This document shows positions 1-64,000 of a stretch of DNA of 64,000 bases, in pieces. The notes beneath the pieces were generated by a model, which saw only the letters and a list, made by a program, of their open reading frames with translations, did no database searches and was not told the DNA's origin. The position numbers were made by a program, and so were the translations under genes. Source of the stretch: Mya arenaria (lineage: Eukaryota). The number at the start of each line of letters is the position of its first letter. Position 1 is the first letter of the stretch. Location: contig NC_069133.1 in assembly GCF_026914265.1 (NCBI RefSeq), positions 48,673,355 to 48,737,354 on the forward strand. Reading direction: 5' to 3'.

Positions 1-1200
1 AGCTGTCACAGTATGTGACGAATGCTCCCGAATGTGACATTGACCTATGAACAAGGTCAGTACATGAAAAGTTGACCTTGCCTTTACGTGTCAAATACAT
101 ATGGCAAGTTATTTTAAATTGCCTCTAAACAATAAAAAATACCACCCATACTTGACAACCTACACTGTTATGTCCTTATAAGCAGCATTCCATTGTGAAT
201 AAACACTAAGTGTGACCTTGAACTTAGAGGTAGGGGCATGGGTCTTGCATGTGACATGTCGCCTTTGTATGTCGGACACATGTGGCAAGTTATTTTTAAA
301 ATCTGTCCATACAAGGGAGACTTACAGCCCGGACACGACAACCTATACTCTATACAGACGGACGGACTGTGCGATTTTAATATGCCCACCTTTGGGGGCA
401 TAAAAATGGGCCAGGAGATTTTGATGAGAAATTATCAAAGTTTCCATAATTATAGACATACATGTATATAGTGAAAAGTAGCCCAACCCCTGGCGGCCAT
501 GTTTTTCAAAGAATCAACATGGGTGGAGGAATTTGATACAGGTTCACCTATGGAACATTTCTGTTAAAATATTAGAGACGTACAGCCCGGACACGACAAC
601 CTATACTCTATGTCCTTATATATGCAGCATTCTATTGTGAATAAACACCTAAGTGTGACCTTGACCTTAGAGGTAGGGACACGGGTCTTGCACGCGACAC
701 CTCGTCTTGGTATGTGAAACACATCTGGCAAGTTATTTAAAAATCTGTCCGTAAAAGGGAAAGTTACTGCCCGGACAAGACAACCTATTCTCTATGTCTT
801 TATATGCAGCACTCCATAAACACTATGTGTGACCCTGACCTATGAGGTAGGAACACGGGTCTTGCACGCGACACGTCGCCTTGGTATGTGGAACGCATGT
901 GGAACGTTATTTTAAAATCTGTCCATACAAGGGAAAGTTACAACCCGGACACAAGTTATTGAGCCGGACACACGGACTGACGGACGGTGCGATTTTAATA
1001 TGCCCACCTTCGGGGGCAAAAAAATGGGCCAGGAGATTTTGATGAGAAATTATCAAAGTTTCCATAATTATAGACATATATGTATATAGTGAAAAGTAGC
1101 CCAAACCCTGGCGGCCATGTTTTTCAAAGAATCAACATGAGTGGAGGAATTTGATACAGGTTCACCTATGGAACATTTCTGTTAAAATATTTTTAAATTG
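1..1200. repeat. Composite tandem repeat. Four ~190-bp subunits begin near 30, 207, 653 and 828. Two ~290-bp blocks at 283-577 and 905-1198 are ~95% identical, and both follow a GACGGACGGAC motif.
   Basis: Direct self-similarity seen in the sequence: tgtgaccttgaccttagaggtaggg... recurs, and ...gggccaggagattttgatgagaaattatcaaagtttccataattatagacat... is duplicated at 400 and 1025. ORFs in this span are short and lie inside the repeats. Confidence 0.8.
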
Positions 1201-2103
1201 GAGCAGTGGTTTCTGTGAAAATATTTTTTTCCTTTCATTGGCCACTTTTATTGAAGGAATCAGGAAGAGGACCAGCTTTGAGGAGTGATTACGTGAAGTT
1301 TGGTTGAAATTGTCCCAGTGATTTAGGAGAAGTGGTTTGAAGGTAAATTTTGATAACGGAGAACAACAGATGATTACCCTATCATAAAAGCTCATGCTGT
1401 GCACTTTCTGCTCAGGTGAGCTTAAAAGACAGACAAATCAAATTGGTGTTTGCTCGCGTCTGGATTTTGTTCTGTTCCCCCATTTACCAATCCATCATAC
1501 TATTTTTAGGAAAAATAAATATGAGGCTGTAATTCAGTTTTCAATTTCTATAAATTACATTGAATTTGGTTGATTATAGAGTAAATGAAACCCCAAAAGT
1601 GCCAGATGTAGGCTTTCTTGTTCTTGATACTCCCAGACATTCTTGATACTCCCAGAAGCACTCTTTGAAGATCCTAAGGACTTTAATTGATGTGATTTCA
1701 AAGGAATTATTCATTTTTCAAATGGCTTTAATCTTGTTTAGCTTTGAAATTTAACACCGCAATCCATGTTTGAAAGAAGAATAAAATCCACTCATTTACA
1801 TGCTGACATGTTTTTTGTGAGTTTAGTTAGTGTGGACATCCCTGACCCAGGCTACAGTCGGTCATGTTAGAGTTTTATGCCAAGTTGTAACTAAAAATGC
1901 TGCAATTTTACGAAACCAGCTTTATAATGTGGGTAATAAAAATTATAGCCAATTTATTTCTTGTATGAGTTAGTTAAAAGTACCAGCCTTTATCTTTACC
2001 AAAGAGACATAATTGAAAAGTACATTAGTTAAGTTATAGCTTATGTGTTTAGTTTCCATCAATTCTAACTAAAGTTGTTGGGCGGGAACCATTTTTCTAT
2101 TTT

Positions 2104-2462
2104 AAAGCTGCACTCTCACAGACTTACCGTTTTTACAACCTTTTTATTTTTTGTCTTGGAAAGAACAAATTTATGCGTAAATATCTGCAAACCAATAATA
2201 AAAGATTGCTAACAAAAGATCAGATCGCAGATTTTCATATTTCCGTTCGAAAATTAATGTTTTATGGCTTAAACCGTAAATAACGGTTTAAGAAAAATAC
2301 ATAAAATATCAATTTTTGAACTTATATTTAAAAATCTGCGATCTAACTTTTTGTCAGCAGTCTTATATAACTGGTTTTCATGCATTTTTGCAAAAAGTGC
2401 TCGTTCCAAGACAAAAAATAAAACGTTGTTAAAACATTCAATCTGTGAGAGTGCAGCTTTAA
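2104..2462. mobile_element. MITE-like non-autonomous element (~360 bp), nearly palindromic, with terminal inverted repeats aaagctgcactctcacag / ctgtgagagtgcagcttt.
   Basis: Termini at 2104 and 2444 are reverse complements. Internal inverted motifs are ttttgtcttggaaagaac / gttccaagacaaaaaa. The same termini recur at 15064, 19987, 29672, 33795 and 34628. Confidence 0.75.
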
Positions 2463-3596
2463 GTAACCTTTAACTTTGACCCCCCCCCCCCCCTTAAAAA
2501 AACAGTCATCCCAAGCTCTTCACATAAGCTTCACAACTTTCCTTACTATCTAGCTAGCTTATGTTATTAGGGGGAAACCAATGTTTTGATGCCTGGCCAC
2601 CTTTCAGTCCATTCATTGAAAATCTTATTCAAAATGGCACTGTGCTGCAGAAAAGGAAATGAGTGCTTAGGGAGAAAAGGGCACATTTAATCAGGCTGTG
2701 AAAAACTTAAATATTAGGAATTGTGTTTATTTATTATAATTGAAATAATAATTGGTTTCAACTGGCGAATATGTCAAGTTTGTATGTATTAATAATCATA
2801 TTATAAGTTTTCATTAAAACAAAAGATATATAACAATCATATGCAATAAAATCTATGACAGCAAAATGATTCCCATGCTGTTCACCATGAGTGCAAAAGG
2901 GTGCTTCCAATCAACGACAGGCGGCAGCATCCCTCCATAACTGAATCCTACACATGTACGATTATAAAACGACTTTCATTGAGGTCTTAAAAAGAGAACA
3001 TATTGCTTACACTGCATAAAAAAACAAAAAGTTATAACCAAGCCTTTCAAGTTAAAACTGTTATAGAAACAAATGTTAGGTGTATACTTAAAGGTCACAT
3101 CCAGGCTAATAATCTGATCCAAACAAGGCTTGGCTTGACTATTATATGTAATTACATATCAATTTCTAGGAAATGACTTCAGAATTGTCTTTCATCTTTA
3201 ATAATAACTCTTTCTTTGAGACAAATAATGACACAGTTAAATTACCACCAGTAGCAATGACCTGATCAATGTGAAAGCAATGGATTTTTTTAATAATTCC
3301 TCTAATTGCTCAATAAAAGATATTTTCCACACATGGTAAATTACACTTAATACAGCTTTATGAGGCTCAAAGATTCATGCATATTTACATTAGAAGTTAA
3401 ATAGTTATTTACTTATTATTGTTGTTATGAAAGACAAAACTTAGAGCTGTCACAGGAGTGATGAATACCCCCAAATGCCGCCTGGACACAGGACACACAT
3501 AACTCCAAGGTTACTGCACACTGCATCTTCTTTTATCATGCATGTATTGTTTTATTTAAATCTGTTGAGTAATTTAGAAGTTACACTGCTGACAAG

Positions 3597-4812
3597 AAAA
3601 ACTAGCCTTTCATGAGTTATCGTCCGGAAACCGTTTTTCTATTTTTAGTAACAGTGACCTTGACCTTGGCCCCACCAGCCCCAATATCGAACTTGACCTG
3701 TATCTTCTGATGTTACACCTGTGTACCAAAAATTGTTCAAATCTGTCTAGCCTTTCATGAGTTATCGTCTGGAAACCGTTTTTCTATTTTTAGTAACAGT
3801 GACCTTGACCCCACCAGCCCCAATATCTAACTTGACCTGTATCTTCTGATGTTACACCTGTATACCAAAAATTGTTAAAATCTGTCAAGCCTTTCATGAT
3901 TTATCGTCCGGAAACCGTTTTTCTATTTTTAGTAACAGTGACCTTGACTTTGGCCCCACCAGCCCCAATATCGAACTTGACCTGTATCTTCTGATGTTAC
4001 ACCTGTATACCAAAAATTGTTCAAATCTGTCAAGCCTTTCATGTGTTATCGTCCGGAAACCGTTTTTCTATTTTTAGTAACAGTGACCTTGACCTTGGCC
4101 CAACCAGCCCTAATATCGAACTTGACCTATATCTTCTGATGTTACACCTGTGTACCAAACTGTATCTTCTGATGTTACACCTGTGTACCAAAAATTGTTC
4201 AAATCTGTCTAGCCTTTCATGAGTTATCGTCCGGAAACCGTTTTTATATTTTTAGTAACAGTGACCTTGACCTTGGCCCCACCAGCCCCAATATCGAACT
4301 TGACCTGTATCTTCTGATGTTACACCTGTGTACCAAAAATTGTTCAAATCTGTCTAGTCTTTCATGAGTTATCGTCCGGAAACCGTTTTTCTATTTTTAG
4401 TAACAGTGACCTTGACCCCACCAGCCCCAATATCGAACTTGACCTGTATCTTCTGATGTTACACCTGTGTACCAAAAATTGTTCAAATCTGTCTAGCCTT
4501 TCATGAGTTTTCGTCCGGAAACCGTTTTTCTATCTTTAGTAACAGTGACCTTGACCTTGGCCCCACCAGCCCCAATATCGAACTTGACCTGTATCTTCTG
4601 ATGTTACACCTGTGTACCAAAAATTGTTCAAATCTGTCAAGCCTTTCATGAGTTATCGTCCGGAAACTGTTTTTCTATTTTTAGTAACAGTGACCTTGAC
4701 CTTGGCCCCACCGGCCCCAATATCGAACTTGACCAGTATCTTCTGATGTTACACCTGTGTACCAAAAATTGTTCAAATATGTCTAGCCTTTCATGAGTTA
4801 TCGTCTGGAAAC
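3597..4812. repeat. Satellite array, ~157-bp monomer x ~8. It ends in the short microsatellite (CCGACAGA)2-3 at 4826-4846.
   Basis: Monomer ...cctttcatgagttatcgtccggaaaccgtttttctatttttagtaacagtgaccttgaccttggccccaccagccccaatatcgaacttgacctgtatcttctgatgttacacctgtgtaccaaaaattgttcaaatctgtc... is repeated head to tail with a few indels. Confidence 0.9.
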
Positions 4813-4892
4813 CATGAAAACCGACAGACCGACAGACAAGCTCACTCCTTTATACCCCCACAAACGAAGTGTGATATTAATGAGAAAGATAA

Positions 4893-5165
4893 TTAAGACC
4901 ACTGAGGCATTGGCTTTGATGATAATCTCAGGGTACGTGGCTGACAATTTATAATTGTCTCATTAGTTTGAAAATCATAAAATAGAATTTTAACTACAAA
5001 AGAAAAATTCCTATCATTTAGGCCTGGCTTTGTTGATCAACTCAGTGTATGTGGCTGACAATTTATAATTATCTTATTAGTTTCAAAATCATAAAAAAGA
5101 ATTTTAACTAAGAAAGAACACGTCTACCATTTGAGCCTTGGCTTTGTTGATGAACTCATTGTACG
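4893..5165. repeat. Tandem repeat, ~115 bp x ~2.4. Its rightmost copy is the 3-prime end of CDC23 exon 11 plus the start of the following intron.
   Basis: ggctttgttgatgaactcattgtac (5134-5160) recurs as ggctttgttgatcaactcagtgtat (5025) and ggctttgatgataatctcagggtac (4911). Each copy is followed by ...gacaatttataatt...attagtttgaaaatcataaaa. Confidence 0.8.
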
Positions 5166-5216
5166 CCCCAGCTGCTTGCTGTTCCTCACCTAGTCTCTCA
5201 TGTAGCCTGAAATAAT
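5128..5216 (-). CDS. CDC23: CDC23/APC8 exon (LHERLGEEQQAAGAYNEFINKAKAQM). The 3-prime boundary is uncertain because the exon end sits in the 115-bp tandem repeat.
   Basis: Acceptor cattatttcag|. It aligns to human LHEQLTESEQAAQCYIKYIQD. The putative donor atg|gtagac is weak. The terminal exons further downstream on the minus strand were not resolved. Confidence 0.6.
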
Positions 5217-6028
5217 GAACTTTATTGTATGCTTTTCGGTGCTTTATAATAATTTTGCACTGTTTCAAAAAGTGAAAAATATAAATATGATTTTTTCCGG
5301 GGTTTTGAAATTTTAACCCGCTTCATATGTCATATCTGTGCACACAGAACTAGGAACAAATTTAAGCAACATCATTTATGAAAAGACATGATGTTTGCTT
5401 TTCTGAAAACTACAATTAACTGTCATTTTAAAACCTTTTTAGACTTAATAAAAATTAACTGGTTTTTTTTCAGTGTAATATAACAATAAATTTCACAAGT
5501 AAACATCAAAACGAAATATTTTATTCATGGTTACAACACTTATAAAATATAGGTTTTGGTGCTCACTCTGTGAAGTATAATTGCCATCTTACACTGAAAA
5601 AACACTTTAAACCTCCATATGTTGTAGCAAGAATAGATTGTTTCATTTTCCGTAGGTATTCTGAACATGTTTGTTTCACACGATAGCAAACAAGAACCAA
5701 CTGCACCATGGAGTGAACGCTAATGCTAGTCTGTTGATATTTTTTTAATTGATAGGGTGTTGATATGAATGGTTTATTATGAATTATTACCAAGGGTAAT
5801 GTTTCTGCTTGACTGCAATTCTACCTGACTGCTCTGAAAACAATCCCACTAATGCTAATGACACTAAAGTTTTCATGTTACCTGGACTGTTTTCTTCGAA
5901 ATAAACTAGTTTAAAAAAAGGAAATCAATGGACTAGGATGCTTTAAAAAGCTCTGGATAATATTCACTATGCATCATATTAATTTTCAGCTTTATGATAA
6001 GCTAACTTGACAATACTTTAAAACTAAC

Positions 6029-6165
6029 CTAGCCAGCTTGAGCAATGATGACCCTTCAATATCGCCGACCATGTGTGCTTTCCAGAAACATTTCTTGGCC
6101 TCCTGAAGGCGGTCCAGCTTCTCGTACGACTCACCCAGGGCCATTATCATCCGACTGTCATTTGG
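6029..6165 (-). CDS. CDC23: CDC23/APC8 exon (PNDSRMIMALGESYEKLDRLQEAKKCFWKAHMVGDIEGSSLLKLAR).
   Basis: Acceptor ttattgcag| and donor ctag|gttagt. It aligns to human PNDSRMLVALGECYEKLNQLVEAKKCYWRAYAVGDVEKMALVKLAK. Confidence 0.85.
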
Positions 6166-6793
6166 CCTGCAATAAATAAGAATATACTGTTAGGGGAAAT
6201 TGGAATACCACTATATAGAAAGCAGGGCCAACTCAAGTCTTAATCATTAACAATATCGTGTCTGCAGGCGGTCTGAATACTTGGTCCTATGGTCATAGGA
6301 CTGAAAGAGAGTTACGAGGGATGAATGAGAAAATGTTCTACCTTCATTATTTAACGTCACTTAGAACCTTTTCGCATTCACCCCTCAGAACTTACTTTAC
6401 TAGGGTTTTAATGGATTTATTTAGTAATTACAATGGAAAAATCAATTCAGCTATATAAAGCTTCTTTTTTAAGACATTCAAATATAAAAAGGCTTCATGT
6501 ATTAACATTCTAGAATGCTCAAGATTATTCTAAGGCGAAGAATAATGGGTGCCAAGTGGACTAAAATTGTCTCTTAATCTTTGACAAAACTATTCATTAT
6601 TTTAAAGTTCACCTATTTTTAGGTTTCATTTAGACTTCTCTTCAAAGAAAACTATCTTTCATAAAGTTATTCCAAAAAAAATTCATGTACTAGAAAAGGA
6701 TTTTCTTCGCTCATGGAATTTGTCACTTGAACTCACTTGGGATTTGTCCCGCGAGCTCACTTGGGATTTGACCCGTGAACTCACTTTACTCAC

Positions 6794-6902
6794 CTGAGTT
6801 TCTGGGCATTTCTATAGTAATAGAGGCAGTAATACGGCATCTTCAGTATCTCGTACGTCTGTCCAAGACCGTACCAGGCTCGGTAATCACGCTTGTTCAC
6901 CT
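6794..6902 (-). CDS. CDC23: CDC23/APC8 exon ([37 protein letters not shown]).
   Basis: Acceptor tttgcag| and donor ctcag|gtgagtaaag. Phase 1 in and phase 2 out, both consistent with the neighbouring exons. It matches human [37 protein letters not shown]. Confidence 0.9.
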
Positions 6903-7480
6903 CTGCAAAATAAATCATGAAAAATGTGATTTATTACAAGAGCAAAGTGGAGCAATCAAAATGCTCGTCTTTTTGCTCCTAAAAGTGTACAAGAGATATA
7001 ACTCATTAATTATTTTAGCAAGAGTAATTGGTCGGAAATTCCGAACCATGAAACTTGAAATTTATAACTAAAGCGCCGTGAAGCCATCAAAATGCTTGTC
7101 TTTTCCTTCTGTAAATGATCAAGATAAATAACTCATTAAATATGAGTAATTGGTCAAAAAGTCAAATTACATTGTACTTTTTTTTCCTTTTTTAGAGATA
7201 AAGATAGGGTTAGGGTTAGCTCATTGAACATTGTAGCATGAGTGGCATGTGTCTTGTGTTGTCATGTAGTATTAATTAGGGGGGAAAACACAAGAACCTA
7301 GAAAGCCCAATTGTTGGCTTAGAGTCCACCAATCAAACACAAATGTCCAAAGACAGGGAATCAATCTTGAAACGCTCTGGTAGACTTTTTGAGTGCCAAC
7401 CAATGCACTAACCAATCAGCCAGTAAATGAATGGTATAAAAGAAATTATAAATTGCACTATCCCAATTATAACCTCTTAC

Positions 7481-7644
7481 CAAGAGCCTGTCTGTAGGCC
7501 TGTATGGCAGCATTGGTGTTTTTCATCTCCATGAACTCGTGTCCCATGAGCGTCCACGCAGACAAATACAGAGGGTTGAGTTTGATACAACGTTGAAAAT
7601 ACAGGGCCGCCTTCTCGTGCTCTGACCTCAGAGAATAGTAGTTG
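7481..7644 (-). CDS. CDC23: CDC23/APC8 exon carrying TPR repeats ([54 protein letters not shown]).
   Basis: Lies within ORF 7467-7757(-). Acceptor tttcccag| and donor ctcttg|gtaagagg. It aligns to human [54 protein letters not shown]. Confidence 0.9.
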
Positions 7645-7827
7645 CCTGGGAAAAAAAAAATCAATTTAAGAACTCCATAAGACTCATTTCTCCCAAATGC
7701 ACCGTAAATGCGTGATTGATTAATACCAGAGAAACAAAATTCCTTATATTGCTGCATGCAAGTTATTTACAATACTTAAAATTCCTCTAAATGAGGACTA
7801 GGATGGAAACAGTGACATAAGACTTAC

Positions 7828-8007
7828 CAATAACACAGCATGTCTCCACCCTATACTTGTCAATGTCGCTAAGCTTGTGTGCCAGGTTGGCCAGCTCATA
7901 TCTCATCTCTTTCACATACAGGAGGTTGCTAAATGTGTCCATATTCTCCAGTCTGTATGGGTCTAAACGCTGCAGCTCATGGAAGGACGATAAGGCAGCA
8001 TCTACAT
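7828..8007 (-). CDS. CDC23: CDC23/APC8 exon (DVDAALSSFHELQRLDPYRLENMDTFSNLLYVKEMRYELANLAHKLSDIDKYRVETCCVIG).
   Basis: Lies within the six-frame ORF 7787-8035(-). Acceptor aattgcag| and donor attg|gtaagtc. It matches human DIDKALSIFNELRKQDPYRIENMDTFSNLLYVRSMKSELSYLAHNLCEIDKYRVETCCVIG nearly throughout. Confidence 0.9.
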
Positions 8008-8699
8008 CTGCAATTGACATGAGGCTAGTTATCAATCAACCATTCAATTGACAAATCAACGGGCTATATTTTATCAATAACAGCTCATGGTTACATAACC
8101 CAAAGTATATGGGTATTATTTATAAATTACTTTCACCACCTCTGACAAACAACCTCTGACTGACCAAAGCCATTCAAATCATGTTAGTTGGGAAGGAACA
8201 GTTTACAAGCCATATATACCCCATGACTGTCATATCAGTATGGCAATGATTAATTCATTATGAAATCAGATAACACATATCTTCAGCAGCCATAACTATT
8301 ATTTGTTCATTTTCCTTACTTATACAATGTACTAACAAATAGCCATTGGCAGCATCAAGCGCTACACGTAAATTGATTGAAGGTCCCATTGGACCCAGAT
8401 TTCATGCTTGCTATCTATTTTTCATGAGTCTTATTATGTCAGAAGTTTGGGAAAAAGATAAGTAATCCATAGACCTCTCATGCTATGAAATGCCATCACA
8501 AAATTTTACACATTGTATTCATGTGCTCATGCATTTTAGCACTAACTACATAACAAGACCAACACTTGTCTGTTGTTGTTTTTCAGTCGTAAAAGAAGCT
8601 AAACTTGACAATTGTTGAAGCCACCGGGTCATGTGTCTTCCTTTACCTATTCATGTATTTCATATTCCGCAATTAAGCTGATGAAAACATCATGCATAC

Positions 8700-8876
8700 C
8701 TCGCATGTTATGGAATGCTACCGCTATGTTTGACACGATGTATGTACTCTGCTCAAAACCGTTCTCCTCCAAATCCTGGTATATCTTTAAAGCCTCCTCA
8801 TTCAGCTGTAGTTCCAGGAACACCATGGCCACGAAGAATTGCTTCATCCATGTGCTTGGGAGGCTCATGGACATCA
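8700..8876 (-). CDS. CDC23: CDC23/APC8 exon (LMSMSLPSTWMKQFFVAMVFLELQLNEEALKIYQDLEENGFEQSTYIVSNIAVAFHNMR).
   Basis: This is the in-frame part of the six-frame ORF 8647-8874(-). Acceptor ttacatag| and donor gcgag|gtatgc. It aligns to human LKFLSLPDTWMKEFFLAHIYTELQLIEEALQKYQNLIDVGFSKSSYIVSQIAVAYHNIR. Confidence 0.85.
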
Positions 8877-10229
8877 GCTATGTAAAGCATGGCAAAGTCT
8901 TGTATATAGATGCATATTAACTTTTCATTAAAATTGTACAGAAATATAGTTGAGACATGACAAAGCCTTGTTTTTATCCTTTGCAATTATAATTACAGTC
9001 GAAACTCGTTATTTGGCCTTTTCGGGACCTAGGGAAAAAAGTCAACATAACGAACATTCCACACATCCAAATTACAAAAAAAATATCTGACACCAAACCC
9101 AACACATCTGAGTTTGATTTATGTCTAAACCGACTTCTGCAATTGAACAGCCTTGTTACATATTACCATCGTGATAACAGCAAACGTATAATTGAAAAAT
9201 AAAGTAAAAAATTATTTATTTGTGTCAAATTTATTTAATTCTATTCAATTAATTGGTTTAAAAAAAGTTTTCTTTCTACATGCAGTGTAGAGAAAGTTCT
9301 TCCTTACGTAACTTTCATTGTTGTTGAATTTTCCCATGATATCACCAGTGTCCTCGAGCGTTTCAATAAATGTCTCTTGTACAATTGATTTCTCTAATCA
9401 AAAACATAAACAAACAACTTTACAACTTTAATTATTCACACTTATTAAATAACCTCCAATTATGACAGTTTGTTATTTTGACACGCACGGTAGTTAAGCC
9501 ACATGCCGCAAGTCATGAATATTTTCACACCTAGCTCGATCTATATAGTTTGACATAAGGAACAAGGAAAACATGTGAAATTCGACTACAGGGACTGAAA
9601 TAGGAGGTCGACATAGCGAAAAAATCGAGATAGAAAAATCGACACAAGCAGATTTATTTTTATAGAATAAGAAGGAAAAAATTCGGGACCGGAGAAAAAA
9701 GTTGACACAACCGGAAAGTCGGGATATCCGACGTCGGCATAGCGAGTCTGGACTGTATAAGAAATTTTGCATTTTTAATCTTTCATAACAAGAAGTCGTT
9801 TAAGTGTTTTAAGGGCTATGTGGACTGTCTTTATGTTTAGAGGTCTAAAGATTGGCTTTCTTTATGCACTTTGTCCTATCTCTTAAATGATCCTCAGGTG
9901 GAGTTTATTAGTGTTGTTGCAGTTTTCTTTTGATGGACAGTTTCCCCTTGATAAGGTCTTTGCTCAATCTTCTCATGCTTACAGACAGCCCTTCACTACT
10001 GCTGGCAGCAAAAAAATATTTATAATTCTAAAATTGGCCCAATAAGCCTATGGCATTGGCTTAAATATAAATGCTTGTACTGAATTCTTTCTAACTTGCA
10101 AGTAACACTGTAACAGTCCTAAACTCAAACTTTTGCATTGGGGTTCACAGACCTTATGATTGTCATACATGCATTGAACATACTCAAAGAAGATTTAACT
10201 CCAAAACTGGCCCCTTAAACCTTACATAC

Positions 10230-10372
10230 CATCTCCCTGTCTGCAATGAGAGGGACCAGCTCTTGCCAGGTACCCCAGTGTAGTGGCTCCAGCTTGAGAG
10301 ACTCCAGAAATATTTCAACTGCATCCTTAAGGAGGTCCAGTTTCTTCAATATAACTCCATACCTTATGATAA
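10230..10372 (-). CDS. CDC23: CDC23/APC8 exon (YGVILKKLDLLKDAVEIFLESLKLEPLHWGTWQELVPLIADREM).
   Basis: Acceptor tcataag| and donor gagatg|gtatgt. It aligns to human YGVVLRKLDLVKEAIDVFVEATHVLPLHWGAWLELCNLITDKEM. Confidence 0.85.
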
Positions 10373-11095
10373 ATATGGATTTAGATTATGCCTCGGAGCA
10401 TCTTTATACTTGTCACACTGGACTTTAATTATCAAAGCAAACATGGCTGTTGTGTTACAATGTTACACCTCGTTATATTTCTTTATCAACTTGTACTTTG
10501 TGTCCTACTGACATCTCACAATAATGGGTTTTCAGTTAGGCCTAAAAATATAAATTGTTTAGTTAGGGTAACATCCTTTTCAAAAATAGGTAGGGTAGGT
10601 TGGCTTTTCATTTTTTATTTTTTATGAGGCTTTATATAAGAATGTAATTTTCATCATTGGAGAATGGTGTTAAAGTCATCTTCTGTATAAGAATTTAAGG
10701 TTTTCAACTACATATTGAAAAGCAGTTTTTCAAAAAAAAAATCAAATTGACTATAAAAACGGTAGGGTCGGCGCTTATTCCGTAGGTAGGGTCGGGTTAC
10801 CCGAACCAAATGTATTTTTTTTGTAGGCCTTATCATCATTCACATAAAGTATTTCCATAGCATCATAAATTGATTTTGGAACAAACAATCAGCTTACTTT
10901 AACCTAAAGCTAAACCTTCACAAAGATTCATTTTACATTTATATGAAGAAATAATGTTGCAAATATACGTATAAACACTCCAGCATATATTTTATATACA
11001 TGTAGTACCTTGTAAAAATTAAACACACAGACTTAATGTGTATTGAACTATGAGTGGTTTATACATGTATCTAAATAATTTGCTTGTTTTCTTAC

Positions 11096-11195
11096 AGGTA
11101 AAGGGAGTAACCATCCAGCTCCCTGTTGGCATATTTCTTGCTCAGCTCTATCCTCAAAGTTTTCAAATGCTCATTCTCTAGATGGTCCGGTGGTC
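11096..11195 (-). CDS. CDC23: CDC23/APC8 exon (GPPDHLENEHLKTLRIELSKKYANRELDGYSLYL).
   Basis: Acceptor ctctccag| and donor tacct|gtaaga. The codon phase is consistent with both neighbouring exons. It aligns to human LRELRVELSKKHQARELDGFGLYLYG. Confidence 0.8.
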
Positions 11196-11950
11196 CTGGA
11201 GAGAACAATCATTATATGTACAATGGTGGACAATAACAATTATGAATAGACAACATTGCATGAGTGGCCATTCAATACAGGTTTATAAAATTGACCAAAA
11301 CTAATACTAATTAATATATTTTACCTGACCGACCCTATTTATTTGCCAACAACTAAAAATTGAGTCCAAAAATCAAAGAAAAATCAAGTGCAAAAATGTG
11401 ATATCAGAACAAAAATTCGCCCAAACATGTGGCATTTGCAATGATTATTTTGTACTGCACTTCTCTTAAATGAGTCAACACCATTATGACTTTTCAAGAA
11501 AAGCTCCAGACAAAAAATAAGTATGAAAAGGGGCAATAACTATATAAACCTTTCCCCAGAGTTATGGTTTTTGTGCACTGCACTACTTCTAAATGAATCA
11601 ATAAAAAGTTTGAAGACACTACCTTAAAGACTTTTCAAGTTTATATCTTCGGAAAATATATATGAATATTTACAATGGGCAATAACTAAAACAATACTGC
11701 ACTTTGAGTTATAGTTCCTGTACACTGCACTTCTCCTCTATGGAACTTTATGTTTAAGAAGTCACAACCCTAATGCCTTTTTAAATTATCCTCAGGACAA
11801 GATTGCCTGGATGCACGCACACACACGCCTACCATTACTATATCTCCTCGGGGGATCATTAAGGCATCATAAGTATGTATTTTAGAGCATCAGAGAAATG
11901 CTGCCAACTTGCAATTTGTATATATAATAGAGAAAAACATGAACAAATAC

Positions 11951-12131
11951 CAATAGAATCTGAGGCCTTATCTAGTTTTCTCTTCTCATCGCCGAGATAC
12001 TGCGAGTAGATGTAAAGGAAGAAACACTTCTTGCTTCTACACTCCTTTAGGAAGTACGCAGCTCGGTCATACTCCTTCAGGTCAAAGTATGATGTAGCCA
12101 GGGTGTATTTGTCATACTCTTGAAGAAATAT
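11951..12131 (-). CDS. CDC23: CDC23/APC8 exon (IFLQEYDKYTLATSYFDLKEYDRAAYFLKECRSKKCFFLYIYSQYLGDEKRKLDKASDSI-).
   Basis: Acceptor aatttcag| and donor attg|gtattt. It aligns to human DAYTLAKAYFDVKEYDRAAHFLHGCNSKKAYFLYMYSRYLSGEKKKDDETVDSLG. Confidence 0.8.
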
Positions 12132-12194
12132 CTGAAATTGTGCACATATTATATTTTTTTAAGGTTATATAACAGTTGAATTATTTTACTGTAT

Positions 12195-13040
12195 TTCTCC
12201 GACTATAAGGCGCTCCGCTTAAAAGACAACCCCCTAACTTTGACCATGAAATCTAGTGTTTTTGTCTAGACTTGTTTATAACACGGGGTTGATTTTTAAA
12301 CCAAATCCAGCACTTGAATTTCTCCAAGTCTGTGATAATGTTCAAGCTAAACAGTCAATTATCAACTAAGTTTGTTCATTTGCTTGTAAGAAAATCACTG
12401 ATTTAATGTCAACTGTGAACTCTCTAATGTGGCGGTAGTTTAATAATAGAACATGGTTACGCAGTTAAGGATTATTATAAAGCATCATTTTTTCGTACAG
12501 GTTCTCAGAGGAGGATTATTGATTATTATTTTTCCAATCGTATGCTATGTGCTAACCAGCCTAGACGCAATCTTGGGAGTAAATGGGATCATACGGCAAA
12601 GGCTGACCTATTTAGATACAAAACATTGCCATAAACCTTTGATGTTTACACAGCTCGTGCTGTGATGTCACAAACTGTACCGTTTGATCTGCAGCCGACA
12701 GACACTACACATTCTATTACATGTATTAATAAGTTAAATTTTCGCAGGTGTTTGTTTGCATTGCAGTTGATGGGACTTAAATTAGGAGAAATAAATAACC
12801 ATTGATGATTGTGGATAAATAAATCTAAATTAAACAATTGATGAAATGTGTATTGAAACATGCCAGTAAGTCTGCATGATATACGCAAACCTTATCGTAA
12901 GGAAAAAGTAAGTTTTATTTCCGACATGGAAAAAATAAAACAATGATTTTTTTTCCAAAATATTTCAATTATAAAGGCAGCAAAATCTGTCTCCTGTGAT
13001 AAACAAAGTGTTTGGACCGGTAACATGGGTTTGCTAATTA
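12195..13040 (+). repeat. Interspersed repeat of ~850 bp lying in a CDC23 intron. It has a second copy at 41860-42790.
   Basis: The two copies are collinear with roughly 75-80% identity. Shared strings include aaatccagcacttgaatttctccaagtctgtgataatg and gtttggaccggtaacatg. Confidence 0.75.
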
Positions 13041-13629
13041 GAAGATATTGAGTGTTCATCGTAGCGAATCAAAGCAGATGGTCGTCTTAATCCGATGGGT
13101 ATGATCTTGTCACTTTTATTCGGGTGTCATCAACAGACAATAAATCAGTGAAATCCCGTATGCTGAATATTACTGATTCTGACTCTTTTTTTCTGAATCT
13201 CTTACAGCCTCACCTATAAGATGGGCCCCCTACTTTTAGGTTAAAAATCGGGACCCAATTTCCCTGTCTTATAGTAGAGGGAACATGGTAGCTCAATTGA
13301 TAAGACAGCTATAATCTCATTCAAAATTTCAAGGTTGAAACCAGTTTCGGTTTCTGAGTGTCCCTGATGATGTCCCTGGCAATGATAGAATCCATAACCT
13401 GTTGGGTGAGAGAGGGAACTTGACTCAGTCATCTGATGATCTGAACAACATGTGCTGAACCAAGTTTCATGATAAATATTTTCGAACTACTTTTCATTCA
13501 CAATTTTATTATATAATGACCAAAAATGAAGTTTAAGCCTGTCACTTACAGCCACACTACTGATAAAGCTCTTCAGATTTATGACCAACCAGACATGGTT
13601 GCATTACCTTAAATCATATAACTAATTAC

Positions 13630-13711
13630 CTCATCTGGCTCCTGCTGCAGCACATCCTTAACTTGGGAAACATCGGCGAACTTGCTCAGGGAAAAGGACA
13701 GCTCTGCACAC
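13630..13711 (-). CDS. CDC23: CDC23/APC8 orthologue exon (..RCAELSFSLSKFADVSQVKDVLQQEPDE).
   Basis: Acceptor atatcag| at 13713-13712 and donor |gtaattag at 13629. The translation aligns to human CDC23 ...KWSAELAFSLPALPLAELQ... Confidence 0.6.
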
Positions 13712-13810
13712 CTGATATTCAAACAGAGAAAGCAAGACTAGAAACAATTGTCATTGAATAAGACTCTTCACTGCTACTTCATTTTAATGCAAAATTGTCT
13801 AAAAATATAC

Positions 13811-13887
13811 CGATTGGCAAAGATCAAGACTAGTCCTACTCCTAGTGGTAAGAAATGGATTAATTTTTCATATGGCAAATCCTTCAT
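13811..13887 (-). CDS. Candidate first coding exon of the CDC23-like gene (MKDLPYEKLIHFLPLGVGLVLIFANR), joined in phase to exon 2.
   Basis: ATG at 13887-13885. Donor aatcg|gtatat at 13811/13810. Length 77 nt gives phase 2, which completes CGG (R) with the first base of exon 2. Similarity to the human CDC23 N-terminus is weak (DL..EK versus DLREIKK, then LxLI..R). Confidence 0.3.
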
Positions 13888-15063
13888 ATAAAAGTGGTTT
13901 TATCGCCATAATGTGCCATTAAGTTTGACTGTGTTCTTAGCTAAAGCATTATTACGTCTATAAAAAAATCATAAAAACAAGCCATTTTTCCATTATACGT
14001 TATTTCATTTTAGTTCTGAGCATGAAAAGTCATCCATCAAGCATTATGTATTTAATAATGTGTTTAAGAGTTTGTTTTTTTCATCACCGTCATAACTATA
14101 TTTAAAAAAGAAAGGCACCTGCAGTTCACAATGCAAAAATGTTGTCTGTGTCATAAGAACCTTTTTTGACCTGAATTTGATGAATAGGGTAGTCTGTTTT
14201 ACTGTTTTATTCATTTCATTTTGAAAGGATGGATCACTGAATGCATGGAAATGCTGGAAGTAGTCCTTTCTGTCATAATAAAGTATGTTGAACCCTAATT
14301 AAGTATATCAAATGAATTGCCCGTCTGGGAAAAAGCACAATTCCCCCCAAAAAAATTCCGGGATCTGGTCATTTCGTAACCTTATCATTTCGTAACCGCT
14401 GAATCTTGGTTATTTTGTAACCATTCTGTTATTCAATTTGTAACCACCAAGAAATCAATTGGTCATATGGTAACCATCAGTTAATGAGGTGATAATGGTA
14501 CACTTAGCACCTTGTTAAGTGTATTGTTTGATACTGAATGTATATGGCACAGAAACCAAGACACCAATTGGGAGACATTACTCAAATTCTCGCCAACAAC
14601 ACGCCAATAATTTGCATTCACTCAATAGTAATTAGATATATATATATATATCATATTAAATTCGAAATTATTTGTTAAACTACAAAAATATGTTAAATTA
14701 TTTTCTTAAATTATGCTTACTATTTGTGACTGATCGCGATGTAGTTATGAATAAAATTACGTTTTCAAATGATCAAGGGTCATTTAGACCTATTTCGTTG
14801 ACTGTATTTGTTTGCCTAAAATTTTTAGTTATGATATTAACATACAATAACACTTTACAAAATCATCCATCAGCACATTTAATATACAAATAGCATATAA
14901 AAATCGCATACTCTCATTCGGAAAACTCTCAACATTTTACAATACTTCTATGCAATTTAAAAACATGGCATCATTGATTAAAGCGTGGGTGCTATGAACT
15001 ATAATACACAACCTAAATAAAAATCTAAAGTTATATGGTCAATAAATTTAAAAATAAAAGCTT

Positions 15064-15250
15064 AAAGCTGCACTCTCACAGATTGAACGTTTTGACAACT
15101 TTTTTATTTTTGTCTTGGAAAGAGCTATTTTAGCGAAATTCCATGGAAACCAGTTGTATAAATGTGCTGACAAAAATTACATCGCAGATTTTCATATTTA
15201 AGTTAATAAATTGGCGTTTCATGCATTTTTTTTAAGCCGTTAGATTTATT
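15064..15250. mobile_element. Left half of a MITE of the same family as 2104-2462. It is separated from its right half (19800-19987) by the inserted LINE.
   Basis: aaagctgcactctcacagattgaacgttttgacaactttttt... matches 2104-2290, and the right half at 19800-19987 matches 2280-2462. Confidence 0.7.
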
Positions 15251-15691
15251 CGTGCATATATATGTCATTGTAACAAACCAAATATCTCATAAAGTTATAA
15301 CACAGACTGAATAACAAAGTATTAGTGATGATATCTATACTAAAGCACAACATCATTAGAATGCTTTGGATACATACGTGCGTTAACAAAGATTTAATTC
15401 AATGTGACAAATATATAACACAGGATAACCCATTAAAGTTATTCAACTTATTTCCAATGGGGTCCTTATGACAAATATAATTATTTGCCAAGATCTCAGT
15501 TATAAGCTGTTTAAATTAGGTTTACTTATACAAAAATAACATGCATGTACTCTTGACCAGTTAAAGAATGATTAAATGTTTGATATCGAACTTTTACAGT
15601 TATAATGCAACCGACTGTTAAAACCATATGACACTTTAGCATAATATGACAAAAATCTTTGGACTGATATGCAAGATTAAATGAATAACAA

Positions 15692-17341
15692 TTAATAAAA
15701 AAGGAAATCTTCCATTTCTGCACATTTCATACCAACAATGAGATGTGATTTCACTTCTTTTTTAAAAGTATTCTTATTTTTCAATTCTTTTAACTTTATT
15801 GGAAGACTGTTCCAGTCCTGGATTGCTTGATAAAAGAAAGTATTTAATATAAAACTGTCAGCCTGTGGCACTTTAAAATTTCCAGCACTATGTCTACTGT
15901 TGTAAGAATGTGTGGATGAGACTAAAGTAAAATGTTCATGTAAGTGTGATGGGCATTTGCTATTAAAGATTGTATGTACATGGTTTAGTCGTAGTTGCTT
16001 TATCCTATTTTCTATATTAAGCCATCCAATATCACTGAAAGCCGAGACTTTCAGGGAAGTTCTACAATCATAGCCATAAATAAATCTGACAACTTTGTTC
16101 TGAGTGACCTGTAATCTGTTCTTGAATTGTTTACATATACCACTGTACCAAGATGTCGATGCATAGTCAAAATGGCATTGTATTAAGGAGTTACATAACA
16201 ATCTTCTTAGATTCATATCTAAAAAACGATTTTGTCTATATAAAAATTTTAGCCTAGAATTAACTTTACTGACAATATTGTTAACAATAGATGCAGCACT
16301 GAGATCATTGTCCAGTATATTTCCAAGATATTTAACAGATTGTTTAGGTTTTATGATATGGCCATTGCAGTTTACATTAAAGCTATCAACTTTTGTTAGT
16401 TTTCTTTTAGACCCAAATAAAATACATTCTGTTTTTCCAAGATGCAAAGACAGTTTGTTGTCAACTAACCACTTACTACAGTTTTCAAGTTCCTTGCCGA
16501 GTACATTACTAATAACAGACGGATCTTTGTGTGAGAAAAGGATAGCACTATCATCTGCATATAATATTAATTTACATTTTTCACTTATGCTTATACTCAT
16601 ATCATTGACATAGCATAAAAACAGCAACGGTCCAAGTATGCTTCCTTGAGGAACGCCACAAGAGATGTTCATGAATTCAGACGTTGTATTATTTACATTG
16701 ACAACTTGTTTACGTCCAGATAAATATGATTGAAACCAATCAATTGAATCCACACCAATTTCTTTTAACTTCTGACATAGAATTTTGTGATCTACGGTAT
16801 CAAACGCCTTTTGAAGATCCAGCATAATCATTCCTGTATATAGACCTTTGGAATTTTGTTCTTTTATATGGTCGGTCAAATGAATTAGGCAGGAGTCAGT
16901 TGAATAGTTACATCTAAAACCACTCTGAAGTTCGTATAATAATCCATGTTTAACAAGAAAAGATTCTAGTTGGTTGTATACAACTCTTTCTAAGATTTTT
17001 GAAACTATACATAGTATGCTTACAGGTCGATAGTTTGAAACATCAGATCTGTTGTTTTTCTTAAACAATGGTTTAACTTTAGCATTTTTGAGTTCAGATG
17101 GTACAATGTTACTTGTGATAGAACTGTTTATCAGAAATGTTACTGGTATCTTTAAAAATGGTGCAGCATCTTTTAAAAATCTTGCAGGAATGTTATCTAA
17201 CCCTGTGCTTTTTGAACAATTTAGTTTACATAGTTCCTTGTAAATGTATTCTTCACTAACAGTGTGAAGTTTAAATTTAACAGAGTCAGGATTTCTATCT
17301 TTATAAAATCGTTTAAAACAGTCAGACTCATAGTTAAACAA
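15692..17341 (-). CDS. LINE reverse transcriptase domain, carrying on from the endonuclease ORF after a frame disruption.
   Basis: 549 aa with RT motifs: RPVSILCIVSKILERVV, GFRCNYSTDSCL, MIMLDLQKAFDTVDH, and YADD in LILYADDSAILF. The C-terminal segment is Cys/His-rich. Confidence 0.85.
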   Translation of the reverse strand: MFNYESDCFKRFYKDRNPDSVKFKLHTVSEEYIYKELCKLNCSKSTGLDNIPARFLKDAAPFLKIPVTFLINSSITSNIVPSELKNAKVKPLFKKNNRSDVSNYRPVSILCIVSKILERVVYNQLESFLVKHGLLYELQSGFRCNYSTDSCLIHLTDHIKEQNSKGLYTGMIMLDLQKAFDTVDHKILCQKLKEIGVDSIDWFQSYLSGRKQVVNVNNTTSEFMNISCGVPQGSILGPLLFLCYVNDMSISISEKCKLILYADDSAILFSHKDPSVISNVLGKELENCSKWLVDNKLSLHLGKTECILFGSKRKLTKVDSFNVNCNGHIIKPKQSVKYLGNILDNDLSAASIVNNIVSKVNSRLKFLYRQNRFLDMNLRRLLCNSLIQCHFDYASTSWYSGICKQFKNRLQVTQNKVVRFIYGYDCRTSLKVSAFSDIGWLNIENRIKQLRLNHVHTIFNSKCPSHLHEHFTLVSSTHSYNSRHSAGNFKVPQADSFILNTFFYQAIQDWNSLPIKLKELKNKNTFKKEVKSHLIVGMKCAEMEDFLFY

Positions 17342-19133
17342 AGGGCAAAGGTAGTTTTTTTACTAAAGTTGAGGCTACAGTAGTAAAAAAAGTATTAAAG
17401 TGATTTGCAATCTTACATGGTTCAAAACAATTTTCATCATCAATGTTCAAAACAATATTTGGAGAAGATTTACTTTTACTACTATATCCAAGATTTTTTA
17501 AATCTGACCACAGCTTTTTTGGATCATTTTTATTTTCTTCCAGCTTGTTCGACATATATTCCGATTTGGCCTTAATAACTTCTTTCTGAACAAGGTTTCT
17601 GTAAAAACGATATTTATCTAACATCTCCTTCTGTTTGTATATTTTGAATTTGAAATAAAAAGCATCTCTTTGACTGATGAGTTCCAGAATGTTAGAATCT
17701 AACCATGGTTCACTTCTTTGTTTTAGTCTGACTTCCTTAACAGGAGCAACAGTGTTCAAAACTGACAGAAATGTTTCTTTAAAAGACAGCCATGAATCTT
17801 CTACAGTTTTTGCAATAAACATGTTTGACCAATCGCAAAGTTTAAGTTTGTGAATAAAATGATCTACATTGTAATGTTTCAAAGACCTTACAACAACATT
17901 CTTATGCATATTATACGTCCCTTTCTGTGTTTTACGCGTACAAAATACAGGCAAATGATCACTGAGACCTATCGGAAGAGTACCAGACTGAACAATCTTG
18001 TTTTGATGGCTACATAAAATGTGATCTAACACAGAAGAGGAGGACTCTGAGATTCTGGTAGGGTCATTTATGATCTGTTTTAGATTAAAGATATTAAGAA
18101 CTTGTTCAAACCTTTTAAAAAGAGCTGATTTCTTTGCAAAAAAACAAATGTTAAAATCACCAAGGATGTACCATTCTGTGTCAGATCTAACCATAGATAA
18201 AACATTTTCAAAAATATCAACAAAATCTGTTTGTTTAGGTGGTCTATAACATGACCCTATTAAAATAGGTTTGGTTTTTGGTAATAAAATATCAGCCCAC
18301 ACTGCTTCAAGATTGTCATTTTCTAGGTCCCGTCTTTCGGTGAACGCCAGATCTTCATTAACGTATAAGCATACTCCACCACCTTGTCTGTTCCGGTCCT
18401 TTCTGATCACATTGTATCCTTGAATTTGTATTTCCGAGTCCATAACTGAATTGTCCAGCCAGGTCTCTGAAAACGCTATGGCTGCAAATCTATATTTTGA
18501 CATTAAATGTCTCACTTCGGGCAACTTTGGTAATAGAGATCGTATGTTGAAATGAATAAAATGAAGTCCTTTAAGTTCAAAGCAGTTAAAATTACTACAA
18601 GATTCAGCAAAACTATTGTCATGTAAATCTGGCAGAATTCTATCATGAATATCGTTTAAATCATCACAAAGATAAAAAGATAATAATTTAAAAGTACATA
18701 TCCGACAAGTGAAATAGAAAGATCCATTAGATTTGCATACGTTTGAGTAAAAAGAATCACTTATATAACCTGAGCATCTTATATGTGTCCGGATTTCACA
18801 AAAATCACAGTTGACAGCTTTACTACGGGCAGTTACACCTTTTCCACAAACCGAACAAGGAAATTTAGGTTGTCTCCCTTTTTTCATATTTGAAAATCCC
18901 GAATTATCAGCATACTTGTCCTGTTCAATAGGTCCAGGGTGAGGGTGCACGTCACCACTTAGTAGAAGGAACACGAAAAATATATATCTTGGATTAACCT
19001 TGGCATAATACTTCTGAAGGTTTTTAATAGTTCTCATGGAGGATACAAAATGGCTGGGTGCCACTTCAACCACTGGGGGCGAAAGGTACGAAAGAATTTC
19101 AAACGTGAAAATACTTTTTTTTTGTAGAGTCAA
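17334..19133 (-). CDS. LINE ORF2 N-terminal part. It has a 2A-like motif, a PHD-like zinc finger (CSVCGKG...CDFCEIRTHIRC) and an apurinic/apyrimidinic-type endonuclease domain.
   Basis: 599 aa. EEP/APE hallmarks are present: ...NIRSLLPKL..., GDFNICFF, LSDHLPV. A Cys/His cluster lies upstream of them. Confidence 0.8.
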   Translation of the reverse strand: MTLQKKSIFTFEILSYLSPPVVEVAPSHFVSSMRTIKNLQKYYAKVNPRYIFFVFLLLSGDVHPHPGPIEQDKYADNSGFSNMKKGRQPKFPCSVCGKGVTARSKAVNCDFCEIRTHIRCSGYISDSFYSNVCKSNGSFYFTCRICTFKLLSFYLCDDLNDIHDRILPDLHDNSFAESCSNFNCFELKGLHFIHFNIRSLLPKLPEVRHLMSKYRFAAIAFSETWLDNSVMDSEIQIQGYNVIRKDRNRQGGGVCLYVNEDLAFTERRDLENDNLEAVWADILLPKTKPILIGSCYRPPKQTDFVDIFENVLSMVRSDTEWYILGDFNICFFAKKSALFKRFEQVLNIFNLKQIINDPTRISESSSSVLDHILCSHQNKIVQSGTLPIGLSDHLPVFCTRKTQKGTYNMHKNVVVRSLKHYNVDHFIHKLKLCDWSNMFIAKTVEDSWLSFKETFLSVLNTVAPVKEVRLKQRSEPWLDSNILELISQRDAFYFKFKIYKQKEMLDKYRFYRNLVQKEVIKAKSEYMSNKLEENKNDPKKLWSDLKNLGYSSKSKSSPNIVLNIDDENCFEPCKIANHFNTFFTTVASTLVKKLPLPFV

Positions 19134-19799
19134 AACAGTTGAAAAGTGTTTTTTCGCCTGGAGAATATTTATGTTTTGTTTTAGGCTGGTTGGTATCGTT
19201 GTATTCCACTGCCTTTAAATATATTTGAAGAAGTATACAGGCGACTAATATTCCACGAAAAGCCACCATCTTGAACGACTAGACTGTTATCTCCTGTATT
19301 AAAACGAAATTAAATGTCTCACCAGTACGTACAGAAGAAAAAGTGACTCTCCACATATGTTGAAAAAATAATTTACTCTTCCTTTTTACTAAGCTTGTAA
19401 GTCCCTCTTCGGTTATTTCTACGCCGGGATCCGAACACTATCAAGCGTTTACGTTATATCTCCTGTGGAATTGTTGTTCGATTTTGTTGAATTTGTCATA
19501 AACGGTATGGTTGTTGGCAAAATGATTGTTCACTGTTGATTTCCCATCTTTTAAGTTAAAGTTCCGTCTTTTTCCTCTTTGTAACTCGATTTTTTTGCGC
19601 CGACGTCAAAGCAAATTTGAAGTTTTCCAAAGTTCACACAAACCATCTTGATGAAAATTGTACCATAAGACGTGAATTTTAATTTGACATCGTTTGATAA
19701 TATTTTTTTAAATATTGCTTAAGAAATAATGTTAAAATAATTTATTTTTGTTAAAATATATAAGAGCGTCATTTTTTACAACTTGTTATGATGACGTCA

Positions 19800-19987
19800 T
19801 TTCCGCATGACGTTAGTAACGGTTTAAGCCATAACACATTTATTTTCCAATGGAAATATGAAAATCTGGGATCTGGTCTATTGGTTTGCAGATATTTACG
19901 CAAAAATTTGCTCTTTCCAAGACAAAAAATAAAATAGTTGTAAAAATGGTAAATCAGTGAGGATGCATCTTTAAGGTATTTACAGCC
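19800..19987. mobile_element. Right half of the interrupted MITE. Its degenerate terminus is cagtgaggatgcatctttaag.
   Basis: gctctttccaagacaaaaaataaaatagttgtaaaa...cagtgaggatgcatctttaag versus gctcgttccaagacaaaaaataaaacgttgttaaaa...ctgtgagagtgcagctttaag in the intact copy. Confidence 0.65.
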
Positions 19988-20963
19988 TTACTGCAATTGG
20001 ATTCAACTAAATGAACAATGTGAATCCGATGCTATAAACAGAATCCATAGACGTCATCATGGTCATGTGATTGCATTGCATCATCACACTCAATTGATTC
20101 TGGTTGACTTTACTATGGGGGTTACGCCATAACTTTAATGTGTTGTAAACATCAAAAAAATAAATATCAACATTAAAGTTATGGAAGCCAGAACTAGTTT
20201 GATACTTACAGTAAGGTTATACATATTTTTGTAAACTCAAATGGTAAATTATTTCCTCATATATGAGCCGACAGTTACGATATGACCATTCAATTTCTTA
20301 ACACGACATACATTGTACCTCGACTAAATAACAATGCGATATAAATTCAAAATTCCCATCCAAACAGATTAGGTCTGATTCGCCTTCATGCGAAAAACAA
20401 CTTGCAACCTGACTTACTATTATAAATTATTTGAAACTTAAAAGTAAATAACGACTTTTTGCAACAAAATTTACTTGCAGGAAAGGTACAAGTATTACTG
20501 AAATACCATTTGTCCGAAATGTTTGTCCGAACTATAATATAATATTGTAAACAAGTAACGAAATTAGGCCCAAAAAAGCACAAATGGAAACACATGTTGG
20601 ACTTCACCATTTAGCACTTTGCAAAAGACGTCTGCTTGATAATTCTCTACTAGCAACGACTAGTTCCTGCTTAATTTTGGTCAAATCCCAGTTTCGCGCA
20701 TCTACCATCCTGAGTGTTGCTTATTTTACGAACTAAATATATTTAACAAATCGATCGGTTACAAACAACCAAAATAGATTATCGATCATTAAACCACACA
20801 TCGGCTACTTCCCTTTTTAGCGTGAAAGCTGGGCCAAGTTTTATGCAACGGATAAATACCGAGTAAAGGACTTTGAACCCGATTGATGAGACATGTATTA
20901 ACTCAACCTTGCACTTTGTCTGTTCACAGTCATCGAAGTTTGGAGTTACTCCAGTGATCACCT

Positions 20964-22440
20964 TTGACTAGCCATTATTCCAGAAGGCCACTAACATTGT
21001 TGCATATTGCACAAGCACAGATCCCTTGGAAGAAAATAATTCTCAGATTGGGTGTTTTTCATACTGAGATGAGTTTTTTAGGGAGCACTGGGCATATTTT
21101 GTCTGGTTCAGGATTGCAAGAGGCTATCGAAACAATGTATGCACCAAACGCAGTATCGTATATGATGAACGGCAAATCTATTTCCCGTGCGTTAAGGGGA
21201 CATTTCTTGTTAGATACAGCTCTACATGCTATGCTGATATAAAAAACCTTGAATATTTACATGCCTGTTATGGAAGAGGGAATTGATTCGCAGACAGATC
21301 AAGTAGAAAATAAAACAGATGCAGACGCAGATTTTAAAGATTTAGTATGTGCCAACGAAAGAGTCTTACATGGACAATTATCAGAACTGTATGAAAAAAG
21401 AGATCAGTAGCAGTTACGTAGCACAGAGTGACACTTTGCAAATAGAAGCTGCTGAACTCAAATTAGAAATACTGAGACTTGCCCAGAAAAGAACTGCATT
21501 ACTTTGGTTCTAGTATATGTAGATGATATCCATACTCCATCAATTTATTAGGGCTGAACGTGTTGGTGACTGGAATGGACATCTTAATGCTCTGAGAAAA
21601 ATGCTGCCATATTTTGCTGCTTCAGGACACAACCTTTATTTAAAGTCACCTTACATCTACCTACAAACTATGTTTAAGTTGTAGCAAGGTCACCCTGATG
21701 TTCACAAGCAGTTTATGATGGGGAACCACAATAGAAGATAGGTATTATGAAGATGTGTCTGGATTATTCCAATACGAACTTTCTAGTGTGCCCCTTCCCA
21801 ATTTGACAACACCCGTCTGCCACGATTAGCACAGAAGTCGATGCTAGCAGTCTGCATTGAAAGAATTGGTTATAAATGCAGACTTGCAGGAAGTTGGGAA
21901 ACAGTTCATCGCGTGTCAATCTGACAAAGATGTAGGACAACTAGGTTAAAGAGCCATCGTCATGTTATTAGAGGGAGACCCATGTCTGTCTCTAGATACA
22001 CTTCGATATCAAAAATTTACAATGAAGGTGCTGACAGGAAAGTCATTTGTGAAAGTTCTTACATTACACCCAACATCAGACGCTGCATTCTTCCATAGTC
22101 AACGAGTCTATTTTCAGACACAGATATAGATTGGAAATGCAATGCCAAAACCTGAAGAATGGGGATGGGATTTGACCGGGAACAACTACACACCCGTGAA
22201 ATGTGCTCTGCCTCCTGCACCTGCCAATCTGCTAAATGTAATTCGTTGCAATTGTAAAAGTAATTGCGATAACAAAAAAGTACTTGCAGGAAACATGGCA
22301 TGGAATGTTCTCTAAGTTGTGGATCAGGTCGTGGTGTTGGATGATCCAATTCTCCAAACTCTAGCTGAATTAGATGTTGATGGATGTGTTTGAACCAATT
22401 TTTGTAATGTCGTATCAAACCGCGACAGAATACTCCTATC
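20964..22440 (+). pseudogene. Decayed ORF derived from a transposon or repeat, with frameshifts and stops. It has a Cys-rich C-terminal segment.
   Basis: ORF 20964-21242 (..HFLLDTALHAMLI) is followed by broken frames reading ...YVDDIHTPS..., ...RAERVGDWNGHLNALRKMLPYFAASGHNLYLKSPYIYLQTMFKL... and ...CALPPAPANLLNVIRCNCKSNCDNKK.... These resemble repetitive uncharacterised ORFs of invertebrate genomes. The exact family was not identified. Confidence 0.4.
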
Positions 22441-22484
22441 GCATAATTGAAGATTTTTTTGATTTTTTGTTATGATTGCAAATA

Positions 22485-22486
<2 letters not shown>

Positions 22487-22553
<67 letters not shown>
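22487..22553. repeat. (AT)n/(TA)n dinucleotide microsatellite of ~67 bp.
   Basis: Uninterrupted tatatata... run. Confidence 0.95.
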
Positions 22554-22557
<4 letters not shown>

Positions 22558-24039
22558 TGATTGATGCAAATGGGTGTAAAGTATTGTTTAGATGTGAACT
22601 AAGAAGTTAAACTATACAAAATATGACAGAATGCACAAATTATCCATGAGTATAATATACAGTATAATATAATATGAACTCATTTATGTAATTATATTAA
22701 TGTTAAATGATTATAAAATGAAATTATGCGTTTCAAATTGATGCATTTTCATATCTTATTTGAAAAAACTTCAGTAAAAAAAATCTAATTTCATTTTTAC
22801 TTAAGTGGGTGGGGTAAATTAACCCCTAAATATAATTTGTTTTTTGCATCCTCTCAAACCAAAATGGAACTGTTGCCAGATTATAAACCCTTATAAGTTT
22901 AATAACCTCACTCTCGAGTATACTTTGGTGAAAGTTTTATTAAAACGATAATCATTGCTTTCATTTATCAAAATAAACAACAGGCATGCTCAGATTTTGT
23001 AGAATTTTATCGTTAAGTAAGTTCATTTTTTTCAAATTTCCCATTGGTTTCTAGGTGCAACTTTTTTCCTCTAAAGTAGATATATTCTTTTAACAGGAAA
23101 CATACAAATGATTTTTTTTTGCAATTTCTTCACACTTCGATGCTATTTTGAGCTACGATGATTAGCCTATAAAATTTGTCTAAAAGTATGATGGAGGTGC
23201 ACCCAGTGTTTAAATTTTTTCATTGTTCACGCAGAAACAGGGTGGCATAAATGCTAGCGAAGCGTCATTGCCCCTGAATTCTTAGTCAGTTACCGGTATA
23301 TCCAATGTCAGTATTTAGCTGAAAACTATAGGAAAATTTTGTTTATTAAAGTACAAAAATCACTCTGCTGATTTCATAAGAACGTCAATAGTTCATTAAT
23401 TTGAGATTTAATAACACCATTCACTGAATATATCCCGGATTATAGACAAATTACACGTATACAAATGGAGTTTAATATAAGTCGAACTCTGCTGATTTTA
23501 TTAAAACATCAATAATTCATTAGTTGATGGATTAAGAAAACCATGCAACGAATATATTCCGGATTATAGAAAAAATAACGACGCAGAAAAACATGGATCC
23601 AAATACCAAGAATAATGATTAAACTTTGTCTAAGAGCATCTGTACTTTAATTGTACAAAACAAGAACGTACCGACTAACGCGCATGCTGTTGACCGTATA
23701 ACTTTGTGTTTTTGTTGAGAAATATTTGTTTAGGGCATGAATTATTTTATTTCTGATTTAGAATTCACTAAAATTTAGTACAGCGTAATCGAAGACGCCA
23801 GCGATGACAACACCATGGAGCTGGCAATGCCTGGAATTTTGTATCAGAAATACAGACAGCATAAGTCCAAAATGTGACTACCGGCATATAGCGCAAAATA
23901 TATATGCACCTTTTTCGACGGGATTGGTGATGAGAACAATACTTATTTTGATGCGACGCCACGACTGTTTTTGAAACATGACTAAAAAGAAGAAGATGCA
24001 GTTCACAAGAATACCAAGTTTGAGGTACCTGGATACAAG

Positions 24040-24765
24040 CATTTTTCAGTTATTGAAATAAATCGGATTTTCAATTTAAAGTCAGCACGACCTTGACTTT
24101 TGACCAACTGACGTCAAATAGTGGGGATACTGATCAAGTTAGAGGGACCACTACCAAGTTCGGGGTATTACGGTCACAACTTAAGGTCAAAGCGACCTTA
24201 ACCTTTGACCTACTGACCTCAAAAGCAAAAAGGTTCATCAGCTGGTCATTACCAACCTTACTTTAATAATCAAATTTTGAGGTCATTTGGCCATAGCGTT
24301 TTTCAGTATTTAACTTGAAACAGATTTTCAGCTTAAGGTCACCACCAACTTGACCTTTGATCCACTGACCTCAAATCAAATATGGTTCATCTGCTAGTTA
24401 TGACCAATCAATTGCTACCAAGGTGGAGGTTCCTGAGCAAAAGCGTTCCTCAGATATTAAATGTAAACTATTTTTCTTCTTAAGCTCACCACGATCTTGA
24501 CCTTTGACCCACCAATACAGTTATTATGGTCATGACCTACCTACCCAGAAAGTTTAAAATCCCCGTGGCTAAGTGTTCTTCATATTGTTCGGAAACCGAT
24601 TTTCAGCTGAAGGTTATCTTGAGGCAATCAAATGATTTCAAAATCAAAGGACTTTATCTGTTGGTCATGACCAACCTGTCTTCATTGTTTAAGAACCCTT
24701 GGCAGCGTTCTTTAGAAAGTGAGCAGAACCGTGGGGACGGACGGATGGACGGATAGAATATCAAA
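24040..24765. repeat. Satellite array, ~120-bp monomer x ~5-6, ending in a (GGAC/GGAT)n microsatellite at 24741-24765.
   Basis: Monomer ...ttaaggtcaaagcgaccttaacctttgacctactgacctcaaaagcaaaaaggttcatcagctggtcattaccaacct... repeated, followed by ggggacggacggatggacggatag. Confidence 0.85.
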
Positions 24766-25789
24766 TATCTATATGCCAAACGGATAATATTTTAAGTTGT
24801 GAATGTGACGCACGCTTTGGATGAACAAGGGAAATTCTATTCTCTTCAAGATGATAGGGTATAACATTAAGCAGCTTAAGTTATTTCTTAACTTAAGTCG
24901 ATTTCCAAAAATGTACATTGTCTAAATGAGATTTTTGTGTATTACATAAAATTATTGGAAAAAAGAGTATTTTAGATGTTATTAATTTATTTAATAATAC
25001 GATACTTTAATTACCTAAGTAAATGACTTAAGCAAAAAAATACATATTGTGTAGTTTTATTTTTAAATTACAAGAATAATGTTGGCTGACCCATTTTGGT
25101 CACCTTACCCTAAATGGAACAACATTGTGCAAAAACTTTTCCAGACTGACTACTTGACGTCAATAAAATCATTAGGAACAAGAAAATACATAAGTAAAAT
25201 GGAGGACAGAGGATTTATGTTATTACTGACTAGACTTTTAAAGTCAAGTTAACAACAGTAATTTATATGTCGTTGTCCGCAAATGAAGGAATAGTTTGTA
25301 GTCATTTAAATATCCTACCTGTATATCAGAATTTAGCATGTTGCGATTCTTTTCTGCGATTAAGTATCATACACTGTATAGCAATATTCTATCTACTATA
25401 TTTATATGCATTACGATGTGTGTATATTTAGTGAGATTTAACCTGACTAAACATCGATATCAATCTGTTACCCCTGCAGAGAGTTGCAAACCTTTTAAAA
25501 CTATTTCTGGAACTAGTCGACAATAGAAGGAGACCTATATAACGGAAGAAAGTCTGGCGAGACATTAAACCAATTACTTCAAAGCTTTACTTGCTTTTAA
25601 AATGATCATGTTTTATCATATGAACGAAAGACATCCATTAACTATTTCGATCAACAATGGGAGATCCAACATTAAACGCTAGAAAGTCTGTTATTATGTT
25701 CTTAATGCTAATCTATCGAAATGAGCTTAATAAAAAGAAGAAGAAAAGGCACACAAAAACTTGAACTTGTCGAAACTTGGTCGGATATG

Positions 25790-26220
25790 AACGATATCAA
25801 GTCTGATTTAAGACTTAATCCTGGGGTCATGGTTACGAACAGCCTCAATTCTGAGTTGTGACTCAACCCTGGGGCCATGCTTTGGAACAGTCTCAAGTAT
25901 AAATTCAGGCTAAATCCTTGGGCCATGGTTACGAACAGCCTCAATTCTGACTCAATCCTGGGGCCATGGTTACGAACAGCCTCAATTCTGAGTTGTGACT
26001 CAACCCTGGGGCCATGCTTTGGAACAGGCTCAAGTCTAAATTCAGACTCAATCCTGGGTTACCATGTTTACCAACAGTCTCAAGTCTGTGTCCAGTTGTA
26101 TTCCTGGAGCCATTGTTGCGAACATTTTCAAGTTTGAGTTCAGTCTTAATTCTGGAGTCATGCTTACGAACAGTCTCAAGTCTGAGTTCAGACTCAAGTG
26201 GGAAACTGCAAATTTTCATT
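25790..26220. repeat. Tandem repeat, ~57-60-bp unit x ~7 (tcaaNcctggggccatgNttacgaacagNctcaaNtctga).
   Basis: Direct repetition seen in the sequence. Overlapping ORFs appear on both strands, which is typical of stop-poor tandem repeats. Confidence 0.85.
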
Positions 26221-29200
26221 TCACTTCGTTTCTAGTTGAATTGCTTAATTTTATTTCTATATTCATACGATATCAAACTCTACGTGTATACATCTTTACA
26301 TGTAAAAAGGTATGTATCCGCATAGATCTGTTCTTCTATTGACGTAGGTACATGCAGGTTTGTTATCAGTCTAATGTATATTTAATTTGCCACAGTCATC
26401 CTTAAGAAAAAGGTGTTATTTAAACGGATTTGTTAAATCTTGTCATTCATACAATTTCTGTGTATTAAAACCAACAGTTCATCTTGAAGTAATGCTAAAG
26501 CTTTGATGTTGTCCTTGTCCATGTCGTCGTTGTGCAAAGAAAATCCAAAAACGCATCACTTCAAAATAGGTCAGAACTAACAGCCGTTCAAGCTCATTGC
26601 ACAATGTCATGTAATTAGTAGAAAACACACCCATGAGTGTCACAGCTCATAACTCTTTGAAGTATACCCCTCAATTGAAAACATCCATAGCAGCAGGCAT
26701 CCGTTTCACGTGTTGTTGTTTTAATGGCAATTACTGTTTCATGTTATGTATTTTGAATCGTATGATTAGCCTACATGAACTGTTTAGGAATGGTTTCGAT
26801 GGTCGATAATTTTCTATTTTCATTTAGCGAAAACTGTACATATCGCGTTTTGTTGTAGGTGTGATAATTTGCACGGAAATGTTGGTTATATCAGAACAGA
26901 ACAGAACAGAACAGAAACTTTATTTTCGACTTAAGAATAAACAGCTCATCGTCACATTTCACAAATATAAAAATGAAATATAGAATACACACACATACAA
27001 TCAAGCAAAACATAAATAGTTACATTATAACGCGTTTTAAATGATTTTTGTATCATATACAGATATTTTTTTTAGAGAATACTCAAAAATGAAAAGAACA
27101 AAAGAAAATAAGGAAAACATCAACCAAGTTACGCACAAATCAGCGTGCATGATGGTTGATATCAAAGTAAGAATGTTAAATGTATTATTTAACACATAAA
27201 CCTTGAAAATTGCGGACAGAAATAGAATGAGGCATGAAAATAGAATTAATATTGCCATTTATAAAGGAACCTGAAACAAAGAGATTAGAGATACATCATT
27301 TGTGATAAAACGGCAACAGAAAAACAAAACAAAAAGCATGTAAAAAGGAAATACAAAGACATATACAACTCGTCTTGTTTTGGGTGACAATTCTTGAATA
27401 AAACAATTAGTCATTTCAACGGCTTTTAAACAAAAAATGCTAATTTAACAAGAAGTGATTTATTATCAGTTTGTATTAGAGAAATAAACTTAGCCATAGT
27501 AGGACGTTCTGAATAGTATCTGGGTATATAATTTCTACGAACATCAGCATACATTGGACATTTTAAGACAAAATGGTACTCGTCTTCCAGATCTTTTAAA
27601 TTACAAAATGTACACTTTCTTTCATTTCTTACAATGTTATTATGTCTTCCAACTTCAATTTTTAATCTATGGGACGAGAGACTTAATTTTGCAAGTCGTT
27701 GTCTGTACTTAATGTTATCTCATTTATAGATATAGCTTGAGACTTCGAATGTCGAATGTTCTTTATATATAAATAATGAGCTACAACTTTCCATACCTAC
27801 TCTCCAGTCTGAAATATCAATATAATAAAGGTACAAATGCAGTCATAATAATTGATTCTGGATAAAGCCACATGTCATGAAATTCTAAATGTTGTAAAAC
27901 ATCTCGAACATTTGAGGCCCAAGTTCTAACAACATGGTTTGCATCTCTCTCTCTCATTTTTTACCGATAGTTGGCCTTTAATACAATTATCAGCTAGTTG
28001 CCAGTGAATAGCTTGATAAAATATTTAATAATCCGAATATATCGTTCGATATATAACGGAAACCGACCTAGCTCACTGTATAAAGACAATGTATTTGTAC
28101 ACCGTTTTAATTAAAATATCCATTTACAAAATCATTTTTGCACTCTTTCCAAGCACTCATATTTCCCTAATCCCCAAACCTCCGATCCATAATTAAGTAT
28201 AGACACTTCATATGAGTCAAACAGATTCAACATAATTTTAACAGGAACAATTGTATGTTTCATAATAGAAAGTTAGTCATTAATTAATCAAAGAGCTATT
28301 CCATGCAGCTAAAGCTAAAGCTGCTTGAGCAAAAGAACCACCAGACGTTAGTACTACACCTAGGTAATTAAAAAGTTAACTATTTCAACATTGACACCGT
28401 CATATCTCCATTTATCTGTTCGCGAAAGGCTACCACCTTTTTTAAGACAACAATTTTAGTTTTCTCAACATTTACTGTGAGTTTCCAACGATTACAATAA
28501 GTTTCCAAGTGATCTAGTGATTCCTGTTTGCCTTCTTTTGACTATTAGAGCGGCATCGTCAGTAAATAACAATAAGTAAATATTAAGTTCATCAATGGTG
28601 AGCCCGGCGTAAACGGTTCCTGGCTGTATATGTAACTCAATGTCATTTAAAAATTGGGAAAACAGATCGGGGAAGTTATCTCCCCTTGAAATAATCCGAC
28701 ATTTCTATCAAAGAAATCAGAAAATGTACCTACATGTACCCTAAACTAATAGACACAATTATGAATCTCCTTGAAAATCCTTTACTTCATTTGAATTTTC
28801 TCTTTTAATTTATTGGATATTATAACCCTCAGTCCACTTTAATATCGTGGAAAACACTAAAATTAAAAGTTTATAAAATAATCTTAATAAAAAAGACGAT
28901 AATCTATGTTTACCATATTTCAAAAATTCAGATAATTTAGTCCGAGCTGGACCAGCACTTTTGCCCAAGATCAGTTTTAATATGTGAACTACTTGCGTTA
29001 TGTTCTTAATTTTTTAATGTTTATAAATTATAAGATGACCGCTCTGGAACAAATTCAATTTTAAAAGCATTGGTTTGTCCAAACATTTGATCCATGAACA
29101 TTGAAATTTACAAATTTTGTAACCTCAACTTCAATGTAGCAATCTACTACAATTGAGCCATTTGCACACACAAATGTTAAATTGCCAATATTTTTATCAC

Positions 29201-29574
29201 CCACTACTCGCCAGTTTGCTATTTAAAGTTCCCATCAAAAATCAATAAGCAATCTACCATTTGTACTAACAACATTATCTTCAGATTTTTTTGGCAAAAT
29301 AGTATCGGTTGTTTATTACACAGGTAAAAGGTTTTGATCTCTTAATGTGTTCTTACCATCTACTACCAAGTCTAGCAAAGTCCCTACCCTTGAATTTAAA
29401 TTCCCAAGTATTGTTTAAATACGATTATGGTCATCATTTTGTTGCTTAATTGAAATTATATTTTGTTCAATAACATCATAATTGTTATTTCCAACTTGAG
29501 GGTTTCTGTTAGAATTAGAAGGTGCAATATAAGTATTACATATTACAAATAAATAGATAACAGTCGTTTATCAC

Positions 29575-29672
29575 TGGTTTCCATGGATTTTCGGAAACAA
29601 TCGCTCGTTCCAAGACAAAAAAATACAAAAAAGTTGCCGAATCGTTCAATCTGTGAGAGTGCAGCTTTAAAA
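29575..29672. mobile_element. Truncated copy (right end only) of the aaagctgcactctcacag MITE family.
   Basis: ...cgctcgttccaagacaaaaaaatacaaaaaagttgccgaatcgttcaatctgtgagagtgcagcttta. Confidence 0.6.
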
Positions 29673-30607
29673 GAAAACTAAAGTTTAAACGAAAACAATA
29701 TTGAAAGAAATTGGGAAACATCATTTTGATTGATATTGTGACTTTTTGGAACAGAGCACTTTTTCGGTGTATAAAATAAACAGCAGTTTTATTAATGTCA
29801 TAAAAAATAATTAAATATAAGGCCATCATTTTAATTATTTTCTATGATGTCTATTAAACATTTAATAAATAAATATGATAGTTTATCGTTCTGTATTAAA
29901 GAATATATCTATAACACCATGTAACCATACACTTTAACACCTATTTATACTTAAAAATCAACCTTATTCTTGTAAAAAATGATAAAGCTTGGTTGGACTT
30001 ATTCATAAAATGTACTCATTCAAATAAATTCATTTTACTTATGATGATATTAACTCAGAATGCAGTGTATAATTTTTTTTGTACTTTTAAACTAAAATAT
30101 GTGAATAAACAAGAACAGTAAAGCGGACGGAAACGCCACTCCAAAAATGTCAAAGTGAAAGTCCTCGACTATGTTATTATAAGTTATGTAAAATATGTTT
30201 GACCATCTGTTTGAACATGTCATTGGTATTTTAACATTTAGATTTTTCACAATAATTCTTCACTCTTCAACATTTGAAGTTTTGTCTTCTCCCATGCGTT
30301 TGTACGTGTAGAGTGTGCACAGATGATTGGTTTCATGCCCCTTTAGGTGCATTACCCAACAATAATGTTTTGCTGTCATGGAATAAAGTTGTACTTTAAA
30401 ACATTTCTTAATAATTAGTATAGATAATTATACTGGTATAAATGAAACAAATGTAAGCAGTTTAATATTTCTCCTATTTATTTTGAAAAACAACCTGATA
30501 TATATAAATTTATAATGTTTATCAAAGCTGTGCGACTGATGAACTTTATTGATAAATAAATTTATAATGTTTTCAAAGCTGTGTGACTGATGAAATTAAT
30601 CGATAAA

Positions 30608-30668
30608 ATTCATCATCATCATCATCATCATCTCCACCACCACCACCACCACCACCACCATCACCACA
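30608..30668. repeat. (CAT)8(CAC)n compound trinucleotide microsatellite.
   Basis: catcatcatcatcatcatcatctccaccaccaccaccaccaccaccaccatcaccac. Confidence 0.95.
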
Positions 30669-31945
30669 ACCACTAAACAAAAACCAGTCCAAATATGTTT
30701 TATATAAAATAACCACATCTCTTTCAGCAGCAGCTTCCTTGTGTCAAATCCGCTCTAAAGGATCCAACATAGTATTTAATGCAGGCTGGAATTCTTCATA
30801 ACCTGTTGTTGGCTTTATAATATTCAGTCATTTTCCTACCTGAAAGAAATAAGACTTCTGATTGTCAACCAGCAGAAACTACCACCGTAAAAATCCAAAT
30901 GCACACGTTTTATACAGTTTGCACTAATATCCGTTATACATAGCTGTTGTGCATACGATTGATACTGATTCCGGACAGTCCGGGGATATGACAGAATTGG
31001 CGAGACCTACACCACGCAAAGGAGTTATGTAAATGAGTAGTGTCCCAGCATTTGTGGGTTCAAGCCCCAAACAAATAACGTATGATGTTTGTTAGGAATG
31101 AGTCGCGTACCAACAAACATAATATTATTATAAACAAATATTCAAGTTCAATAGGGGACATTTGCCTATAGAATGCGACCAAAAATCACGTTTGCTTAAT
31201 CAATTAAAACAGTTAAAGGCATGAACGACGTATTTCTAATTCATTCAGGCAACCTTTCTAATAATATTAATCCCCCATTTAGAATAAAAGGTCACGGGAA
31301 CGAAGTTTTAAACCAGTGCCTTGCTTCTCAATTAAGATTAAAATAAAAGCATTTTACATTAAAGACGGTGCTCTGTACTAGTCTATATAAAGCTGTGGCA
31401 TTGTACAACCTCAGTCTATTCTCAAGAAACAAGCGAACAAGCAATATACCGCTGTGCAACATGAACAGCTATTAGATACCGATTTTACTGGAAAATACGG
31501 GTAATACAAACAAACATCTGCTTTAATAAGTACGGACTGAAATGTGTATCGGCAACAAAACAAATTTATAACAAATACATATTGAAGGAAAATACCAACA
31601 GTGTTAGAGACGCATGAATAAAATGAAACATATTAGTTTATTCAACAGCTGTCATTGTAGTTTGAAACATGGATGAAACTGAAACCGAATCGATGAGTGT
31701 ATATTAAAAAAGCAAAGTTGTACAGGATAATATACAAGAATATAAAAACCAACAGCATGAAAGTGACAACTATAACATCTGTAGTATTAACAATGTGTGT
31801 ATATTCAAAATACAAAACATCTTCAAACTATTGACGTGTTATATCAATGTTTTATATATTTATGTTATAAAACATCATTTTAACGTTTTAAAGGTATTTT
31901 ACGGATTTTCCACGCTACTTGGTATAAAACTATATTTAAAAAAAC

Positions 31946-32351
31946 ATGGAAGGAATTTCATCCGGCGTTGCGATTACTTGGAGAAATCAGAGTACTGGTG
32001 GTGATAGTGAACATCTATTCCACAACACAACTGGCAACGGAAGTGAACCTCTATACCAATACTCAACTGGCAATGATAGTGAACATCTATACCAATCGTC
32101 AGACCAGCCGTACATTCCCATGTACCTGAATGTACTAGTGGCGGTGCTTAACGCTATCATATTCATCATTGGCGTTACGGGAAATATTCTGGTCATCACT
32201 GTGATCTTAAAACTGCGGGAAATGAGGACGCCGACAAATGTGTTTCTGCTAAACTTGAGTGTAGCAGACGTCTTGTTTCTGGTCGTGTGCCAACCTGCCG
32301 CTCTGCTCGAGTTCTTTGGAAAGGACAGGTGGTTTCTAGGGGAGGCCATGT
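31946..32351 (+). CDS. Class A (rhodopsin-like) GPCR, exon 1. It encodes the N-glycosylated N-terminus, TM1, TM2 and the start of TM3 up to GEAM-.
   Basis: ATG at 31946. N-x-S/T sites are present. TM1 is IFIIGVTGNILVITVIL and TM2 is NVFLLNLSVADVLFLVV. The conserved W (DRWFLGEAMC) is present. The donor consensus gtgagt sits at 32352. Confidence 0.8.
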
Positions 32352-33794
32352 GTGAGTTATGCATTTCTTTATCACTTTTGTGATTTGTGTTTTTTTATTT
32401 TTTAAAAAGAAATATTGGCAGCTAGCTAACCACTAATTTCGAGAGGAAGGACGTAGCGAATCATGACTATTATTTAGCACCGTAGATGAGCATTATTCGA
32501 TAAATTATCGCTGATGGCCTTCCACAGTGCAAATGTCGTTGAATGACCAAAACATACAATGCTTAAAAAAACTTTATTTTTCATTTAATTTTGAGGTAAC
32601 AAGCATAACACATTCACCTATACATATTTTTGAAACATTTTAATTTGGCCTTTCCCACCAATTTTTGCATTGTGGAAGGTCCTTGTCGACTCGCGGTCCT
32701 TTACAATTTTGTAATGCGACACTTATTTATATGTGCAATGCATCTGTAAAAATATCCTTTATTGTTGTGGGTCTTCAACAGACTAAATGATGCAATCAAC
32801 CTATTGCTAATCACTTCTTTCAACAGATTTAGATGTTGATAACCGTTTTTTCCCAACTCGACATGATCTATAAAATGAGAATGAAAGATACAATACACAT
32901 TCCAATAAAAGTATGCCGTATTCATCCGAGAACGTTATAGTTGATAACAAAAGAACGTGCAAATATATAAATGTACAATATATTTGTTGTTACTGATTTT
33001 ATTAGGCCACATCAATTTAATGTTCTGTTCTTCGGATTCTGTCAGATATAAATCGGAGCTAGCAGACAATTTTTAAAAATAAAATAAAAAACAAACCCGG
33101 AGTGGACAGAGGTGTAACCAAATTTTCATACTTAATTAATCATTTAGAATATTTATCCTGAATAGGTTCAACTTTATTCTTCCTCTTAAATGTAATTTTA
33201 AGCAAAACCCAGGAGTAATCATTACAAATAACTATTTCAATTGTTTTGGGAGTCGTCAAAGACATATAATGACATGTTTTGCTTTGTGTGATACATTTTC
33301 TGGGAAATAGACGCGGAACGTAGAACGAAACGTCAGTGTTATGTGGCCGAAACAATATCAAAGTAATCAGACCAACACTGATTAAAATAAATATGTACCA
33401 CCCCGTTGAATTTCCTGATGGATAAATTAATCTTAATGTTAAATGTTGGGGCCTTGTGACTCCATACACTTTTGGTATTAAGTTTATGTTTGCTTATGTG
33501 CAATCACGAGTACATTCCAAGGGCTCTAGTCATTGCAGTTGGTATTTTTACACTTTATTTCAACTGAAATTGGACGTGTAACAACCTATTTTTATGAAAT
33601 GATGTAAGGGCTAAAACGTTTGTCACATACATCTGCGATTAGCGTGTAGCGTAACTGTGTATTATTTCTGATTATCCATCAGTTATTTTTCGCATATGCT
33701 TACATCATATAAGTGATAATAGCAACCATATTTTAACTTTACAAACAGTTACGTAAACTTCACAATTTCCTTTTAAATGGTTCCCTCAATATTC

Positions 33795-34628
33795 TAAAGC
33801 TGTACTCTCACAGATTGACAGTTTCGACTTTTTTAAGTTTTTGTCGCAGAATCAACTGATTTGGTATCGATGCATTACAGTCATATATCAGTGTGTGTAT
33901 ACCACGTGATAAATTACGTCATATATGCTACCAGGGAAGGCAACATTTTGCTTAAAATGAAATCTTAAATCAAATATAACTTTTCTTTTACAACACCATT
34001 TTAAATGAAACAAAGGGCAGGATATGCCGCTTAAAGAGCCCCGCGTTTGTTTTATTACCGAAATTTGATAAAGTTATTTCATCAAGCACTTAGACAAACC
34101 TGTTTCCAAAATAATGTTTTGACAGTGCTCTGTCAGACGGCCGTATTGCGAAAAGGTTTGTCGAAGTGTTTTAAGAAACTAAACTCTCAATCAAAATCTG
34201 GTAAAAGACCGAAGGCAGGGCTCCGTAAGCTGCGTAGACTGCGCTGTGTTTCATTTAAAATGGTAAAGAAATTGTGAAGATATCTTTGTTTAAAGTATTT
34301 TTTAAAGCAAAATATTGCCTTCCGACTTAGCATTTATGACGCAATTTATCACGTGGTATACACACACTGTATATGATAACTCACAAAAGAATAGGTCTCA
34401 ATGGAATTGAAACACGCCGAAAAACTCATTTTTTTTAAAGTGTTTGAAACGCTTTTAGCCTTAAAACATCAATTTTTGAACGTAAGTATGAACAACTGCG
34501 ATCTGATCGTTTGGAAGGAGTCTTACAACACTGGTCTCCAGATATTTACGCAAAAACTGGCTCATTCCCAGCCAAAAACAACAACAACAAAAACTGTCAG
34601 TACGGTCAATCTGTGAGAGCGCAGCTTC
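33795..34628. mobile_element. Non-autonomous element of ~830 bp in the GPCR intron. It has the same terminal inverted repeats as the MITE family plus an inner inverted repeat.
   Basis: Termini ctaaagctgtactctcacagattgac and caatctgtgagagcgcagcttcaag. The inner inverted repeat is cagtgtgtgtataccacgtgataaattacgtcat (33888) versus atgacgcaatttatcacgtggtatacacacactg (34337). Confidence 0.7.
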
Positions 34629-36175
34629 AAGATAAGTGTTAAATCACCAAATATTCAATGAGACTAATGTATTAAACAAGTTTCATTTAAAAGCTTAGAA
34701 TCTTGTTTGAGCATTTCATCACTTTACGACCAAATGGCTTACTTCCGAAAATGTGTACATATGTAATCTAGTCTTCCTAATAATATTACATATGACAATA
34801 AGAAGCTTGTGAGCCCAAAAGCTTAATGTTATTCAAAATACTGACAATTGGGGATGAATGAAAGTGCTGTTTGATGTCGCTAGCATAAATTCCCAATTGT
34901 CAAATGATTCTTCCTAGAAAGAACTTACCACATTGAATAAGTAAGATTTTAAAGTAAAGTTTATTGGCTGATAAAATTGTTCCCTTTATTTGAATTGGTG
35001 TTTTTCAGAAGAACGCAATTAAATTGCTTAAAAGAGATTATAATGTTCCATTAGGGAGCGCCAAATAACTTCCGATGGTTAAACTATTCAAAGAAGCGTG
35101 GCGAAAACACGTACATGAAAAAAATGGGATTGATTTTCAAGGTTGCGAAAATAATAGAGGTTGCGAAACACTACACTTCCGACAACGAACATTCTCTTTT
35201 AAAATTAGTTTTCACTTTACGTCGCGATAAAAGCATAACATCCACCGCGTTCATTTCGATAATTTTTACAGCGACCATCTACGTCGAGAGAAAGCTATAC
35301 GCGGCGTTGCGATGTGTTAACTAACGGTAATTAAGATAGCTAAAGATTTTCTAAAGGCTGATTCTTTGTTTCCCTCCTATAAATATAATTCTAGTCAGTT
35401 TTATTTCACTCATGCAATCCGACCTGAAATCTACAAATCAGTTGGTTCTAACGGCAACGTAGTTTGGTCCTCGAAAATTGCCTTATCATGTACGCGAAGC
35501 TACGCGTGCGACTAAAAGTTACTGTGTAGACTTTTGCAACAGTTCACTTTACGCATTGAATGTTACTAGCGCTAGCGGATCCAGGGTGCTGCAACCGCTG
35601 CGCCCCTCCCTAAAATCGTCCTTGTTTATCATTTTTTTATCAATAAAGAAGAAAAGAAAGTAATACAATACCCCCCTCCCCCCCCAAAAAAAAATAAAAA
35701 AATATATCACCATTTCGGACTAGAATTTGCTCCTCCAAAACCACGTCAACATTTTAAACCAAACACATTTTTGCTTCTAAGGGACGGGCGGAAGTCAAGT
35801 TACGCCCCTCAGTTACGCCCCTTTTTAGCGTCAAATCCTTGACTCGCATAAGTCACTAAATTCCTCGTGCCTTTTAAAATGTCATTTTAACTTGTACATG
35901 TACAATTCATCTGGATATATATCTGGATGACGTAGTGTACGAGAAGTAGATCAAGTAGCGTTCCGCCATCTCTATACTATCCTAATATTTGCATGAGTGC
36001 ATGTGTGCATGCGTTTTTCAATTTGTACAATTAACGCACACCTGTACAAAATAGCATAATAAAAGATAGTCCACTAGTGCATGTATCAGTACAACTTACA
36101 TTTTGCAATCTCTCTGGCGTCTCAAACAAAATCCTGCAAACTTAATGCAAGCTTATCAATTCTAAATATTTTCAG

Positions 36176-37071
36176 GTAAACTCGTGCCGCTGCTGGAAAA
36201 CGGTACACTGCACGTGTCCATTCTGACGATGCTCGCGGTGACATTCGAACGCTACTTTGCCCTCTGCCATCCCCTTAAGCAGCATATGGTTTGCACAATC
36301 TCAAAGACAGTCAAGTGTCTTCTCCTCATATGGGCGGTTGCCGTGTTTTTGACAGTACCTTTTCCCGTAATGACTGTCCTTGAAGATGCTACTTTCTATG
36401 ACGGAACTCCTACTAAAGTGTGTAGAACCAAAATAAACTCCTCGTGGAAATATGGTTATACTATTTTCGTTGTAGTCGCCTTTTTTGCCATTCCATTGAT
36501 TATTCTAGTAAGTATTTATATCAAAATCATTCATCAGCTCATGTCAGATACATTGAATAAGCTGACACAAAATAAAAGATCAGCTTTACAGACAATCGCG
36601 AGACGACAAGTTGTGTATATGCTTATTCTAATTATGGTTCTCTTTTTTGTAACTTTATTCCCAATACGTGTTTTAACGCTGTGGTTAATATTCAGCCCGG
36701 CTGAAAATGTCTACACAATTGGATTAGAGGCATTTCTGAATTTAATTTCTTGGTCCAGAATCCTTATGTATGTCAACAGTGCGGGAAACCCGATCATTTA
36801 TTGTCTGACATCAACAAAATTTAAAATGGCATTTAAGCGCTTACTAAAACGTAATGATGGTTATCTTTATGTTAGCTACAATACAATGACTGCAAGATTC
36901 AATGTTCATCGGGCATATAAAGGTGATCCAGAGAGGGCCCGAACGATCACCAGAAAACCAATAGATATATCATCATCGAAATCCACCACGTCAGGATCTA
37001 AACCAGCTGGTGACGACCAACACCAAGATGTTGACAAACTGAATGGAAGTACCAGGCACAGTTTTGATTGA
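36176..37071 (+). CDS. Class A GPCR, exon 2 (TM3-TM7 plus C-tail). It carries ERY and NPxxY motifs and is neuropeptide-receptor-like, of the ghrelin/neuromedin-U/TRH receptor superfamily type.
   Basis: Acceptor attttcag| at 36174-36175. Phase 1 joins T+GT into TGT, the conserved TM3 Cys of ...EAMCKLVPLL.... Motifs present: TFERYFALCHPLK and NSAGNPIIYCL. Stop at about 37069-37071. Confidence 0.8.
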
Positions 37072-37920
37072 TATACTGTGTTTCTTAATAACAATTAATT
37101 GATATCATCTATAGGCGCAAACAACTGGTTTTCTTTGGAATAACCTTCTTTTTGGTTAAGTAGATGCAACCAATTTTCTTAAACGGGTTAATCATTTAAC
37201 GGTAAAACAATTTTGATGAAGTTGTTGTTTGGTTGTTGTGTTTGTGTATGTTGTATAAGTTAGATCTTGGTGTTTGTGTATTGTTAGTTAATATGTTTGT
37301 GTCAATAGTGCATTGTCGTTTGAGCCATTGCCTTGTGCCCTAAACAGGGTTATTTTTTGAATTTTCGACTACTGGGCTTGCCCCTGTATTTTTCATTGTA
37401 TTATTTTATCCTTTACCTTATGAAGTGTTTAAATATATATATTCAATATGGCGAGTAGCTTGATTTGTTTTAATGTATTTATATGTCAAAAGACAGTGTA
37501 TATTTTACGTGAATAAAATAATATTCAATACTGTTTTGTTATATGATAGTTGGTAATTAGAATTGTTTCGCAAAAGATCAAGATTCTAGAAAATTGCCTT
37601 TTTATATAACAATAAAATGAAGTGATATATTAAGGTGATATCATCTGTTTTGTGGAGAAATAATTAAGTTGTATAAATAGTTGTTAAAGAATCTCTTAAA
37701 ATAAGATCAAGCTTACTAAATATCAATCCTTAATTACATTTATAAGCCATGTTCACCTTCTCATTTATTATTTATTGATTTTTTTGTCTTTTTTGTGTGT
37801 TTTTTTCTACATATTTGTATGTTGTAATTTGTATTTATAGCTGTTTATTATCATTGCTCATACACGTTGACAAATTGTATTATAAAATGTATGTGTTGTG
37901 TCGATGTACTATGTGCAAGT

Positions 37921-37952
37921 CAATAAACTGTCTGTCTGTCTATCTGTCTGTC
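37921..37952. repeat. (CTGT)n/(CTAT) tetranucleotide microsatellite.
   Basis: ctgtctgtctgtctatctgtctgtctat. Confidence 0.9.
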
Positions 37953-40249
37953 TATATCCAGACGACTGCTACATCATCAGTATATACGATAAATTCTTCC
38001 ATAGATACATCCCAGTAGGAGAAGAAACATTTCATATCAAAATTATTGCAAATCCTGTCAAGATAATAGTTATAATGGAACACTGAAAACTCTTGGACAA
38101 GCCCAGCAATATACATCTAGGCCACAAACCTGCTTAAAGGCACACTGATCAAGGGAAATAACGCCAAAATACAACACACATTTCACAAATGAAAAACAAA
38201 TCCGTTTGGCAAGTCTAAACCAATCCACTAAACACCTTTAGGAAGTATGCTTAACGTACAAGTATGTTAAAGGTATAGTATGTGTCCATGTTACTGCTAA
38301 GTAATACATGTGTTGACTGTAGGGTACAAGCGTACGTGATTCTTCTAAACCTATCAAAGGGGTCTCAGGGTGATTCGTTCTTCTTTTTCTTTTATGTCCG
38401 ACCCGAGATGTAATCGCCCAAACGACACGAACAGTGTCCAAGAACATTGTTTTGGGGATGAAATCCACGCTACCTAACATCCGAGGGGACAGAGAACTAC
38501 ACGAGAACGAAATGGTGGATGGTAAAAGAACGATGCGTGCATGATTTACAGTGAAAATATTTTTTGATATTGTAAACAATTCTACTTCCGGTTCCCGATA
38601 TAAGGGTTTTTTATGCCAGTTACGCGTTCCGAATCGACTAGATTCTATCCTGGGAATAAACGCACAAAGACGCCAAGTACATTTTTAAGTGAATTCTTAA
38701 ACTCTGCAAACACTCTACAAAATACTTTCTTATATAACTCGTGTACATGTATAACTCTATCACATCAATGAACACCGTTTATGTAAGATATTGTCATTCA
38801 ATGTCATGATTTATACTTTGTTATAGGATTTTGTTTCTTATTCTTATACCGATAACGTCGCCTTCGTTGGCCTACGATAGCAAATGTTCGGAATGGTTCT
38901 CAAAACTATTTCATTTGCGAAACAAGGCCAAACGTATTAACAGAGTTGTGTTCAATCCTTTATTTATACATACACGTAAAGCACATAATTTTATATAAAC
39001 AGCATTTGAAACAATATTCCTAGGATGATGCGACAATGTCCCAATTACCTAATTTATCTAACTTCAGCAATAGAATGTTCAACACGCGTCCGATATCGCC
39101 TGGTATACGTACTCGACTTCGCACTTTTGCTTCCTTGCAGCTGTGTTGAGTCTATGAGTGTTCACAGATTGGGTAGATTGCATCGCTAAGGAGACTGCGC
39201 TCTTTGGGAAAATGAAGCAATAAACCAACTATATTTTCATTTAATATAGGAGAACCTCTGGTGTTTCCGTTTGCGTTTCAACAGACAATAAATATTGGCA
39301 TGGACATTAACCCACACACTCTGTCACCAGTTCAAGATGATTTGTTAATATATAATTTATTGTCTTCTCAAGGTATAAACCCATTACTTTTACCTAGTAG
39401 TTGAAGGTATTTATCCCACAATCGAATATGATCGACATTATGTCCCATAACACTTGTACGTTGGTTTATCACGAGTAGGTTATAAACGACTGAGTTATTG
39501 TCTGCACGCAACCTCATCTGGGCGTCACCGGCGACAACAGAAATATCATGTGTCGAAATTTTGAACGACAAAAACAACTGATATGACCTAAATGTATTGC
39601 AGTACTTTGGCATATGTAACTATCAATCATCGACATCCAAATAGGATAGGGGTAAGCGAAAAATAGCTTATTTCAATATATCGTTTAACAATCGAAGGTA
39701 CGGAAATATTGGATCATATGTAAAGGGTTGTTCGAAAACACATTTTGCTTGTTTCGTTTATGAAACTCGTAACAATTATGCCGCATTTTGACGTTCTTAT
39801 GTAACTTGTATAAATGTCAGTCGTATGAAATTGATTGACTTGCATTTTCTTTGTGAAACATCCCATTGTTTTACAAATGACGATCTTGCCTATATGCGTT
39901 TGAAAATTAAATGGCAATCTTTCAAATTTTTATTGGCTAAGTTGATTGCATAGTTTTCATATTCGGAATATTAAAAAAATTGCTTGTCTTTAGAATAATG
40001 TTCTTTTGACTTTACAGTACATTTAACGCTGGTTGTTCATTTCAAACGATAAAAGTACTCTTTTTTTACAATTTTGCCGAATAATTCTAAATATAATAAT
40101 TATCATTTAACTCACAAAACTTTTTTGCATTAAAATATTTAACACTTTGAATCCTGGTTATTCTTTTTCACGCCTTCTTATCTACAAGGGGAAGTAAATT
40201 AATACATATTTAAAACCATGGTCCTGATTATAAGTTAGCACTCAACCTT

Positions 40250-41260
40250 TTTAAGAAAAGTATTCATCCCTCCATTTTGTAACAAAAATATTTGGAAAAG
40301 ATGTTTTTATTGAGTGGCGATGCGAAATCGTCTTCAAAGTTCGATCCTAGCTGATGTTGCACATGTCTCGCGGCATAACCCAGAAAATGTATAATAATAG
40401 AACAGTACGGCAAATTAAATAGGGTGTTTTAATGTTACATACACTGTTGTAAGAAGCAACATAGCGCTGCAATGAAACGCTTGCATCATTTATGTTCTAT
40501 TCTGATCAGTTTTAATAAGCATTGAACATCAGACATATAAATCTAGAATTTTGCGACATAACAGACATTTTTTAGATAAAACATCTGGAATTATAACAGT
40601 TACAGTTTACTGAAGCTATAGATGCCAATAAAATTAGTACAATTAATTTCATAAACGTCTTCTGCAGACATCTATTAAATATTATAAAGCCTCTAAAACA
40701 ATTAGTGGGAGTTATTGTAGCCCTCTGGTACCGCGCCCTTTACGCTAAGCCGTTCAATCGTAAAACAACCACGTCTGAGTGATGATACAGGTTTTATTAT
40801 TAGCAATCATTTATGTCTTAGTTGTCAATTTATTCTATATATTTATATCATTTGTTCGATTAAACGAGAGCAAAGCTAACTCTCAGATCTTAACCAGGCA
40901 TCAAGTCGGTCCGTAGACCTAACGATGAAACCCAATTACAATACCTCAGATTTTAACCACTTTGCAGAATATAACCCAGACTTAGATTGACTGACTGACT
41001 CAAAACTTTATTGATAACTTACTAACCAACTATCAAGGTCTAGATAAGTGTCTTTATACTTCCCAATTGATCCAAATTGCAGTTGACCATTCAAAAGTGT
41101 TTCTCGATAGTAAAACGACTTTATGTGATGCCTTTATCCTCACCTGAAAATAATCAAAGGATTTTACTGGTTATCACCACAAACTGGAGCTTGTCAACCA
41201 ATTGTTTTTATGGACGTAAATCTAGCTAGGTTAAACATTTTCAATCGTAAAGTGGTCATG
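40250..41260 (+). repeat. Interspersed repeat of ~1 kb. A second copy lies at 56140-57150 and a partial copy at 55060-55560.
   Basis: Collinear similarity, e.g. gatgcgagatcgtcttcaaagttcgatcctag..., ttaaccactttgcagaatataacccagact and gattttactggttatc(a/g)ccacaaa. Confidence 0.75.
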
Positions 41261-41859
41261 ATTCCCAGATAACAAAACATTTAATATGTCCCTACTTTAA
41301 CGTCTTCCAAGTCAAGTGCTGTATAACGTGGTCTTTAATAGATGGAAGTGATTAAGCTGATAATGGTCCATCGCTGATGTATTTACACTGTCTATATTAC
41401 TGTGTTTTTTTCCTGGTTTCCTAGCAAATATTTATTTGTACAGTCATTCTAAGTGACCGGACACGAGTCCCTTGAAAAGAGTCGGATTTGACTATTTTTT
41501 AAATTCTGAAGATATCGGCTAGGTTGTTAGCTTTAAAATTTTATCCCGGAATATATCACAATCGTTGTCATAGACAGTAGTCGTAAATATTAAAATATAT
41601 ACAGCTTTGCATCGGCCTCAAATAACTTGACGCGTCAGGCAAAAAAAAATAATACCTGTGTCTCCGGTAACATGGCGGTAAAAAATAGGGTCGGTCGGTC
41701 GGGATATTTTTTTTTATTTTTTTTTACAGTTTCCATATCATGCAATTTTCTGTTGCATCAGATCAATAATTTTAACTAAGCTTATCATAATATACAAAAA
41801 GTCAGAGAAAAACAGTATTGTTAAATGTCTGAAATCATTTTCTTACCTTCGACTACCGT

Positions 41860-42790
41860 ATTTTCCCGCCAATTTTGCCCATGAAATCTGGTGTTGTTCA
41901 TATACAATACTCGTTTATAAGTCGCGATCGGGTTTTAGAACAAATCCAGCACTTCAATTTCTACAAATCTGTGATAATGTAAATAATTGATAATGTTCTA
42001 GCCAAACAGTCAATTATTAACTAAATAAATTTTGTTAATTTGCTTGAGGAAAATCGCCGATTTTCATGTCAACTGTGAGTTCCTTAAACTAGGCCTTCAA
42101 GTGGATGTAGGTTAATAATAGAACAAGTAAACGCGGATATGGATTTATTTTACGTATCTTATTTTCGTACAATCAAAGTTTCATTCATATTAATAGTGAA
42201 TTCAAAAATTTCGGTCATTGTTTTAAGATTCCCAGACGACGATTATTGATTTTTTTTCGATCGTATGGTATTTTCTTACCAGCTTAGGCGAAATCCTGGC
42301 AATCAAATGGGATCATACGGTATCCGACCGACCGAATTAAATACAAACCATAGCTACGCGCCTTTGATCTTATCACCGCTCCTGCTCTGACGTCACAAAT
42401 TGTACGGTTTGATCTACAGCCGACACATTCCAATAAATGTGTTGTTAACTTTCGCAAGTTATTGTTTGGATTTCAGTTGATAGGACTTAAATAAGGCGAA
42501 ATAAATAACCATTGATATTTGCGGATACATTAATGTAACGATTAATGAAATGCGTATTGGAACCTGGCAGTTAGGCTGCATAAATTCGCAAAGCCTAATC
42601 GTAAGAAGCCTGCATGATATACGCAAAGCCTTATCGTAAAAAAATAAGTTTTATTTTGGACATGGATAAATAACACTGCGAACTATAATCCTAAATATTT
42701 TCATTATAAAGACAGCAAAATATATATGTCTTTTGTGATCAACCACGTGTTTGGACCGTAAACATGCGTTTACCAATTTGAAGATACCGG
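41860..42790 (+). repeat. Second copy of the ~850-bp interspersed repeat first seen at 12195-13040. Here it is bracketed by inverted motifs ggtcggtcgg...ttaccgga.acaggtattttttttt at 41645-41720 and 42965-43040.
   Basis: Alignable to 12195-13040 by eye. The flanking motifs are reverse complements of one another, which suggests a ~1.4-kb TIR-bounded non-autonomous element. Confidence 0.6.
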
Positions 42791-44983
42791 ACAGGGTTCG
42801 CCGCCCTCCGCCATTTTGTTTTCCTGTTGACAAAGAGTCTCGGTTATACATACTCAGGAATGAAAGTTTATTCTCCAGGGACGTAGAAAAAAGGCAAACA
42901 ACGATATATTTAAGAAATATTTTTTTACAATAGAATTTAAAGAAAATATTTTTTTTTTCCTTTATGTCTAAAAAAAGATAAGGGTCGGCGAGAAAAAAAT
43001 AGCGTCGGTCGGGTTACCGGAAACAGGTATTTTTTTTGGCCTCAGGTTCATTAACAATATCACTAAATGCGTCGTTTATATAAAAGTTCATAATGAACTA
43101 ATGAGTGCTAATATAATCCTTTCTTGATGTCCATCTCGTATCTGAGAGAATAGTGAGAGTCTGTCCTTTTGAAGCATACTGAAAATTGACATATTCGTTT
43201 TCCTCCTCACACTCTGATGAGTCGGCTAAAAGGTCCGCCACTGCACTTTTAAATGACTTGTGTCGTTTGCGAGGTTGTGAAAAAAGAAAGTTAGTTGTTG
43301 AAATTTGTTCATAAAAATGCGAATCGATGGCACCTGGGTGCATGATGTGATAACTACTAGATTTAATCAATGACTATTAACTTGTTTAATGTATTTAGCA
43401 TGCAGATAAAAGTCAGTAATCCGAGTCTGATCGCCACTTACTTGGCCACTCATTGGCGATGCACCATCAAACATTTTCCCTCGACAATCGTTAGGTCTAG
43501 GTACAATTGTTGTTGACTGTGGCGATGTAAACTTCGTAATCTTTGGTGTTCTTTTCAGATGTCAGGAAATAAATTCATCATATGTGCTTATCCATTCCTT
43601 AAAGAACTTATAATTGCCGTTCTCGCGGTTTAGGTCTTTTAACAATCTCCCTCTGAAAGGAATTCCACGTGATGAATGTTTTATAATAGTTTTGATTATA
43701 TCCATAAGAACATGTCTGTGTTCGCTTATTTTAAAACGCGCGTCAACTGAGTGTTAAACAAGCGTTCTTTACACTTAGCAACTCCAGATATTTGTATTGA
43801 TAAGTTTATACATGCCGCCTATATTTTAGCATATCTGAAATGGAAAATGCAAAAATTAATTAATTAAATTAGTATATATTGTTGTCTAGGATATTACATA
43901 TCTAGAACATTTGAAATTTATGCGGACTCGTTTGAACAATACGGAGTCCTATTCTATGAATAGAGCGTGTCGTCAGTACTCGAGCAAAAAGGCCTTGCTG
44001 TATTGTTTGATACAATAAGTCCCGGCAGTGCTAAATTTTCTGTATCTACGGCATAACTCATAATTAAATGTGTCATTGTAGTCGTTCCTCGAATTCAGAA
44101 GTCGATTTTATTAGTTTTCATATCATTAGCTATTCTTATTTATTTTATGTGTTTTTTTTTCGCTCTCCAAATTGGCGGTGTGCGTCAGTGTGGCTACGGC
44201 GCTGTCATGTCGAGGAACCGTCTACTGATATTGAAAACCAACAACAACTGTAAAACAAATTGACGGAACGATATGACTGCTTCACTAATTGTATGGCATA
44301 GTCGTTAAGAACATACTATTCTACAAAAAGGGGAAACGATGCTATTTTTGAAAATATATTGATTAATCAACTATTAAAGGCTGGTATAAAGAATAGCATG
44401 TAATGATGAATTTGTACAAGAAATAGTTCTTTAGTAAGTATTAATCATTAAGATAACACACGATATGATTGCACCTGCAGTAAATGAACACAGTGAAACA
44501 TCCTGAAAGTCTATTTTTAAGGTCATACATAATTGAGTTTGAACACTGCTTGTCCTAGTGGTTTGTATACATGTTAATTTCTAGAGGTTGCGTACAGAAC
44601 TTTCTATCCTTGCGATAAGTAAAGGTAGGGTGTGAGCTCTTGAGATTCAAATTAAAGTCATATCATTGGAGTCTATGTAAACGTATCATAGATTTATAAC
44701 AAGAGGCACAAAGAACGACGCCAAAGTTCAGTTACTTCTCACTTCACCCATTGTCAAGTGAAGTAAGGAGAAATAATTCCAAATTTGTTGACTTATCATT
44801 AATTGTACAATATTTTTTTCACTTTCAAATCGAGCGGTAGTCATTGTTACAAATCAATTCTAGCTAATGAAAAGAAGCGATGATTTTTGTTTTATATATT
44901 TGAATCATAAGATAGCCACGACACGTTACAACACAATAAAAGCTACATGGACAAGAACTTTTGTCATAAATTTAGATATAAAC

Positions 44984-45640
44984 CCTGTTGTTTTTTCTCA
45001 TTTATTTTGAATATAGTTATTGTAATAACTGAAAAGCAATCTGAAACACATTATAAATCTGATATAGATTTAAACGTTGTTGTTTTTTCTCATTTATTTT
45101 GAATATAGTTATTGTAATAACTGAAAAACAATCTCAAACACAATATAAATCTGATATAGATAAAAACGTTGTTGTTTTTTCTCATTTATTTTGAATATAG
45201 TTATTGTAATAACTGAAAAACGATCTCAAACACATTATAAATCTGATATAGATATAAACGTTGTTGTTTTTTCTCATTTATTTTGAATATAGTTATTGTA
45301 ATAACTGAAAAACAATCTCAAACACATTATAAATCTGATATAAATAAAAACGTTGTTGTTTTTTCTCATTTATTTTGAATATAGTTATTGTAATAACTGA
45401 AAAACAATCTCAAACACATTATAATTCTGATATAGATGTAAACGTTGTTGTTTTTTCTCATTTATTTTGAATATAGTTATTGTAATAACTGAAAAGCAAT
45501 CTCAAACACATTATAAATCTGATATAGATATAAACGTTGTTGTTTTTTTCTCATTTATTTTGAATATAGTTATTGTAATAACAGAAAAACAATCTCAAAC
45601 ACATTATAAATCTGATATAGATATAAACGCTGTTCAGAGG
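44984..45640. repeat. Tandem repeat, 92-bp unit x ~7.
   Basis: gttgttgttttttctcatttattttgaatatagttattgtaataactgaaaaacaatctcaaacacattataaatctgatatagatataaac is repeated with point differences. Confidence 0.9.
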
Positions 45641-46136
45641 CACAAGGTAAGGGCCTTAACGACACTGTTACAGAAGAACAACCGTACAAGCAGACGACAA
45701 ACCCATTCAAATAGCATTATAAATAGATGATGGGATTACCGCCTTGAAACGGGCCGTGAAACACACTGGAGCACATGTGTATCACTGGGGATTCTAACTA
45801 GTTTACATGCGGATAACCACACACATGTTTCCACATTTATCATCGGAGTCAGCATTAACTTGAAAGCAATAAAAAAAAATAATAACATATAAACTTTTCA
45901 GTTACTACAAGTACTTAACGACTGAATGATTCAAATCGGAGAAACAATGCTTATTTTATAAAAGGTAACATAAAGGCATTCAAAGACATCTTTCTGACAT
46001 AGATTGTCCTAACAAACTCAAAATTAAAACATTACTGTAATGGTGAATACATCATCGTACAAACCAGGAAGAAAAACATATATAAATATATAATTAAACA
46101 AAAATAACATAATATCTAATGTTCTTTGATATATCA

Positions 46137-49100
46137 AGACGAAATGAACATACGGATAAGGCGGCATCGGGTGACAGAAACGGTCTTAAGGATAAGGAAA
46201 CGGTATTTGTCCCAGAATCGACAAATGTATAAAGTGTATGACCTAATGACATGAATGACCTACACACAGAATTTGCATTTTGGTCCATTTCATATAGTTT
46301 TGTGGTATTCGTCCGAAAGAGTGCTCTTTAAAATTTAATTTACAGAACACACACTTGCATTCAAAAGAAAATGTACTGTAAAATATAGTATATATACTGT
46401 AAGTATTTTTAAAGGGGCCAAAAATCTTGAAACGTTCCGAATGAAATTGTCTTTTGACTTGGTAATTTTGTAGCCAAAAAGTCAATTGAAGTTACTTTTT
46501 TATATAATATACTTCTTCCTTGAGACGATATAATCAATAAGCAGCAATACACTAGTCATTTCGTAGTCTCAAATAGTCTGAAAAAACCCCAATTCATTAT
46601 TCAATTTTGCCGAAAAAACTTTTTTCATTTGACGGCAAATATGGATATCGAACAACTTCTGATAAAATATCTCCACGTAAAATGTGCAAACTTCTTAACA
46701 CATCAAAACTTGTAGCACGGAATATACGTTTAACATTTTCAACAGATTGTTTCTACAGTTTAAAATTATCAAATACAAAAACGTTTTCATTGTTGGCCTT
46801 CCCCACCGAAGTGTACTGCTGCAGGTCATCTGATCACCATGCATTTTGCACAACAGTAATGAGGCATATTGTCATTTATGATTCAGCTCACAATTACTCT
46901 TTAATGTGAATTCATTCAACACTATGGAATAACATTTAAGTAGCACTCTAGTTCATGCAACATCATCCGAACATTAATTGCATATTTGTTATAAACAATA
47001 ATTAGCGAAGAAGAAGCTGTGATAATAGTAGCATAAATAAATTGCAAGAAGAAGATATCTTTTAAACCTGATATATATGACAAAAATCGGTTAGCAAACA
47101 CATACGTGAATACCGTTGCAAACATTCTATGGAATACGAATCGAATACCATAGATTTCTATGAAAATGCTTACAATCATTTTTTTCCAAATAAATCGCCA
47201 CAAAATCTATGCCATCTTTTATATTTAACACATACCTGAAAGGCAAAAAACATGTAATTAGTCAACGTTCAATTTTATATCTTAATCTTAAGTAAATGAT
47301 CTAAGTTTCTAAAGTAATTGATCGGACAAGACAACGTTTTGGTAATTTCTATCCTAAAGGGCGATAATTCAAGAGTGACTTAAGCAATATAGCTGAGATA
47401 CAATGCCAATTCACATTCTAACCAAATTGAATGATGTTAAGTTACTTATCGGAAAGCATACTTGATCCCGAATACCAACCCGTCCGTCGCAGATGAAACT
47501 ATGATACGTCCCGATATGTGAACGGACGTATTAAAAATCTACGCTCAATATACAGTGTATGTCATTCAAACTTAAATATCATTCTATTTTGCTAATGGTT
47601 GAAGGGCAAAACACACCGATTCTAATATGAGTAGTCAGTGTAACATTCCTTTTTTTCTTTTAGTACGCAATAGATTAAATCATGACATCTCAAAACATTT
47701 GCTACTTTCCATTTTCATATTTTTTGGAACTGAATGGTTTGTGATGTAAAAAAAGTGCTGGACATGCTGAATATATATTTGTGTTTATATGTTTACCCCC
47801 ATTGTTTGTTGTAACCCTAAAGAGGATGTGGCCACGTTTCTTAATACATATTGGCTACTACCAACCAATTTGTTTTTCTTATAAAATGTTACATTTTTCT
47901 AACGCTGTTTAACATTTAAAACTGTAGTAAAATTTGTCCAATATACAGTACTGAGGTGTGAAATTCTCGGAATCAGTGTTATTTCGCCTGTAGATGATTA
48001 ATTTACTATTGAATACATATGAGATCAATGTTGACGTCTTTAAATGAAAATGAATATAAAATGAAACGTAAATGGAATAGATATATAAATAGTTAATCAA
48101 ATTCATCTCCCTTAATTAAAGTGATTTTCGCAATTCTTCTTTCATGTCTTAAAACAAAACAAAATATATAGAGGATATTTGTTTATTTCAGTGTAAGATC
48201 GTATTTTATTTCACGAGTGTCATAAAAAAATATATTTTCACGAGTGGCGAAGCCACGAGTGAAAATGTAGTTTTTTTTATGATCACGAGTGAAATTAAAT
48301 ACGATCTTACACTGAAATAAACAAATTTTCTGTTTCTTTTATGCTTATTTTCGGAGTTTTATTTGTTTTTTATTTATTTCTGAATTACCCCCTTTTTTGA
48401 AAAGGGTGGGCTTTACGCCGCTACCCGTGGGGCGCCCCTCATGCATAATTATAGCTGTCAACTTTTCGACTTTCGGTTTGCTGAGAAATAGTTCTCTGCT
48501 ATTCATTCTTATGGCTTAATATTCGCTCGTTTTTTATTGCAAAGCTTTATGAACAGTAAACAATGACGTATTATTAGTGCACATATGTTCCAAAAATAAT
48601 GAAAACACATTTTATTTTAAGATGGACATGAAAACATAATCAAATTACTACGCTGCTATTTAAAGAATGAAAATTTGGAAGGTCAAATGTGTTAGCAAAA
48701 CAAATGTGGATACTCATTGGATTTTAACCATTTTTCTTAGTTTAAGACTGCATGTACGCGTGTTTTTATAGTAAGTTAATATTCAGTCATCTTACTGTCA
48801 GAGACCAGTCTGTTTCGCTTTAAAATGTTTGTTTTCCAGATAAAGAGTAAATGCCACGCTAGTTTGTTGACACATTTTGTTGTGTGGGTGGGGTAAAAAT
48901 ATCGAATCTATCTGTAAATTGTTGTGTGAATTCTCCAGGAAGCTCAATTTACGTACTCCAATGGTTAACAGTTCAAAATACATTTGAACGATGATATAAA
49001 ATTGTATTTATGTTCGAACAGTTGTTTTTGTCTGTAATTTGTTTGGTATGAAAGCAAATGTTCGAACATTCAGCTTCAAAGATCAGTAAAATGTTTGATA

Positions 49101-52100
49101 AACGGGATAACCGGTAATAAACGGTAAGTTGTTAATTTCCAATTATATATTTATCTAAATTTATAAAACATTTCTTTTATATATTTTTTAACATTTTTTG
49201 ACATAATTTATTGAAGTCCAGTAGGCAAGTACATGTAACAACAAAGGAATTTAAAGTAGTTCTGAAAGTTGATATTTTCACTCCTTATTTTGCAGTGAAA
49301 ATACCAAATTGATATTTTCACTGTAGTTATTTCACTGGTTAAAACCCATATTTCATCGAAAAGCATGAAAGAAATAATTATCGTTTCTTGTTTCTTGACG
49401 TTTATTTAGTAGTTATTGTAATTTAAGGCAGGTTTATGTATAACAAATTCAAGTGTTTTTGTTTACAATTAAACATTGTTCATCGAAATGCACTCTGTGA
49501 CCTATGAACTACTTTCATTCACCTTAATTCAAATTCTAGAAGGAAAATTTTCATTTACTCAGTTTTTTATTCTTAAACAATTACAAATATGCTGTCTTTT
49601 ACCCTTTTAAAAACGTTTTTGAAATTAGAGGCAGATATGGATCAACTGATGCTTATATAGCGAGTACTCTTAGTTGTTACTTTCTAGCTAAGGCAACACA
49701 TTTATATTCTTGGTTCAGATTTATTTTATTAACGTATGAAAATATATTTTCATCGTGCCGGGAATATTAGGGATCATTTGATAGAAACTAATTATTGTTT
49801 AATCAACGTTTAATCAACAGTGCTTGATCTTCAATTTGAAATATTATCTACTTTACATTATACCTCTTAATTCTAATGTTCAATGCTTTTTTTTTTGGTT
49901 TGCTCTGACTATTTTAATGATCTGCAATATTTTCATTATGAAAGGCACGGAGCTTCGAAAAACATTTCGGCATCTCCTGTTATTAGGCTTTTCAATTAGA
50001 TCTAAGACTGTACGTATTTTATCAATCGCTTGAAAATATAATTTAGTCTGCGACAGTGACTGTGTTTTATACCTATAAAAGATACACAGTGCATTACCGT
50101 TTAAACGACGTACCAACGCCGGAATGAAGAAATACCGGCTTATGTCGTCTTTATACTGCCATGGCCAGCATAATGGTCACTTGGCTGGATTGCACGGTTC
50201 AAACTTGTTGGACTGTAATATTGTTTTTATATTTATATCATCACAGTAGGGTAATGACCAATTAAGATTTTAAATACTATCTGAGAATATCCGTGTTCGT
50301 TGAACAAAGAATGGTTCATGCCTTCAAACTTTCCATTTTTACAAAGCCGAATAACTGCTTCTTTTATTCAGACGTCTGCACTACAAATCGTTAACCCTAC
50401 ATCAAGTCAATATATATGATTATACATATATCTTGCACACAGAGGTTACCAAATATTTGTTGAAACATTTTTAAAATGCATATGTTCCAATTATTCCTGA
50501 ATACTTTATCCTTAAATATAAATGGTTATTACTGACGGTATATTTACAAATTGTAATTTTCAAGACGAAATGAACATACGGATAAGGCGGCATCGGGTGA
50601 CAGAAACGGTCTTAAGGATAAGGAAACGGTATTTGTCCCAGAATCGACAAATGTATAAAGTGTATGACCTAATGACATGAATGACCTACACACAGAATTT
50701 GCATTTTGGTCCATTTCATATAGTTTTGTGGTATTCGTCCGAAAGAGTGCTCTTTAAAATTTAATTTACAGAACACACACTTGCATTCAAAAGAAAATGT
50801 ACTGTAAAATATAGTATATATACTGTAAGTATTTTTAAAGGGGCCAAAAATCTTGAAACGTTCCGAATGAAATTGTCTTTTGACTTGGTAATTTTGTAGC
50901 CAAAAAGTCAATTGAAGTTACTTTTTTATATAATATACTTCTTCCTTGAGACGATATAATCAATAAGCAGCAATACACTAGTCATTTCGTAGTCTCAAAT
51001 AGTCTGAAAAAACCCCAATTCATTATTCAATTTTGCCGAAAAAACTTTTTTCATTTGACGGCAAATATGGATATCGAACAACTTCTGATAAAATATCTCC
51101 ACGTAAAATGTGCAAACTTCTTAACACATCAAAACTTGTAGCACGGAATATACGTTTAACATTTTCAACAGATTGTTTCTACAGTTTAAAATTATCAAAT
51201 ACAAAAACGTTTTCATTGTTGGCCTTCCCCACCGAAGTGTACTGCTGCAGGTCATCTGATCACCATGCATTTTGCACAACAGTAATGAGGCATATTGTCA
51301 TTTATGATTCAGCTCACAATTACTCTTTAATGTGAATTCATTCAACACTATGGAATAACATTTAAGTAGCACTCTAGTTCATGCAACATCATCCGAACAT
51401 TAATTGCATATTTGTTATAAACAATAATTAGCGAAGAAGAAGCTGTGATAATAGTAGCATAAATACATTGCAAGAAGAAGATATCTTTTAAACCTGATAT
51501 ATATGACAAAAATCGGTTAGCAAACACATACGTGAATACCGTTGCAAACATTCTATGGAATACGAATCGAATACCATAGATTTCTATGAAAATGCTTACA
51601 ATCATTTTTTTCCAAATAAATCGCCACAAAATCTATGCCATCTTTTATATTTAACACATACCTGAAAGGCAAAAAACATGTAATTAGTCAACGTTCAATT
51701 TTATATCTTAATCTTAAGTAAATGATCTAAGTTTCTAAAGTAATTGATCGGACAAGACAACGTTTTGGTAATTTCTATCCTAAAGGGCGATAATTCAAGA
51801 GTGACTTAAGCAATATAGCTGAGATACAATGCCAATTCACATTCTAACCAAATTGAATGATGTTAAGTTACTTATCGGAAAGCATACTTGATCCCGAATA
51901 CCAACCCGTCCGTCGCAGATGAAACTATGATACGTCCCGATATGTGAACGGACGTATTAAAAATCTACGCTCAATATACAGTGTATGTCATTCAAACTTA
52001 AATATCATTCTATTTTGCTAATGGTTGAAGGGCAAAACACACCGATTCTAATATGAGTAGTCAGTGTAACATTCCTTTTTTTCTTTTAGTACGCAATAGA

Positions 52101-54988
52101 TTAAATCATGACATCTCAAAACATTTGCTACTTTCCATTTTCATATTTTTTGGAACTGAATGGTTTGTGATGTAAAAAAAGTGCTGGACATGCTGAATAT
52201 ATATTTGTGTTTATATGTTTACCCCCATTGTTTGTTGTAACCCTAAAGAGGATGTGGCCACGTTTCTTAATACATATTGGCTACTACCAACCAATTTGTT
52301 TTTCTTATAAAATGTTACATTTTTCTAACGCTGTTTAACATTTAAAACTGTAGTAAAATTTGTCCAATATACAGTACTGAGGTGTGAAATTCTCGGAATC
52401 AGTGTTATTTCGCCTGTAGATGATTAATTTACTATTGAATACATATGAGATCAATGTTGACGTCTTTAAATGAAAATGAATATAAAATGAAACGTAAATG
52501 GAATAGATATATAAATAGTTAATCAAATTCATCTCCCTTAATTAAAGTGATTTTCGCAATTCTTCTTTCATGTCTTAAAACAAAACAAAATATATAGAGG
52601 ATATTTGTTTATTTCAGTGTAAGATCGTATTTTATTTCACGAGTGTCATAAAAAAATATATTTTCACGAGTGGCGAAGCCACGAGTGAAAATGTAGTTTT
52701 TTTTATGATCACGAGTGAAATTAAATACGATCTTACACTGAAATAAACAATTTTTCTGTTTCTTTAATGCTTATTTTCGGAGTTTTATTTGTTTTTTATT
52801 TATTTCTGAATTACCCCCTTTTTTGAAAAGGGTGGGCTTTACGCCGCTACCCGTGGGGCGCCCCTCATGCATAATTATAGCTGTCAACTTTTCGACTTTC
52901 GGTTTGCTGAGAAATAGTTCTCTGCTATTCATTCTTATGGCTTAATATTCGCTCGTTTTTTATTGCAAAGCTTTATGAACAGTAAACAATGACGTATTAT
53001 TAGTGCACATATGTTCCAAAAATAATGAAAACACATTTTATTTTAAGATGGACATGAAAACATAATCAAATTACTACGCTGCTATTTAAAGAATGAAAAT
53101 TTGGAAGGTCAAATGTGTTAGCAAAACAAATGTGGATACTCATTGGATTTTAACCATTTTTCTTAGTTTAAGACTGCATGTACGCGTGTTTTTATAGTAA
53201 GTTAATATTCAGTCATCTTACTGTCAGAGACCAGTCTGTTTCGCTTTAAAATGTTTGTTTTCCAGATAAAGAGTAAATGCCACGCTAGTTTGTTGACACA
53301 TTTTGTTGTGTGGGTGGGGTAAAAATATCGAATCTATCTGTAAATTGTTGTGTGAATTCTCCAGGAAGCTCAATTTACGTACTCCAATGGTTAACAGTTC
53401 AAAATACATTTGAACGATGATATAAAATTGTATTTATGTTCGAACAGTTGTTTTTGTCTGTAATTTGTTTGGTATGAAAGCAAATGTTCGAACATTCAGC
53501 TTCAAAGATCAGTAAAATGTTTGATAAACGGGATAACCGGTAATAAACGGTAAGTTGTTAATTTCCAATTATATATTTATCTAAATTTATAAAACATTTC
53601 TTTTATATATTTTTTAACATTTTTTGACATAATTTATTGAAGTCCAGTAGGCAAGTACATGTAACAACAAAGGAATTTAAAGTAGTTCTGAAAGTTGATA
53701 TTTTCACTCCTTATTTTGCAGTGAAAATACCAAATTGATATTTTCACTGTAGTTATTTCACTGGTTAAAACCCATATTTCATCGAAAAGCATGAAAGAAA
53801 TAATTATCGTTTCTTGTTTCTTGACGTTTATTTAGTAGTTATTGTAATTTAAGGCAGGTTTATGTATAACAAATTCAAGTGTTTTTGTTTACAATTAAAC
53901 ATTGTTCATCGAAATGCACTCTGTGACCTATGAACTACTTTCATTCACCTTAATTCAAATTCTAGAAGGAAAATTTTCATTTACTCAGTTTTTTATTCTT
54001 AAACAATTACAAATATGCTGTCTTTTACCCTTTTAAAAACGTTTTTGAAATTAGAGGCAGATATGGATCAACTGATGCTTATATAGCGAGTACTCTTAGT
54101 TGTTACTTTCTAGCTAAGGCAACACATTTATATTCTTGGTTCAGATTTATTTTATTAACGTATGAAAATATATTTTCATCGTGCCGGGAATATTAGGGAT
54201 CATTTGATAGAAACTAATTATTGTTTAATCAACGTTTAATCAACAGTGCTTGATCTTCAATTTGAAATATTATCTACTTTACATTATACCTCTTAATTCT
54301 AATGTTCAATGCTTTTTTTTTTGGTTTGCTCTGACTATTTTAATGATCTGCAATATTTTCATTATGAAAGGCACGGAGCTTCGAAAAACATTTCGGCATC
54401 TCCTGTTATTAGGCTTTTCAATTAGATCTAAGACTGTACGTATTTTATCAATCGCTTGAAAATATAATTTAGTCTGCGACAGTGACTGTGTTTTATACCT
54501 ATAAAAGATACACAGTGCATTACCGTTTAAACGACGTACCAACGCCGGAATGAAGAAATACCGGCTTATGTCGTCTTTATACTGCCATGGCCAGCATAAT
54601 GGTCACTTGGCTGGATTGCACGGTTCAAACTTGTTGGACTGTAATATTGTTTTTATATTTATATCATCACAGTAGGGTAATGACCAATTAAGATTTTAAA
54701 TACTATCTGAGAATATCCTTGTTCGTTGAACAAAGAATGGTTCATGCCTTCAAACTTTCCATTTTTACAAAGCCGAATAACTGCTTCTTTTATTCAGACG
54801 TCTGCACTACAAATCGTTAACCCTACATCAAGTCAATATATATGATTATACATATATCTTGCACACAGAGGTTACCAAATATTTGTTGAAACATTTTTAA
54901 AATGCATATGTTCCAATTATTCCTGAATACTTTATCCTTAAATATAAATGGTTATTACTGACGGTATATTTACAAATTGTAATTTGTA
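46137..54988. repeat. Direct tandem duplication of a ~4426-bp segment: unit 1 at 46137-50562 and unit 2 at 50563-54988, ~99.9% identical.
   Basis: Every six-frame ORF in unit 1 reappears at +4426 bp with the same translation, e.g. 46243-46485 equals 50669-50911. I saw only a handful of single-base differences, at about 47024/51450, 48324/52748 and 50298/54722. Confidence 0.9.
48175..48323. mobile_element. Foldback/MITE-like element of ~150 bp with 38-bp terminal inverted repeats. It is present again at 52599-52747 in the duplicate unit.
   Basis: atttgtttatttcagtgtaagatcgtattttatttcac ... gtgaaattaaatacgatcttacactgaaataaacaaat. Inside it tcacgagtg occurs three times. Confidence 0.65.
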
Positions 54989-55059
54989 AAAAGAAAGTAA
55001 TCATAAAAAGCTATGTGCATGACAATCAATTAGCACTCGACATATTTAAGATATGTCTA

Positions 55060-55560
55060 TATCCCTCCAGTTAAATTTTGTAACAATACATTTGGAAAGA
55101 AAACATGTACTTTGAGTGAGGATGCGAGATCGTCTTTAAAGTTCGATCCTAGCTTATCTTTCACAGGTCTCCCGGCAAAACCAAGAAAACATATAATAGA
55201 ACAGGAGGGCAAATTAAAGAGGGTGTCTTAATGCTGCATACTCTGTTGTAATAAAACTTTGAAACGTATCTGTTCTGTTCTGTAATGTTTATATAAGCAC
55301 GAAACTGCATTCATATCAATCTGGGGAAAGGGACATTATTACGATTAATACGTCTGAAATTCTTACAAAAATAATTTGCCGAAGCTATAGTTCCCAATTA
55401 AATAAATTATATTTATTTCGTTAACGTCTTCTACAGACATCAATTTAATAGTATAAAGCCATTCAAACAATTATGAGAGTTTTTGTAGCACTCTGGCACC
55501 AATCCGCGTCCTATACACTAAGCCTTTCAATCGTAAAGTCAAAACAGCCACATCCGATGA
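55060..55560 (+). repeat. Partial copy of the 40250/56140 repeat family, fused at 55560-55700 to a segment similar to 50040-50200 and 54470-54620.
   Basis: gaggatgcgagatcgtctttaaagttcgatcctagc... is followed by gtctgtcacactgactgtgttttatacctgaaaatgatacacaatgtattaccgttt..., matching tagtctgcgacagtgactgtgttttatacctataaaagatacacagtgcattaccgttt. Confidence 0.6.
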
Positions 55561-56139
55561 TACAAGACAATTTAGTCTGTCACACTGACTGTGTTTTATA
55601 CCTGAAAATGATACACAATGTATTACCGTTTGAAGGACGTACCAGCACCGGAATGAAGAAATACCGGCTTATATCGCCACTCTACAGCCGTGACCGGATT
55701 GAACGGTTCAAACTAGTTGCACTGTAATATTTCTATGACCATTAAATTTAAATTTCAAATTCTAACCCAGTAAAGCTTTGTTCGTTGTAAAATAAATCAT
55801 TAACGCCTTCAAACTTTCGAGTTTTATAAAGCCGTCTTTTAAAACTGCTCCTTTTAATCAGACGTTTGCACTACAAACTGTTTACCCTACGTCAATATAT
55901 TTCATATGTCATACACACAGAAGTAATCAAATAATAATTTATCTTCAAAATTGATAAGGTCCAATAATTCCTGAATGTTTTTATCTTAAGTACTGATGGT
56001 TATGATTAACGATATATATTTTCAAAAATATCGGCGTTTTCTACTTAGCTAAAAGAAAGTATATATATTATACCATGTGCTTGACTACTAAGTATTAGTT
56101 TATCACTCGACATTTTAAGTTAAGTCGATATCCTCCAGT

Positions 56140-57150
56140 CAAAGTTTGTTACAATGCAATTGGTAAAAGTCATGTTCATAGAAGAAGAAGATAGTTTATT
56201 CATGGAAATATTGAGTGGGGATGCGAGATCGTCTTCAAAGTTTGATCCTAGGTTATGTTTCACAGGTTTCGGAAAACGTATACTAAAACATTATGGCAAA
56301 TTAAAGAGGGTGTCTAATGCAGCATACTCTGCTGTAAGAAGCAAAACGCTGCAATAAAAAGTTTGCAGCATTTCTTGTTCTGCTCTGTTATGTTTATATA
56401 AGCATGAAATATCATTAATATAAATCTGGAAATTTGCGACAAAAGGGACATTTTATGATTAAACCGTCTGAAATTCTTGCCAAAACAATTTACAAAAGCT
56501 ATTACTGAGTAGTATTTATTGTTTAAACGTCATCTACAAACATCCTTTAAATAGCATAAAGCCGCTAAAACAATAATGAGAGTTCTTGTAGCACTCTGGC
56601 ACCAACCCGCGCTCCATGCCAAATAATTTATATGAAAAACTACAGAATGAAGTTCAATCGTATATTTATAAAGTCAAAACAGCGACGTCCGGTGCTACAA
56701 GTTTTATTGTTAGCAATTATTTATTTTGTCAGTTGTCAATTAATTGTTCGATTAAATGAGAGCAAATCTTACTCTAAGATCTTAACCAGACCTTAACTCG
56801 GTATGTAGACCTTAATATTAAACCCAATTACAGTATCGCAGATTTTAACCACTTTGCAGAATATAACCCAGACTGAGATTGACCGACTGACTAAAAACTG
56901 TCTTATAAATTTGATAAAATGTGACCAAATACCAAGCTCCAAATAAGTTGTTTATACTTCATAGTTGACCCTTATTGCAGTTGACCATTCAGAAGTGTTT
57001 CCTAACGCCCCTCAATAGTTCAACGACATCATGTGATACCTTTAACCTAACGTGTCAATGGATTTTACTGGTTATCGCCACAAAAAGGAGCTAGTCAATC
57101 AATAATTTCAGTGACGTAAATTTTAGCCTGGCCAAATACTTTCGACAGCT
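56140..57150 (+). repeat. Third copy of the ~1-kb interspersed repeat family.
   Basis: Collinear with 40250-41260. Confidence 0.7.
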
Positions 57151-57989
57151 TTTAAGTAAACAAGGTAATTCATGTATTTTCTGGACATACCCTAAATGAA
57201 ACATTAGCGGTTGGCTTTGACCGATGTCAATCTATCTCGATAGTTCCAAGTAGTATATGAGTTTAGCAACAGGCAGGTCCTTTGATAATTGCTATTCAAG
57301 TGTAAGGACCAACATAAGCATATGTGAAAGCAATTGACTGTTCCATTTATTGTCAGAATATCTAATCGGCACATGCCGGTAACGCTTATGAAGCGCCTAT
57401 GAGAATATAACGCAATGGCATTTTGACCACTTAGTAGCTTAAGATAGGAATGATGACCTAAATAGAGATGTTTCAATATTGGCGAGGGTCATTGTGTTAC
57501 GTTCTTAAATAAATATAAAAGTTACCGTAGTTTTTAACGAGAATCCATTGAGGGCCATATTGTTGCACATGTAAAATCCTTAGTAAAGAAAAATACGCGA
57601 GTTGAACATATAGGGGCAGATTGTAAGGAGGCTGACATGTTTCAATATTTAAGATGGACCGAGGTCCATTCTCCTTAGGGGGCTGACTGGCCGGTCCTTA
57701 TAATGCCATATGGCCCGAAGTGGTGTGTAAATATTTCTTATATAATACCGAACATTTTATATTACTATTCAATATGTTTAAGGCGCTTCAGATGTGTCTT
57801 ATTGAACAAAACTATTAATGTTTACTTGCGACTATTTTCCGCCGTTGTGAAAATTGCAAGCCGCACTTACCAGTAGTATGACGTCACCGGTCCAAATTAC
57901 ATTTTTCGCTAGGTCCGGACTGGCCAAAAATATGATATGGACCGCTGACGTCATAAAACTGGATTTTTATTTGAATACAGTGATATACG

Positions 57990-60472
57990 GACCGATCGAC
58001 TTCGACAATTCATCACGACATTGAATATTTCCTATATAAGATCGAATGTCGAGCTAGAATTCCGTCCAGCTCGACATTGCAGCTCAACATTGAAGATTTG
58101 CTATATAATATCGAATGTCGAGCTAGAATTCCGTCCAGCTCGACATTGCAGCTCAACATTGAAGATTTGCTATATAATATCGAATGTCGAGCTAGAATTC
58201 TGTCCAGCTCGACATTCCGGCACGACATTGAATATTTCCTATATAATATCGAATGTCGAGCTAGAATTCCGTCCAGCTCGACATTGAAGATTTGCCATAT
58301 AATATCGAATTCTAGCTAGAATTCCGTCAACTCGACAATTAATCACGACATTGAATATTTCCTATATAATATCGAATCTCGTGCTAGAATTCCGTCCAGC
58401 TCGATATTGCAGCTCGACATTGAAGATTTGCTATAAAATATCGAATGTCGAGCTAGAATTTTGTCCAGCTCGACATTGCAGCACGACATTGAAGATTTGC
58501 TATATAATATCGAATGTCGAGCTAGAATTTCGTCCAGCTCGACATTGCAGCTCGACATTGAAGATTTGCTATATGATATCGAATGTCGAGCTAGAATTCC
58601 GTCCAGCTCGACATTGTAGCTCGGCATTGAAGTTTTGCTATATTATAATGAATGTCGAGCTAGAATTCTGTCCAGCTCGACATTGCAGCTCGACATTGAA
58701 GATTTGCTATATAATATCGAATGTCGAGCTAGAATTTCGTCCAGCTCGACATTGCAGCTCGACATTGAAGATTTGCTATATAATATCGAATGTCGAGCTA
58801 GAATTTTGTCCAGCTCGACATTGCAGCTCGACATTGAAGATTTGCTATATGATATCGAATGTCGAGCTAGAATTCCGTCCAGCTCGACATTGTAGCTCGG
58901 CATTGAAGTTTTGCTATATTATAATGAATGTCGAGCTAGAATTCTGTCCAGCTCGACGTTCCAGGTCGATATTAAATATCTGCCATATAATATCGATTTT
59001 CGAGCTAGAATTCTGTCCAGGTCGACGTTCCAGGTCGACATTGAAGATTTACTATATCATATCGAATGTCGAGCTAGAATTCCGTCCAGGTCGACAATTC
59101 ATCACGACATTGAATATTTCCTATATAATATCGAATGTCGAGCTAGAATTCCGTCCAGCTCGACATTGCAGCTCGACATTGAATATTTGCTATATAATAT
59201 CGAATGTCGAGCTAGAATTCTGTCCAGCTCGACATTGCAGGTCGACATTGAAGATTTGCTATATAATATCGAATGTCGAGCTAGAATTCCGTCCAGCTCG
59301 ACATTGAAGATTTGCCATATAATATCGAAAATGTAGAGCTAGAATTCCGTCAACTCGACAATTAATCACGACATTGAATATTTCCTATATAATATCGAAT
59401 CTCTTGCTAGAATTCCACCCAGCTCGACATTGCAGCTTGACATTGAAGATTTGCTATAAAATATCATATGTCGAGCTAGAATTTTGTCCAGCTCGACATT
59501 GCAGCTCGACATTGAAGATTTGCTTTATAATATCGAATGTCGAGCTAGAATTCCGTCCAGCTCGACATTGCAGCTCGACATTGAAGATTTGCTATATAAT
59601 ATCGAAGGCCGAGTTAGAATTTTGTCCAGCTCGACATTTCAGCTCGACATTGAAGATTTGCTTTATAATATCGAATTTCGAGCTAGAATTCCGTCCAGCT
59701 CGACAATTCATCACGACATTGAATATTTCCTATATAATATCGAATGTCGAGCTAGAATTCCGTCCAGCTCGACATTGCAGCTCGACATTGAAGATTTGCT
59801 ATATAATATCGAATGTCTATATATATTTTTGTCCAGCTCGACATTGCCGCTCGATATTGAAGATTTGCTATATAATATTTATTTAATAATATTTTATTTA
59901 TAAACATTATTACAATTGTCAAAATATTTACATACATGTATATAGAAAAGTTTGAAATAAATGTTATCAAAGTTGTATGCAAAAGGGTCGAGCCACAAGT
60001 TATCAACAACATTAGTTACGGCCCTCCCCTTGCTATATAATATCGAATGTGGAGCTAGAATTCCGTCCAGCTCGACATTGCAGCCCGACATTGAAGATTT
60101 GCCATATAATATTGAATGTAGAGCTAGAATTCCGTCAACTCGACAATTAATCACGACATTGAATATTTCCTATATAATATCGAATCTCGAGCTAGAATTC
60201 CGTCCAGCTCGACATTGCAGCTCGACATTGAAGATTTGCTATAAAATATCGAATGTCGAGCTAGAATTTTGTCCAGCTCGACATTGCAGCTCGACATTGA
60301 AGATTTGCTATATAATATCGAAGGCCGAGCTAGAACTTCGTCCAGCTCGACATTACAGCTCGACATTGAAGATTTGCTATATGATATCGAATGTCGAGCT
60401 AGAATTCCGTCCAGCTCGACATTGCAGCTCGACATTGAAGATTTCCGATATAATATCGAATGTCGATTGTCG
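57990..60472. repeat. Satellite DNA array with a 69-bp monomer (~33 copies, several variant subtypes). A ~165-bp AT-rich insertion interrupts it at 59870-60035.
   Basis: Monomer atcgaatgtcgagctagaattccgtccagctcgacattgcagctcgacattgaagatttgctatataat. It contains an EcoRI site (GAATTC) and the 9-bp dyad tgtcgagct/agctcgaca. The 69 = 3x23 periodicity produces long ORFs in several frames on both strands. Confidence 0.95.
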
Positions 60473-61276
60473 ATTGCCGATGGCTGAGCCAACTTCACAC
60501 ACATCTAATAAAATCCTTAAATTATTTGATAATTATTTCCAACTATTTACAATAATGAATGCAATACATCAATTTATTCCGGTTGTGAAACTAAAATAGT
60601 CTAGTTTAATATTGTTATTCAGCTTGAAATCCACCACATCAGCAGCCATTTGTATAAACCTTTCAGGGGTTCAAAAAAAGTAAATGATCTTAGTCAGACA
60701 TTTGATGACACTAATGTTACAAACAAGTCGTGACCGGTTTTGTTAAATCTTTAAGTCCTAGAGGAATTCAATGTTTACTTAGTGAGAATGCTGTGTCGTC
60801 GAGTGTGAATGTATTCCCCATAGTAAAATGATTTTGCCTTGTCAACACCATGCCGCAATATTTACACCTCAACTTCTATTCCTTAAATGAACTGCCTTTC
60901 GGCATCGATTGATGAACGCAACATCTTCGGATGTGTTCGGATCGCAATTCATAGCATAACAATATACATGAAAACTATTGATCTTGTTATTGGCTGTATT
61001 GTGTCAGCAGGTCCAGTAAAATATAGATCAACATTTTAGAAAATATATTTTTAAATATATTGGTACCAGAAGTGTTTCAATTTTTACGTTTTAAAGTGAT
61101 TTCAAGTGGTTGATCTTTTCCCGCGTTATTGTGACGTCATTTGAAAAAAATGTTTCCGGTTATAGTCGGGTCGTTCTATTTACAGAATGGGTAAGAACGG
61201 ATTACTGAAAGGCTTTCTTAAAGGAAATGAAGTAGTTCTTTAACAATTCTTGAATGAAATAATGAACCCTTGGTGT

Positions 61277-61430
61277 AAATATAAGGAATGAATTGCGGGG
61301 TTGATGTCATTATCGGAGATATGAACGCAATTGGGTTGGTAAAAGTACGCGTGGAGTCCTTCGGACTTCACACACATTGACCAACCCAATTGCGTTCATA
61401 CCCCGATAATGACATCAACCCCACAATTCA
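61277..61430. repeat. Near-perfect long inverted repeat (hairpin) with ~58-bp arms and a ~38-bp spacer that itself holds a small stem (agtcc-ttcgg-gact).
   Basis: aaggaatgaattgcggggttgatgtcattatcggagatatgaacgcaattgggttggt ... accaacccaattgcgttcataccccgataatgacatcaaccccacaattcattcctt. Confidence 0.85.
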
Positions 61431-62869
61431 TTCCTTAATTAACATTAAATTGTTTAATATGGTGTTTTTAGGTTGTATATGAGTAATCAAAAAACAATTC
61501 CCCAAGAGAAAGATTGAAGATTAACCTGCTGCGCGGTGTAAAATGGGTAATAGAGAAATGTTAAACACCTCGCGTACGTGTTTACTAGTGATGAAACGAT
61601 TATCGAGTACAATAGATAAATCGTCGCTGACAATGCTATGTCGGCGACAATGGATAGTGGTTGTCCAAAATCGATGTCGCTAATGTTACTTCAGGTAACT
61701 ACGTATTTTTATGTTTTGTGGTAAAAGTCGAGTAAATGTCAAATTTTCTTTCCGGTAAATTCTCGTTGAGTGTATTTTAACAAATAGGCCACTCTCTAAC
61801 ACAAAATGCGGTGAATGTAAACACTTTTCTTTAAAACTTTCCCAAAATTACAAATTGCTTTAATTGTTTATATATCATTTAAAACCTTCTTCAATAACCT
61901 GCCTATATGAAATTGGTCCGGTCTTACCTGCAAATACCGGGGATCCCAGCTCGATGCATTCTATTTCTGAAATCTTTTTAGGTGTCGTTTGTAATTAACT
62001 AATTTCCTTTTTTGTGAAAGTTTTATAAAATTAAAATATTCTAATGAAATGTTCAATATAACAGGTTATTGAATGTTAAGCTGGTTCACAAATATTTGAT
62101 ATTTTTTACATGGATAAAATGCTGAGATAACTTACATGATGAGGTGTGCATCATTTTTGCAATTGATATGCAATTTTTAAGTATGTGTTGTGTTGTTACG
62201 TTTTTCGTTAAGTTATTCAAGACAGAAAAAGGTTATGGAAATTGACTTACTGTTGCAAAAAATCATCACTAAAGCATCAAACATACTGATTCCAGGTTAC
62301 ACCATTTAAACGATCATTATGATACTATGTATAAAGAGTGTATTTTTTACTGATATTATGAACTTTCGATTAATGTCAAGCACTAGTGTTTACACCTAAA
62401 CGTGAACATTGAAGGCTATGTTTAGAAGTAATTTGTTTAATGGCTCTATAAACTTGCACTTGTACGCCTTACGAGACTCAAAACAATCCTTCCTTAAACG
62501 TTTGTACATGCCCCTTTAAACGTGCACATTTAACACAAGAGCGATCACCCGAAAACCAACATCCACCTCATTTGGACCTCATCTGTGTCTAACAGGTGAC
62601 TGTTTAAATTACTAACACTAAGAAAATAACAGAATGAATATATGTACCAGTCTCATATTTGATTGATAATACAATCTGCCTTAAAATTGTTGCCATACTA
62701 CTATTTTGTTATGTTTTATGCGTAATGTTTAATTTATTATTTGATTGATGTCATTTCCAGATAGATGGGCAAAAAGAGTTTTATTTTACCACTGTAGAAT
62801 ATGGGTTAGGACCCAAGTTATTATTGGGATACTACTTTAAATATGTTTTACAAAAGATGTTGAATACTA

Positions 62870-63790
62870 GATTCTTGAGGCCCAGGCTGGTTTGAGGCAA
62901 GAGATGGTAACTTCTGAAAATATATTCACAACATAGTATAGTTACATGTTTACGTGATAACAATGAAAAATAATTAGCTGCGTTTGTTGATTTTTCAAAA
63001 GCATTTGATTATGTTGTTAGAGATATAATCTGGTATGATATATCTCTTTACTTATCTTGGAATAGTTTATATATACACCTTTTACAAACACTTTGATGTA
63101 TTGTCTAGATAGGTTTTTAAGCTTAAGGTTGTTTATCTAAATATAACTGAATTTCAGTTAAGCATAGAGTGGATCTTTTTGAGAAAATAATTTATCAAGT
63201 CTTAAGTTAAGGGTCGGAAATAAGGGGTCTCGGACAAAGTCTCCAAACTTTGTGTCAAAAATGTTAGGCGTTAAAGTGATCTTTGAAGAACATCATTATT
63301 ATGTTAAATGCCATAGGATATTGGTTACAGATTATGACAATGGACACTGTTTAATATATAAAACGTATGTATGATAAAAAATTATATTCACTTAGAAGCA
63401 AACCCACATTTTAAGTCTTGGGCATACTTGGTAAGACATTTGTTACAAACATTAGGTTTATATGATGTGTGTAGAGTCAATCTGTTGGTGGCATATTTCT
63501 TTCATATGTATTTTTAAAGAAAAGATACGGATTCTGAGCTTGAAGAGTCTAGTAGAGCCGGAATGTATGTACATTGTATTCAAATGAAAAAAATTGATGT
63601 CATGTAAACATAACAAATTATAGGTAAGCCTTGTTAAGAATGCAGTTTCATATGTTGAACATCAAAACCGGTGGATGGATTAAGCCAACAACATTTTCTT
63701 ATAATGAAAGAAATTGTCTATTTTGTAACTCTCCTCAAGATAAATTCCATTTTTTCTTGTATGCCGAAACACGCAATATTTAAATGATAC
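62870..63790 (+). pseudogene. Degenerate remnant of a second LINE reverse transcriptase.
   Basis: In-frame AAFVDFSKAFDYVVRDIIW at 62972-63050, corresponding to the FxDxxKAFDxV RT motif. Upstream is QAGLRQEMVTSENIF, of the GFRxgrS type. Downstream is a CCHC-like stretch CLFCNSPQDKFHFFLY at ~63716-63765. Stops and frameshifts lie between these pieces. Confidence 0.4.
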
Positions 63791-64000
63791 CATAATGTTT
63801 TAAACGACCGAATAAAATTCAGTTTATTGTGTTGATAACCTCTCAAAAACGGTTAAAAAAAGAAACTTGCAATGTTTGTGTATGAGGCGCTTAAATAACT
63901 AAATACATTTCATTTGACTGTGTCCTCGTAAATGTATGGTTGTTTTGAGTGCAATTTCAAATATCGCGTTATATCTTAAGAAACAAATATTCTGATAACA

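Follow-up and report, generated by a model that had tools for sequence, protein, structure and literature searches.

Non-autonomous Helentron-type transposons (HINEs) are defined by subTIRs, an inverted repeat (IR), a microsatellite, a 3' stem-loop and insertion at TT or T-rich sites (PMC4067079). As applied here, the 5' subTIR measures 11-15 bp and starts a few nt from the 5' end, its complementary IR lies within 1-22 bp of it, the microsatellite is typically GTCY, and the 3' palindrome or stem-loop measures 5-10 bp. The Cg_HINE elements carry GTCY, GTCC or GTCK microsatellites and repeats of 140-180 bp in a fixed orientation (PMC7492417). DTC84/pearl elements consist of an L flank, core repeats, an (ACGG)n microsatellite and an R flank, with ordered monomer variants and a spacer on the L side (PMC3879986). 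In a 64,000-nucleotide stretch of Mya arenaria DNA (the window), we identified three cassettes, A (1-1191), B (3445-4880) and C (24007-24753), that are very probably copies of HINEs, two of them damaged or decayed. The Helentron assignment is supported by structure and by the literature (PMC4067079, PMC7492417), and the link to Helentron enzymology would be by analogy only. If so, the cassettes provide an ordinary, previously uncatalogued example of a mobile element spreading satellite-like DNA.

Architecture of the three cassettes

On the minus strand, A and B are laid out as HINEs: a T-run, a 5' subTIR, a complementary IR and a (GTCY)n microsatellite come first, and the tandem repeats are followed by a 3' subTIR and a short candidate stem-loop, with ...GACAGCT as the terminus. 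Monomer length in the central arrays is 180 bp in A, 145 bp in B and 152 bp in C. The monomers are uniformly oriented relative to a microsatellite of the (GTCC/GTCT)n type in A and C and the (GTCT/GTCG)n type in B, whose length differs among copies. All four array ends have one orientation and are abutted by a GTCN-class microsatellite, which is far beyond chance. Matches to subTIR motif variants with at most 1 mismatch in the inspected flank regions numbered five, at 22(-), 391(+), 1009(+), 3465(-) and 4852(-), all at positions predicted by the model. Furthermore, the 11-mer AGCTGTCACAG at the 3' end is common to A and B (the B copy is at 3445). The motif TGACCTTGACC, allowing at most 1 mismatch, occurs 17 times in the window versus 0.5 expected, always on the plus strand and within arrays A and B. 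A sequence-only reading of the window had placed this motif in the monomers of all three arrays, which holds for A and B; array C bears the variant CTTGACCTTTGACC.

The 3' module of element A (RF, 1-45, minus strand) is 95% identical to positions 2965-3007 of the oriented contig L007, where the flanking DNA differs. It contains a stem-loop, GTCACA/gta/TGTGAC (5-19; 6-bp stem, -4.5 kcal/mol, z = -2.0), and the 3' subTIR (22-32), and the element terminus, (A)GCTGTC..., is at window position 1-2 or close to it. BLAST and global alignments delimited the central repeats (14-353, minus strand), which comprise a diverged monomer m0 (~14-139), monomer m1 (140-322) and a 31-bp start of the monomer after it (323-353). 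A microsatellite (354-367, minus strand) follows that reads (ACGG)n on the plus strand, equivalent to (GTCC/GTCT)n in HINE orientation, and the 5' module (LF, 368-406, minus strand) contains the IR (381-390), the 5' subTIR (391-401) and the terminal T-run (402-406). Read on the minus strand, element A is therefore TTTTT-ATGCCCCCAAA (5' subTIR), GGTGGGCAT (IR), (GTCC)n, the 180-bp repeats, TTCGGGAGCAT (3' subTIR), GTCACAtacTGTGAC (stem-loop) and AGCT. The LF folds into a hairpin with a 7+2-bp stem (-7.3 to -8.5 kcal/mol; -7.3 and z = -2.4 in the window copy). The 5' subTIR reads ATGCCCCC(G/A)AA in nine copies, with only TTTT(T) ahead of it.

Beyond the T-run lies a 168-bp non-element flank (407-575), here termed the tail, which is duplicated at 1025-1191. 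The two tail copies enclose a second, RF-less partial element A (576-1024, minus strand) that aligns to the segment m1-m2-partial-microsatellite-LF of L007. It has monomers at 581-764 and 765-938 (175-185 bp), a terminal partial monomer at 939-970, a microsatellite-like run at 971-987 (cacggactgacggacgg) and an LF at 988-1024 with the 5' subTIR at 1009-1019. Positions 581-611 are identical to 323-353, and the copies of the tail plus element end match at 200/205 positions, compared with just 72-89% similarity between the monomers. The tail was absent beside every other element-end copy and from all 13 loci compared. Its presence twice in the window indicates a local duplication of ~620 bp, marked by the second tail, that took in non-element DNA. 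Element A has undergone this ~620-bp local duplication, in which 168 bp are flank, and has also lost ~360 bp internally. What had been read as one array at 1-1200 is two short 180-bp arrays, each with its (ACGG)n run; the microsatellites noted at ~350 and ~985 are indeed present, as GACGGACGGAC at 357-367 and GACGGACGG at 979-987. Unique sequence does not resume directly after a microsatellite, as had been claimed, because a conserved hairpin-bearing terminal module of ~40 bp intervenes; in 1-1200, a 38-bp conserved end follows each (ACGG)n run.

The RF of element B (3445-3480, minus strand) ends in (A)GCTGTCACAG and recurs in contig L009 next to another flank. Its 3' subTIR (3465-3475) reads TTTGGGGGTAT on the minus strand, and the stem-loop at 3449-3462 is weak (4 bp, not better than shuffles). 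The spacer between RF and array (3481-3603, minus strand) has counterparts in contigs L011 and L009: identity is 100% between 3498-3603 and L011 33-138, and 84% between 3446-3603 and L009. Compared with window B, the L009 and L011 copies have ~350 bp extra ahead of the array. The central array (3604-4813, minus strand), which the sequence-only reading had placed at 3597-4812, consists of 145-bp monomers (~8.2 copies, 94-100% alike) arranged as eight monomers, one a 127/51 composite, and a 29-bp terminal piece. Pairs of monomers have 0-9 differences, two monomers have a 6-bp deletion, and the composite has its aberrant 127|51 junction at 4159/4160. Its homogeneity, far above that of the arrays in the other copies, indicates growth in place, to ~8 nearly identical monomers after insertion. 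After the heptanucleotide atgaaaa comes the anticipated microsatellite, CCGACAGACCGACAGACA (4821-4838, minus strand), which on the plus strand is (CCGACAGA)2.25, equivalent to (GTCT GTCG)n and of the GTCK type. In the other B copies, the corresponding site is occupied by (CCGA/CAGA)n of variable length.

The LF of window B (4839-4880, minus strand) is rearranged relative to the consensus of contigs L010, L011 and L013, which reads TATACCCCCTCAAAC-ttc-GTTTGTGGGGGTATAA before the flanks diverge. The consensus 5' subTIR, TATACCCCCACAAAC, lies 2 nt from the boundary and is damaged in the window copy. The consensus hairpin has 15-bp arms matching at 14/15 positions (-14.5 kcal/mol, z = -4.9), versus a window LF fold of -2.1 kcal/mol (z = +0.2), in which the terminal hairpin has an inverted centre and has lost GGGGG from its outer arm. 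The window copy of B is probably immobile because its 5' hairpin is inverted and partly deleted. The inverted centre would fit hairpin-mediated strand switching while the element end replicates, a speculative and rather unlikely reading.

Element C has a decayed central array (24007-24733, minus strand) recovered by BLAST self-similarity (E = 1e-25). The array reported at 24040-24740 is present with its microsatellite, GGACGGACGGATGGACGGA (24735-24753, minus strand), directly after it, and is decayed to ~five monomers of roughly 152 bp and ~62% identity, of which TRF reports none. The C monomers are significantly similar to repeats in contigs L004 and L007 that adjoin a GTCY microsatellite and a ATGTCTCCCC/GGGGAGACAT hairpin. 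Beyond the element C microsatellite, no terminal hairpin or subTIR was recognisable. The architecture and the homology of its monomers to repeats of bona fide elements suggest that C is an old HINE relic. Elsewhere in the window, a 69-bp array (58002-60466) behaves as a plain satellite. The window also contains a GPCR (receptor) exon 97% identical to a Mya arenaria protein.

Copies of the cassettes at other loci

The comparison copies came from 13 contigs (environmental metagenomes and one assembly), whose species was inferred from identities of 91-100%. In seven metagenome contigs with an A-type end, GGGGGCATAAAA is the exact limit of similarity, with different flanks beyond it. In all nine A-type ends (two in the window and seven at metagenome loci), similarity ends directly after GGGGGCATA(A/C)AAA. 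Contig L007 carries a complete A element (RF-m0-m1-m2-partial-microsatellite-LF) in different flanks, with subTIRs that are perfect over 11/11 bp (ATGCCCCCGAA / TTCGGGGGCAT) and a 3' stem-loop not separable from shuffles (5-bp stem, z = -0.5). The first monomer of L007 and window m0 share 95% identity, which indicates that monomer variants keep the same order from locus to locus.

Six further contigs bear B-family arrays. Three of them (L010, L011 and L013) end in an intact hairpin with 15-bp arms and, at GTTTGTGGGGGTATAA, give way to unrelated flanks. L009 has the aberrant 127|51 junction of window B together with its diagnostic substitutions but another left flank, and the RF boundaries of window B, L007 and L009 coincide. 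Thus, whole cassettes with the same internal idiosyncrasies occupy different loci. The 5' boundary is a T-run in all A-type copies, no direct repeat was seen flanking the elements, and the 3' boundary is placed within ~3 nt from three copies. The proposal of the sequence-only reading that the arrays are carried by pearl/Helentron-type mobile elements is supported by both of the tests it suggested, which were positive for A and B: the flank search found subTIRs and hairpins at the predicted positions, and the seven A-end and six B-family contigs, three of the latter with the intact B end, revealed dispersal of conserved flanking modules with coincident ends and differing flanks.

Alternative origins and a proposed route of spread

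The same cassettes could be TIR-type MITEs moved by cut-and-paste by a DDE transposase, the terminal AA/TT being a 2-bp target-site duplication. This is how DTC84 and pearl were first classified (PMC3879986), and the inverted repeats at the ends, a 5' boundary that is a T run (AAAA on the plus strand) and the lack of a Rep/helicase/endonuclease ORF of an autonomous Helentron partner in the window or the compared loci are all compatible with it. We regard it as improbable, however, given a DINE-1/HINE signature that Thomas et al. tied to Helentron partners with the same ends (PMC4067079) and a 3' end, ...GACAGCT(CT), that does not mirror the 5' end TTTTTATG. A canonical non-autonomous Helitron would have a 5' TC, a 3' CTRR, a 16-20-nt hairpin ~11 bp from the 3' end and an A/T insertion site. 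Although Repbase lists the corresponding oyster elements as 'Helitron-N' (PMC7492417, Supplementary Table S4), the ends found here, TTTTTATGCC... and ...CTGTGACAGCT(CT), have no 5' TC, CTRR or long 3' hairpin, subTIRs are present and the stem-loop is just 4-6 bp, so that we give this origin almost no credence.

An origin of the cassettes in place, as ordinary satellite or VNTR arrays whose common flanks stem from segmental duplication rather than transposition, is also very unlikely. Local duplications do exist in the window, both as the ~620-bp unit at 1-1191 that includes non-element flank and as a 4.4-kb perfect tandem duplication at 46134-54985, and the homogeneity of the B array likewise points to growth in place. 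However, segmental duplication would give random breakpoints, whereas nine A-type ends and three B-type ends each lose similarity at one and the same nucleotide, past which the DNA is unrelated. Classical satellite DNA forms long homogeneous arrays that lack conserved, transposon-like modules at their flanks, whereas the arrays here have 2-8 monomers between conserved modules that recur at other loci. Furthermore, the window's 92-bp and 69-bp arrays have no microsatellite caps or hairpin ends, so this architecture is not general to arrays in the window.

In this account, each element, taken 5' to 3' on the minus strand, opens with a short T-run, followed by an 11-15-bp subTIR predicted to pair with the adjacent IR as a hairpin, and (GTCY/GTCK)n. 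An array of 145-180-bp monomers in fixed variant order, with a special terminal partial monomer, comes next; beyond it lie a spacer, the 3' subTIR and a short candidate stem-loop, and the element closes with ...GACAGCT. Going by what is known of such elements, the Rep/helicase/endonuclease of a Helentron, acting in trans, may recognise the subTIR and hairpin ends and copy the whole cassette into T-rich targets without target-site duplication, the satellite-like array and microsatellite hitch-hiking with it. Once inserted, the arrays undergo local change, as in the expansion of B, the duplication and deletion of A and the decay of C to ~62% identity.

The monomers also share a short conserved box. 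GACCTTGAC is the sole 9-mer common to all eight monomer families sampled, which are otherwise just ~60% alike or unalignable. On the forward strand of the element it reads GGTCAAGGTCA, and C-like families have AGGTCAAAGGTCAAGGTCA. AGGTCA is a nuclear-receptor half-site, and we take GGTCAAGGTCA and AGGTCAAAGGTCAAGGTCA to be direct repeats of this half-site with DR0/DR1 spacing. The box might be under selection as a propagation signal (protein binding or replication), or HINEs might seed arrays of receptor-binding sites that can be co-opted; we consider this a speculative and rather unlikely reading. If true, HINEs would spread candidate receptor-binding-site arrays through the clam genome for co-option by the host.

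Comparison with known systems

DTC84 from Donax trunculus and the pearl elements CvA, CvE and CvG from Crassostrea virginica have the modular order seen here on the plus strand (PMC3879986): a left flank, an optional spacer, 1-5+ core repeats of ~150-180 bp, (ACGG/ACGA/ACTG)n abutting the last repeat and a right flank of ~40-50 bp. They also share inverted repeats placed subterminally in one flank and close to the terminus in the other, AA at the ends, a fixed order of monomer variants with a special last repeat beside the microsatellite, and a G(C/T)CCGGA box at the monomer junction. Unlike these elements, which usually have five or fewer monomers, window B has ~8, and the published DTC84 primer sequences (PMC3879986) do not resemble the Mya flanks.

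The LF of Cg_HINE from Crassostrea gigas (Repbase Helitron-N*_CGi) is like that described here, combining a 5' subTIR with an IR at a distance of 1-12 bp and a microsatellite of the GTCY, GTCC or GTCK type (PMC7492417). Similarities extend to satellite-like central repeats of 140-180 bp in fixed orientation, an RF composed of a 3' subTIR and a palindrome (a candidate stem-loop in the Mya elements), T-rich boundaries and coexisting families with common flanks and/or monomer boxes (PMC7492417). Cg_HINE has a variable segment of 10-500 bp between microsatellite and first repeat, whereas the Mya elements have the microsatellite right next to the array and a variable spacer on the RF side. Local alignment of the A and B monomers with a single oyster monomer of the CL1/Cg170 type (Cg170/HindIII, BIV160-related) gave z = 1.6 and 2.2, no better than shuffles.

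Among arthropods, DINE-1/INE-1 of Drosophila, the mite and mosquito HINEs and the lepidopteran MINE-2 have, as here, 13-bp-class subTIRs and an IR within a few bp of the 5' subTIR (PMC4067079). They differ in that the Mya elements do not contain the core sequence of DINE-1, the Mya 3' subTIR lies ~23 nt from the end versus 38-60 nt in mite HINEs, and the candidate Mya 3' stem-loop has a stem of just 4-6 bp that closes ~4-6 nt short of the terminus. The group further resembles the Mya elements in its short microsatellite (GTCY in Lepidoptera), its optional tandem repeats in the centre and the 2-5 T strung along the boundary, and its 3' stem-loop has a candidate counterpart here (PMC4067079). 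In all likelihood, the Mya arenaria cassettes are elements of the same kind as pearl, DTC84 and Cg_HINE in bivalves and DINE-1 in insects.

End modules and arrays in the window

The tandem arrays studied here are carried as cargo inside elements that have defined ends and are found again at unrelated loci. Three array-bearing elements lie in the window: A (1–1191, including flank), B (3445–4880) and C (24007–24753). The sequence-only reading had described three G/C-rich runs at the array ends, all of which are present on reading the sequence: GACGGACGGAC in A (357–367, with a degenerate second copy at 971–987), CCGACAGACCGACAGACA in B (4821–4838) and GGACGGACGGATGGACGGA in C (24735–24753). TRF analysis of the window reported a 174-bp repeat at 581–951 and a clean 145-bp array at 3604–4813, and none at 24040–24740. 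Short-word BLAST resolved array C into approximately five monomers of ~152 bp each with ~62% identity (E = 1e-25), and C is a genuine but old array. The motif attributed to all three monomers holds for A and B, where all 17 window occurrences of TGACCTTGACC at one mismatch or fewer are located (0.5 expected), every one of them on the plus strand and at one or two per monomer. Array C carries it only as the variant CTTGACCTTTGACC.

The arrays are in the pearl orientation on the plus strand; hence, the forward strand of a Helentron-associated interspersed element (HINE), the non-autonomous kind that includes pearl, is the minus strand. Read on the minus strand, A is ordered as TTTTT, a 5′ subterminal inverted repeat (subTIR; ATGCCCCCAAA, 401–391), an inverted repeat (GGTGGGCAT), (GTCC/GTCT)n, 180-bp repeats, a 3′ subTIR (TTCGGGAGCAT, 32–22), a stem-loop (GTCACAtacTGTGAC, 19–5) and a terminal AGCT at the window edge. 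Element B has the same order on the minus strand, with a 3′ subTIR (TTTGGGGGTAT, 3475–3465) followed by a weak stem-loop and the end ...CTGTGACAGCT, as in A. The 5′ module (LF; subTIR and hairpin) is TTTTTATGCCCCCGAAGGTGGGCATATTAAAATCGCAC in A and TTATACCCCCACAAACGAAGTTTGAGGGGGTATATAGGAGTGAGCTTG in B, and the 3′ module (RF; subTIR and stem-loop) is ...TTCGGGGGCATTCGTCACATACTGTGACAGCT and ...CATTTGGGGGTATTCRTCACTCCTGYGACAGC, respectively. The 11-mer AGCTGTCACAG occurs at positions 1 and 3445 only. Searching the flanks for termini and hairpins, as had been proposed, placed the subTIRs of A and B exactly where the model predicts: in the inspected surroundings of the arrays, the two subTIR variants (one mismatch or fewer) gave five matches, all at the predicted positions 22, 391, 1009, 3465 and 4852. 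The 3′ stem-loop is short, with weak statistical support. No terminal module was recognizable in the window past the microsatellite of C.

Copies at other loci and local history of elements A and B

We scanned metagenome contigs with the end of A as an exact pattern and recovered seven contigs. Similarity to the window stops in all seven right after GGGGGCATA(A/C)AAA, with differing DNA beyond, and four of them have a second flank in common. These coincident breakpoints fix the 5′ end of the A element. In one contig (L007), a complete ~590-bp A element lies between unrelated sequences, ordered as RF, m0, m1, m2, terminal partial monomer, microsatellite and LF, and with subTIRs that are perfect over 11 bp (ATGCCCCCGAA / TTCGGGGGCAT). 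The first monomer of this copy, a diverged one, has 95% identity to the corresponding monomer of the window (m0), so that the order of monomer variants is copied together with the element.

Copies of B were found by comparing open frames of the B monomer to a protein database and fetching six contigs encoding spurious 'proteins'; all six had B-family arrays. Three of these loci (L010, L011 and L013) end with ...caagctcactcctataTATACCCCCTCAAACttcGTTTGTGGGGGTATAA and then differ from one another. The sequence caagctcactcctataTATACCCCCTCAAACttcGTTTGTGGGGGTATAA is a hairpin with 15-bp arms, 14 of 15 positions paired (−14.5 kcal/mol, z = −4.9). A fourth locus (L009) has the B RF within a different left flank; the aberrant 127|51 monomer junction of window B (accaaa|ctgtatc) recurs in it, together with the neighboring diagnostic substitutions. 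This shows that the cassette was copied as one unit. Approximately 350 bp of extra unique sequence separates the RF-side spacer from the array in two contigs (L009, 250–600; L011, 139–490) and is missing from window B. A 25-mer of the B monomer had no match in bacterial or archaeal genomes or in viral contigs. The predicted dispersal with conserved ends is thus borne out for A and B, whose ends recur at other loci amid unrelated flanks. Overall, the earlier observation is confirmed in part and its mobile-element interpretation is supported.

The 5′ hairpin of window B is damaged. Compared to the family consensus (L010, L011 and L013), its LF (4839–4880) has the loop TTC changed to GAA and the single arm mismatch changed from T to A. 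Because loop and mismatch are each replaced by their complement, the change points to an inversion of the hairpin center (loop and one mismatched pair) rather than to point mutation, and was observed in one copy only, that of the window. The outer arm also lacks GGGGG, and folding of the hairpin is lost (−2.1 kcal/mol, z = +0.2). Rightward to position 6000 there is no intact second 5′ subTIR for B, and the window copy is probably immobile. Among the arrays seen, that of window B is both the longest and the most homogeneous (0–9 differences per 145 bp), which points to growth in place. A 114-bp repeat (2.2 copies, 4911–5165) lies ~30 bp beyond the 5′ end of B.

Positions 1–1200 had been described as one array, a description that gives way to two units, each with a microsatellite, an end and a 168-bp non-repetitive tail. 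The first unit (1–406) comprises the RF module, monomers m0 and m1, a 31-bp partial monomer, the microsatellite and a 38-bp end, and is followed by the tail (407–575). The second (576–1024) has two monomers (n1 and n2), a partial monomer, a microsatellite and an end identical in kind to that of the first, followed by a second copy of the tail (1025–1191). End and tail match at 200 of 205 positions between the units and the monomers are merely 72–89% alike. The repeated tail could be read as part of the element, either as a long LF or through a head-to-tail Helitron-style multimer, yet every other copy ends before it. The loss of similarity at the element end in the seven metagenome contigs shows instead that the tail is host flank, outside the element. 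Comparison with L007 suggests that the ancestral A at this locus was RF-m0-m1-n1-n2-partial-microsatellite-LF. A tandem duplication that began at n1 and took in 168 bp of flank, followed by the loss of ~360 bp from the first duplicated copy, would produce the present arrangement. Positions 323–353 of the window are identical to 581–611. One duplicative repair event would account for the arrangement just as well as duplication and deletion.

Monomer kinship and neighboring features

The C monomers are significantly similar to repeats at two loci, L004 (z = 22) and L007, which adjoin a GTCY microsatellite and a ATGTCTCCCC/GGGGAGACAT hairpin. The B monomer also matches the L004 repeat (z = 17.6), and B and C monomers form one superfamily. 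Under stringent scoring, A shares merely a 14-nt box with the B/C monomers. In an alignment-free test, GACCTTGAC was the sole 9-mer present in all eight monomer families and was placed by eye in the box adjoining the junction of monomer and microsatellite; the next most shared, AGTTATTGA, was in five of the eight. A function for the invariant AGGTCA-type direct repeat of every monomer is improbable. We found nothing relevant to the conserved box in the mollusc literature. The similarity of A and B monomers to the oyster Cg170-type monomer was not significant.

HINE hallmarks were found neither at the other arrays of the window (114-bp, 4911–5165; 48-bp, 25797–26197; 92-bp, 44973–45634; 69-bp, 58002–60466) nor at a (CTGT)n run at 37928. 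The 69-bp satellite (~35 copies), whose monomer has a 10-bp inverted repeat (GCTCGACATT / AATGTCGAGC), lacks both a microsatellite cap and a hairpin end and is therefore not HINE-borne. The 92-bp array is AT-rich (7.2 copies, 95% identity). A MITE of ~350 bp (~2106–2459, within 2040–2500) with perfect 18-bp terminal inverted repeats (AGCTGCACTCTCACAGAC) and TTAA at either side, as in piggyBac-type insertions, sits within a solitary B/C-like monomer relic. An unassigned repeat family with ends aaaaatagGGTCGGTCGG adjoining CCGGTAAC/GTTACCGG in both orientations (41650–41702, 42324–42335, 43000–43030, 10770–10800 and 11327–11345) is another element bearing a GTCG-type microsatellite. The window also contains a non-LTR retrotransposon (15692–19133, minus strand) with two long ORFs of 599 and 549 amino acids, one endonuclease-like and one reverse-transcriptase-like, and a plus-strand QRFP/orexin-receptor-like GPCR with exons at 31946–32383 and 36184–37071. 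An 'OX2R-like protein [Mya arenaria]' matches the second exon at 97% identity, with next-best matches (~55–66% identity) in bivalves such as Ruditapes and Mercenaria or in environmental sequences. A 4,426-bp segment occurs twice in perfect tandem (46134–50559 and 50560–54985; 99.91% identical), through either very recent duplication or an artefact of assembly.

Comparison with known Helentron-associated elements

HINE/DINE-1 elements have 11–15-bp subTIRs, an inverted repeat near the 5′ subTIR, a short microsatellite, optional central tandem repeats, a 3′ stem-loop, boundary T-runs and TT insertion (Thomas et al., PMC4067079). By family analogy, a Helentron Rep/helicase/endonuclease would recognize the subTIR and hairpin ends, mobilize the element in trans and insert it at T-rich sites without target-site duplication (PMC4067079, PMC7492417). 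No ORF for such an enzyme was found in the window or fetched loci, nor a Rep/helicase partner among the ORFs of the longer A-type contigs (L001 and L003).

In the searchable literature, neither HINE nor pearl elements are described for Mya; the window elements add new families' members to a well-described kind, uncatalogued in this species. Precise end modules are now at hand for two Mya families (A subTIR, ATGCCCCCGAA; B subTIR, TATACCCCCACAAAC) and can serve to annotate a repeat fraction that is large and otherwise unclassified. Annotators should read short arrays that end in (ACGG)n as the interiors of transposons rather than as independent satellites or microsatellite loci; marker design is affected as well, since microsatellites of this class have flanks in common from locus to locus. 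Small, clear examples of post-insertion change are also present in the window, namely the apparent growth of the B array despite a broken 5′ hairpin and the A duplication that took flank along.

Oyster satellite-like arrays reside in HINE-type elements with GTCY/GTCC/GTCK microsatellites (Vojvoda Zeljko et al., PMC7492417). DTC84 and pearl, read on the opposite strand, have the same module order of L flank, core repeats, (ACGG)n and R flank (Satovic and Plohl, PMC3879986), and ordered monomer variants like those of A have likewise been reported for DTC84. The current picture of these elements is unchanged, and the rule that satellite-like arrays are Helentron-type cargo, known from oysters and Donax, now extends to a myid clam.

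What the first reader, a model, noticed from the sequence alone, without database searches (positions are those of the whole stretch)
18927..18965. Degenerate 2A-like peptide motif (GDVHPHPGP) at the N-terminus of the LINE ORF
The ORF 17334-19133(-) reads ...FFVFLLLSGDVHPHPGPIEQ... ahead of the zinc finger and endonuclease. The hydrophobic tract followed by GDV-x-x-x-PGP resembles the ribosome-skipping 2A consensus D(V/I)ExNPGP. 2A-like sequences have been reported at the N-termini of some non-LTR retrotransposon ORFs, including in molluscs and echinoderms. Here E becomes H and N becomes H, so the motif may be an inactive relic or a divergent variant.
Basis: partly seen in the sequence, partly recalled or inferred. 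Interest (0 to 1): 0.6.

Follow-up and report, generated by a model that had tools for sequence, protein, structure and literature searches.

The report
Conserved double-histidine 2A-like site in LINE
The motif is real and is the inherited, selectively maintained "ribosome-skipping" (2A/StopGo-type) site of a clam LINE retrotransposon family whose normal version carries histidines where viruses carry glutamate and asparagine; this particular copy is broken by frameshifts.

Summary
Observation confirmed. Window 18930-18956(-) encodes GDVHPHPGP after a Leu-rich tract. It is the only D[VI]xxxPGP in the six-frame translation (about 0.01 expected by chance).

It lies in a single-ORF LINE with this order: leader, 2A-like site, PHD finger, APE endonuclease, RT.

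The motif is not a private decay product:
- The closest relatives outside the motif (P0028, P0093, P0084) carry exactly GDVHPHPGP. All nine codons differ synonymously among the four DNAs, with no amino-acid change.
- In 136 relatives the consensus is LLL(S/C)GD(V/I)-H-P-(N/H/C)-PGP. The canonical E is a minority.
- Intact 1076-1163 aa ORFs carry H or C at the "N" position.

In the literature, natural viral variants with H at either position alone were >95% active. The double-H core is untested, and N-to-H is poorly tolerated in F2A/P2A.

The ancestral start is ATG 19269. It encodes a signal-peptide-like leader, and the motif is at aa 105-113. An extra A in an A9 run (19115-19123) and a second frameshift (17340/17341) break this copy.

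Verdict: a conserved divergent 2A/StopGo-type site, with activity inferred and not shown. "Inactive relic" is not supported at family level. Interest is moderate.

The parts
18930..18956 (-). 2A/StopGo-like core G-D-V-H-P-H-P-G-P (p11-p19). The predicted skip would fall between G (18933-18935) and P (18930-18932).
   Evidence: Identical nonapeptide with only synonymous codon differences in L001, L002 and L003. D, P, G, P are invariant in alignment A1.
18957..18986 (-). Leu-rich hydrophobic tract YIFFVFLLLS immediately upstream of the core. p6-p11 reads FLLLSG.
   Evidence: Family logo: p5-p9 L-rich, p10 S/C, p11 G. It matches the viral 'LLLLSG' upstream class (Li 2026). The equivalent segment in P0028 is predicted helical, residues 93-103.
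19213..19269 (-). Ancestral start codon (ATG 19267-19269) and signal-peptide-like N-terminus MVAFRGILVACILLQIYLK of the leader.
   Evidence: Parallels P0028 (MAAVRGIFTACIIFIFLVK) and P0084/P0093 (MAAGxGG + hydrophobic stretch). 33 of 44 homolog N-termini have a hydrophobic 13-mer with KD>=2.0, against 1% of control segments.
19115..19123 (-). A9 homopolymer holding a 1-nt insertion. It puts the ancestral ATG out of frame with the motif. From ATG 19269 translation stops at 19099-19101.
   Evidence: P0154 (Mya arenaria WAR27637.1) reads the homologous stretch in one frame but matches the window in two frames. Deleting one A gives a 644-aa ORF with the motif at aa 105-113, the same position as in P0028.
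18957..19269 (-). Leader (about 104 aa when the frame is repaired): hydrophobic N-terminus, a poorly conserved and probably disordered linker with an 'SP..HFV' patch, then the Leu-rich tract.
   Evidence: AlphaFold2 on homolog P0028: helix 2-29, pLDDT<50 for 27-91, helix 93-103.
19035..19037 (-). First in-frame ATG of the present-day ORF. If used, the leader would be only 35 aa and would lack the hydrophobic N-terminus.
18696..18857 (-). PHD-type zinc finger (C4HC3 spacing) between the 2A-like site and the endonuclease.
   Evidence: Regex and coordinates. Weak C1_1 hit. PHD/PHD_Pygo hits in homologs. High pLDDT in the P0028 model.
17955..18554 (-). APE-type endonuclease domain.
   Evidence: Pfam Exo_endo_phos, E=2.8e-13.
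17340..17341 (-). Second frameshift, joining the endonuclease frame to the RT frame.
   Evidence: tblastn of P0001, P0013, P0014, P0006 and P0012 switches frame here with contiguous query residues. Sequence.
15692..17341 (-). Reverse-transcriptase part of the same ORF (RVT_1 at 16319-17059) and the C-terminal region ending ...WNSLP....

Best explanation
GDVHPHPGP with its FLLLS tract is the StopGo/2A-type recoding site of a single-ORF, APE-type LINE, probably in Mya arenaria or a close bivalve relative. In active members of the family one ORF of about 1100-1200 aa encodes, in order: a roughly 105-aa leader with a signal-peptide-like N-terminus, the Leu-rich + GD(V/I)xxxPGP site, a PHD finger, the endonuclease and the RT.

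Inferred mechanism, by analogy with the F2A-ribosome structure:
- The Leu-rich helix and D12 clamp the nascent chain in the exit tunnel.
- His at p14 replaces the stacking of Glu on A3640.
- His at p16 replaces the hydrogen bonds of Asn to U4277/U4198.
- The peptidyl-tRNA(Gly) ester is hydrolysed instead of attacked by Pro-tRNA.
- The leader is released ending in ...HPG.
- Translation resumes at Pro to make PHD-EN-RT.

What is shown:
- The site is inherited.
- It is the consensus of its lineage.
- It is under purifying selection.
- It is carried by intact, multi-copy elements.

What is inferred: that the double-His core actually skips, and how efficiently.

This particular copy is probably dead. 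A 1-nt insertion in an A9 run uncouples the ancestral ATG from the motif, and a second frameshift separates EN from RT.
For: 1. Positional homology. Of 103 relatives with the PHD finger and at least 70 aa upstream, 86 have [G/S/N]D[V/I]xxxPGP within 70 aa before the finger (median 12.5 aa). About half have canonical N at p16. Most of the remainder show obviously decayed versions.
2. Family logo from 136 sequences: L-rich p5-p9, S/C p10, G p11, D p12, I/V p13, H57/Q20/E16 at p14, P at p15, N64/H44/C13 at p16. p17-p19 were required by the selection pattern.
3. Judged on sequence outside the motif, the nearest relative that retains an N-terminal region is P0028 (58% identity), and P0093 and P0084 (48-49%) are among the next nearest. 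All three have exactly GDVHPHPGP. In the four DNAs every one of the nine codons shows synonymous differences and there is no replacement.
4. Within-family consensus in other genomes. P0084 cluster: 4 copies GDVHPHPGP and 1 GDFHPHPGP. P0037 cluster: all HPH. P0060 (227 members), P0059, P0116 and P0117 clusters: all HPC.
5. Intact full-length ORFs with EN+RT carry variant cores: P0294 (1163 aa, HPH), P0302 (1139 aa, HSH), P0310 (1076 aa, HPC).
6. An EN-tree clade keeps H16 while p14 and p15 vary (ELH, KPH, KTH, HLH, HVH).
7. The substitution spectrum at p16 is H and C rather than the one-step neighbours D, S, K, T, Y, I. That is not what random decay gives.
8. Literature:
   - Natural viral p14=H and p16=H variants were each >95% active in reticulocyte lysate, and LLLLSG is a validated upstream class (PMC12846837).
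   - E14H was tolerated in P2A, score 0.85 (bioRxiv 10.64898/2026.09.24.754024).
   - 2A-like sites in mollusc CR1 elements were active (PMC3708506).
Against: - No activity assay exists for a core with H at both p14 and p16.
- Saturation mutagenesis of F2A and P2A found NPGP intolerant to substitution, score <0.2.
- In class B peptides H at this position was consistently less active than N, and some peptides lost all activity.
- N16H in F2A was only modestly active.
- In this family p16 also takes C, Q, D, K, E. That is looser than in viruses and could mean the constraint is not classical skipping.
- Same-genome copies of this exact family could not be retrieved. The 'family consensus' evidence therefore comes from relatives at 48-58% identity and from other families.
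- In this copy the motif is out of frame with the ancestral start.
Confidence: 0.6

Rival explanations
1. The motif is conserved but is not an efficient skipper. It would act mainly as a nascent-chain stalling or attenuation element that lowers output of EN-RT. Alternatively it skips only partially, so that the signal-like leader sends part of the product to the ER and leaves the rest cytosolic (dual targeting).
For: - A 2026 high-throughput preprint reports that most retrotransposon-associated 2A-like peptides fell in a 'reduced protein abundance' class: 59% of ORF2p-type and 70% of ORF1p-type (PMC13405545).
- H at p16 lowers activity in class B peptides and in F2A.
- The Ryan group proposed 2A as a down-regulator of ORF2 in single-ORF LINEs (PMC3894237; PMC3708506).
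- Signal sequence plus partial 2A gives dual targeting in sea-urchin NLRs (PMC4981915).
- The hydrophobic leader is conserved here.
Against: - Natural H14 and H16 variants tested in their own context were >95% active.
- The strict conservation of D12, P17, G18, P19 and of the Leu-rich tract is exactly the skipping signature.
- Nothing here measures abundance or targeting.
Confidence: 0.3
2. Inactive relic. A once canonical DVExNPGP site lost function by E-to-H and N-to-H changes and now drifts neutrally, in this copy or in its whole family.
For: - Both 'key' residues differ from the viral consensus.
- This copy carries two frameshifts.
- Odon 2013 considered accumulation of inactivating mutations the simplest explanation for variant non-LTR sites.
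Against: - The identical nonapeptide occurs in relatives that are only 48-58% identical elsewhere, with synonymous-only codon differences.
- H is the commonest residue at p14 and the second commonest at p16 across the group.
- Intact full-length, multi-copy elements carry H16 or C16.
- The p16 spectrum is not that of random mutation.
Confidence: 0.07
3. Chance resemblance of an unrelated peptide to the 2A consensus.
For: The motif is short, and two of the eight consensus positions do not match.
Against: - The expected count is 0.01 per window.
- The motif is at aa 105-113 of the repaired ORF, exactly as in P0028.
- 83% of PHD-bearing relatives have the motif at the same place.
Confidence: 0.01

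Closest known systems
N-terminal 2A-like sequences of APE-type non-LTR retrotransposons (Odon et al. 2013, PMC3708506: CR1, L2, Crack, Rex1, Ingi clades, including mollusc CR1-1_CGi and CR1-1_LG; Heras et al. 2006 L1Tc)
   Same: - The site lies in the N-terminal region of a single long ORF, upstream of (PHD)-APE-RT.
- There is no room for an ORF1.
- The hosts are molluscs, echinoderms and the like.
- The E position is heterogeneous.
   Different: - Those sites were found with GD(V/I)ExNPGP as probe and keep N at p16.
- Here the lineage consensus has H at p14 and H at p16 (C in sister lineages).
- The site lies about 105 aa, rather than 40-80 aa, from the start.
- The leader begins with a signal-peptide-like segment that those papers do not mention.
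- The clade of the window element (CR1, L2 or Crack) was not determined.
Viral class A / 'LLLLSG'-type (motifs 2 and 6) StopGo sequences and their rare natural p14=H or p16=H variants (Li et al. 2026, PMC12846837)
   Same: - Upstream hexapeptide FLLLSG.
- p12 D, p13 V, and P-G-P.
- Each of the two histidines has a natural, tested (>95% active) precedent on its own.
   Different: - Both histidines occur together, which the one-mismatch searches could not detect.
- p15 is P, whereas L-rich viral motifs prefer S.
- The host is a cellular retroelement, not an RNA virus.
Class B 2A peptides (Rao et al. 2025, PMC12338488): W...EG(I/V)E-P-(N/H)-PGP
   Same: The tail is P-(N/H)-PGP, with H about as frequent as N. 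A proline precedes that residue.
   Different: There is no invariant Trp at about position 16 from the end (here it is Phe) and no EEGIE stretch. Instead there is the class A Leu-rich + GDV arrangement. This is therefore not a class B member.
Sea-urchin NLR '2A-like signal sequences' (Roulston et al. 2016, PMC4981915)
   Same: An N-terminal signal-like hydrophobic sequence is combined with a StopGo site ahead of a cytosolic or nuclear protein.
   Different: There the 26-aa 2A-like peptide itself is the signal sequence. Here the hydrophobic N-terminus and the 2A-like site are separate and about 70-80 aa apart. Signal function here is only inferred from hydropathy.

Membership tests
StopGo/2A, class A (L-rich upstream + GD(V/I)ExNPGP) | C-terminal P-G-P with the skip between G and P | tested here: met
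   PGP at 18930-18938(-). It is invariant in relatives.
StopGo/2A, class A (L-rich upstream + GD(V/I)ExNPGP) | D (or G/C/N) at p12, V/I at p13, G at p11 | tested here: met
   G-D-V in the window. Family counts: G127/136, D133/136, I74+V61.
StopGo/2A, class A (L-rich upstream + GD(V/I)ExNPGP) | E at p14 | tested here: not met
   H in the window, and H is the family majority (57/136). H14 is a documented functional variant in viruses and in P2A mutagenesis.
StopGo/2A, class A (L-rich upstream + GD(V/I)ExNPGP) | N at p16 | tested here: not met
   H in the window. Family counts: N64/H44/C13. H16 is active in natural viral contexts but poorly tolerated in F2A and P2A.
StopGo/2A, class A (L-rich upstream + GD(V/I)ExNPGP) | Appropriate hydrophobic or helical upstream tract | tested here: met
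   FLLLSG against the viral LLLLSG class. The equivalent tract is predicted helical in P0028.
StopGo/2A, class A (L-rich upstream + GD(V/I)ExNPGP) | Demonstrated co-translational separation of upstream and downstream products | not testable with these tools
   This needs an in vitro or in vivo translation reporter. No published test of an HxH core was found.
Non-LTR N-terminal 2A-like site (Odon 2013) | [quoted passage not shown] | tested here: met
   The order is leader, site, PHD, APE, RT. The motif is at aa 105-113 of the repaired ORF.
Non-LTR N-terminal 2A-like site (Odon 2013) | Single-ORF element (no ORF1) | tested here: met
   There is no minus-strand ORF of 60 aa or more between ATG 19269 and an unrelated repeat at 19882-19975. 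Relatives of 1139-1163 aa sit on contigs of 3.7-4.1 kb.
Non-LTR N-terminal 2A-like site (Odon 2013) | Motif shared by other members or copies of the family | tested here: met
   Copies from the same genome were not obtainable.
Class B 2A (Rao 2025) | Invariant Trp about 16 residues before the terminal Pro, and an EEG(I/V)E centre | tested here: not met
   The window has F at that position and LLLSGDV in the centre. Only the P-H-PGP tail resembles class B.
Signal-sequence + 2A dual-targeting arrangement (Roulston 2016) | Functional ER signal sequence upstream of, or overlapping, the 2A site | tested here: inconclusive
   Hydrophobic N-terminus in 33 of 44 relatives against 1% of controls. Predicted helix at residues 2-29. 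Sequons only weakly enriched, 89 observed against 68.5 expected. No signal-peptide predictor or translocation assay was available.

The most novel reading that the evidence does not exclude
A large metazoan LINE group (molluscs, echinoderms, crustaceans, fishes) uses a StopGo core in which the two 'invariant' ribosome-contacting residues are replaced: H at p14, and H or C at p16, with C found only together with H14. The variant core still skips. It would release an ER-targeted, signal-peptide-bearing leader, so that the LINE mRNA is translated at the ER or nuclear envelope while PHD-EN-RT stays cytosolic or nuclear. This would be a natural, selected alternative solution to the NPGP rule, and a previously unnoticed targeting step in LINE biology.
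Probability: 0.3. Interest if true: 0.7.

Novelty: new variant of a known kind. Interest (0 to 1): 0.45.

Why it matters
The DxExNPGP core is usually treated as nearly invariant. Recent surveys of class A peptides counted only about four with His before PGP (Rao 2025), and they searched with at most one deviation. Those search designs would miss most of this LINE group. Here His at the Glu position is the norm, and His or Cys replaces Asn in about 40% of representatives, with clear purifying selection and intact multi-copy elements.

If these cores skip, three things follow:
- The sequence rules and the structural model (N16 hydrogen bonds, E14 stacking) need widening.
- Motif-based censuses of cellular StopGo sites are underestimates.
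- New compact co-expression tags become available.

If they do not skip, then a strongly conserved 2A-shaped motif has another function in LINE translation control.

For the window itself the practical result is annotation. It holds a roughly 4-kb single-ORF LINE copy with two frameshifts, and its ancestral start is at 19269.

Tried and rejected
- Other copies in the window: none. tblastn and blastn of the element found only itself plus an unrelated ~180-bp repeat.
- Same-genome copies from databases:
  - A word-index search with the repaired N-terminal 234 aa returned one distant hit.
  - The only near-identical fragment, P0154 (Mya arenaria chimeric gene model), ends before the motif. Its contig is not on record.
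- Literal text search for HPHPGP, HPCPGP, VHPNPGP and IHPNPGP found no 2A paper.
- The supplementary tables of Rao 2025 and of the 2026 eukaryotic screen are not held. I could not see which two or four class A HPGP peptides were already listed, or whether an HxH core was ever assayed.
- N-glycosylation sequon enrichment in the leader is weak: 89 observed against 68.5 expected, Poisson p about 0.01. It is not used as evidence.
- The AlphaFold2 model of P0028 shows no folded domain in the leader, so no fold search was run.
- A programmed frameshift at the A9 run was considered and rejected. Another copy (P0154) reads through in one frame.
- Class B membership was rejected (no Trp, no EEGIE).
- LINE clade assignment (CR1, L2 or Crack) and the exact 5'/3' ends were not resolved. 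Tandem-repeat and sequence inspection of the 3' region was uninformative.
- The neighbour-joining EN tree is star-like. It places the window next to P0001 (QVN core), while the N-terminal module is closest to P0028 (HPH). Monophyly of HPH cores is therefore not established.
Full report
**1. Observation**

On the minus strand the ORF 17334-19133 reads ...KVNPRYIFFVFLLLSGDVHPHPGPIEQDKY....
- The nonapeptide GDVHPHPGP occupies 18930-18956.
- It is the only D[VI]xxxPGP in the six-frame translation of the 64-kb window. 300 shuffles of the window give 0.01 such matches, and none with the preceding G.
- Downstream lie a PHD-type C4HC3 finger (18696-18857), an APE endonuclease (Exo_endo_phos, E=2.8e-13) and an RT (RVT_1, E=3e-37) after a change of frame at 17340/17341.

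**2. Anatomy of the element**

Only one copy of the LINE is in the window.

Homologs align across the 17340/17341 junction with contiguous residues, so EN and RT were one ORF and this copy has a frameshift there.

The listed ORF begins at a TTG, and its first ATG is 19037. However, the in-frame sequence upstream of that ATG (FTFEILSYLSPP...HFV) is homologous to coding sequence of relatives such as P0028 and P0092.
- In another frame, ATG 19269 opens MVAFRGILVACILLQIYLK.... This parallels the N-termini of P0028 (MAAVRGIFTACIIFIFLVK) and of P0084 and P0093.
- The two frames meet in an A9 run at 19115-19123.
- A Mya arenaria gene model (P0154, WAR27637.1) contains the same leader from another copy in a single frame (...DSTEKSIFTFEILSYLSPP...). 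It matches the window in two frames.
- Removing one A restores a 644-aa ORF down to the second frameshift. The motif then sits at aa 105-113, exactly as in P0028.

So the ancestral protein ran leader (about 104 aa), 2A-like site, PHD, APE, RT. This copy carries two frameshifts but no in-frame stop. It is either a young dead copy or contains homopolymer assembly errors.

There is no room for an ORF1. No minus-strand ORF of 60 aa or more lies between 19269 and an unrelated repeat at 19882-19975. Full-length relatives of 1139-1163 aa sit on contigs of 3.7-4.1 kb.

The best database relative over EN-RT is a Ruditapes philippinarum protein (P0001; RT part 86% identical). A bivalve source, probably Mya or a close relative, is inferred but not shown.

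**3. Is the motif a private decay product?**

It is not.

*Frequency in relatives.* Among the 120 best homologs, about 48 retain an N-terminal region with LLLxGD(V/I)xxxPGP. Seven of them have exactly GDVHPHPGP.

*Unbiased survey.* An index-free HMMER search of 1.84 billion cluster representatives with the N-terminal 191 aa gave 143 new proteins.
- 90 have the motif.
- At the 'E' position the counts are H33, Q14, S12, E11.
- At the 'N' position they are N47, H28, Q5, C5, D4.
- HPH is the commonest triplet.

*Non-circular test.* Anchoring on the PHD finger instead of the motif avoids circularity.
- Of 103 proteins with the finger and at least 70 aa upstream, 86 carry the motif within those 70 aa.
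- About nine of the remaining 17 show obviously decayed versions (GDIHPHPGL, GDVHPELGP, and others).
- About seven carry a different conserved motif, described in section 7.

*Logo.* The pooled logo of 136 sequences is L-rich (p5-p9), S/C (p10), G (p11), D (p12), I/V (p13), H>Q>E (p14), P (p15) and N64/H44/C13 (p16). The PGP at p17-p19 was part of the selection pattern.

*Closest relatives.* Judged only on sequence outside the motif, the window's nearest relative that keeps an N-terminal region is P0028 (58% identity). P0093 and P0084 (48-49%) are among the next nearest. All three have GDVHPHPGP.

*Codons.* I fetched the DNA of those three and compared codons. All nine motif codons differ synonymously among the four sequences, and there is no amino-acid replacement. 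This is the signature of purifying selection on the active lineages.

*Other families.* Every recovered member keeps its family's variant.
- P0084 cluster: 4 copies HPH plus one GDFHPHPGP.
- P0037 cluster: all HPH.
- P0100 cluster: HSH.
- P0060 (227 members), P0059, P0116 and P0117 clusters: HPC.

*Intact elements.* Uninterrupted ORFs with EN and RT carry these cores: P0294 (1163 aa, HPH), P0302 (1139 aa, HSH), P0310 (1076 aa, HPC).

*Other signals.*
- In a neighbour-joining tree of the EN domain one clade keeps H16 while p14 and p15 vary.
- The residues seen at p16 (H, C) are not the commonest one-step mutational neighbours of Asn codons. This argues against drift.
- C16 occurs only with H14 (15/15). 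H14 is associated with H/C16 (odds ratio 7.3, Fisher p=3e-7, not corrected for phylogeny).

**4. What is known**

*Non-LTR elements.* Odon et al. 2013 (PMC3708506) described 2A-like sites in the N-terminal region of single-ORF APE-type non-LTR elements of molluscs, echinoderms, amphioxus, Xenopus and cnidarians.
- Some have a PHD finger between the 2A site and APE.
- Mollusc CR1 sites were active.
- The Glu position was heterogeneous in CR1.

*Class A and B.* Rao et al. 2025 (PMC12338488) found Asn essentially invariant in class A. They knew of only two, plus two more, class A peptides with His. His is common in class B (P-(N/H)-PGP) but is less active than Asn there.

*Structure and natural variants.* Li et al. 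2026 (PMC12846837) solved the F2A-ribosome structure.
- N16 hydrogen-bonds U4277 and U4198.
- E14 stacks on A3640.
- D12 bonds G3636.
- The Leu-rich helix packs in the tunnel.
- Rare natural viral variants with p14=H or p16=H were >95% active in their own context.
- LLLLSG is one of the main upstream classes.

*Mutagenesis.* A 2026 saturation-mutagenesis preprint found E14H tolerated in P2A (0.85), but NPGP intolerant in P2A and F2A.

*Abundance.* Another 2026 preprint reports that most retrotransposon 2A-like peptides reduce protein abundance.

I found no paper text containing HPHPGP or HPCPGP in a 2A context. The relevant supplementary tables were not available.

**5. Mechanism**

The window's p6-p19 is FLLLSG-DVHPHPGP. 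This equals the validated LLLLSG + D(V/I)ExNPGP arrangement at 11 of the 13 specified positions; p15 is unconstrained and p6 is F rather than L. The two core deviations (p14 and p16) are each, singly, functional natural variants.

The most likely reading is that active members of the family use it as a StopGo site.
- It would release a leader of about 112 aa ending ...HPG.
- Translation would restart at Pro to make PHD-EN-RT.
- An imidazole could plausibly replace both the stacking of E14 and the hydrogen bonding of N16. This is inference from the F2A structure only.

I put about 0.6 on this. I put about 0.3 on the alternative that the conserved site mainly attenuates or only partly separates the products. 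The relic and chance readings are largely excluded. Efficiency is unknown, and the published context-dependence of N16H argues for caution.

In the present copy the site is out of frame with the ancestral start, so it is not expected to operate here unless the A9 run is an assembly error.

**6. The leader**

The leader starts with a conserved signal-peptide-like N-terminus.
- 33 of 44 relatives that start with Met and have at least 50 aa upstream of the site contain a hydrophobic 13-mer (mean Kyte-Doolittle >=2.0) in the first 40 aa. Only 1% of 1037 control segments from the same proteins do.
- Many start MA(A/S)Gxx(G) followed by 12-17 hydrophobic residues.
- AlphaFold2 on P0028, with a 30-sequence alignment, predicts a helix at 2-29, a low-confidence stretch at 27-91, and a helix at 93-103 abutting the core.
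- The non-LTR 2A papers I could read do not mention this.
- The nearest precedent is the sea-urchin NLR '2A-like signal sequence'.
- Whether it is a real ER signal is untested. Sequon enrichment is weak.

**7. Also noticed**

A sub-lineage has a conserved GNK(A)AHxYxGN motif in place of the 2A-like site. It sits directly before the PHD finger, and these proteins still have the hydrophobic leader.

**8. Verdict**

The 'degenerate / inactive relic' reading is not supported at family level.

The element belongs to a known kind, the N-terminal 2A-like sites of single-ORF LINEs. It has a core variant (H14 with H16; C16 in sister families) that published motif searches would miss, and that appears undescribed and untested in the literature I could search. 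Interest is moderate. The instance itself is a broken repeat copy, but the family-level pattern makes a clear, cheap experimental prediction.

Noticed in passing
window 15061-15242(+), 2281-2463(-), 2102-2266(+), 29573-29670(-), 34464-34631(-), 19882-19975(-), 33795-33845: An interspersed repeat of about 180 bp with core TTAAAGCTGCACTCTCACAGATTGAACG...TTTGTCTTGGAAAGAGC. At least six copies are 71-86% identical and lie on both sides of the LINE. It looks like a SINE or MITE. It bounds the LINE to roughly 15250-19880.
   Followed up: partly
related proteins P0006, P0007, P0090, P0120, P0168, P0187, P0191, P0243: A sub-lineage of the same LINE group lacks the 2A-like site. At the same place, just before the PHD finger, it has a conserved motif GNK(A)AHxYxGN. 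It still has a hydrophobic N-terminal leader rich in N-x-S/T. The function is unknown, and it may be an alternative to StopGo.
   Followed up: partly
window 19213-19269(-) and the N-termini of relatives: The leader upstream of the 2A-like site starts with a conserved signal-peptide-like segment (MAAGxxG + 12-17 hydrophobic residues). It is present in 33 of 44 relatives against 1% of control segments, and is predicted helical. The non-LTR 2A papers I read do not mention it.
   Followed up: partly
window 19115-19123 and 17340-17341: Two frameshifts, and no in-frame stops, in a coding region of about 1190 codons. The first is an extra A in an A9 homopolymer. Either this is a young dead copy or the assembly has homopolymer errors.
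   Followed up: yes
related protein P0154 (Mya arenaria WAR27637.1, 'AOFA-like protein'): This annotated amine-oxidase gene model contains about 80 aa of this LINE family's leader as an internal segment, 93% identical to the window over the best-matched 42 aa. It is either a chimeric annotation or an exonised LINE 5' fragment. It also points to Mya arenaria or a close relative as the source of the window.
   Followed up: partly
related proteins (141 motif-bearing sequences): Cys at the 'Asn' position occurs only together with His at the 'Glu' position (15/15). Pro at p15 is enriched when p16 is H or C. This is apparent co-variation within the core, not corrected for phylogeny.
   Followed up: partly
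related proteins P0065 (Neoarius graeffei), P0105 (Myripristis murdjan), P0042 (Xyrauchen texanus): Fish genomes carry members of this LINE group, and two of the three named proteins have 2A-like cores (HIN-PGP in P0065, HQC-PGP in P0105). [quoted passage not shown]
   Followed up: no
window 58351-60599(+), 36184-37071(+), 31946-32383(+): These are further ORFs of 130-318 aa elsewhere in the window. They were not examined.
   Followed up: no

Follow-up and report, generated by a model that had tools for sequence, protein, structure and literature searches.

The 64-kb window, i.e. the whole stretch of soft-shell clam (Mya arenaria) nuclear DNA that was analysed, carries a 4426-bp unit twice, on the same strand and head to tail, and the question raised by this locus is whether both copies are present in the animal or whether the second was introduced during assembly. 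An initial annotation had posed the choice as one between a recent duplication and an assembly artefact, which was the correct framing. The most likely reading, with a probability of roughly 0.5, is that the duplication is real: in the sequenced Mya arenaria haplotype, a non-coding intergenic segment of 4,426 bp would have been duplicated in tandem, in the germline, only very recently; a product of the assembly is a serious contender at rather less than even odds. The kind of artefact originally proposed, a collapse, was the wrong one, as any artefact at this locus would consist of a false duplication, that is an unmerged overlap.

Structure of the duplication

Ungapped comparison at an offset of 4426, together with BLAST, found 4 mismatches in 4426 positions between 46134-50559 and 50560-54985, i.e. 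99.910% identity with zero gaps or indels (Table 1). The earlier description of two ~4.4-kb head-to-tail copies, ~99.9% identical and separated by a few substitutions, was thereby confirmed, although the span given for them, 46137-54988, lay 3 bp too far to the right (46134-54985 is the true one); the junction quoted with it, ...tacaaattgtaattt|tcaagacgaaatg, was correct and is placed at 50559|50560. A 4.4-kb match at 99.9% cannot have originated by chance, and the 64-kb window contains no other long repeat of >97% identity besides this pair. The left edge of copy 1 is sharp, with mismatches dense from 46133 leftwards, and at both outer edges identity drops abruptly to the background level. 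Since it is at background immediately beyond both edges, there are exactly 2.000 copies and 0 bp of microhomology at the joint, which reads ...CAAATTGTAATTT|TCAAGACGAAATG as unit end and unit start. The assembled locus has the direct copies of constant period, the single novel joint and the breakpoints without extended homology that are expected of a non-homologous tandem duplication. It begins ~9 kb downstream of an OX2R/QRFP-like GPCR gene.

Table 1. Positions of the duplicated unit, its joint, variant sites and neighbouring repeats in the window
Feature	Position	Strand	Remarks
Copy 1 of 4426-bp unit	46134..50559	.	99.91% identical to copy 2, ungapped
Copy 2 of 4426-bp unit	50560..54985	.	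right-flank junction keeps ancestral order
Novel joint 50559|50560 (...caaattgtaattt|tcaagacgaaatg)	50545..50574	.	blunt, 0 bp microhomology, no inserted bases
Variant site	47040	.	A in copy 1, C at 51466 in copy 2
Variant site	50293	.	G in copy 1, T at 54719 in copy 2
MITE-like foldback, copy 1	48177..48326	.	150-nt hairpin, 67 paired positions; DNA fold -60.6 kcal/mol, z = -15
MITE-like foldback, copy 2	52603..52752	.	-57.3 kcal/mol; two fewer base pairs at stem base
Partial array unit at 3' end of copy 1	50040..50559	.	~70% identity to 55569-56017
Old tandem array, period ~1100 bp	54466..57121	.	68-73% identity; first ~520 bp in copy 2, remainder = right flank
92-bp minisatellite	44878..45634	.	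500 bp upstream of left breakpoint; context

The ancestral order of the sequence is revealed by an older array with a period of 1.1 kb, in which 55569-56611 aligns with 54466-55508. Because this array stays in register across 54985/54986, the outer right edge represents the ancestral order. At 50559|50560 the register is broken, and the partial array unit that ends copy 1 is followed by the unit start and not by the next array unit. A solo relative is found at 40212-41221, and examination of the array for coding potential found no conserved open frame. A 69-bp satellite is also present at the locus.

The four differences between copy 1 and copy 2 (47040 A/C, 48325 A/T, 48340 T/A and 50293 G/T) are all transversions, and two of them (48325 and 48340), which lie 15 bp apart, are shifts of A/T homopolymer boundaries. 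Homopolymer runs of 6-10 nt are of equal length between the copies in 18 cases out of 18. By calculation, 5-20% of random haplotype pairs would differ at no more than four sites across 4.4 kb, so the low divergence is compatible with an allelic origin. Templated quasi-palindrome mutation was considered for the two clustered differences, of which 48325 is at the base of the foldback stem and 48340 is 14 nt past it; copy 1 has two more pairs at the stem base, yet 48340 is outside the stem.

Contents of the unit

The unit has a G+C content of 31%, in keeping with its earlier description as AT-rich, and no detectable gene. Its longest stop-to-stop frame is 110 aa, its 30 frames of at least 45 aa, when concatenated, had no match among 5.8 billion proteins and its ten longest frames had none in Pfam. 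A search for tRNAs found none in the unit, and Rfam gave no match to it at gathering score. That the unit holds no convincing gene, as first suggested, is borne out by all of these ORF, protein, Pfam, Rfam and tRNA searches. Independent copies of the locus were sought by exact look-ups of the ORFs across the left edge and across the joint, as well as by metagenome scans with a 25-mer of the unit end and a 30-mer of the unit start, and no match was found.

The foldback noted inside the unit proved real on DNA folding and is present in both copies. The 150-nt hairpin is short and non-coding with terminal inverted repeats, and a related foldback at 5464-5604 has the same termini (TTTTCAGTGTAAGAT...ATCTTACACTGAAAA in both), a combination by which the element was classed as MITE-like. 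Plant miRNA-precursor models, the sole Rfam matches by E-value, fell on this hairpin and were rejected as generic hairpin matches far below gathering scores. The initial annotation was right that a foldback and AT-rich sequence are present but wrong that there is nothing else, as the last ~520 bp of the unit belong to the older 1.1-kb-period array.

Origin of the second copy

If the duplication is real, the ancestral order would have been left flank, X (46134-50559) and then the 1.1-kb array, and the start of X would have become attached to its own end in a single non-homologous event. Two breaks on sister chromatids could have been end-joined, or replication could have switched template or restarted before a final end-joining step; either route could have yielded two successive copies of X between the flanks, meeting bluntly at 50559|50560. 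The four point substitutions may have arisen afterwards, or may have outlasted gene conversion between the copies. The two-copy structure, its blunt joint, the absence of flanking homology and of genes and the ancestral register at the right were observed directly; that both copies are present in the animal, and by what mechanism and how recently the second arose, we infer. With no hint of function in the unit, the duplication is probably a neutral structural polymorphism.

The main competing explanation, which we consider possible at somewhat under even odds, is that the animal has a single X and that pieces overlapping by 4.4 kb were joined end to end without being merged. These could have been neighbouring FALCON contigs or, at a FALCON-Phase block boundary, a haplotig and the collapsed primary sequence, with any gap closed by PBJelly, and the four differences would then be heterozygous sites or errors of consensus or polishing. 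A blunt joint and exactly 2.000 copies are what end-to-end concatenation of overlapping contigs is expected to give, and count against a real duplication; many real tandem-duplication junctions bear 1-5 bp of microhomology or small insertions. The 4.4-kb unit is also shorter than a typical long read, and the computed 5-20% chance of so few allelic differences leaves room for two haplotypes. The all-transversion set with its two homopolymer-boundary shifts is another point on this side, being somewhat more like consensus or polishing noise, or one complex event, than four independent germline substitutions. purge_haplotigs discards whole contigs and is not known to trim overlapping ends. The published assembly, of clam MELC-2E11, was built with FALCON-Unzip, purge_haplotigs, Hi-C scaffolding, FALCON-Phase pseudohaplotype output, PBJelly gap filling and 10x/freebayes polishing (Hart et al. 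2023, PMC10663159), and unmerged overlaps could plausibly survive purge_haplotigs and the block swapping by FALCON-Phase and gap filling by PBJelly that came after it. In assemblies based on FALCON-Unzip, false duplications account for 0.3-2.3%, a share that increases with heterozygosity. Most lie on the same scaffold, some having been joined by faulty gap filling, and they tend to occur where homozygous sequence borders heterozygous sequence (Ko et al. 2022, PMC9516828). The window has no N gap, which speaks against such a join, but as gaps in this assembly were filled with PBJelly a closed gap may still lie between the copies.

Several observations favour a real duplication over this artefact. 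The exact two copies, the zero indel differences and the equal length of all 18 long homopolymers argue against two independently built noisy consensus sequences, indels being the dominant error type in PacBio continuous-long-read consensus. PacBio continuous long reads generally span a structure of 8.9 kb, and an assembler would normally collapse alleles that are 99.9% alike. The divergence of 0.09% is ~10x below the variant density of the species (~10.7 million non-reference SNVs in 1.22 Gb; PMC10663159) and hence too similar for the usual haplotype artefact, haplotype-type false duplications arising where haplotypes diverge (PMC9516828). The locus has a history of duplication, as seen in the 1.1-kb array, the 92-bp minisatellite and the 69-bp satellite, and this too counts for a real event. 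Normalised DELLY counts in published source data (PMC10663159) for two healthy non-reference clams are consistent with 1868 and 1929 calls of tandem duplications, or with whole multiples of those numbers, and the minimal counts correspond to roughly one tandem duplication per 640 kb; kilobase tandem duplications thus appear common in Mya arenaria. With only 539 contigs making up the 1.22 Gb of the final assembly, contig joins are sparse against the reconstructed number of such calls.

Neither of the other two explanations that were weighed has much to recommend it. Unequal crossing-over, i.e. non-allelic homologous recombination between direct repeats flanking the segment, could draw on the right breakpoint being inside the 1.1-kb-period array and on the minisatellite 500 bp from the left breakpoint. 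For this mechanism the left flank has to be similar to the end of the unit, and the right flank to its start; local alignment of 400-bp breakpoint flanks gave scores of 12 and 11, where shuffled sequence averaged 12.9 and 12.0, BLAST with 9-nt words found no match in either comparison and identity is lost abruptly, not gradually, at both edges. With no homology shared by the breakpoints this origin is effectively refuted, and it was rejected as very improbable. We attach an equally slight probability to the unit being a mobile element present as a head-to-tail dimer, such as a non-autonomous Helitron-like rolling-circle element or some other transposon. Rolling-circle elements can form tandem copies and the unit begins with TC directly after a flanking A, which is the Helitron 5' convention and is easily met by chance; this is the sole hallmark that matches, and the dimer was likewise rejected. 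At its 3' end the unit reads ...GTAATTT with a G next to it, where a Helitron would have CTRR and then a T; terminal inverted repeats, long terminal repeats, a target-site duplication and a transposase, Rep or helicase frame are all absent from the unit, of which there is no further copy within the 64-kb window. Moreover, as the 3' end is a piece of the local array, whose register carries on into the flank, the unit is local genomic sequence and not an inserted element.

Whichever its origin, the feature is an ordinary one and carries little biological weight, because the unit has no gene and kilobase tandem duplications are apparently common in the species. Its practical use is to mark a place in the Mya arenaria reference that calls for caution. 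A false duplication would be a local assembly error, halving mapping quality and distorting depth and variant calls over 8.9 kb, and a real one would provide a convenient structural polymorphism, testable by PCR across its unique joint.

Comparison with known systems

Germline tandem copy number variants formed by non-homologous end joining or template switching resemble the clam locus in their head-to-tail kilobase copies, single novel joint, near-identity, lack of flanking homology and intergenic repeat-rich surroundings. The putative clam duplication differs in that its joint is fully blunt. Non-allelic homologous recombination has the same outcome, a tandem duplicate, but needs flanking direct repeats, which are absent here. 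Heterotype and homotype false duplications of long-read assemblies (Ko et al. 2022, PMC9516828) likewise consist of nearly identical neighbours on a single scaffold and arise in a heterozygous species after FALCON-Unzip and then gap filling, whereas the clam copies are without an N gap or indel errors and have a divergence far below that typical of haplotypes.

The somatic tandem duplications of Mya arenaria transmissible neoplasia (Hart et al. 2023, PMC10663159) are of the same rearrangement class in the same species. They are found in a cancer lineage, are most often about 11 kb in size and were identified from split reads, whereas the clam unit is 4.4 kb and comes from a healthy-clam reference. 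By analogy, a real duplication segregating in Mya arenaria might be a germline example of the stalled-fork restart and end joining behind the ~11-kb tandem-duplicator pattern of the cancer lineage, a speculative and rather unlikely connection. Under such a stalled-fork origin in the germline, forks might be blocked by the long perfect foldback at the centre of the unit and by the tandem arrays on its flanks.

Structure of the duplication

A unit of 4426 bp is present as two head-to-tail copies, which differ by four mismatches and no indels in an ungapped self-comparison at an offset of 4426 and share 99.910% identity over 4426 bp by BLAST. The period of 4426 bp was also recovered in a repeat search of the window, where BLAST found no other long repeats above 97% identity. 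Dense mismatches begin directly left of 46134 and directly right of 50559 and 54985 in the ungapped comparison, and since identity is lost directly at the edges there are exactly two complete copies, meeting at a blunt joint at 50559|50560 (...caaattgtaattt|tcaagacgaaatg). The initial annotation had noted the duplication at 46137-54988; both the offset comparison and BLAST confirmed it, and the junction that it quoted is correct, but its coordinates lie 3 bp too far right. Divergence between the copies is 0.09% (95% interval 0.025-0.23%).

Features of the duplication and its surroundings (window positions)
Feature	Position	Strand	Remarks
Unit, copy 1	46134-50559
Unit, copy 2	50560-54985
Difference between copies	47040		A in copy 1, C in copy 2
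Difference between copies	48325		A in copy 1, T in copy 2
Difference between copies	48340		T in copy 1, A in copy 2
Difference between copies	50293		G in copy 1, T in copy 2
Foldback	48177-48326 (copy 1), 52603-52752 (copy 2)		67 paired positions
Older tandem array	54466 to ~57121		period ~1100 bp, 68-73% identity
Partial unit of older array	50040-50559 = 54466-54985		last ~520 bp of the 4426-bp unit
Solo relative of older array	40212-41221		14 kb upstream
Rhodopsin-family GPCR, two exons	31946-32359 + 36178-37068	plus	matches NCBI 'OX2R-like protein [Mya arenaria]'
LINE-type retrotransposon	15692-19133	minus	endonuclease and reverse-transcriptase ORFs
92-bp minisatellite	500 bp upstream of left breakpoint
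69-bp satellite array	58002-60466		~2.4 kb, higher-order periods 138 and 207 bp
145-bp satellite, two adjacent arrays	3604-4813		~3.9 and 4.6 copies, 93-94% matches; higher-order periods 284 and 462 bp
Degenerate 48-bp minisatellite	25797-26197
Perfect (TA)33 microsatellite	22489-22554

Contents of the unit and its surroundings

The unit has 31% G+C and its longest stop-to-stop frame is 110 aa. All 30 of its frames of at least 45 aa, searched as one concatenation against 5.8 billion proteins, gave no match at E <= 0.001, with no gene call from another assembly overlapping the unit. Pfam had no match for the ten longest frames, a tRNA search of the unit found none and no Rfam family reached the gathering score; the lack of a gene noted at the outset was thus upheld by every gene test. 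Matches to plant miRNA-precursor models at relaxed thresholds were rejected as generic hairpins far below the cut-offs. The foldback that had also been noted was borne out, with a DNA fold energy of -60.6 kcal/mol (z = -15), and as a diverged relative at 5464-5604 has the same termini it is a MITE-like element. Just downstream lies a short G+C-rich island (48390-48450 and 52816-52876; ...gggtgggctttacgccgctacccgtggggcgcccctcatgc...) in AT-rich surroundings, for which Rfam gave no match.

The window as a whole contains no N, has ~34% G+C, is rich in satellites and poor in long ORFs. The GPCR gene lies ~9 kb upstream of the start of the duplication, and its exons differ from the NCBI protein at a 7-residue stretch and one exon 1 boundary position. 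Its match identifies the window as nuclear DNA of the soft-shell clam, almost certainly part of the published chromosome-scale reference. The genomic sequence carries the residues GYTIFVV in frame and the deposited OX2R-like gene model lacks them, pointing to a spurious mini-intron in the annotation. The LINE, with ORFs of 599 aa (endonuclease domain) and 549 aa (reverse-transcriptase domain) overlapping by 8 nt, may be recent or nearly intact. The 69-bp satellite is open in several reading frames, the source of spurious ORFs as long as 318 aa.

Origin of the joint

Alignment of the older ~1100-bp array stays in register past the end of copy 2 (54466-55508 with 55569-56611), so copy 2 and the right flank keep the ancestral arrangement, leaving 50559|50560 as the sole novel joint. 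Units of this array have a 5' half common to all and a 3' half of two types. One type is shared by the partial unit at 54466-54985 and the second unit, the other by the third unit and the solo copy; the array showed no conserved open frame. Recombination between flanking repeats, which requires homology of the left flank to the unit end and of the unit start to the right flank, was rejected: BLAST found none, and the 400-bp flanks gave local-alignment scores of 12 and 11, where shuffled sequence averaged 12.9 and 12.0. A transposon dimer was likewise rejected, there being no terminal repeats, target-site duplication, element protein or further copy in the window, and the unit end being a fragment of the local array that runs on into the flank; nor is the 3' end Helitron-like. 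A real duplication would instead require a single non-homologous join of unit end to unit start, which could arise by end joining of sister-chromatid breaks or by replication restart or template switching.

A real or a false duplication

The initial annotation had offered either a recent duplication or an assembly artefact, and this choice was judged sound. A real tandem duplication is given a probability of about 0.5, a false duplication in an animal with one unit is a serious possibility at somewhat under even odds, and all other readings are improbable even jointly. For the reference, PacBio reads were assembled with FALCON-Unzip and purge_haplotigs; Hi-C scaffolding with FALCON-Phase pseudohaplotypes, gap filling by PBJelly and polishing with 10x/freebayes completed the assembly, which comprises 539 contigs and 1.22 Gb (PMC10663159). 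Of FALCON-Unzip-based vertebrate assemblies, 0.3-2.3% consists of false duplications, which increase with heterozygosity and lie mostly on the same scaffold, usually with a gap between them and sometimes joined via incorrect gap filling (PMC9516828). Such an origin would suit the perfectly blunt joint, the presence of exactly two copies and a duplicated length shorter than a typical long read. The pipeline, too, would favour it, since purge_haplotigs is not known to trim contig-end overlaps and gaps were closed afterwards. An artefact would also suit the differences themselves, all four of which are transversions, with those at 48325 and 48340 lying 15 bp apart and each moving an A/T homopolymer boundary.

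Against an artefact, there is no gap between the copies and no indel difference, even over 18 homopolymer runs of 6-10 nt. The copy divergence also lies well under the ~0.9% variant density implied by 10.7 million non-reference SNVs (PMC10663159), although under a simple coalescent two alleles would show four or fewer differences across 4.4 kb 5-20% of the time. The visible history of tandem duplication at the locus counts for a real event. Tandem duplications look common in Mya arenaria: 1868 and 1929 calls, or integer multiples of these, fit two healthy non-reference clams, numbers that are a reconstruction from normalised DELLY counts in the source data of PMC10663159 and are not stated there. 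Exact look-ups gave no match for ORFs that cross the left edge and the joint, and neither the unit end nor the unit start turned up in metagenome scans.

Age and significance

If real, the duplication would be ~10^5 generations old, given four differences across 4426 bp and 1-5 x 10^-9 mutations per site per generation, a rate that is assumed and not measured in Mya arenaria; this age is a minimum if gene conversion acted between the copies. This is young against the standing diversity of the species, and a real duplication is therefore probably still polymorphic. It implies no function, and under either reading it is an ordinary kind of feature.

Follow-up and report, generated by a model that had tools for sequence, protein, structure and literature searches.

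The satellitome of the oyster Crassostrea gigas comprises 52 families, among them standalone arrays and families with short units, e.g., CgiSat24 with 66 bp (PMC8268682). Most satellite-like arrays of this species are carried by Helitron/Helentron elements and hold 9-48 monomers, up to a maximum of 232 (PMC8268682; PMC7492417); Cg170 arrays inside such elements have ~6 monomers on average (PMC8268682). Elements of the Cg_HINE / DINE-1 type have subterminal inverted repeats of 11-12 bp in both flanks, accompanied on the left by an adjacent IR; a microsatellite separates the left flank from the repeats, the last of which is followed by a palindrome (PMC7492417). The conserved right flank of the oyster HINE spans ~60 bp including the palindrome, and multi-copy conserved flanks, insertion at TT, and the lack of a target-site duplication are further traits of these elements (PMC7492417). 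For Tribolium castaneum, euchromatic tandem-repeat families with satellite features and units of mostly ~170 bp are described (PMC4675708).

Within a 64-kb window of Mya arenaria DNA (the whole stretch analyzed, with position 1 as its first letter), a 69-bp unit was found to form one array, very likely a short, interstitial one made up of a non-coding tandem repeat that resembles satellite DNA. As in the satDNA of C. gigas, non-coding head-to-tail monomers in tens of copies are interspersed in gene-bearing DNA and form no large heterochromatic blocks, the array is moderately AT-rich (58% AT), and several unrelated arrays lie close together, with at least five short arrays in the window, this one included, reported by Tandem Repeats Finder (TRF). 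Differences concern the host, which belongs to the order Myida, and the 69-bp unit, which is absent from the 52 oyster families as judged by unit length. With the T. castaneum families, the locus shares satellite-like arrays in euchromatic arms near genes; it differs from them in host (an insect), in the predominant unit length of ~170 bp, and in sequence, which is unrelated. The monomer sequence appeared in no paper of the searchable literature, in which no satellite study or catalogue of M. arenaria was found either. The 69-bp family is unreported there, but repeats of this kind are familiar from bivalves. This adds a candidate satellite family for M. arenaria, a species studied for its transmissible leukaemia, with little significance outside annotation.

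The array extends from 57996 to 60466 and consists of ~33.4 head-to-tail copies of the unit with the consensus GCTAGAATTCCGTCCAGCTCGACATTGCAGCTCGACATTGAAGATTTGCTATATAATATCGAATGTCGA, corresponding to 2306 bp after subtraction of an insertion by which it is divided into two parts.

57996-59878, unstranded: left part of the array, monomers m0-m27, the last of which is cut by the insertion (TRF periods 69/138/207; monomer table and alignment)
60030-60466, unstranded: right part of the array, the rest of the interrupted monomer followed by m29-m34 (TRF period 69, 6.3 copies, 88% matches; monomer table)

TRF, which had been proposed as a check when the repeat was read from the sequence alone, reported a period of 69 together with its multiples 138 and 207 at 58002-59878 and 60030-60466 (maximum score 2665). 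The spacing of the GCTAGAAT anchors was 69 bp, save for length variants of 55, 58, and 68 bp (-14, -11, and -1 bp) and one gap of 303 bp containing the insertion. GAATTC was counted 25 times in the array region, compared with 40 times in the whole window, and 24 of these sites fall in the monomer anchor GCTAGAATTC; monomers without it carry GAATTT or GAACTT in the anchor, and one monomer has no anchor at all. Period, anchor spacing, and GAATTC count bear out the 69-bp EcoRI-site tandem repeat recognized by the sequence-only reading. The 27 full-length monomers share a mean pairwise identity of 90.6%, i.e., a divergence of ~9%. A 44-nt core of the unit matched 18 times with up to three mismatches, every time within the array (zero matches in 100 shuffles). 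If the family should turn out to be abundant, the EcoRI site and the block variants described below might be used as markers in cytogenetics or population studies.

An 11-bp motif, AGCTCGACATT, occurs three times per unit, twice in direct and once in inverted orientation, and these three copies account for both the dyad around GAATTC and the internal direct repeat. The dyad has 11-bp arms (AATGTCGAGCT / AGCTCGACATT) around GAATTC with a loop of 12 nt, and the stem reached DNA fold z-scores of -3.4 and -3.9; the stem noted earlier is thus real, its length being 11 bp instead of 9 bp. Likewise, the internal direct repeat exists and is longer than given at first, namely 13 bp (CAGCTCGACATTG twice, seen as period-13 rows in TRF). 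Allowing up to one mismatch, 77 copies of the 11-bp motif were found in the window, all 77 of them inside the array, with a chance expectation of 0.68. Two monomers, m4 and m19, show a 13-bp gap exactly between the internal repeats in the monomer alignment.

58260-58314, unstranded: short monomer of 55 bp, with precisely one of the two 13-bp internal repeats missing (13-column gap between the direct-repeat copies in the monomer alignment)
59280-59337, unstranded: second short monomer of that kind, 58 bp (monomer alignment)

Since the unit spans 23 whole codons (69 = 3 x 23) and three of its six consensus frames happen to contain no stop, long ORFs run through the array in two forward frames and one reverse frame.

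58351-59307, forward strand: longest pseudo-ORF, 318 aa, without an ATG start (ORF scan), closed by a frame shift in the 58-bp monomer

The existence of ORFs of up to 318 aa on both strands, pointed out beforehand, was confirmed, and their proposed origin as artefacts of a stop-free 3 x 23 unit agrees with flat codon phases, random variant ratios, frame-breaking monomer lengths, and the lack of a credible homologue. Each open frame runs on as far as a point mutation that closes it or a monomer whose length three does not divide. At least three stop-free frames were present in 11.5% of shuffled units and in 15.9% of random genomic 69-mers. Variation was flat across the codon phases (35/32/32), and the ratios of synonymous, nonsynonymous, and stop changes among distinct variants in the three open frames (11:33:2, 11:34:1, and 8:34:4) match the random expectation in each of them (47:149:11, 47:149:11, and 48:146:13). 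The alternative that the array codes for a real protein built from tandem 23-residue units, which could invoke the ORFs of up to 318 aa and one match at E = 5.7e-42 from an exhaustive HMMER search of the open frames, is effectively refuted and retains next to no probability. This match, one of 24 weak ones, concerns an HSR/SAND/PHD protein (Sp100-like, vertebrate-type) with ~20% identity, sharing only P..CSS per unit; the protein has a 23-residue repeat of its own, so that the match is a coincidence of periodicity. The other top matches examined, to leucine-rich-repeat proteins, are unrelated and equally a coincidence of period-23 repeats. Among 5.8 billion protein clusters, no word-sharing homologues were obtained for the 318-aa frame or for the other two open frames (searched as a chimera), and no Pfam or Rfam family was assigned to the array up to threshold. 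Further points against a protein are the lack of codon-phase and synonymous bias, the monomer lengths that break the frame, the missing ATG of the longest ORF, and the simultaneous openness of three frames; of the hallmarks of a coding gene, i.e., purifying selection in one frame, frame-preserving lengths, and homologues, none was found. The array is non-coding and encodes nothing. It cleanly exemplifies how long ORFs arise on both strands when three divides the length of a tandem unit, and such ORFs should be masked by gene finders and in six-frame scans.

Having head-to-tail monomers of constant length and no coding function, the array shows two traits of satDNA. Every test run supported the initial view of a non-coding tandem repeat of satellite type. 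The term satellite holds in the sense of a satDNA-like tandem repeat; its classical sense of abundant, long, and centromeric or pericentromeric DNA is not supported by one 2.3-kb array. We regard the array as neutral repetitive DNA, whose existence calls for no cellular role.

The interruption of the array is bracketed by identical 14-mers, and excision of the inserted stretch together with one 14-mer restores an exact 69-bp monomer.

59865-59878, unstranded: left 14-bp copy of the target-site duplication, TTGCTATATAATAT
59879-60029, reverse strand: AT-rich inserted element of 151 bp, 26% GC
60030-60043, unstranded: right 14-bp copy of the target-site duplication, TTGCTATATAATAT

The AT-rich insertion of 165 bp reported from the sequence is therefore confirmed in size and composed of 151 bp plus the duplicated 14-mer. 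Because of this 14-bp target-site duplication, the insert is a mobile-element insertion and not mere AT-rich filler. Read on the reverse strand, it starts with GGGGAGGGCC and ends in an A-rich tail (...AAATAAAATATTATTAAATAA); it thereby resembles a SINE or a non-LTR retroposon truncated at its 5' end, and the 14 bp of TTGCTATATAATAT on each side lie in the range of ~7-20 bp typical for target-site duplications of retroposons. Further copies of the insert were not found in the 64-kb window, nor did it match the LINE located at 15692-19133 of the window.

Beyond the monomer level, the array contains ordered segments.

57996-58520, unstranded: block copy 1, a segment of ~7 monomers (identity of 95.6% with copy 2 and of 94.5% with copy 3; diagnostic variants in matching order)
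59085-59543, unstranded: block copy 2, higher-order segment (block comparison)
59694-60328, unstranded: block copy 3, higher-order segment carrying the 151-bp insertion (block comparison and sequence)
58521-59072, unstranded: two adjacent 4-monomer segments of 276 bp, 58521-58796 and 58797-59072 (257/276 identical)

The three blocks of ~7 monomers are 94.5-95.6% identical and have an ordered set of diagnostic variants in common. In block copy 1, variant A is followed by two canonical monomers and one extra, then by D (GCCATATAAT), the 68-bp monomer E, F (TATAAAAT), and G (GAATTTTG); block copy 3 carries a 9-bp replacement, TATATATAT, at 59818-59826. Self-identity of the array peaks at an offset of 1023, and the block spacing is irregular with 1023 bp and ~609 bp. 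Monomers m9 and m13 are identical. Variant monomers recurring every 4-5 units had been taken as a sign of higher-order structure. Such variants do exist, with the exact variant string ttccgtcaactcgacaattaatcacgacattgaatatttcc present three times (58322, 59345, and 60130), 15 and ~9 monomers apart and not 4-5; pooling all seven "CACGACATTGAATATTTCC" monomers results in spacings of 2-5 plus one of 11. Higher-order structure is indeed present, in the form of irregular segmental duplications, i.e., a 7-monomer block in three copies and a 4-monomer duplication, and not of a regular 4-5-unit repeat. Because these duplications are nested and one 13-bp repeat was lost in two monomers, we infer that out-of-register recombination, together with slippage during replication, enlarged and rearranged the array. 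The retroposon-like element of 151 bp later struck one block copy, thereby duplicating its 14-bp target.

Primate alpha satellite is similar in having ordered diagnostic variants in blocks that are closer to each other (~95% here) than average monomers (~91%). However, only three irregularly spaced block copies are present in M. arenaria, the array measures 2.3 kb compared with hundreds of kb, and a centromeric position has no support. Long satellite arrays are often under-assembled, and together with the dyad-symmetric tandem unit and the block structure this would allow the locus to be a marginal or outlying part of a classical higher-order-repeat satellite of the centromere or pericentromere, collapsed or truncated in the assembly. 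We consider this highly improbable, as only 2.3 kb lie between flanks that are both single-copy within the 64-kb window, the block spacing follows no fixed higher-order period, and the ~9% monomer divergence and the retroposon insertion speak against active homogenization; the long homogeneous arrays and fixed multi-monomer period of centromeric satellites were not observed. In addition, a GPCR gene is located at a distance of 21 kb from the array, and its two exons (31946-32359 and 36178-37068) are 99.3% and 97.6% identical to an M. arenaria protein. As its surroundings are unique, gene-bearing DNA, the locus is to be classed as a short, dispersed array rather than as a centromeric block. Scanning the window for Rfam families and tRNAs yielded nothing. 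Degenerate monomers adjoining the array were absent from the flanks, with a single 23-bp fragment found 245 bp upstream.

The immediate surroundings bear on a further explanation, according to which the array is the central tandem module of a non-autonomous mobile element (a Helentron/Helitron-derived HINE or a repeat-carrying MITE), with copies scattered genome-wide by transposition. It concerns origin and spread and is compatible with a non-coding repeat; we rate it as possible, though unlikely. It is favored by the predominance of Helitron/Helentron elements among the carriers of satellite-like arrays in C. gigas and by the presence of four or more further short tandem arrays in the window, and a palindrome, the single strong one in the two flanks, lies 33 bp upstream of the array.

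57870-57962, unstranded: imperfect palindrome of 93 bp, 43-nt arms 81% complementary, with TGACGTCA in each arm (DNA fold -25.6 kcal/mol, z = -6.9)

Its position near the array start could mean a transposon context, as HINEs carry their palindrome in the flank that follows the final repeat. At the opposite end, the 7-bp repeat (TGTCGAT)2 TGCCGAT at 60461-60483 directly abuts the array, in the place of the HINE microsatellite when read on the reverse strand; TRF reports no microsatellite there. With its palindrome near one end of the tandem array and its short, microsatellite-like repeat at the opposite end, the locus resembles the Cg_HINE / DINE-1 type. However, the palindrome fits the HINE position exclusively with a reverse-strand reading, and its 93 bp exceed the ~60 bp of the whole palindrome-containing conserved right flank of the oyster elements. 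A search for the 11-12-bp subterminal inverted repeats and the accompanying IR of HINEs, comparing 57000-57995 with 60467-61600, retrieved only isolated 10-11-mers at chance level within ~1 kb on each side, none of which adjoins the array or the palindrome, so that neither a subterminal pair nor an IR was found. Moreover, the flanks are unrepeated in the window, no transposon protein is encoded near the array, and its 34 monomers make it much longer than the Cg170 arrays in oyster Helitron/Helentron elements with their average of ~6. Membership in the Helentron/HINE group is not supported by these tests.

The preferred reading of a short, neutral satellite-DNA-like array also has to be weighed against a functional role. 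The ~100 copies of AGCTCGACATT within 2.3 kb, three per unit and in both orientations, might constitute a CpG-rich and perhaps unmethylated platform for protein binding or chromatin organization, with the array acting as a putative insulator, regulatory island, or source of small RNA. This is very unlikely in our assessment. Related sequence was present in none of the collections searched, i.e., JGI metagenomes, IMG/VR, and prokaryote genomes for an exact 32-mer of the unit with two degenerate positions, and JGI metagenomes for a two-anchor pattern one period apart. Furthermore, variation is evenly spread elsewhere in the unit. Taken more broadly, there is a small chance that the unit is cargo of an undescribed repeat-carrying mobile element of Myida, one terminus of which would be the TGACGTCA-bearing palindrome of 93 bp, or that the array is a germline-unmethylated platform whose dense AGCTCGACATT motifs (~100) are occupied by a sequence-specific factor; mobile-element cargo or a bound platform would make the array more than neutral repeat DNA. 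The CpG observed/expected ratio amounts to 1.65 in the array compared with 0.81 in the remaining window, and the unit's four TCGA CpGs hardly vary, with the fifth, the CCG CpG, being decayed in 10 of 27 monomers. This pattern could hint at methylation protection or motif constraint, and it is accounted for equally well by a young array, i.e., by recent amplification and homogenization.

The 69-bp unit is repeated head to tail in ~33 copies at window positions 57996-60466, an extent defined by its period and by the spacing of a conserved string around GAATTC (GCTAGAAT, the anchor). In Tandem Repeats Finder, the stretches 58002-59878 and 60030-60466 gave period 69 and its multiples 138 and 207 (scores up to 2665), and the tandem array proposed by a sequence-only reading of this region was borne out by this period and the anchor spacing. 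The array hosts 32 anchors, usually 69 bp apart; the exceptions are short monomers of 55 bp and of 58 bp, three monomers of 68 bp and an interval of 303 bp, the site of an insertion. Without the insertion, the array amounts to 2306 bp or 33.4 units. A 44-nt core yielded 18 matches at up to three mismatches, compared with none in 100 shuffles, and no match in the rest of the 64-kb window outside the array. The unit consensus is GCTAGAATTCCGTCCAGCTCGACATTGCAGCTCGACATTGAAGATTTGCTATATAATATCGAATGTCGA (GC 42%), with a mean pairwise identity of 90.6% among 27 full-length monomers.

An 11-bp motif, AGCTCGACATT, recurs three times within each unit, twice in direct and once in inverted orientation; at up to one mismatch, all 77 matches are located inside the array (chance expectation 0.68). 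The direct copies form a 13-bp internal repeat (CAGCTCGACATTG twice, recognized in the period-13 rows of Tandem Repeats Finder), while the inverted and a direct copy form an 11-bp stem (AATGTCGAGCT/AGCTCGACATT) with a 12-nt loop containing GAATTC. Both features had been described before and proved slightly longer than initially stated. Folded as single-stranded DNA, the unit was more stable than every one of 200 shuffled versions, with z scores of -3.4 on one strand and -3.9 on the other. The array region accounts for 25 of the 40 GAATTC sites in the window, 24 sites lying within the monomer anchor GCTAGAATTC; other monomers carry GAATTT or GAACTT instead, and one has lost the anchor entirely. 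Variation peaks at the two C positions of the CC in TTCCG, which read T in 8 and 10 of the 27 monomers, respectively. The CpG observed/expected ratio is 1.65 in the array (57996-60466) versus 0.81 in the remainder of the window. Of the five CpGs in a unit, four reside within TCGA and are almost invariant, while decay of the fifth (CCG) to TG is seen in 10 of the 27 monomers. This richness could reflect hypomethylation or constraint, or merely recent amplification, and is considered as a lead only.

Variant monomers had been suggested to recur every 4-5 units as a higher-order structure. Multi-monomer blocks do exist, but the three occurrences of the exact variant string (58322, 59345 and 60130) lie 15 and ~9 units apart rather than every 4-5. 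The blocks comprise ~7 monomers in the order A, two canonical, D, E, F, G, the letters denoting diagnostic variants:

57996-58520, block copy 1
59085-59543, block copy 2
59694-60328, block copy 3
58521-58796 and 58797-59072, duplicated 4-monomer segment (257/276 identical)
Monomer A, carrying CAATTCATCACGAC...AATATTTCC
Monomer D, carrying GCCATATAAT
Monomer E, a 68-bp variant
Monomer F, carrying TATAAAAT
Monomer G, carrying GAATTTTG

The three block copies are mutually 94.5-95.6% identical, above the monomer average, and array self-identity peaks at offset 1023. Monomer D of copies 1 and 2 lacks exactly one 13-bp internal repeat. The array is not a regular higher-order repeat; judging from this pattern, unequal exchange and slippage would have generated nested duplications, and the footprints are as expected for these processes.

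The AT-rich insertion noticed earlier was recovered as well, together with a duplicated 14-mer:

59879-60029, inserted segment (151 bp, 26% GC)
59865-59878 and 60030-60043, identical flanking 14-mers TTGCTATATAATAT

Once the insert and one 14-mer are taken out, the monomer is again exactly 69 bp long; on the minus strand, the insert has an A-rich tail at its end. Together, a target-site duplication of such size and an A-rich tail are the hallmark of target-primed reverse transcription by non-LTR retroelements; on the basis of these two features, we read the insert as a putative 5'-truncated LINE or SINE copy. It showed no match elsewhere in the window, nor to the near-intact non-LTR LINE at 15692-19133 (minus strand), whose two adjoining long ORFs (599 and 549 aa) encode Exo_endo_phos endonuclease and RVT_1 reverse transcriptase domains. 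As only one of three block copies carries the insert, the insertion is placed later than the block duplication. In the monomer just before it, nine anchor bases (GAGCTAGAA) are replaced by TATATATAT at 59818-59826 with unchanged length.

Long open frames of up to 318 aa, previously regarded as artefacts, do exist:

58351-59307, plus strand, longest ORF (318 aa, without ATG)

The consensus is stop-free in two plus-strand frames and one minus-strand frame. At least three stop-free frames were found in 11.5% of shuffled units and 15.9% of random 69-mers from the window, rendering three open frames unremarkable. Variation by codon phase is flat (35/32/32), and the synonymous : nonsynonymous : stop counts of distinct variants in the three frames (11:33:2, 11:34:1 and 8:34:4) show no synonymous bias relative to random mutation (47:149:11, 47:149:11 and 48:146:13). 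Monomers shortened by 14, 11 or 1 bp disrupt all frames. None of the three frames matched any of 5.8 billion protein clusters, Pfam gave matches below threshold only, and Rfam returned nothing. The artefact interpretation stands on the flat codon phase, the lack of synonymous bias, the frame-breaking lengths and the absence of a matching protein. An exhaustive HMMER search returned one strong-looking match (E = 5.7e-42) to an HSR/SAND/PHD protein, rejected as homologue: this protein has its own 23-residue repeat, with ~20% identity and solely P..CSS matched per unit. A leucine-rich-repeat protein was likewise rejected, and the HMMER matches examined are periodicity coincidences.

The window (GC ~30-39%) is animal DNA with the following further features:

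31946-32359 and 36178-37068, plus strand, two exons of a rhodopsin-family GPCR gene (intron ~3.8 kb)
40212-41221, 54466-55537 and 55569-57121, a ~1.1-1.5-kb dispersed element, present as three diverged copies (68-72% identity)

The GPCR exons match 'OX2R-like protein [Mya arenaria]' at 99.3% and 97.6% identity, which identifies the host as Mya arenaria or a very close relative. The array flanks are single-copy within the window and hold no sizeable ORFs; given these unique flanks and the gene-bearing context, the repeat at this locus is a short interstitial array rather than a centromeric block. Two dispersed-element copies lie in tandem just upstream, ending at 57121, 870 bp short of the array. 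Furthermore, a ~4.43-kb unit occurs twice head to tail at 46134-54996 (46134-50570 and 50560-54996; 99.82% identity, sharp boundaries, no ORF of at least 150 aa), owing either to segmental duplication in tandem of very recent date or to an artefact of assembly.

Oyster arrays of this kind mostly lie inside Helitron/Helentron-derived elements with defined flanks, namely subTIR, inverted repeat and microsatellite on the left and subTIR and palindrome on the right (PMC7492417; PMC8268682). The findings here are mixed, and an analogous origin as transposon cargo seems unlikely: a strong, imperfect 93-bp palindrome (57870-57962) does lie 33 bp upstream of the array and a short 7-bp repeat adjoins its other end, but no inverted-repeat pair above chance connects both flanks. 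The palindrome has 43-nt arms (81% complementary; DNA fold -25.6 kcal/mol, z = -6.9), both containing the CRE-like octamer TGACGTCA; it may represent the terminus of a transposon, or an element of the foldback or MITE-like type. A separate MITE-like structure is found at 61282-61437, ~800 bp downstream of the array; its 35-nt arms (TAAGGAATGAATTGCGGGGTTGATGTCATTATCGG and the reverse complement) are 97% complementary and separated by 86 nt. An isolated 23-bp fragment, AATATTTCTTATATAATACCGAA (57729-57751, 245 bp upstream), matches the 'variant' monomer type at 21/23 positions, a score equalled by 0 of 500 shuffles, and may be a relic or seed of the repeat.

The monomer sequence was not found in the searchable literature, nor was a satellite study of Mya arenaria; the oyster satellitome includes no 69-bp family, and metagenome, viral and prokaryote collections yielded no related DNA. 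For these reasons, the family may be undescribed. Short scattered satellite-like arrays are well documented in bivalve genomes (PMC8268682), and this array is one more case of that kind, confirming the initial observation and supporting its interpretation with corrections. Four unrelated tandem arrays occur in the same window:

581-951, 174 bp x 2.1
3604-4813, 145 bp x ~8.5 copies (93-95% matches)
25797-26197, 48 bp x 8.5 (72% matches)
44973-45634, 92 bp x 7.2 (95% matches)

Short satellite-like arrays appear to be plentiful in this genome, a pattern also reported for oysters.
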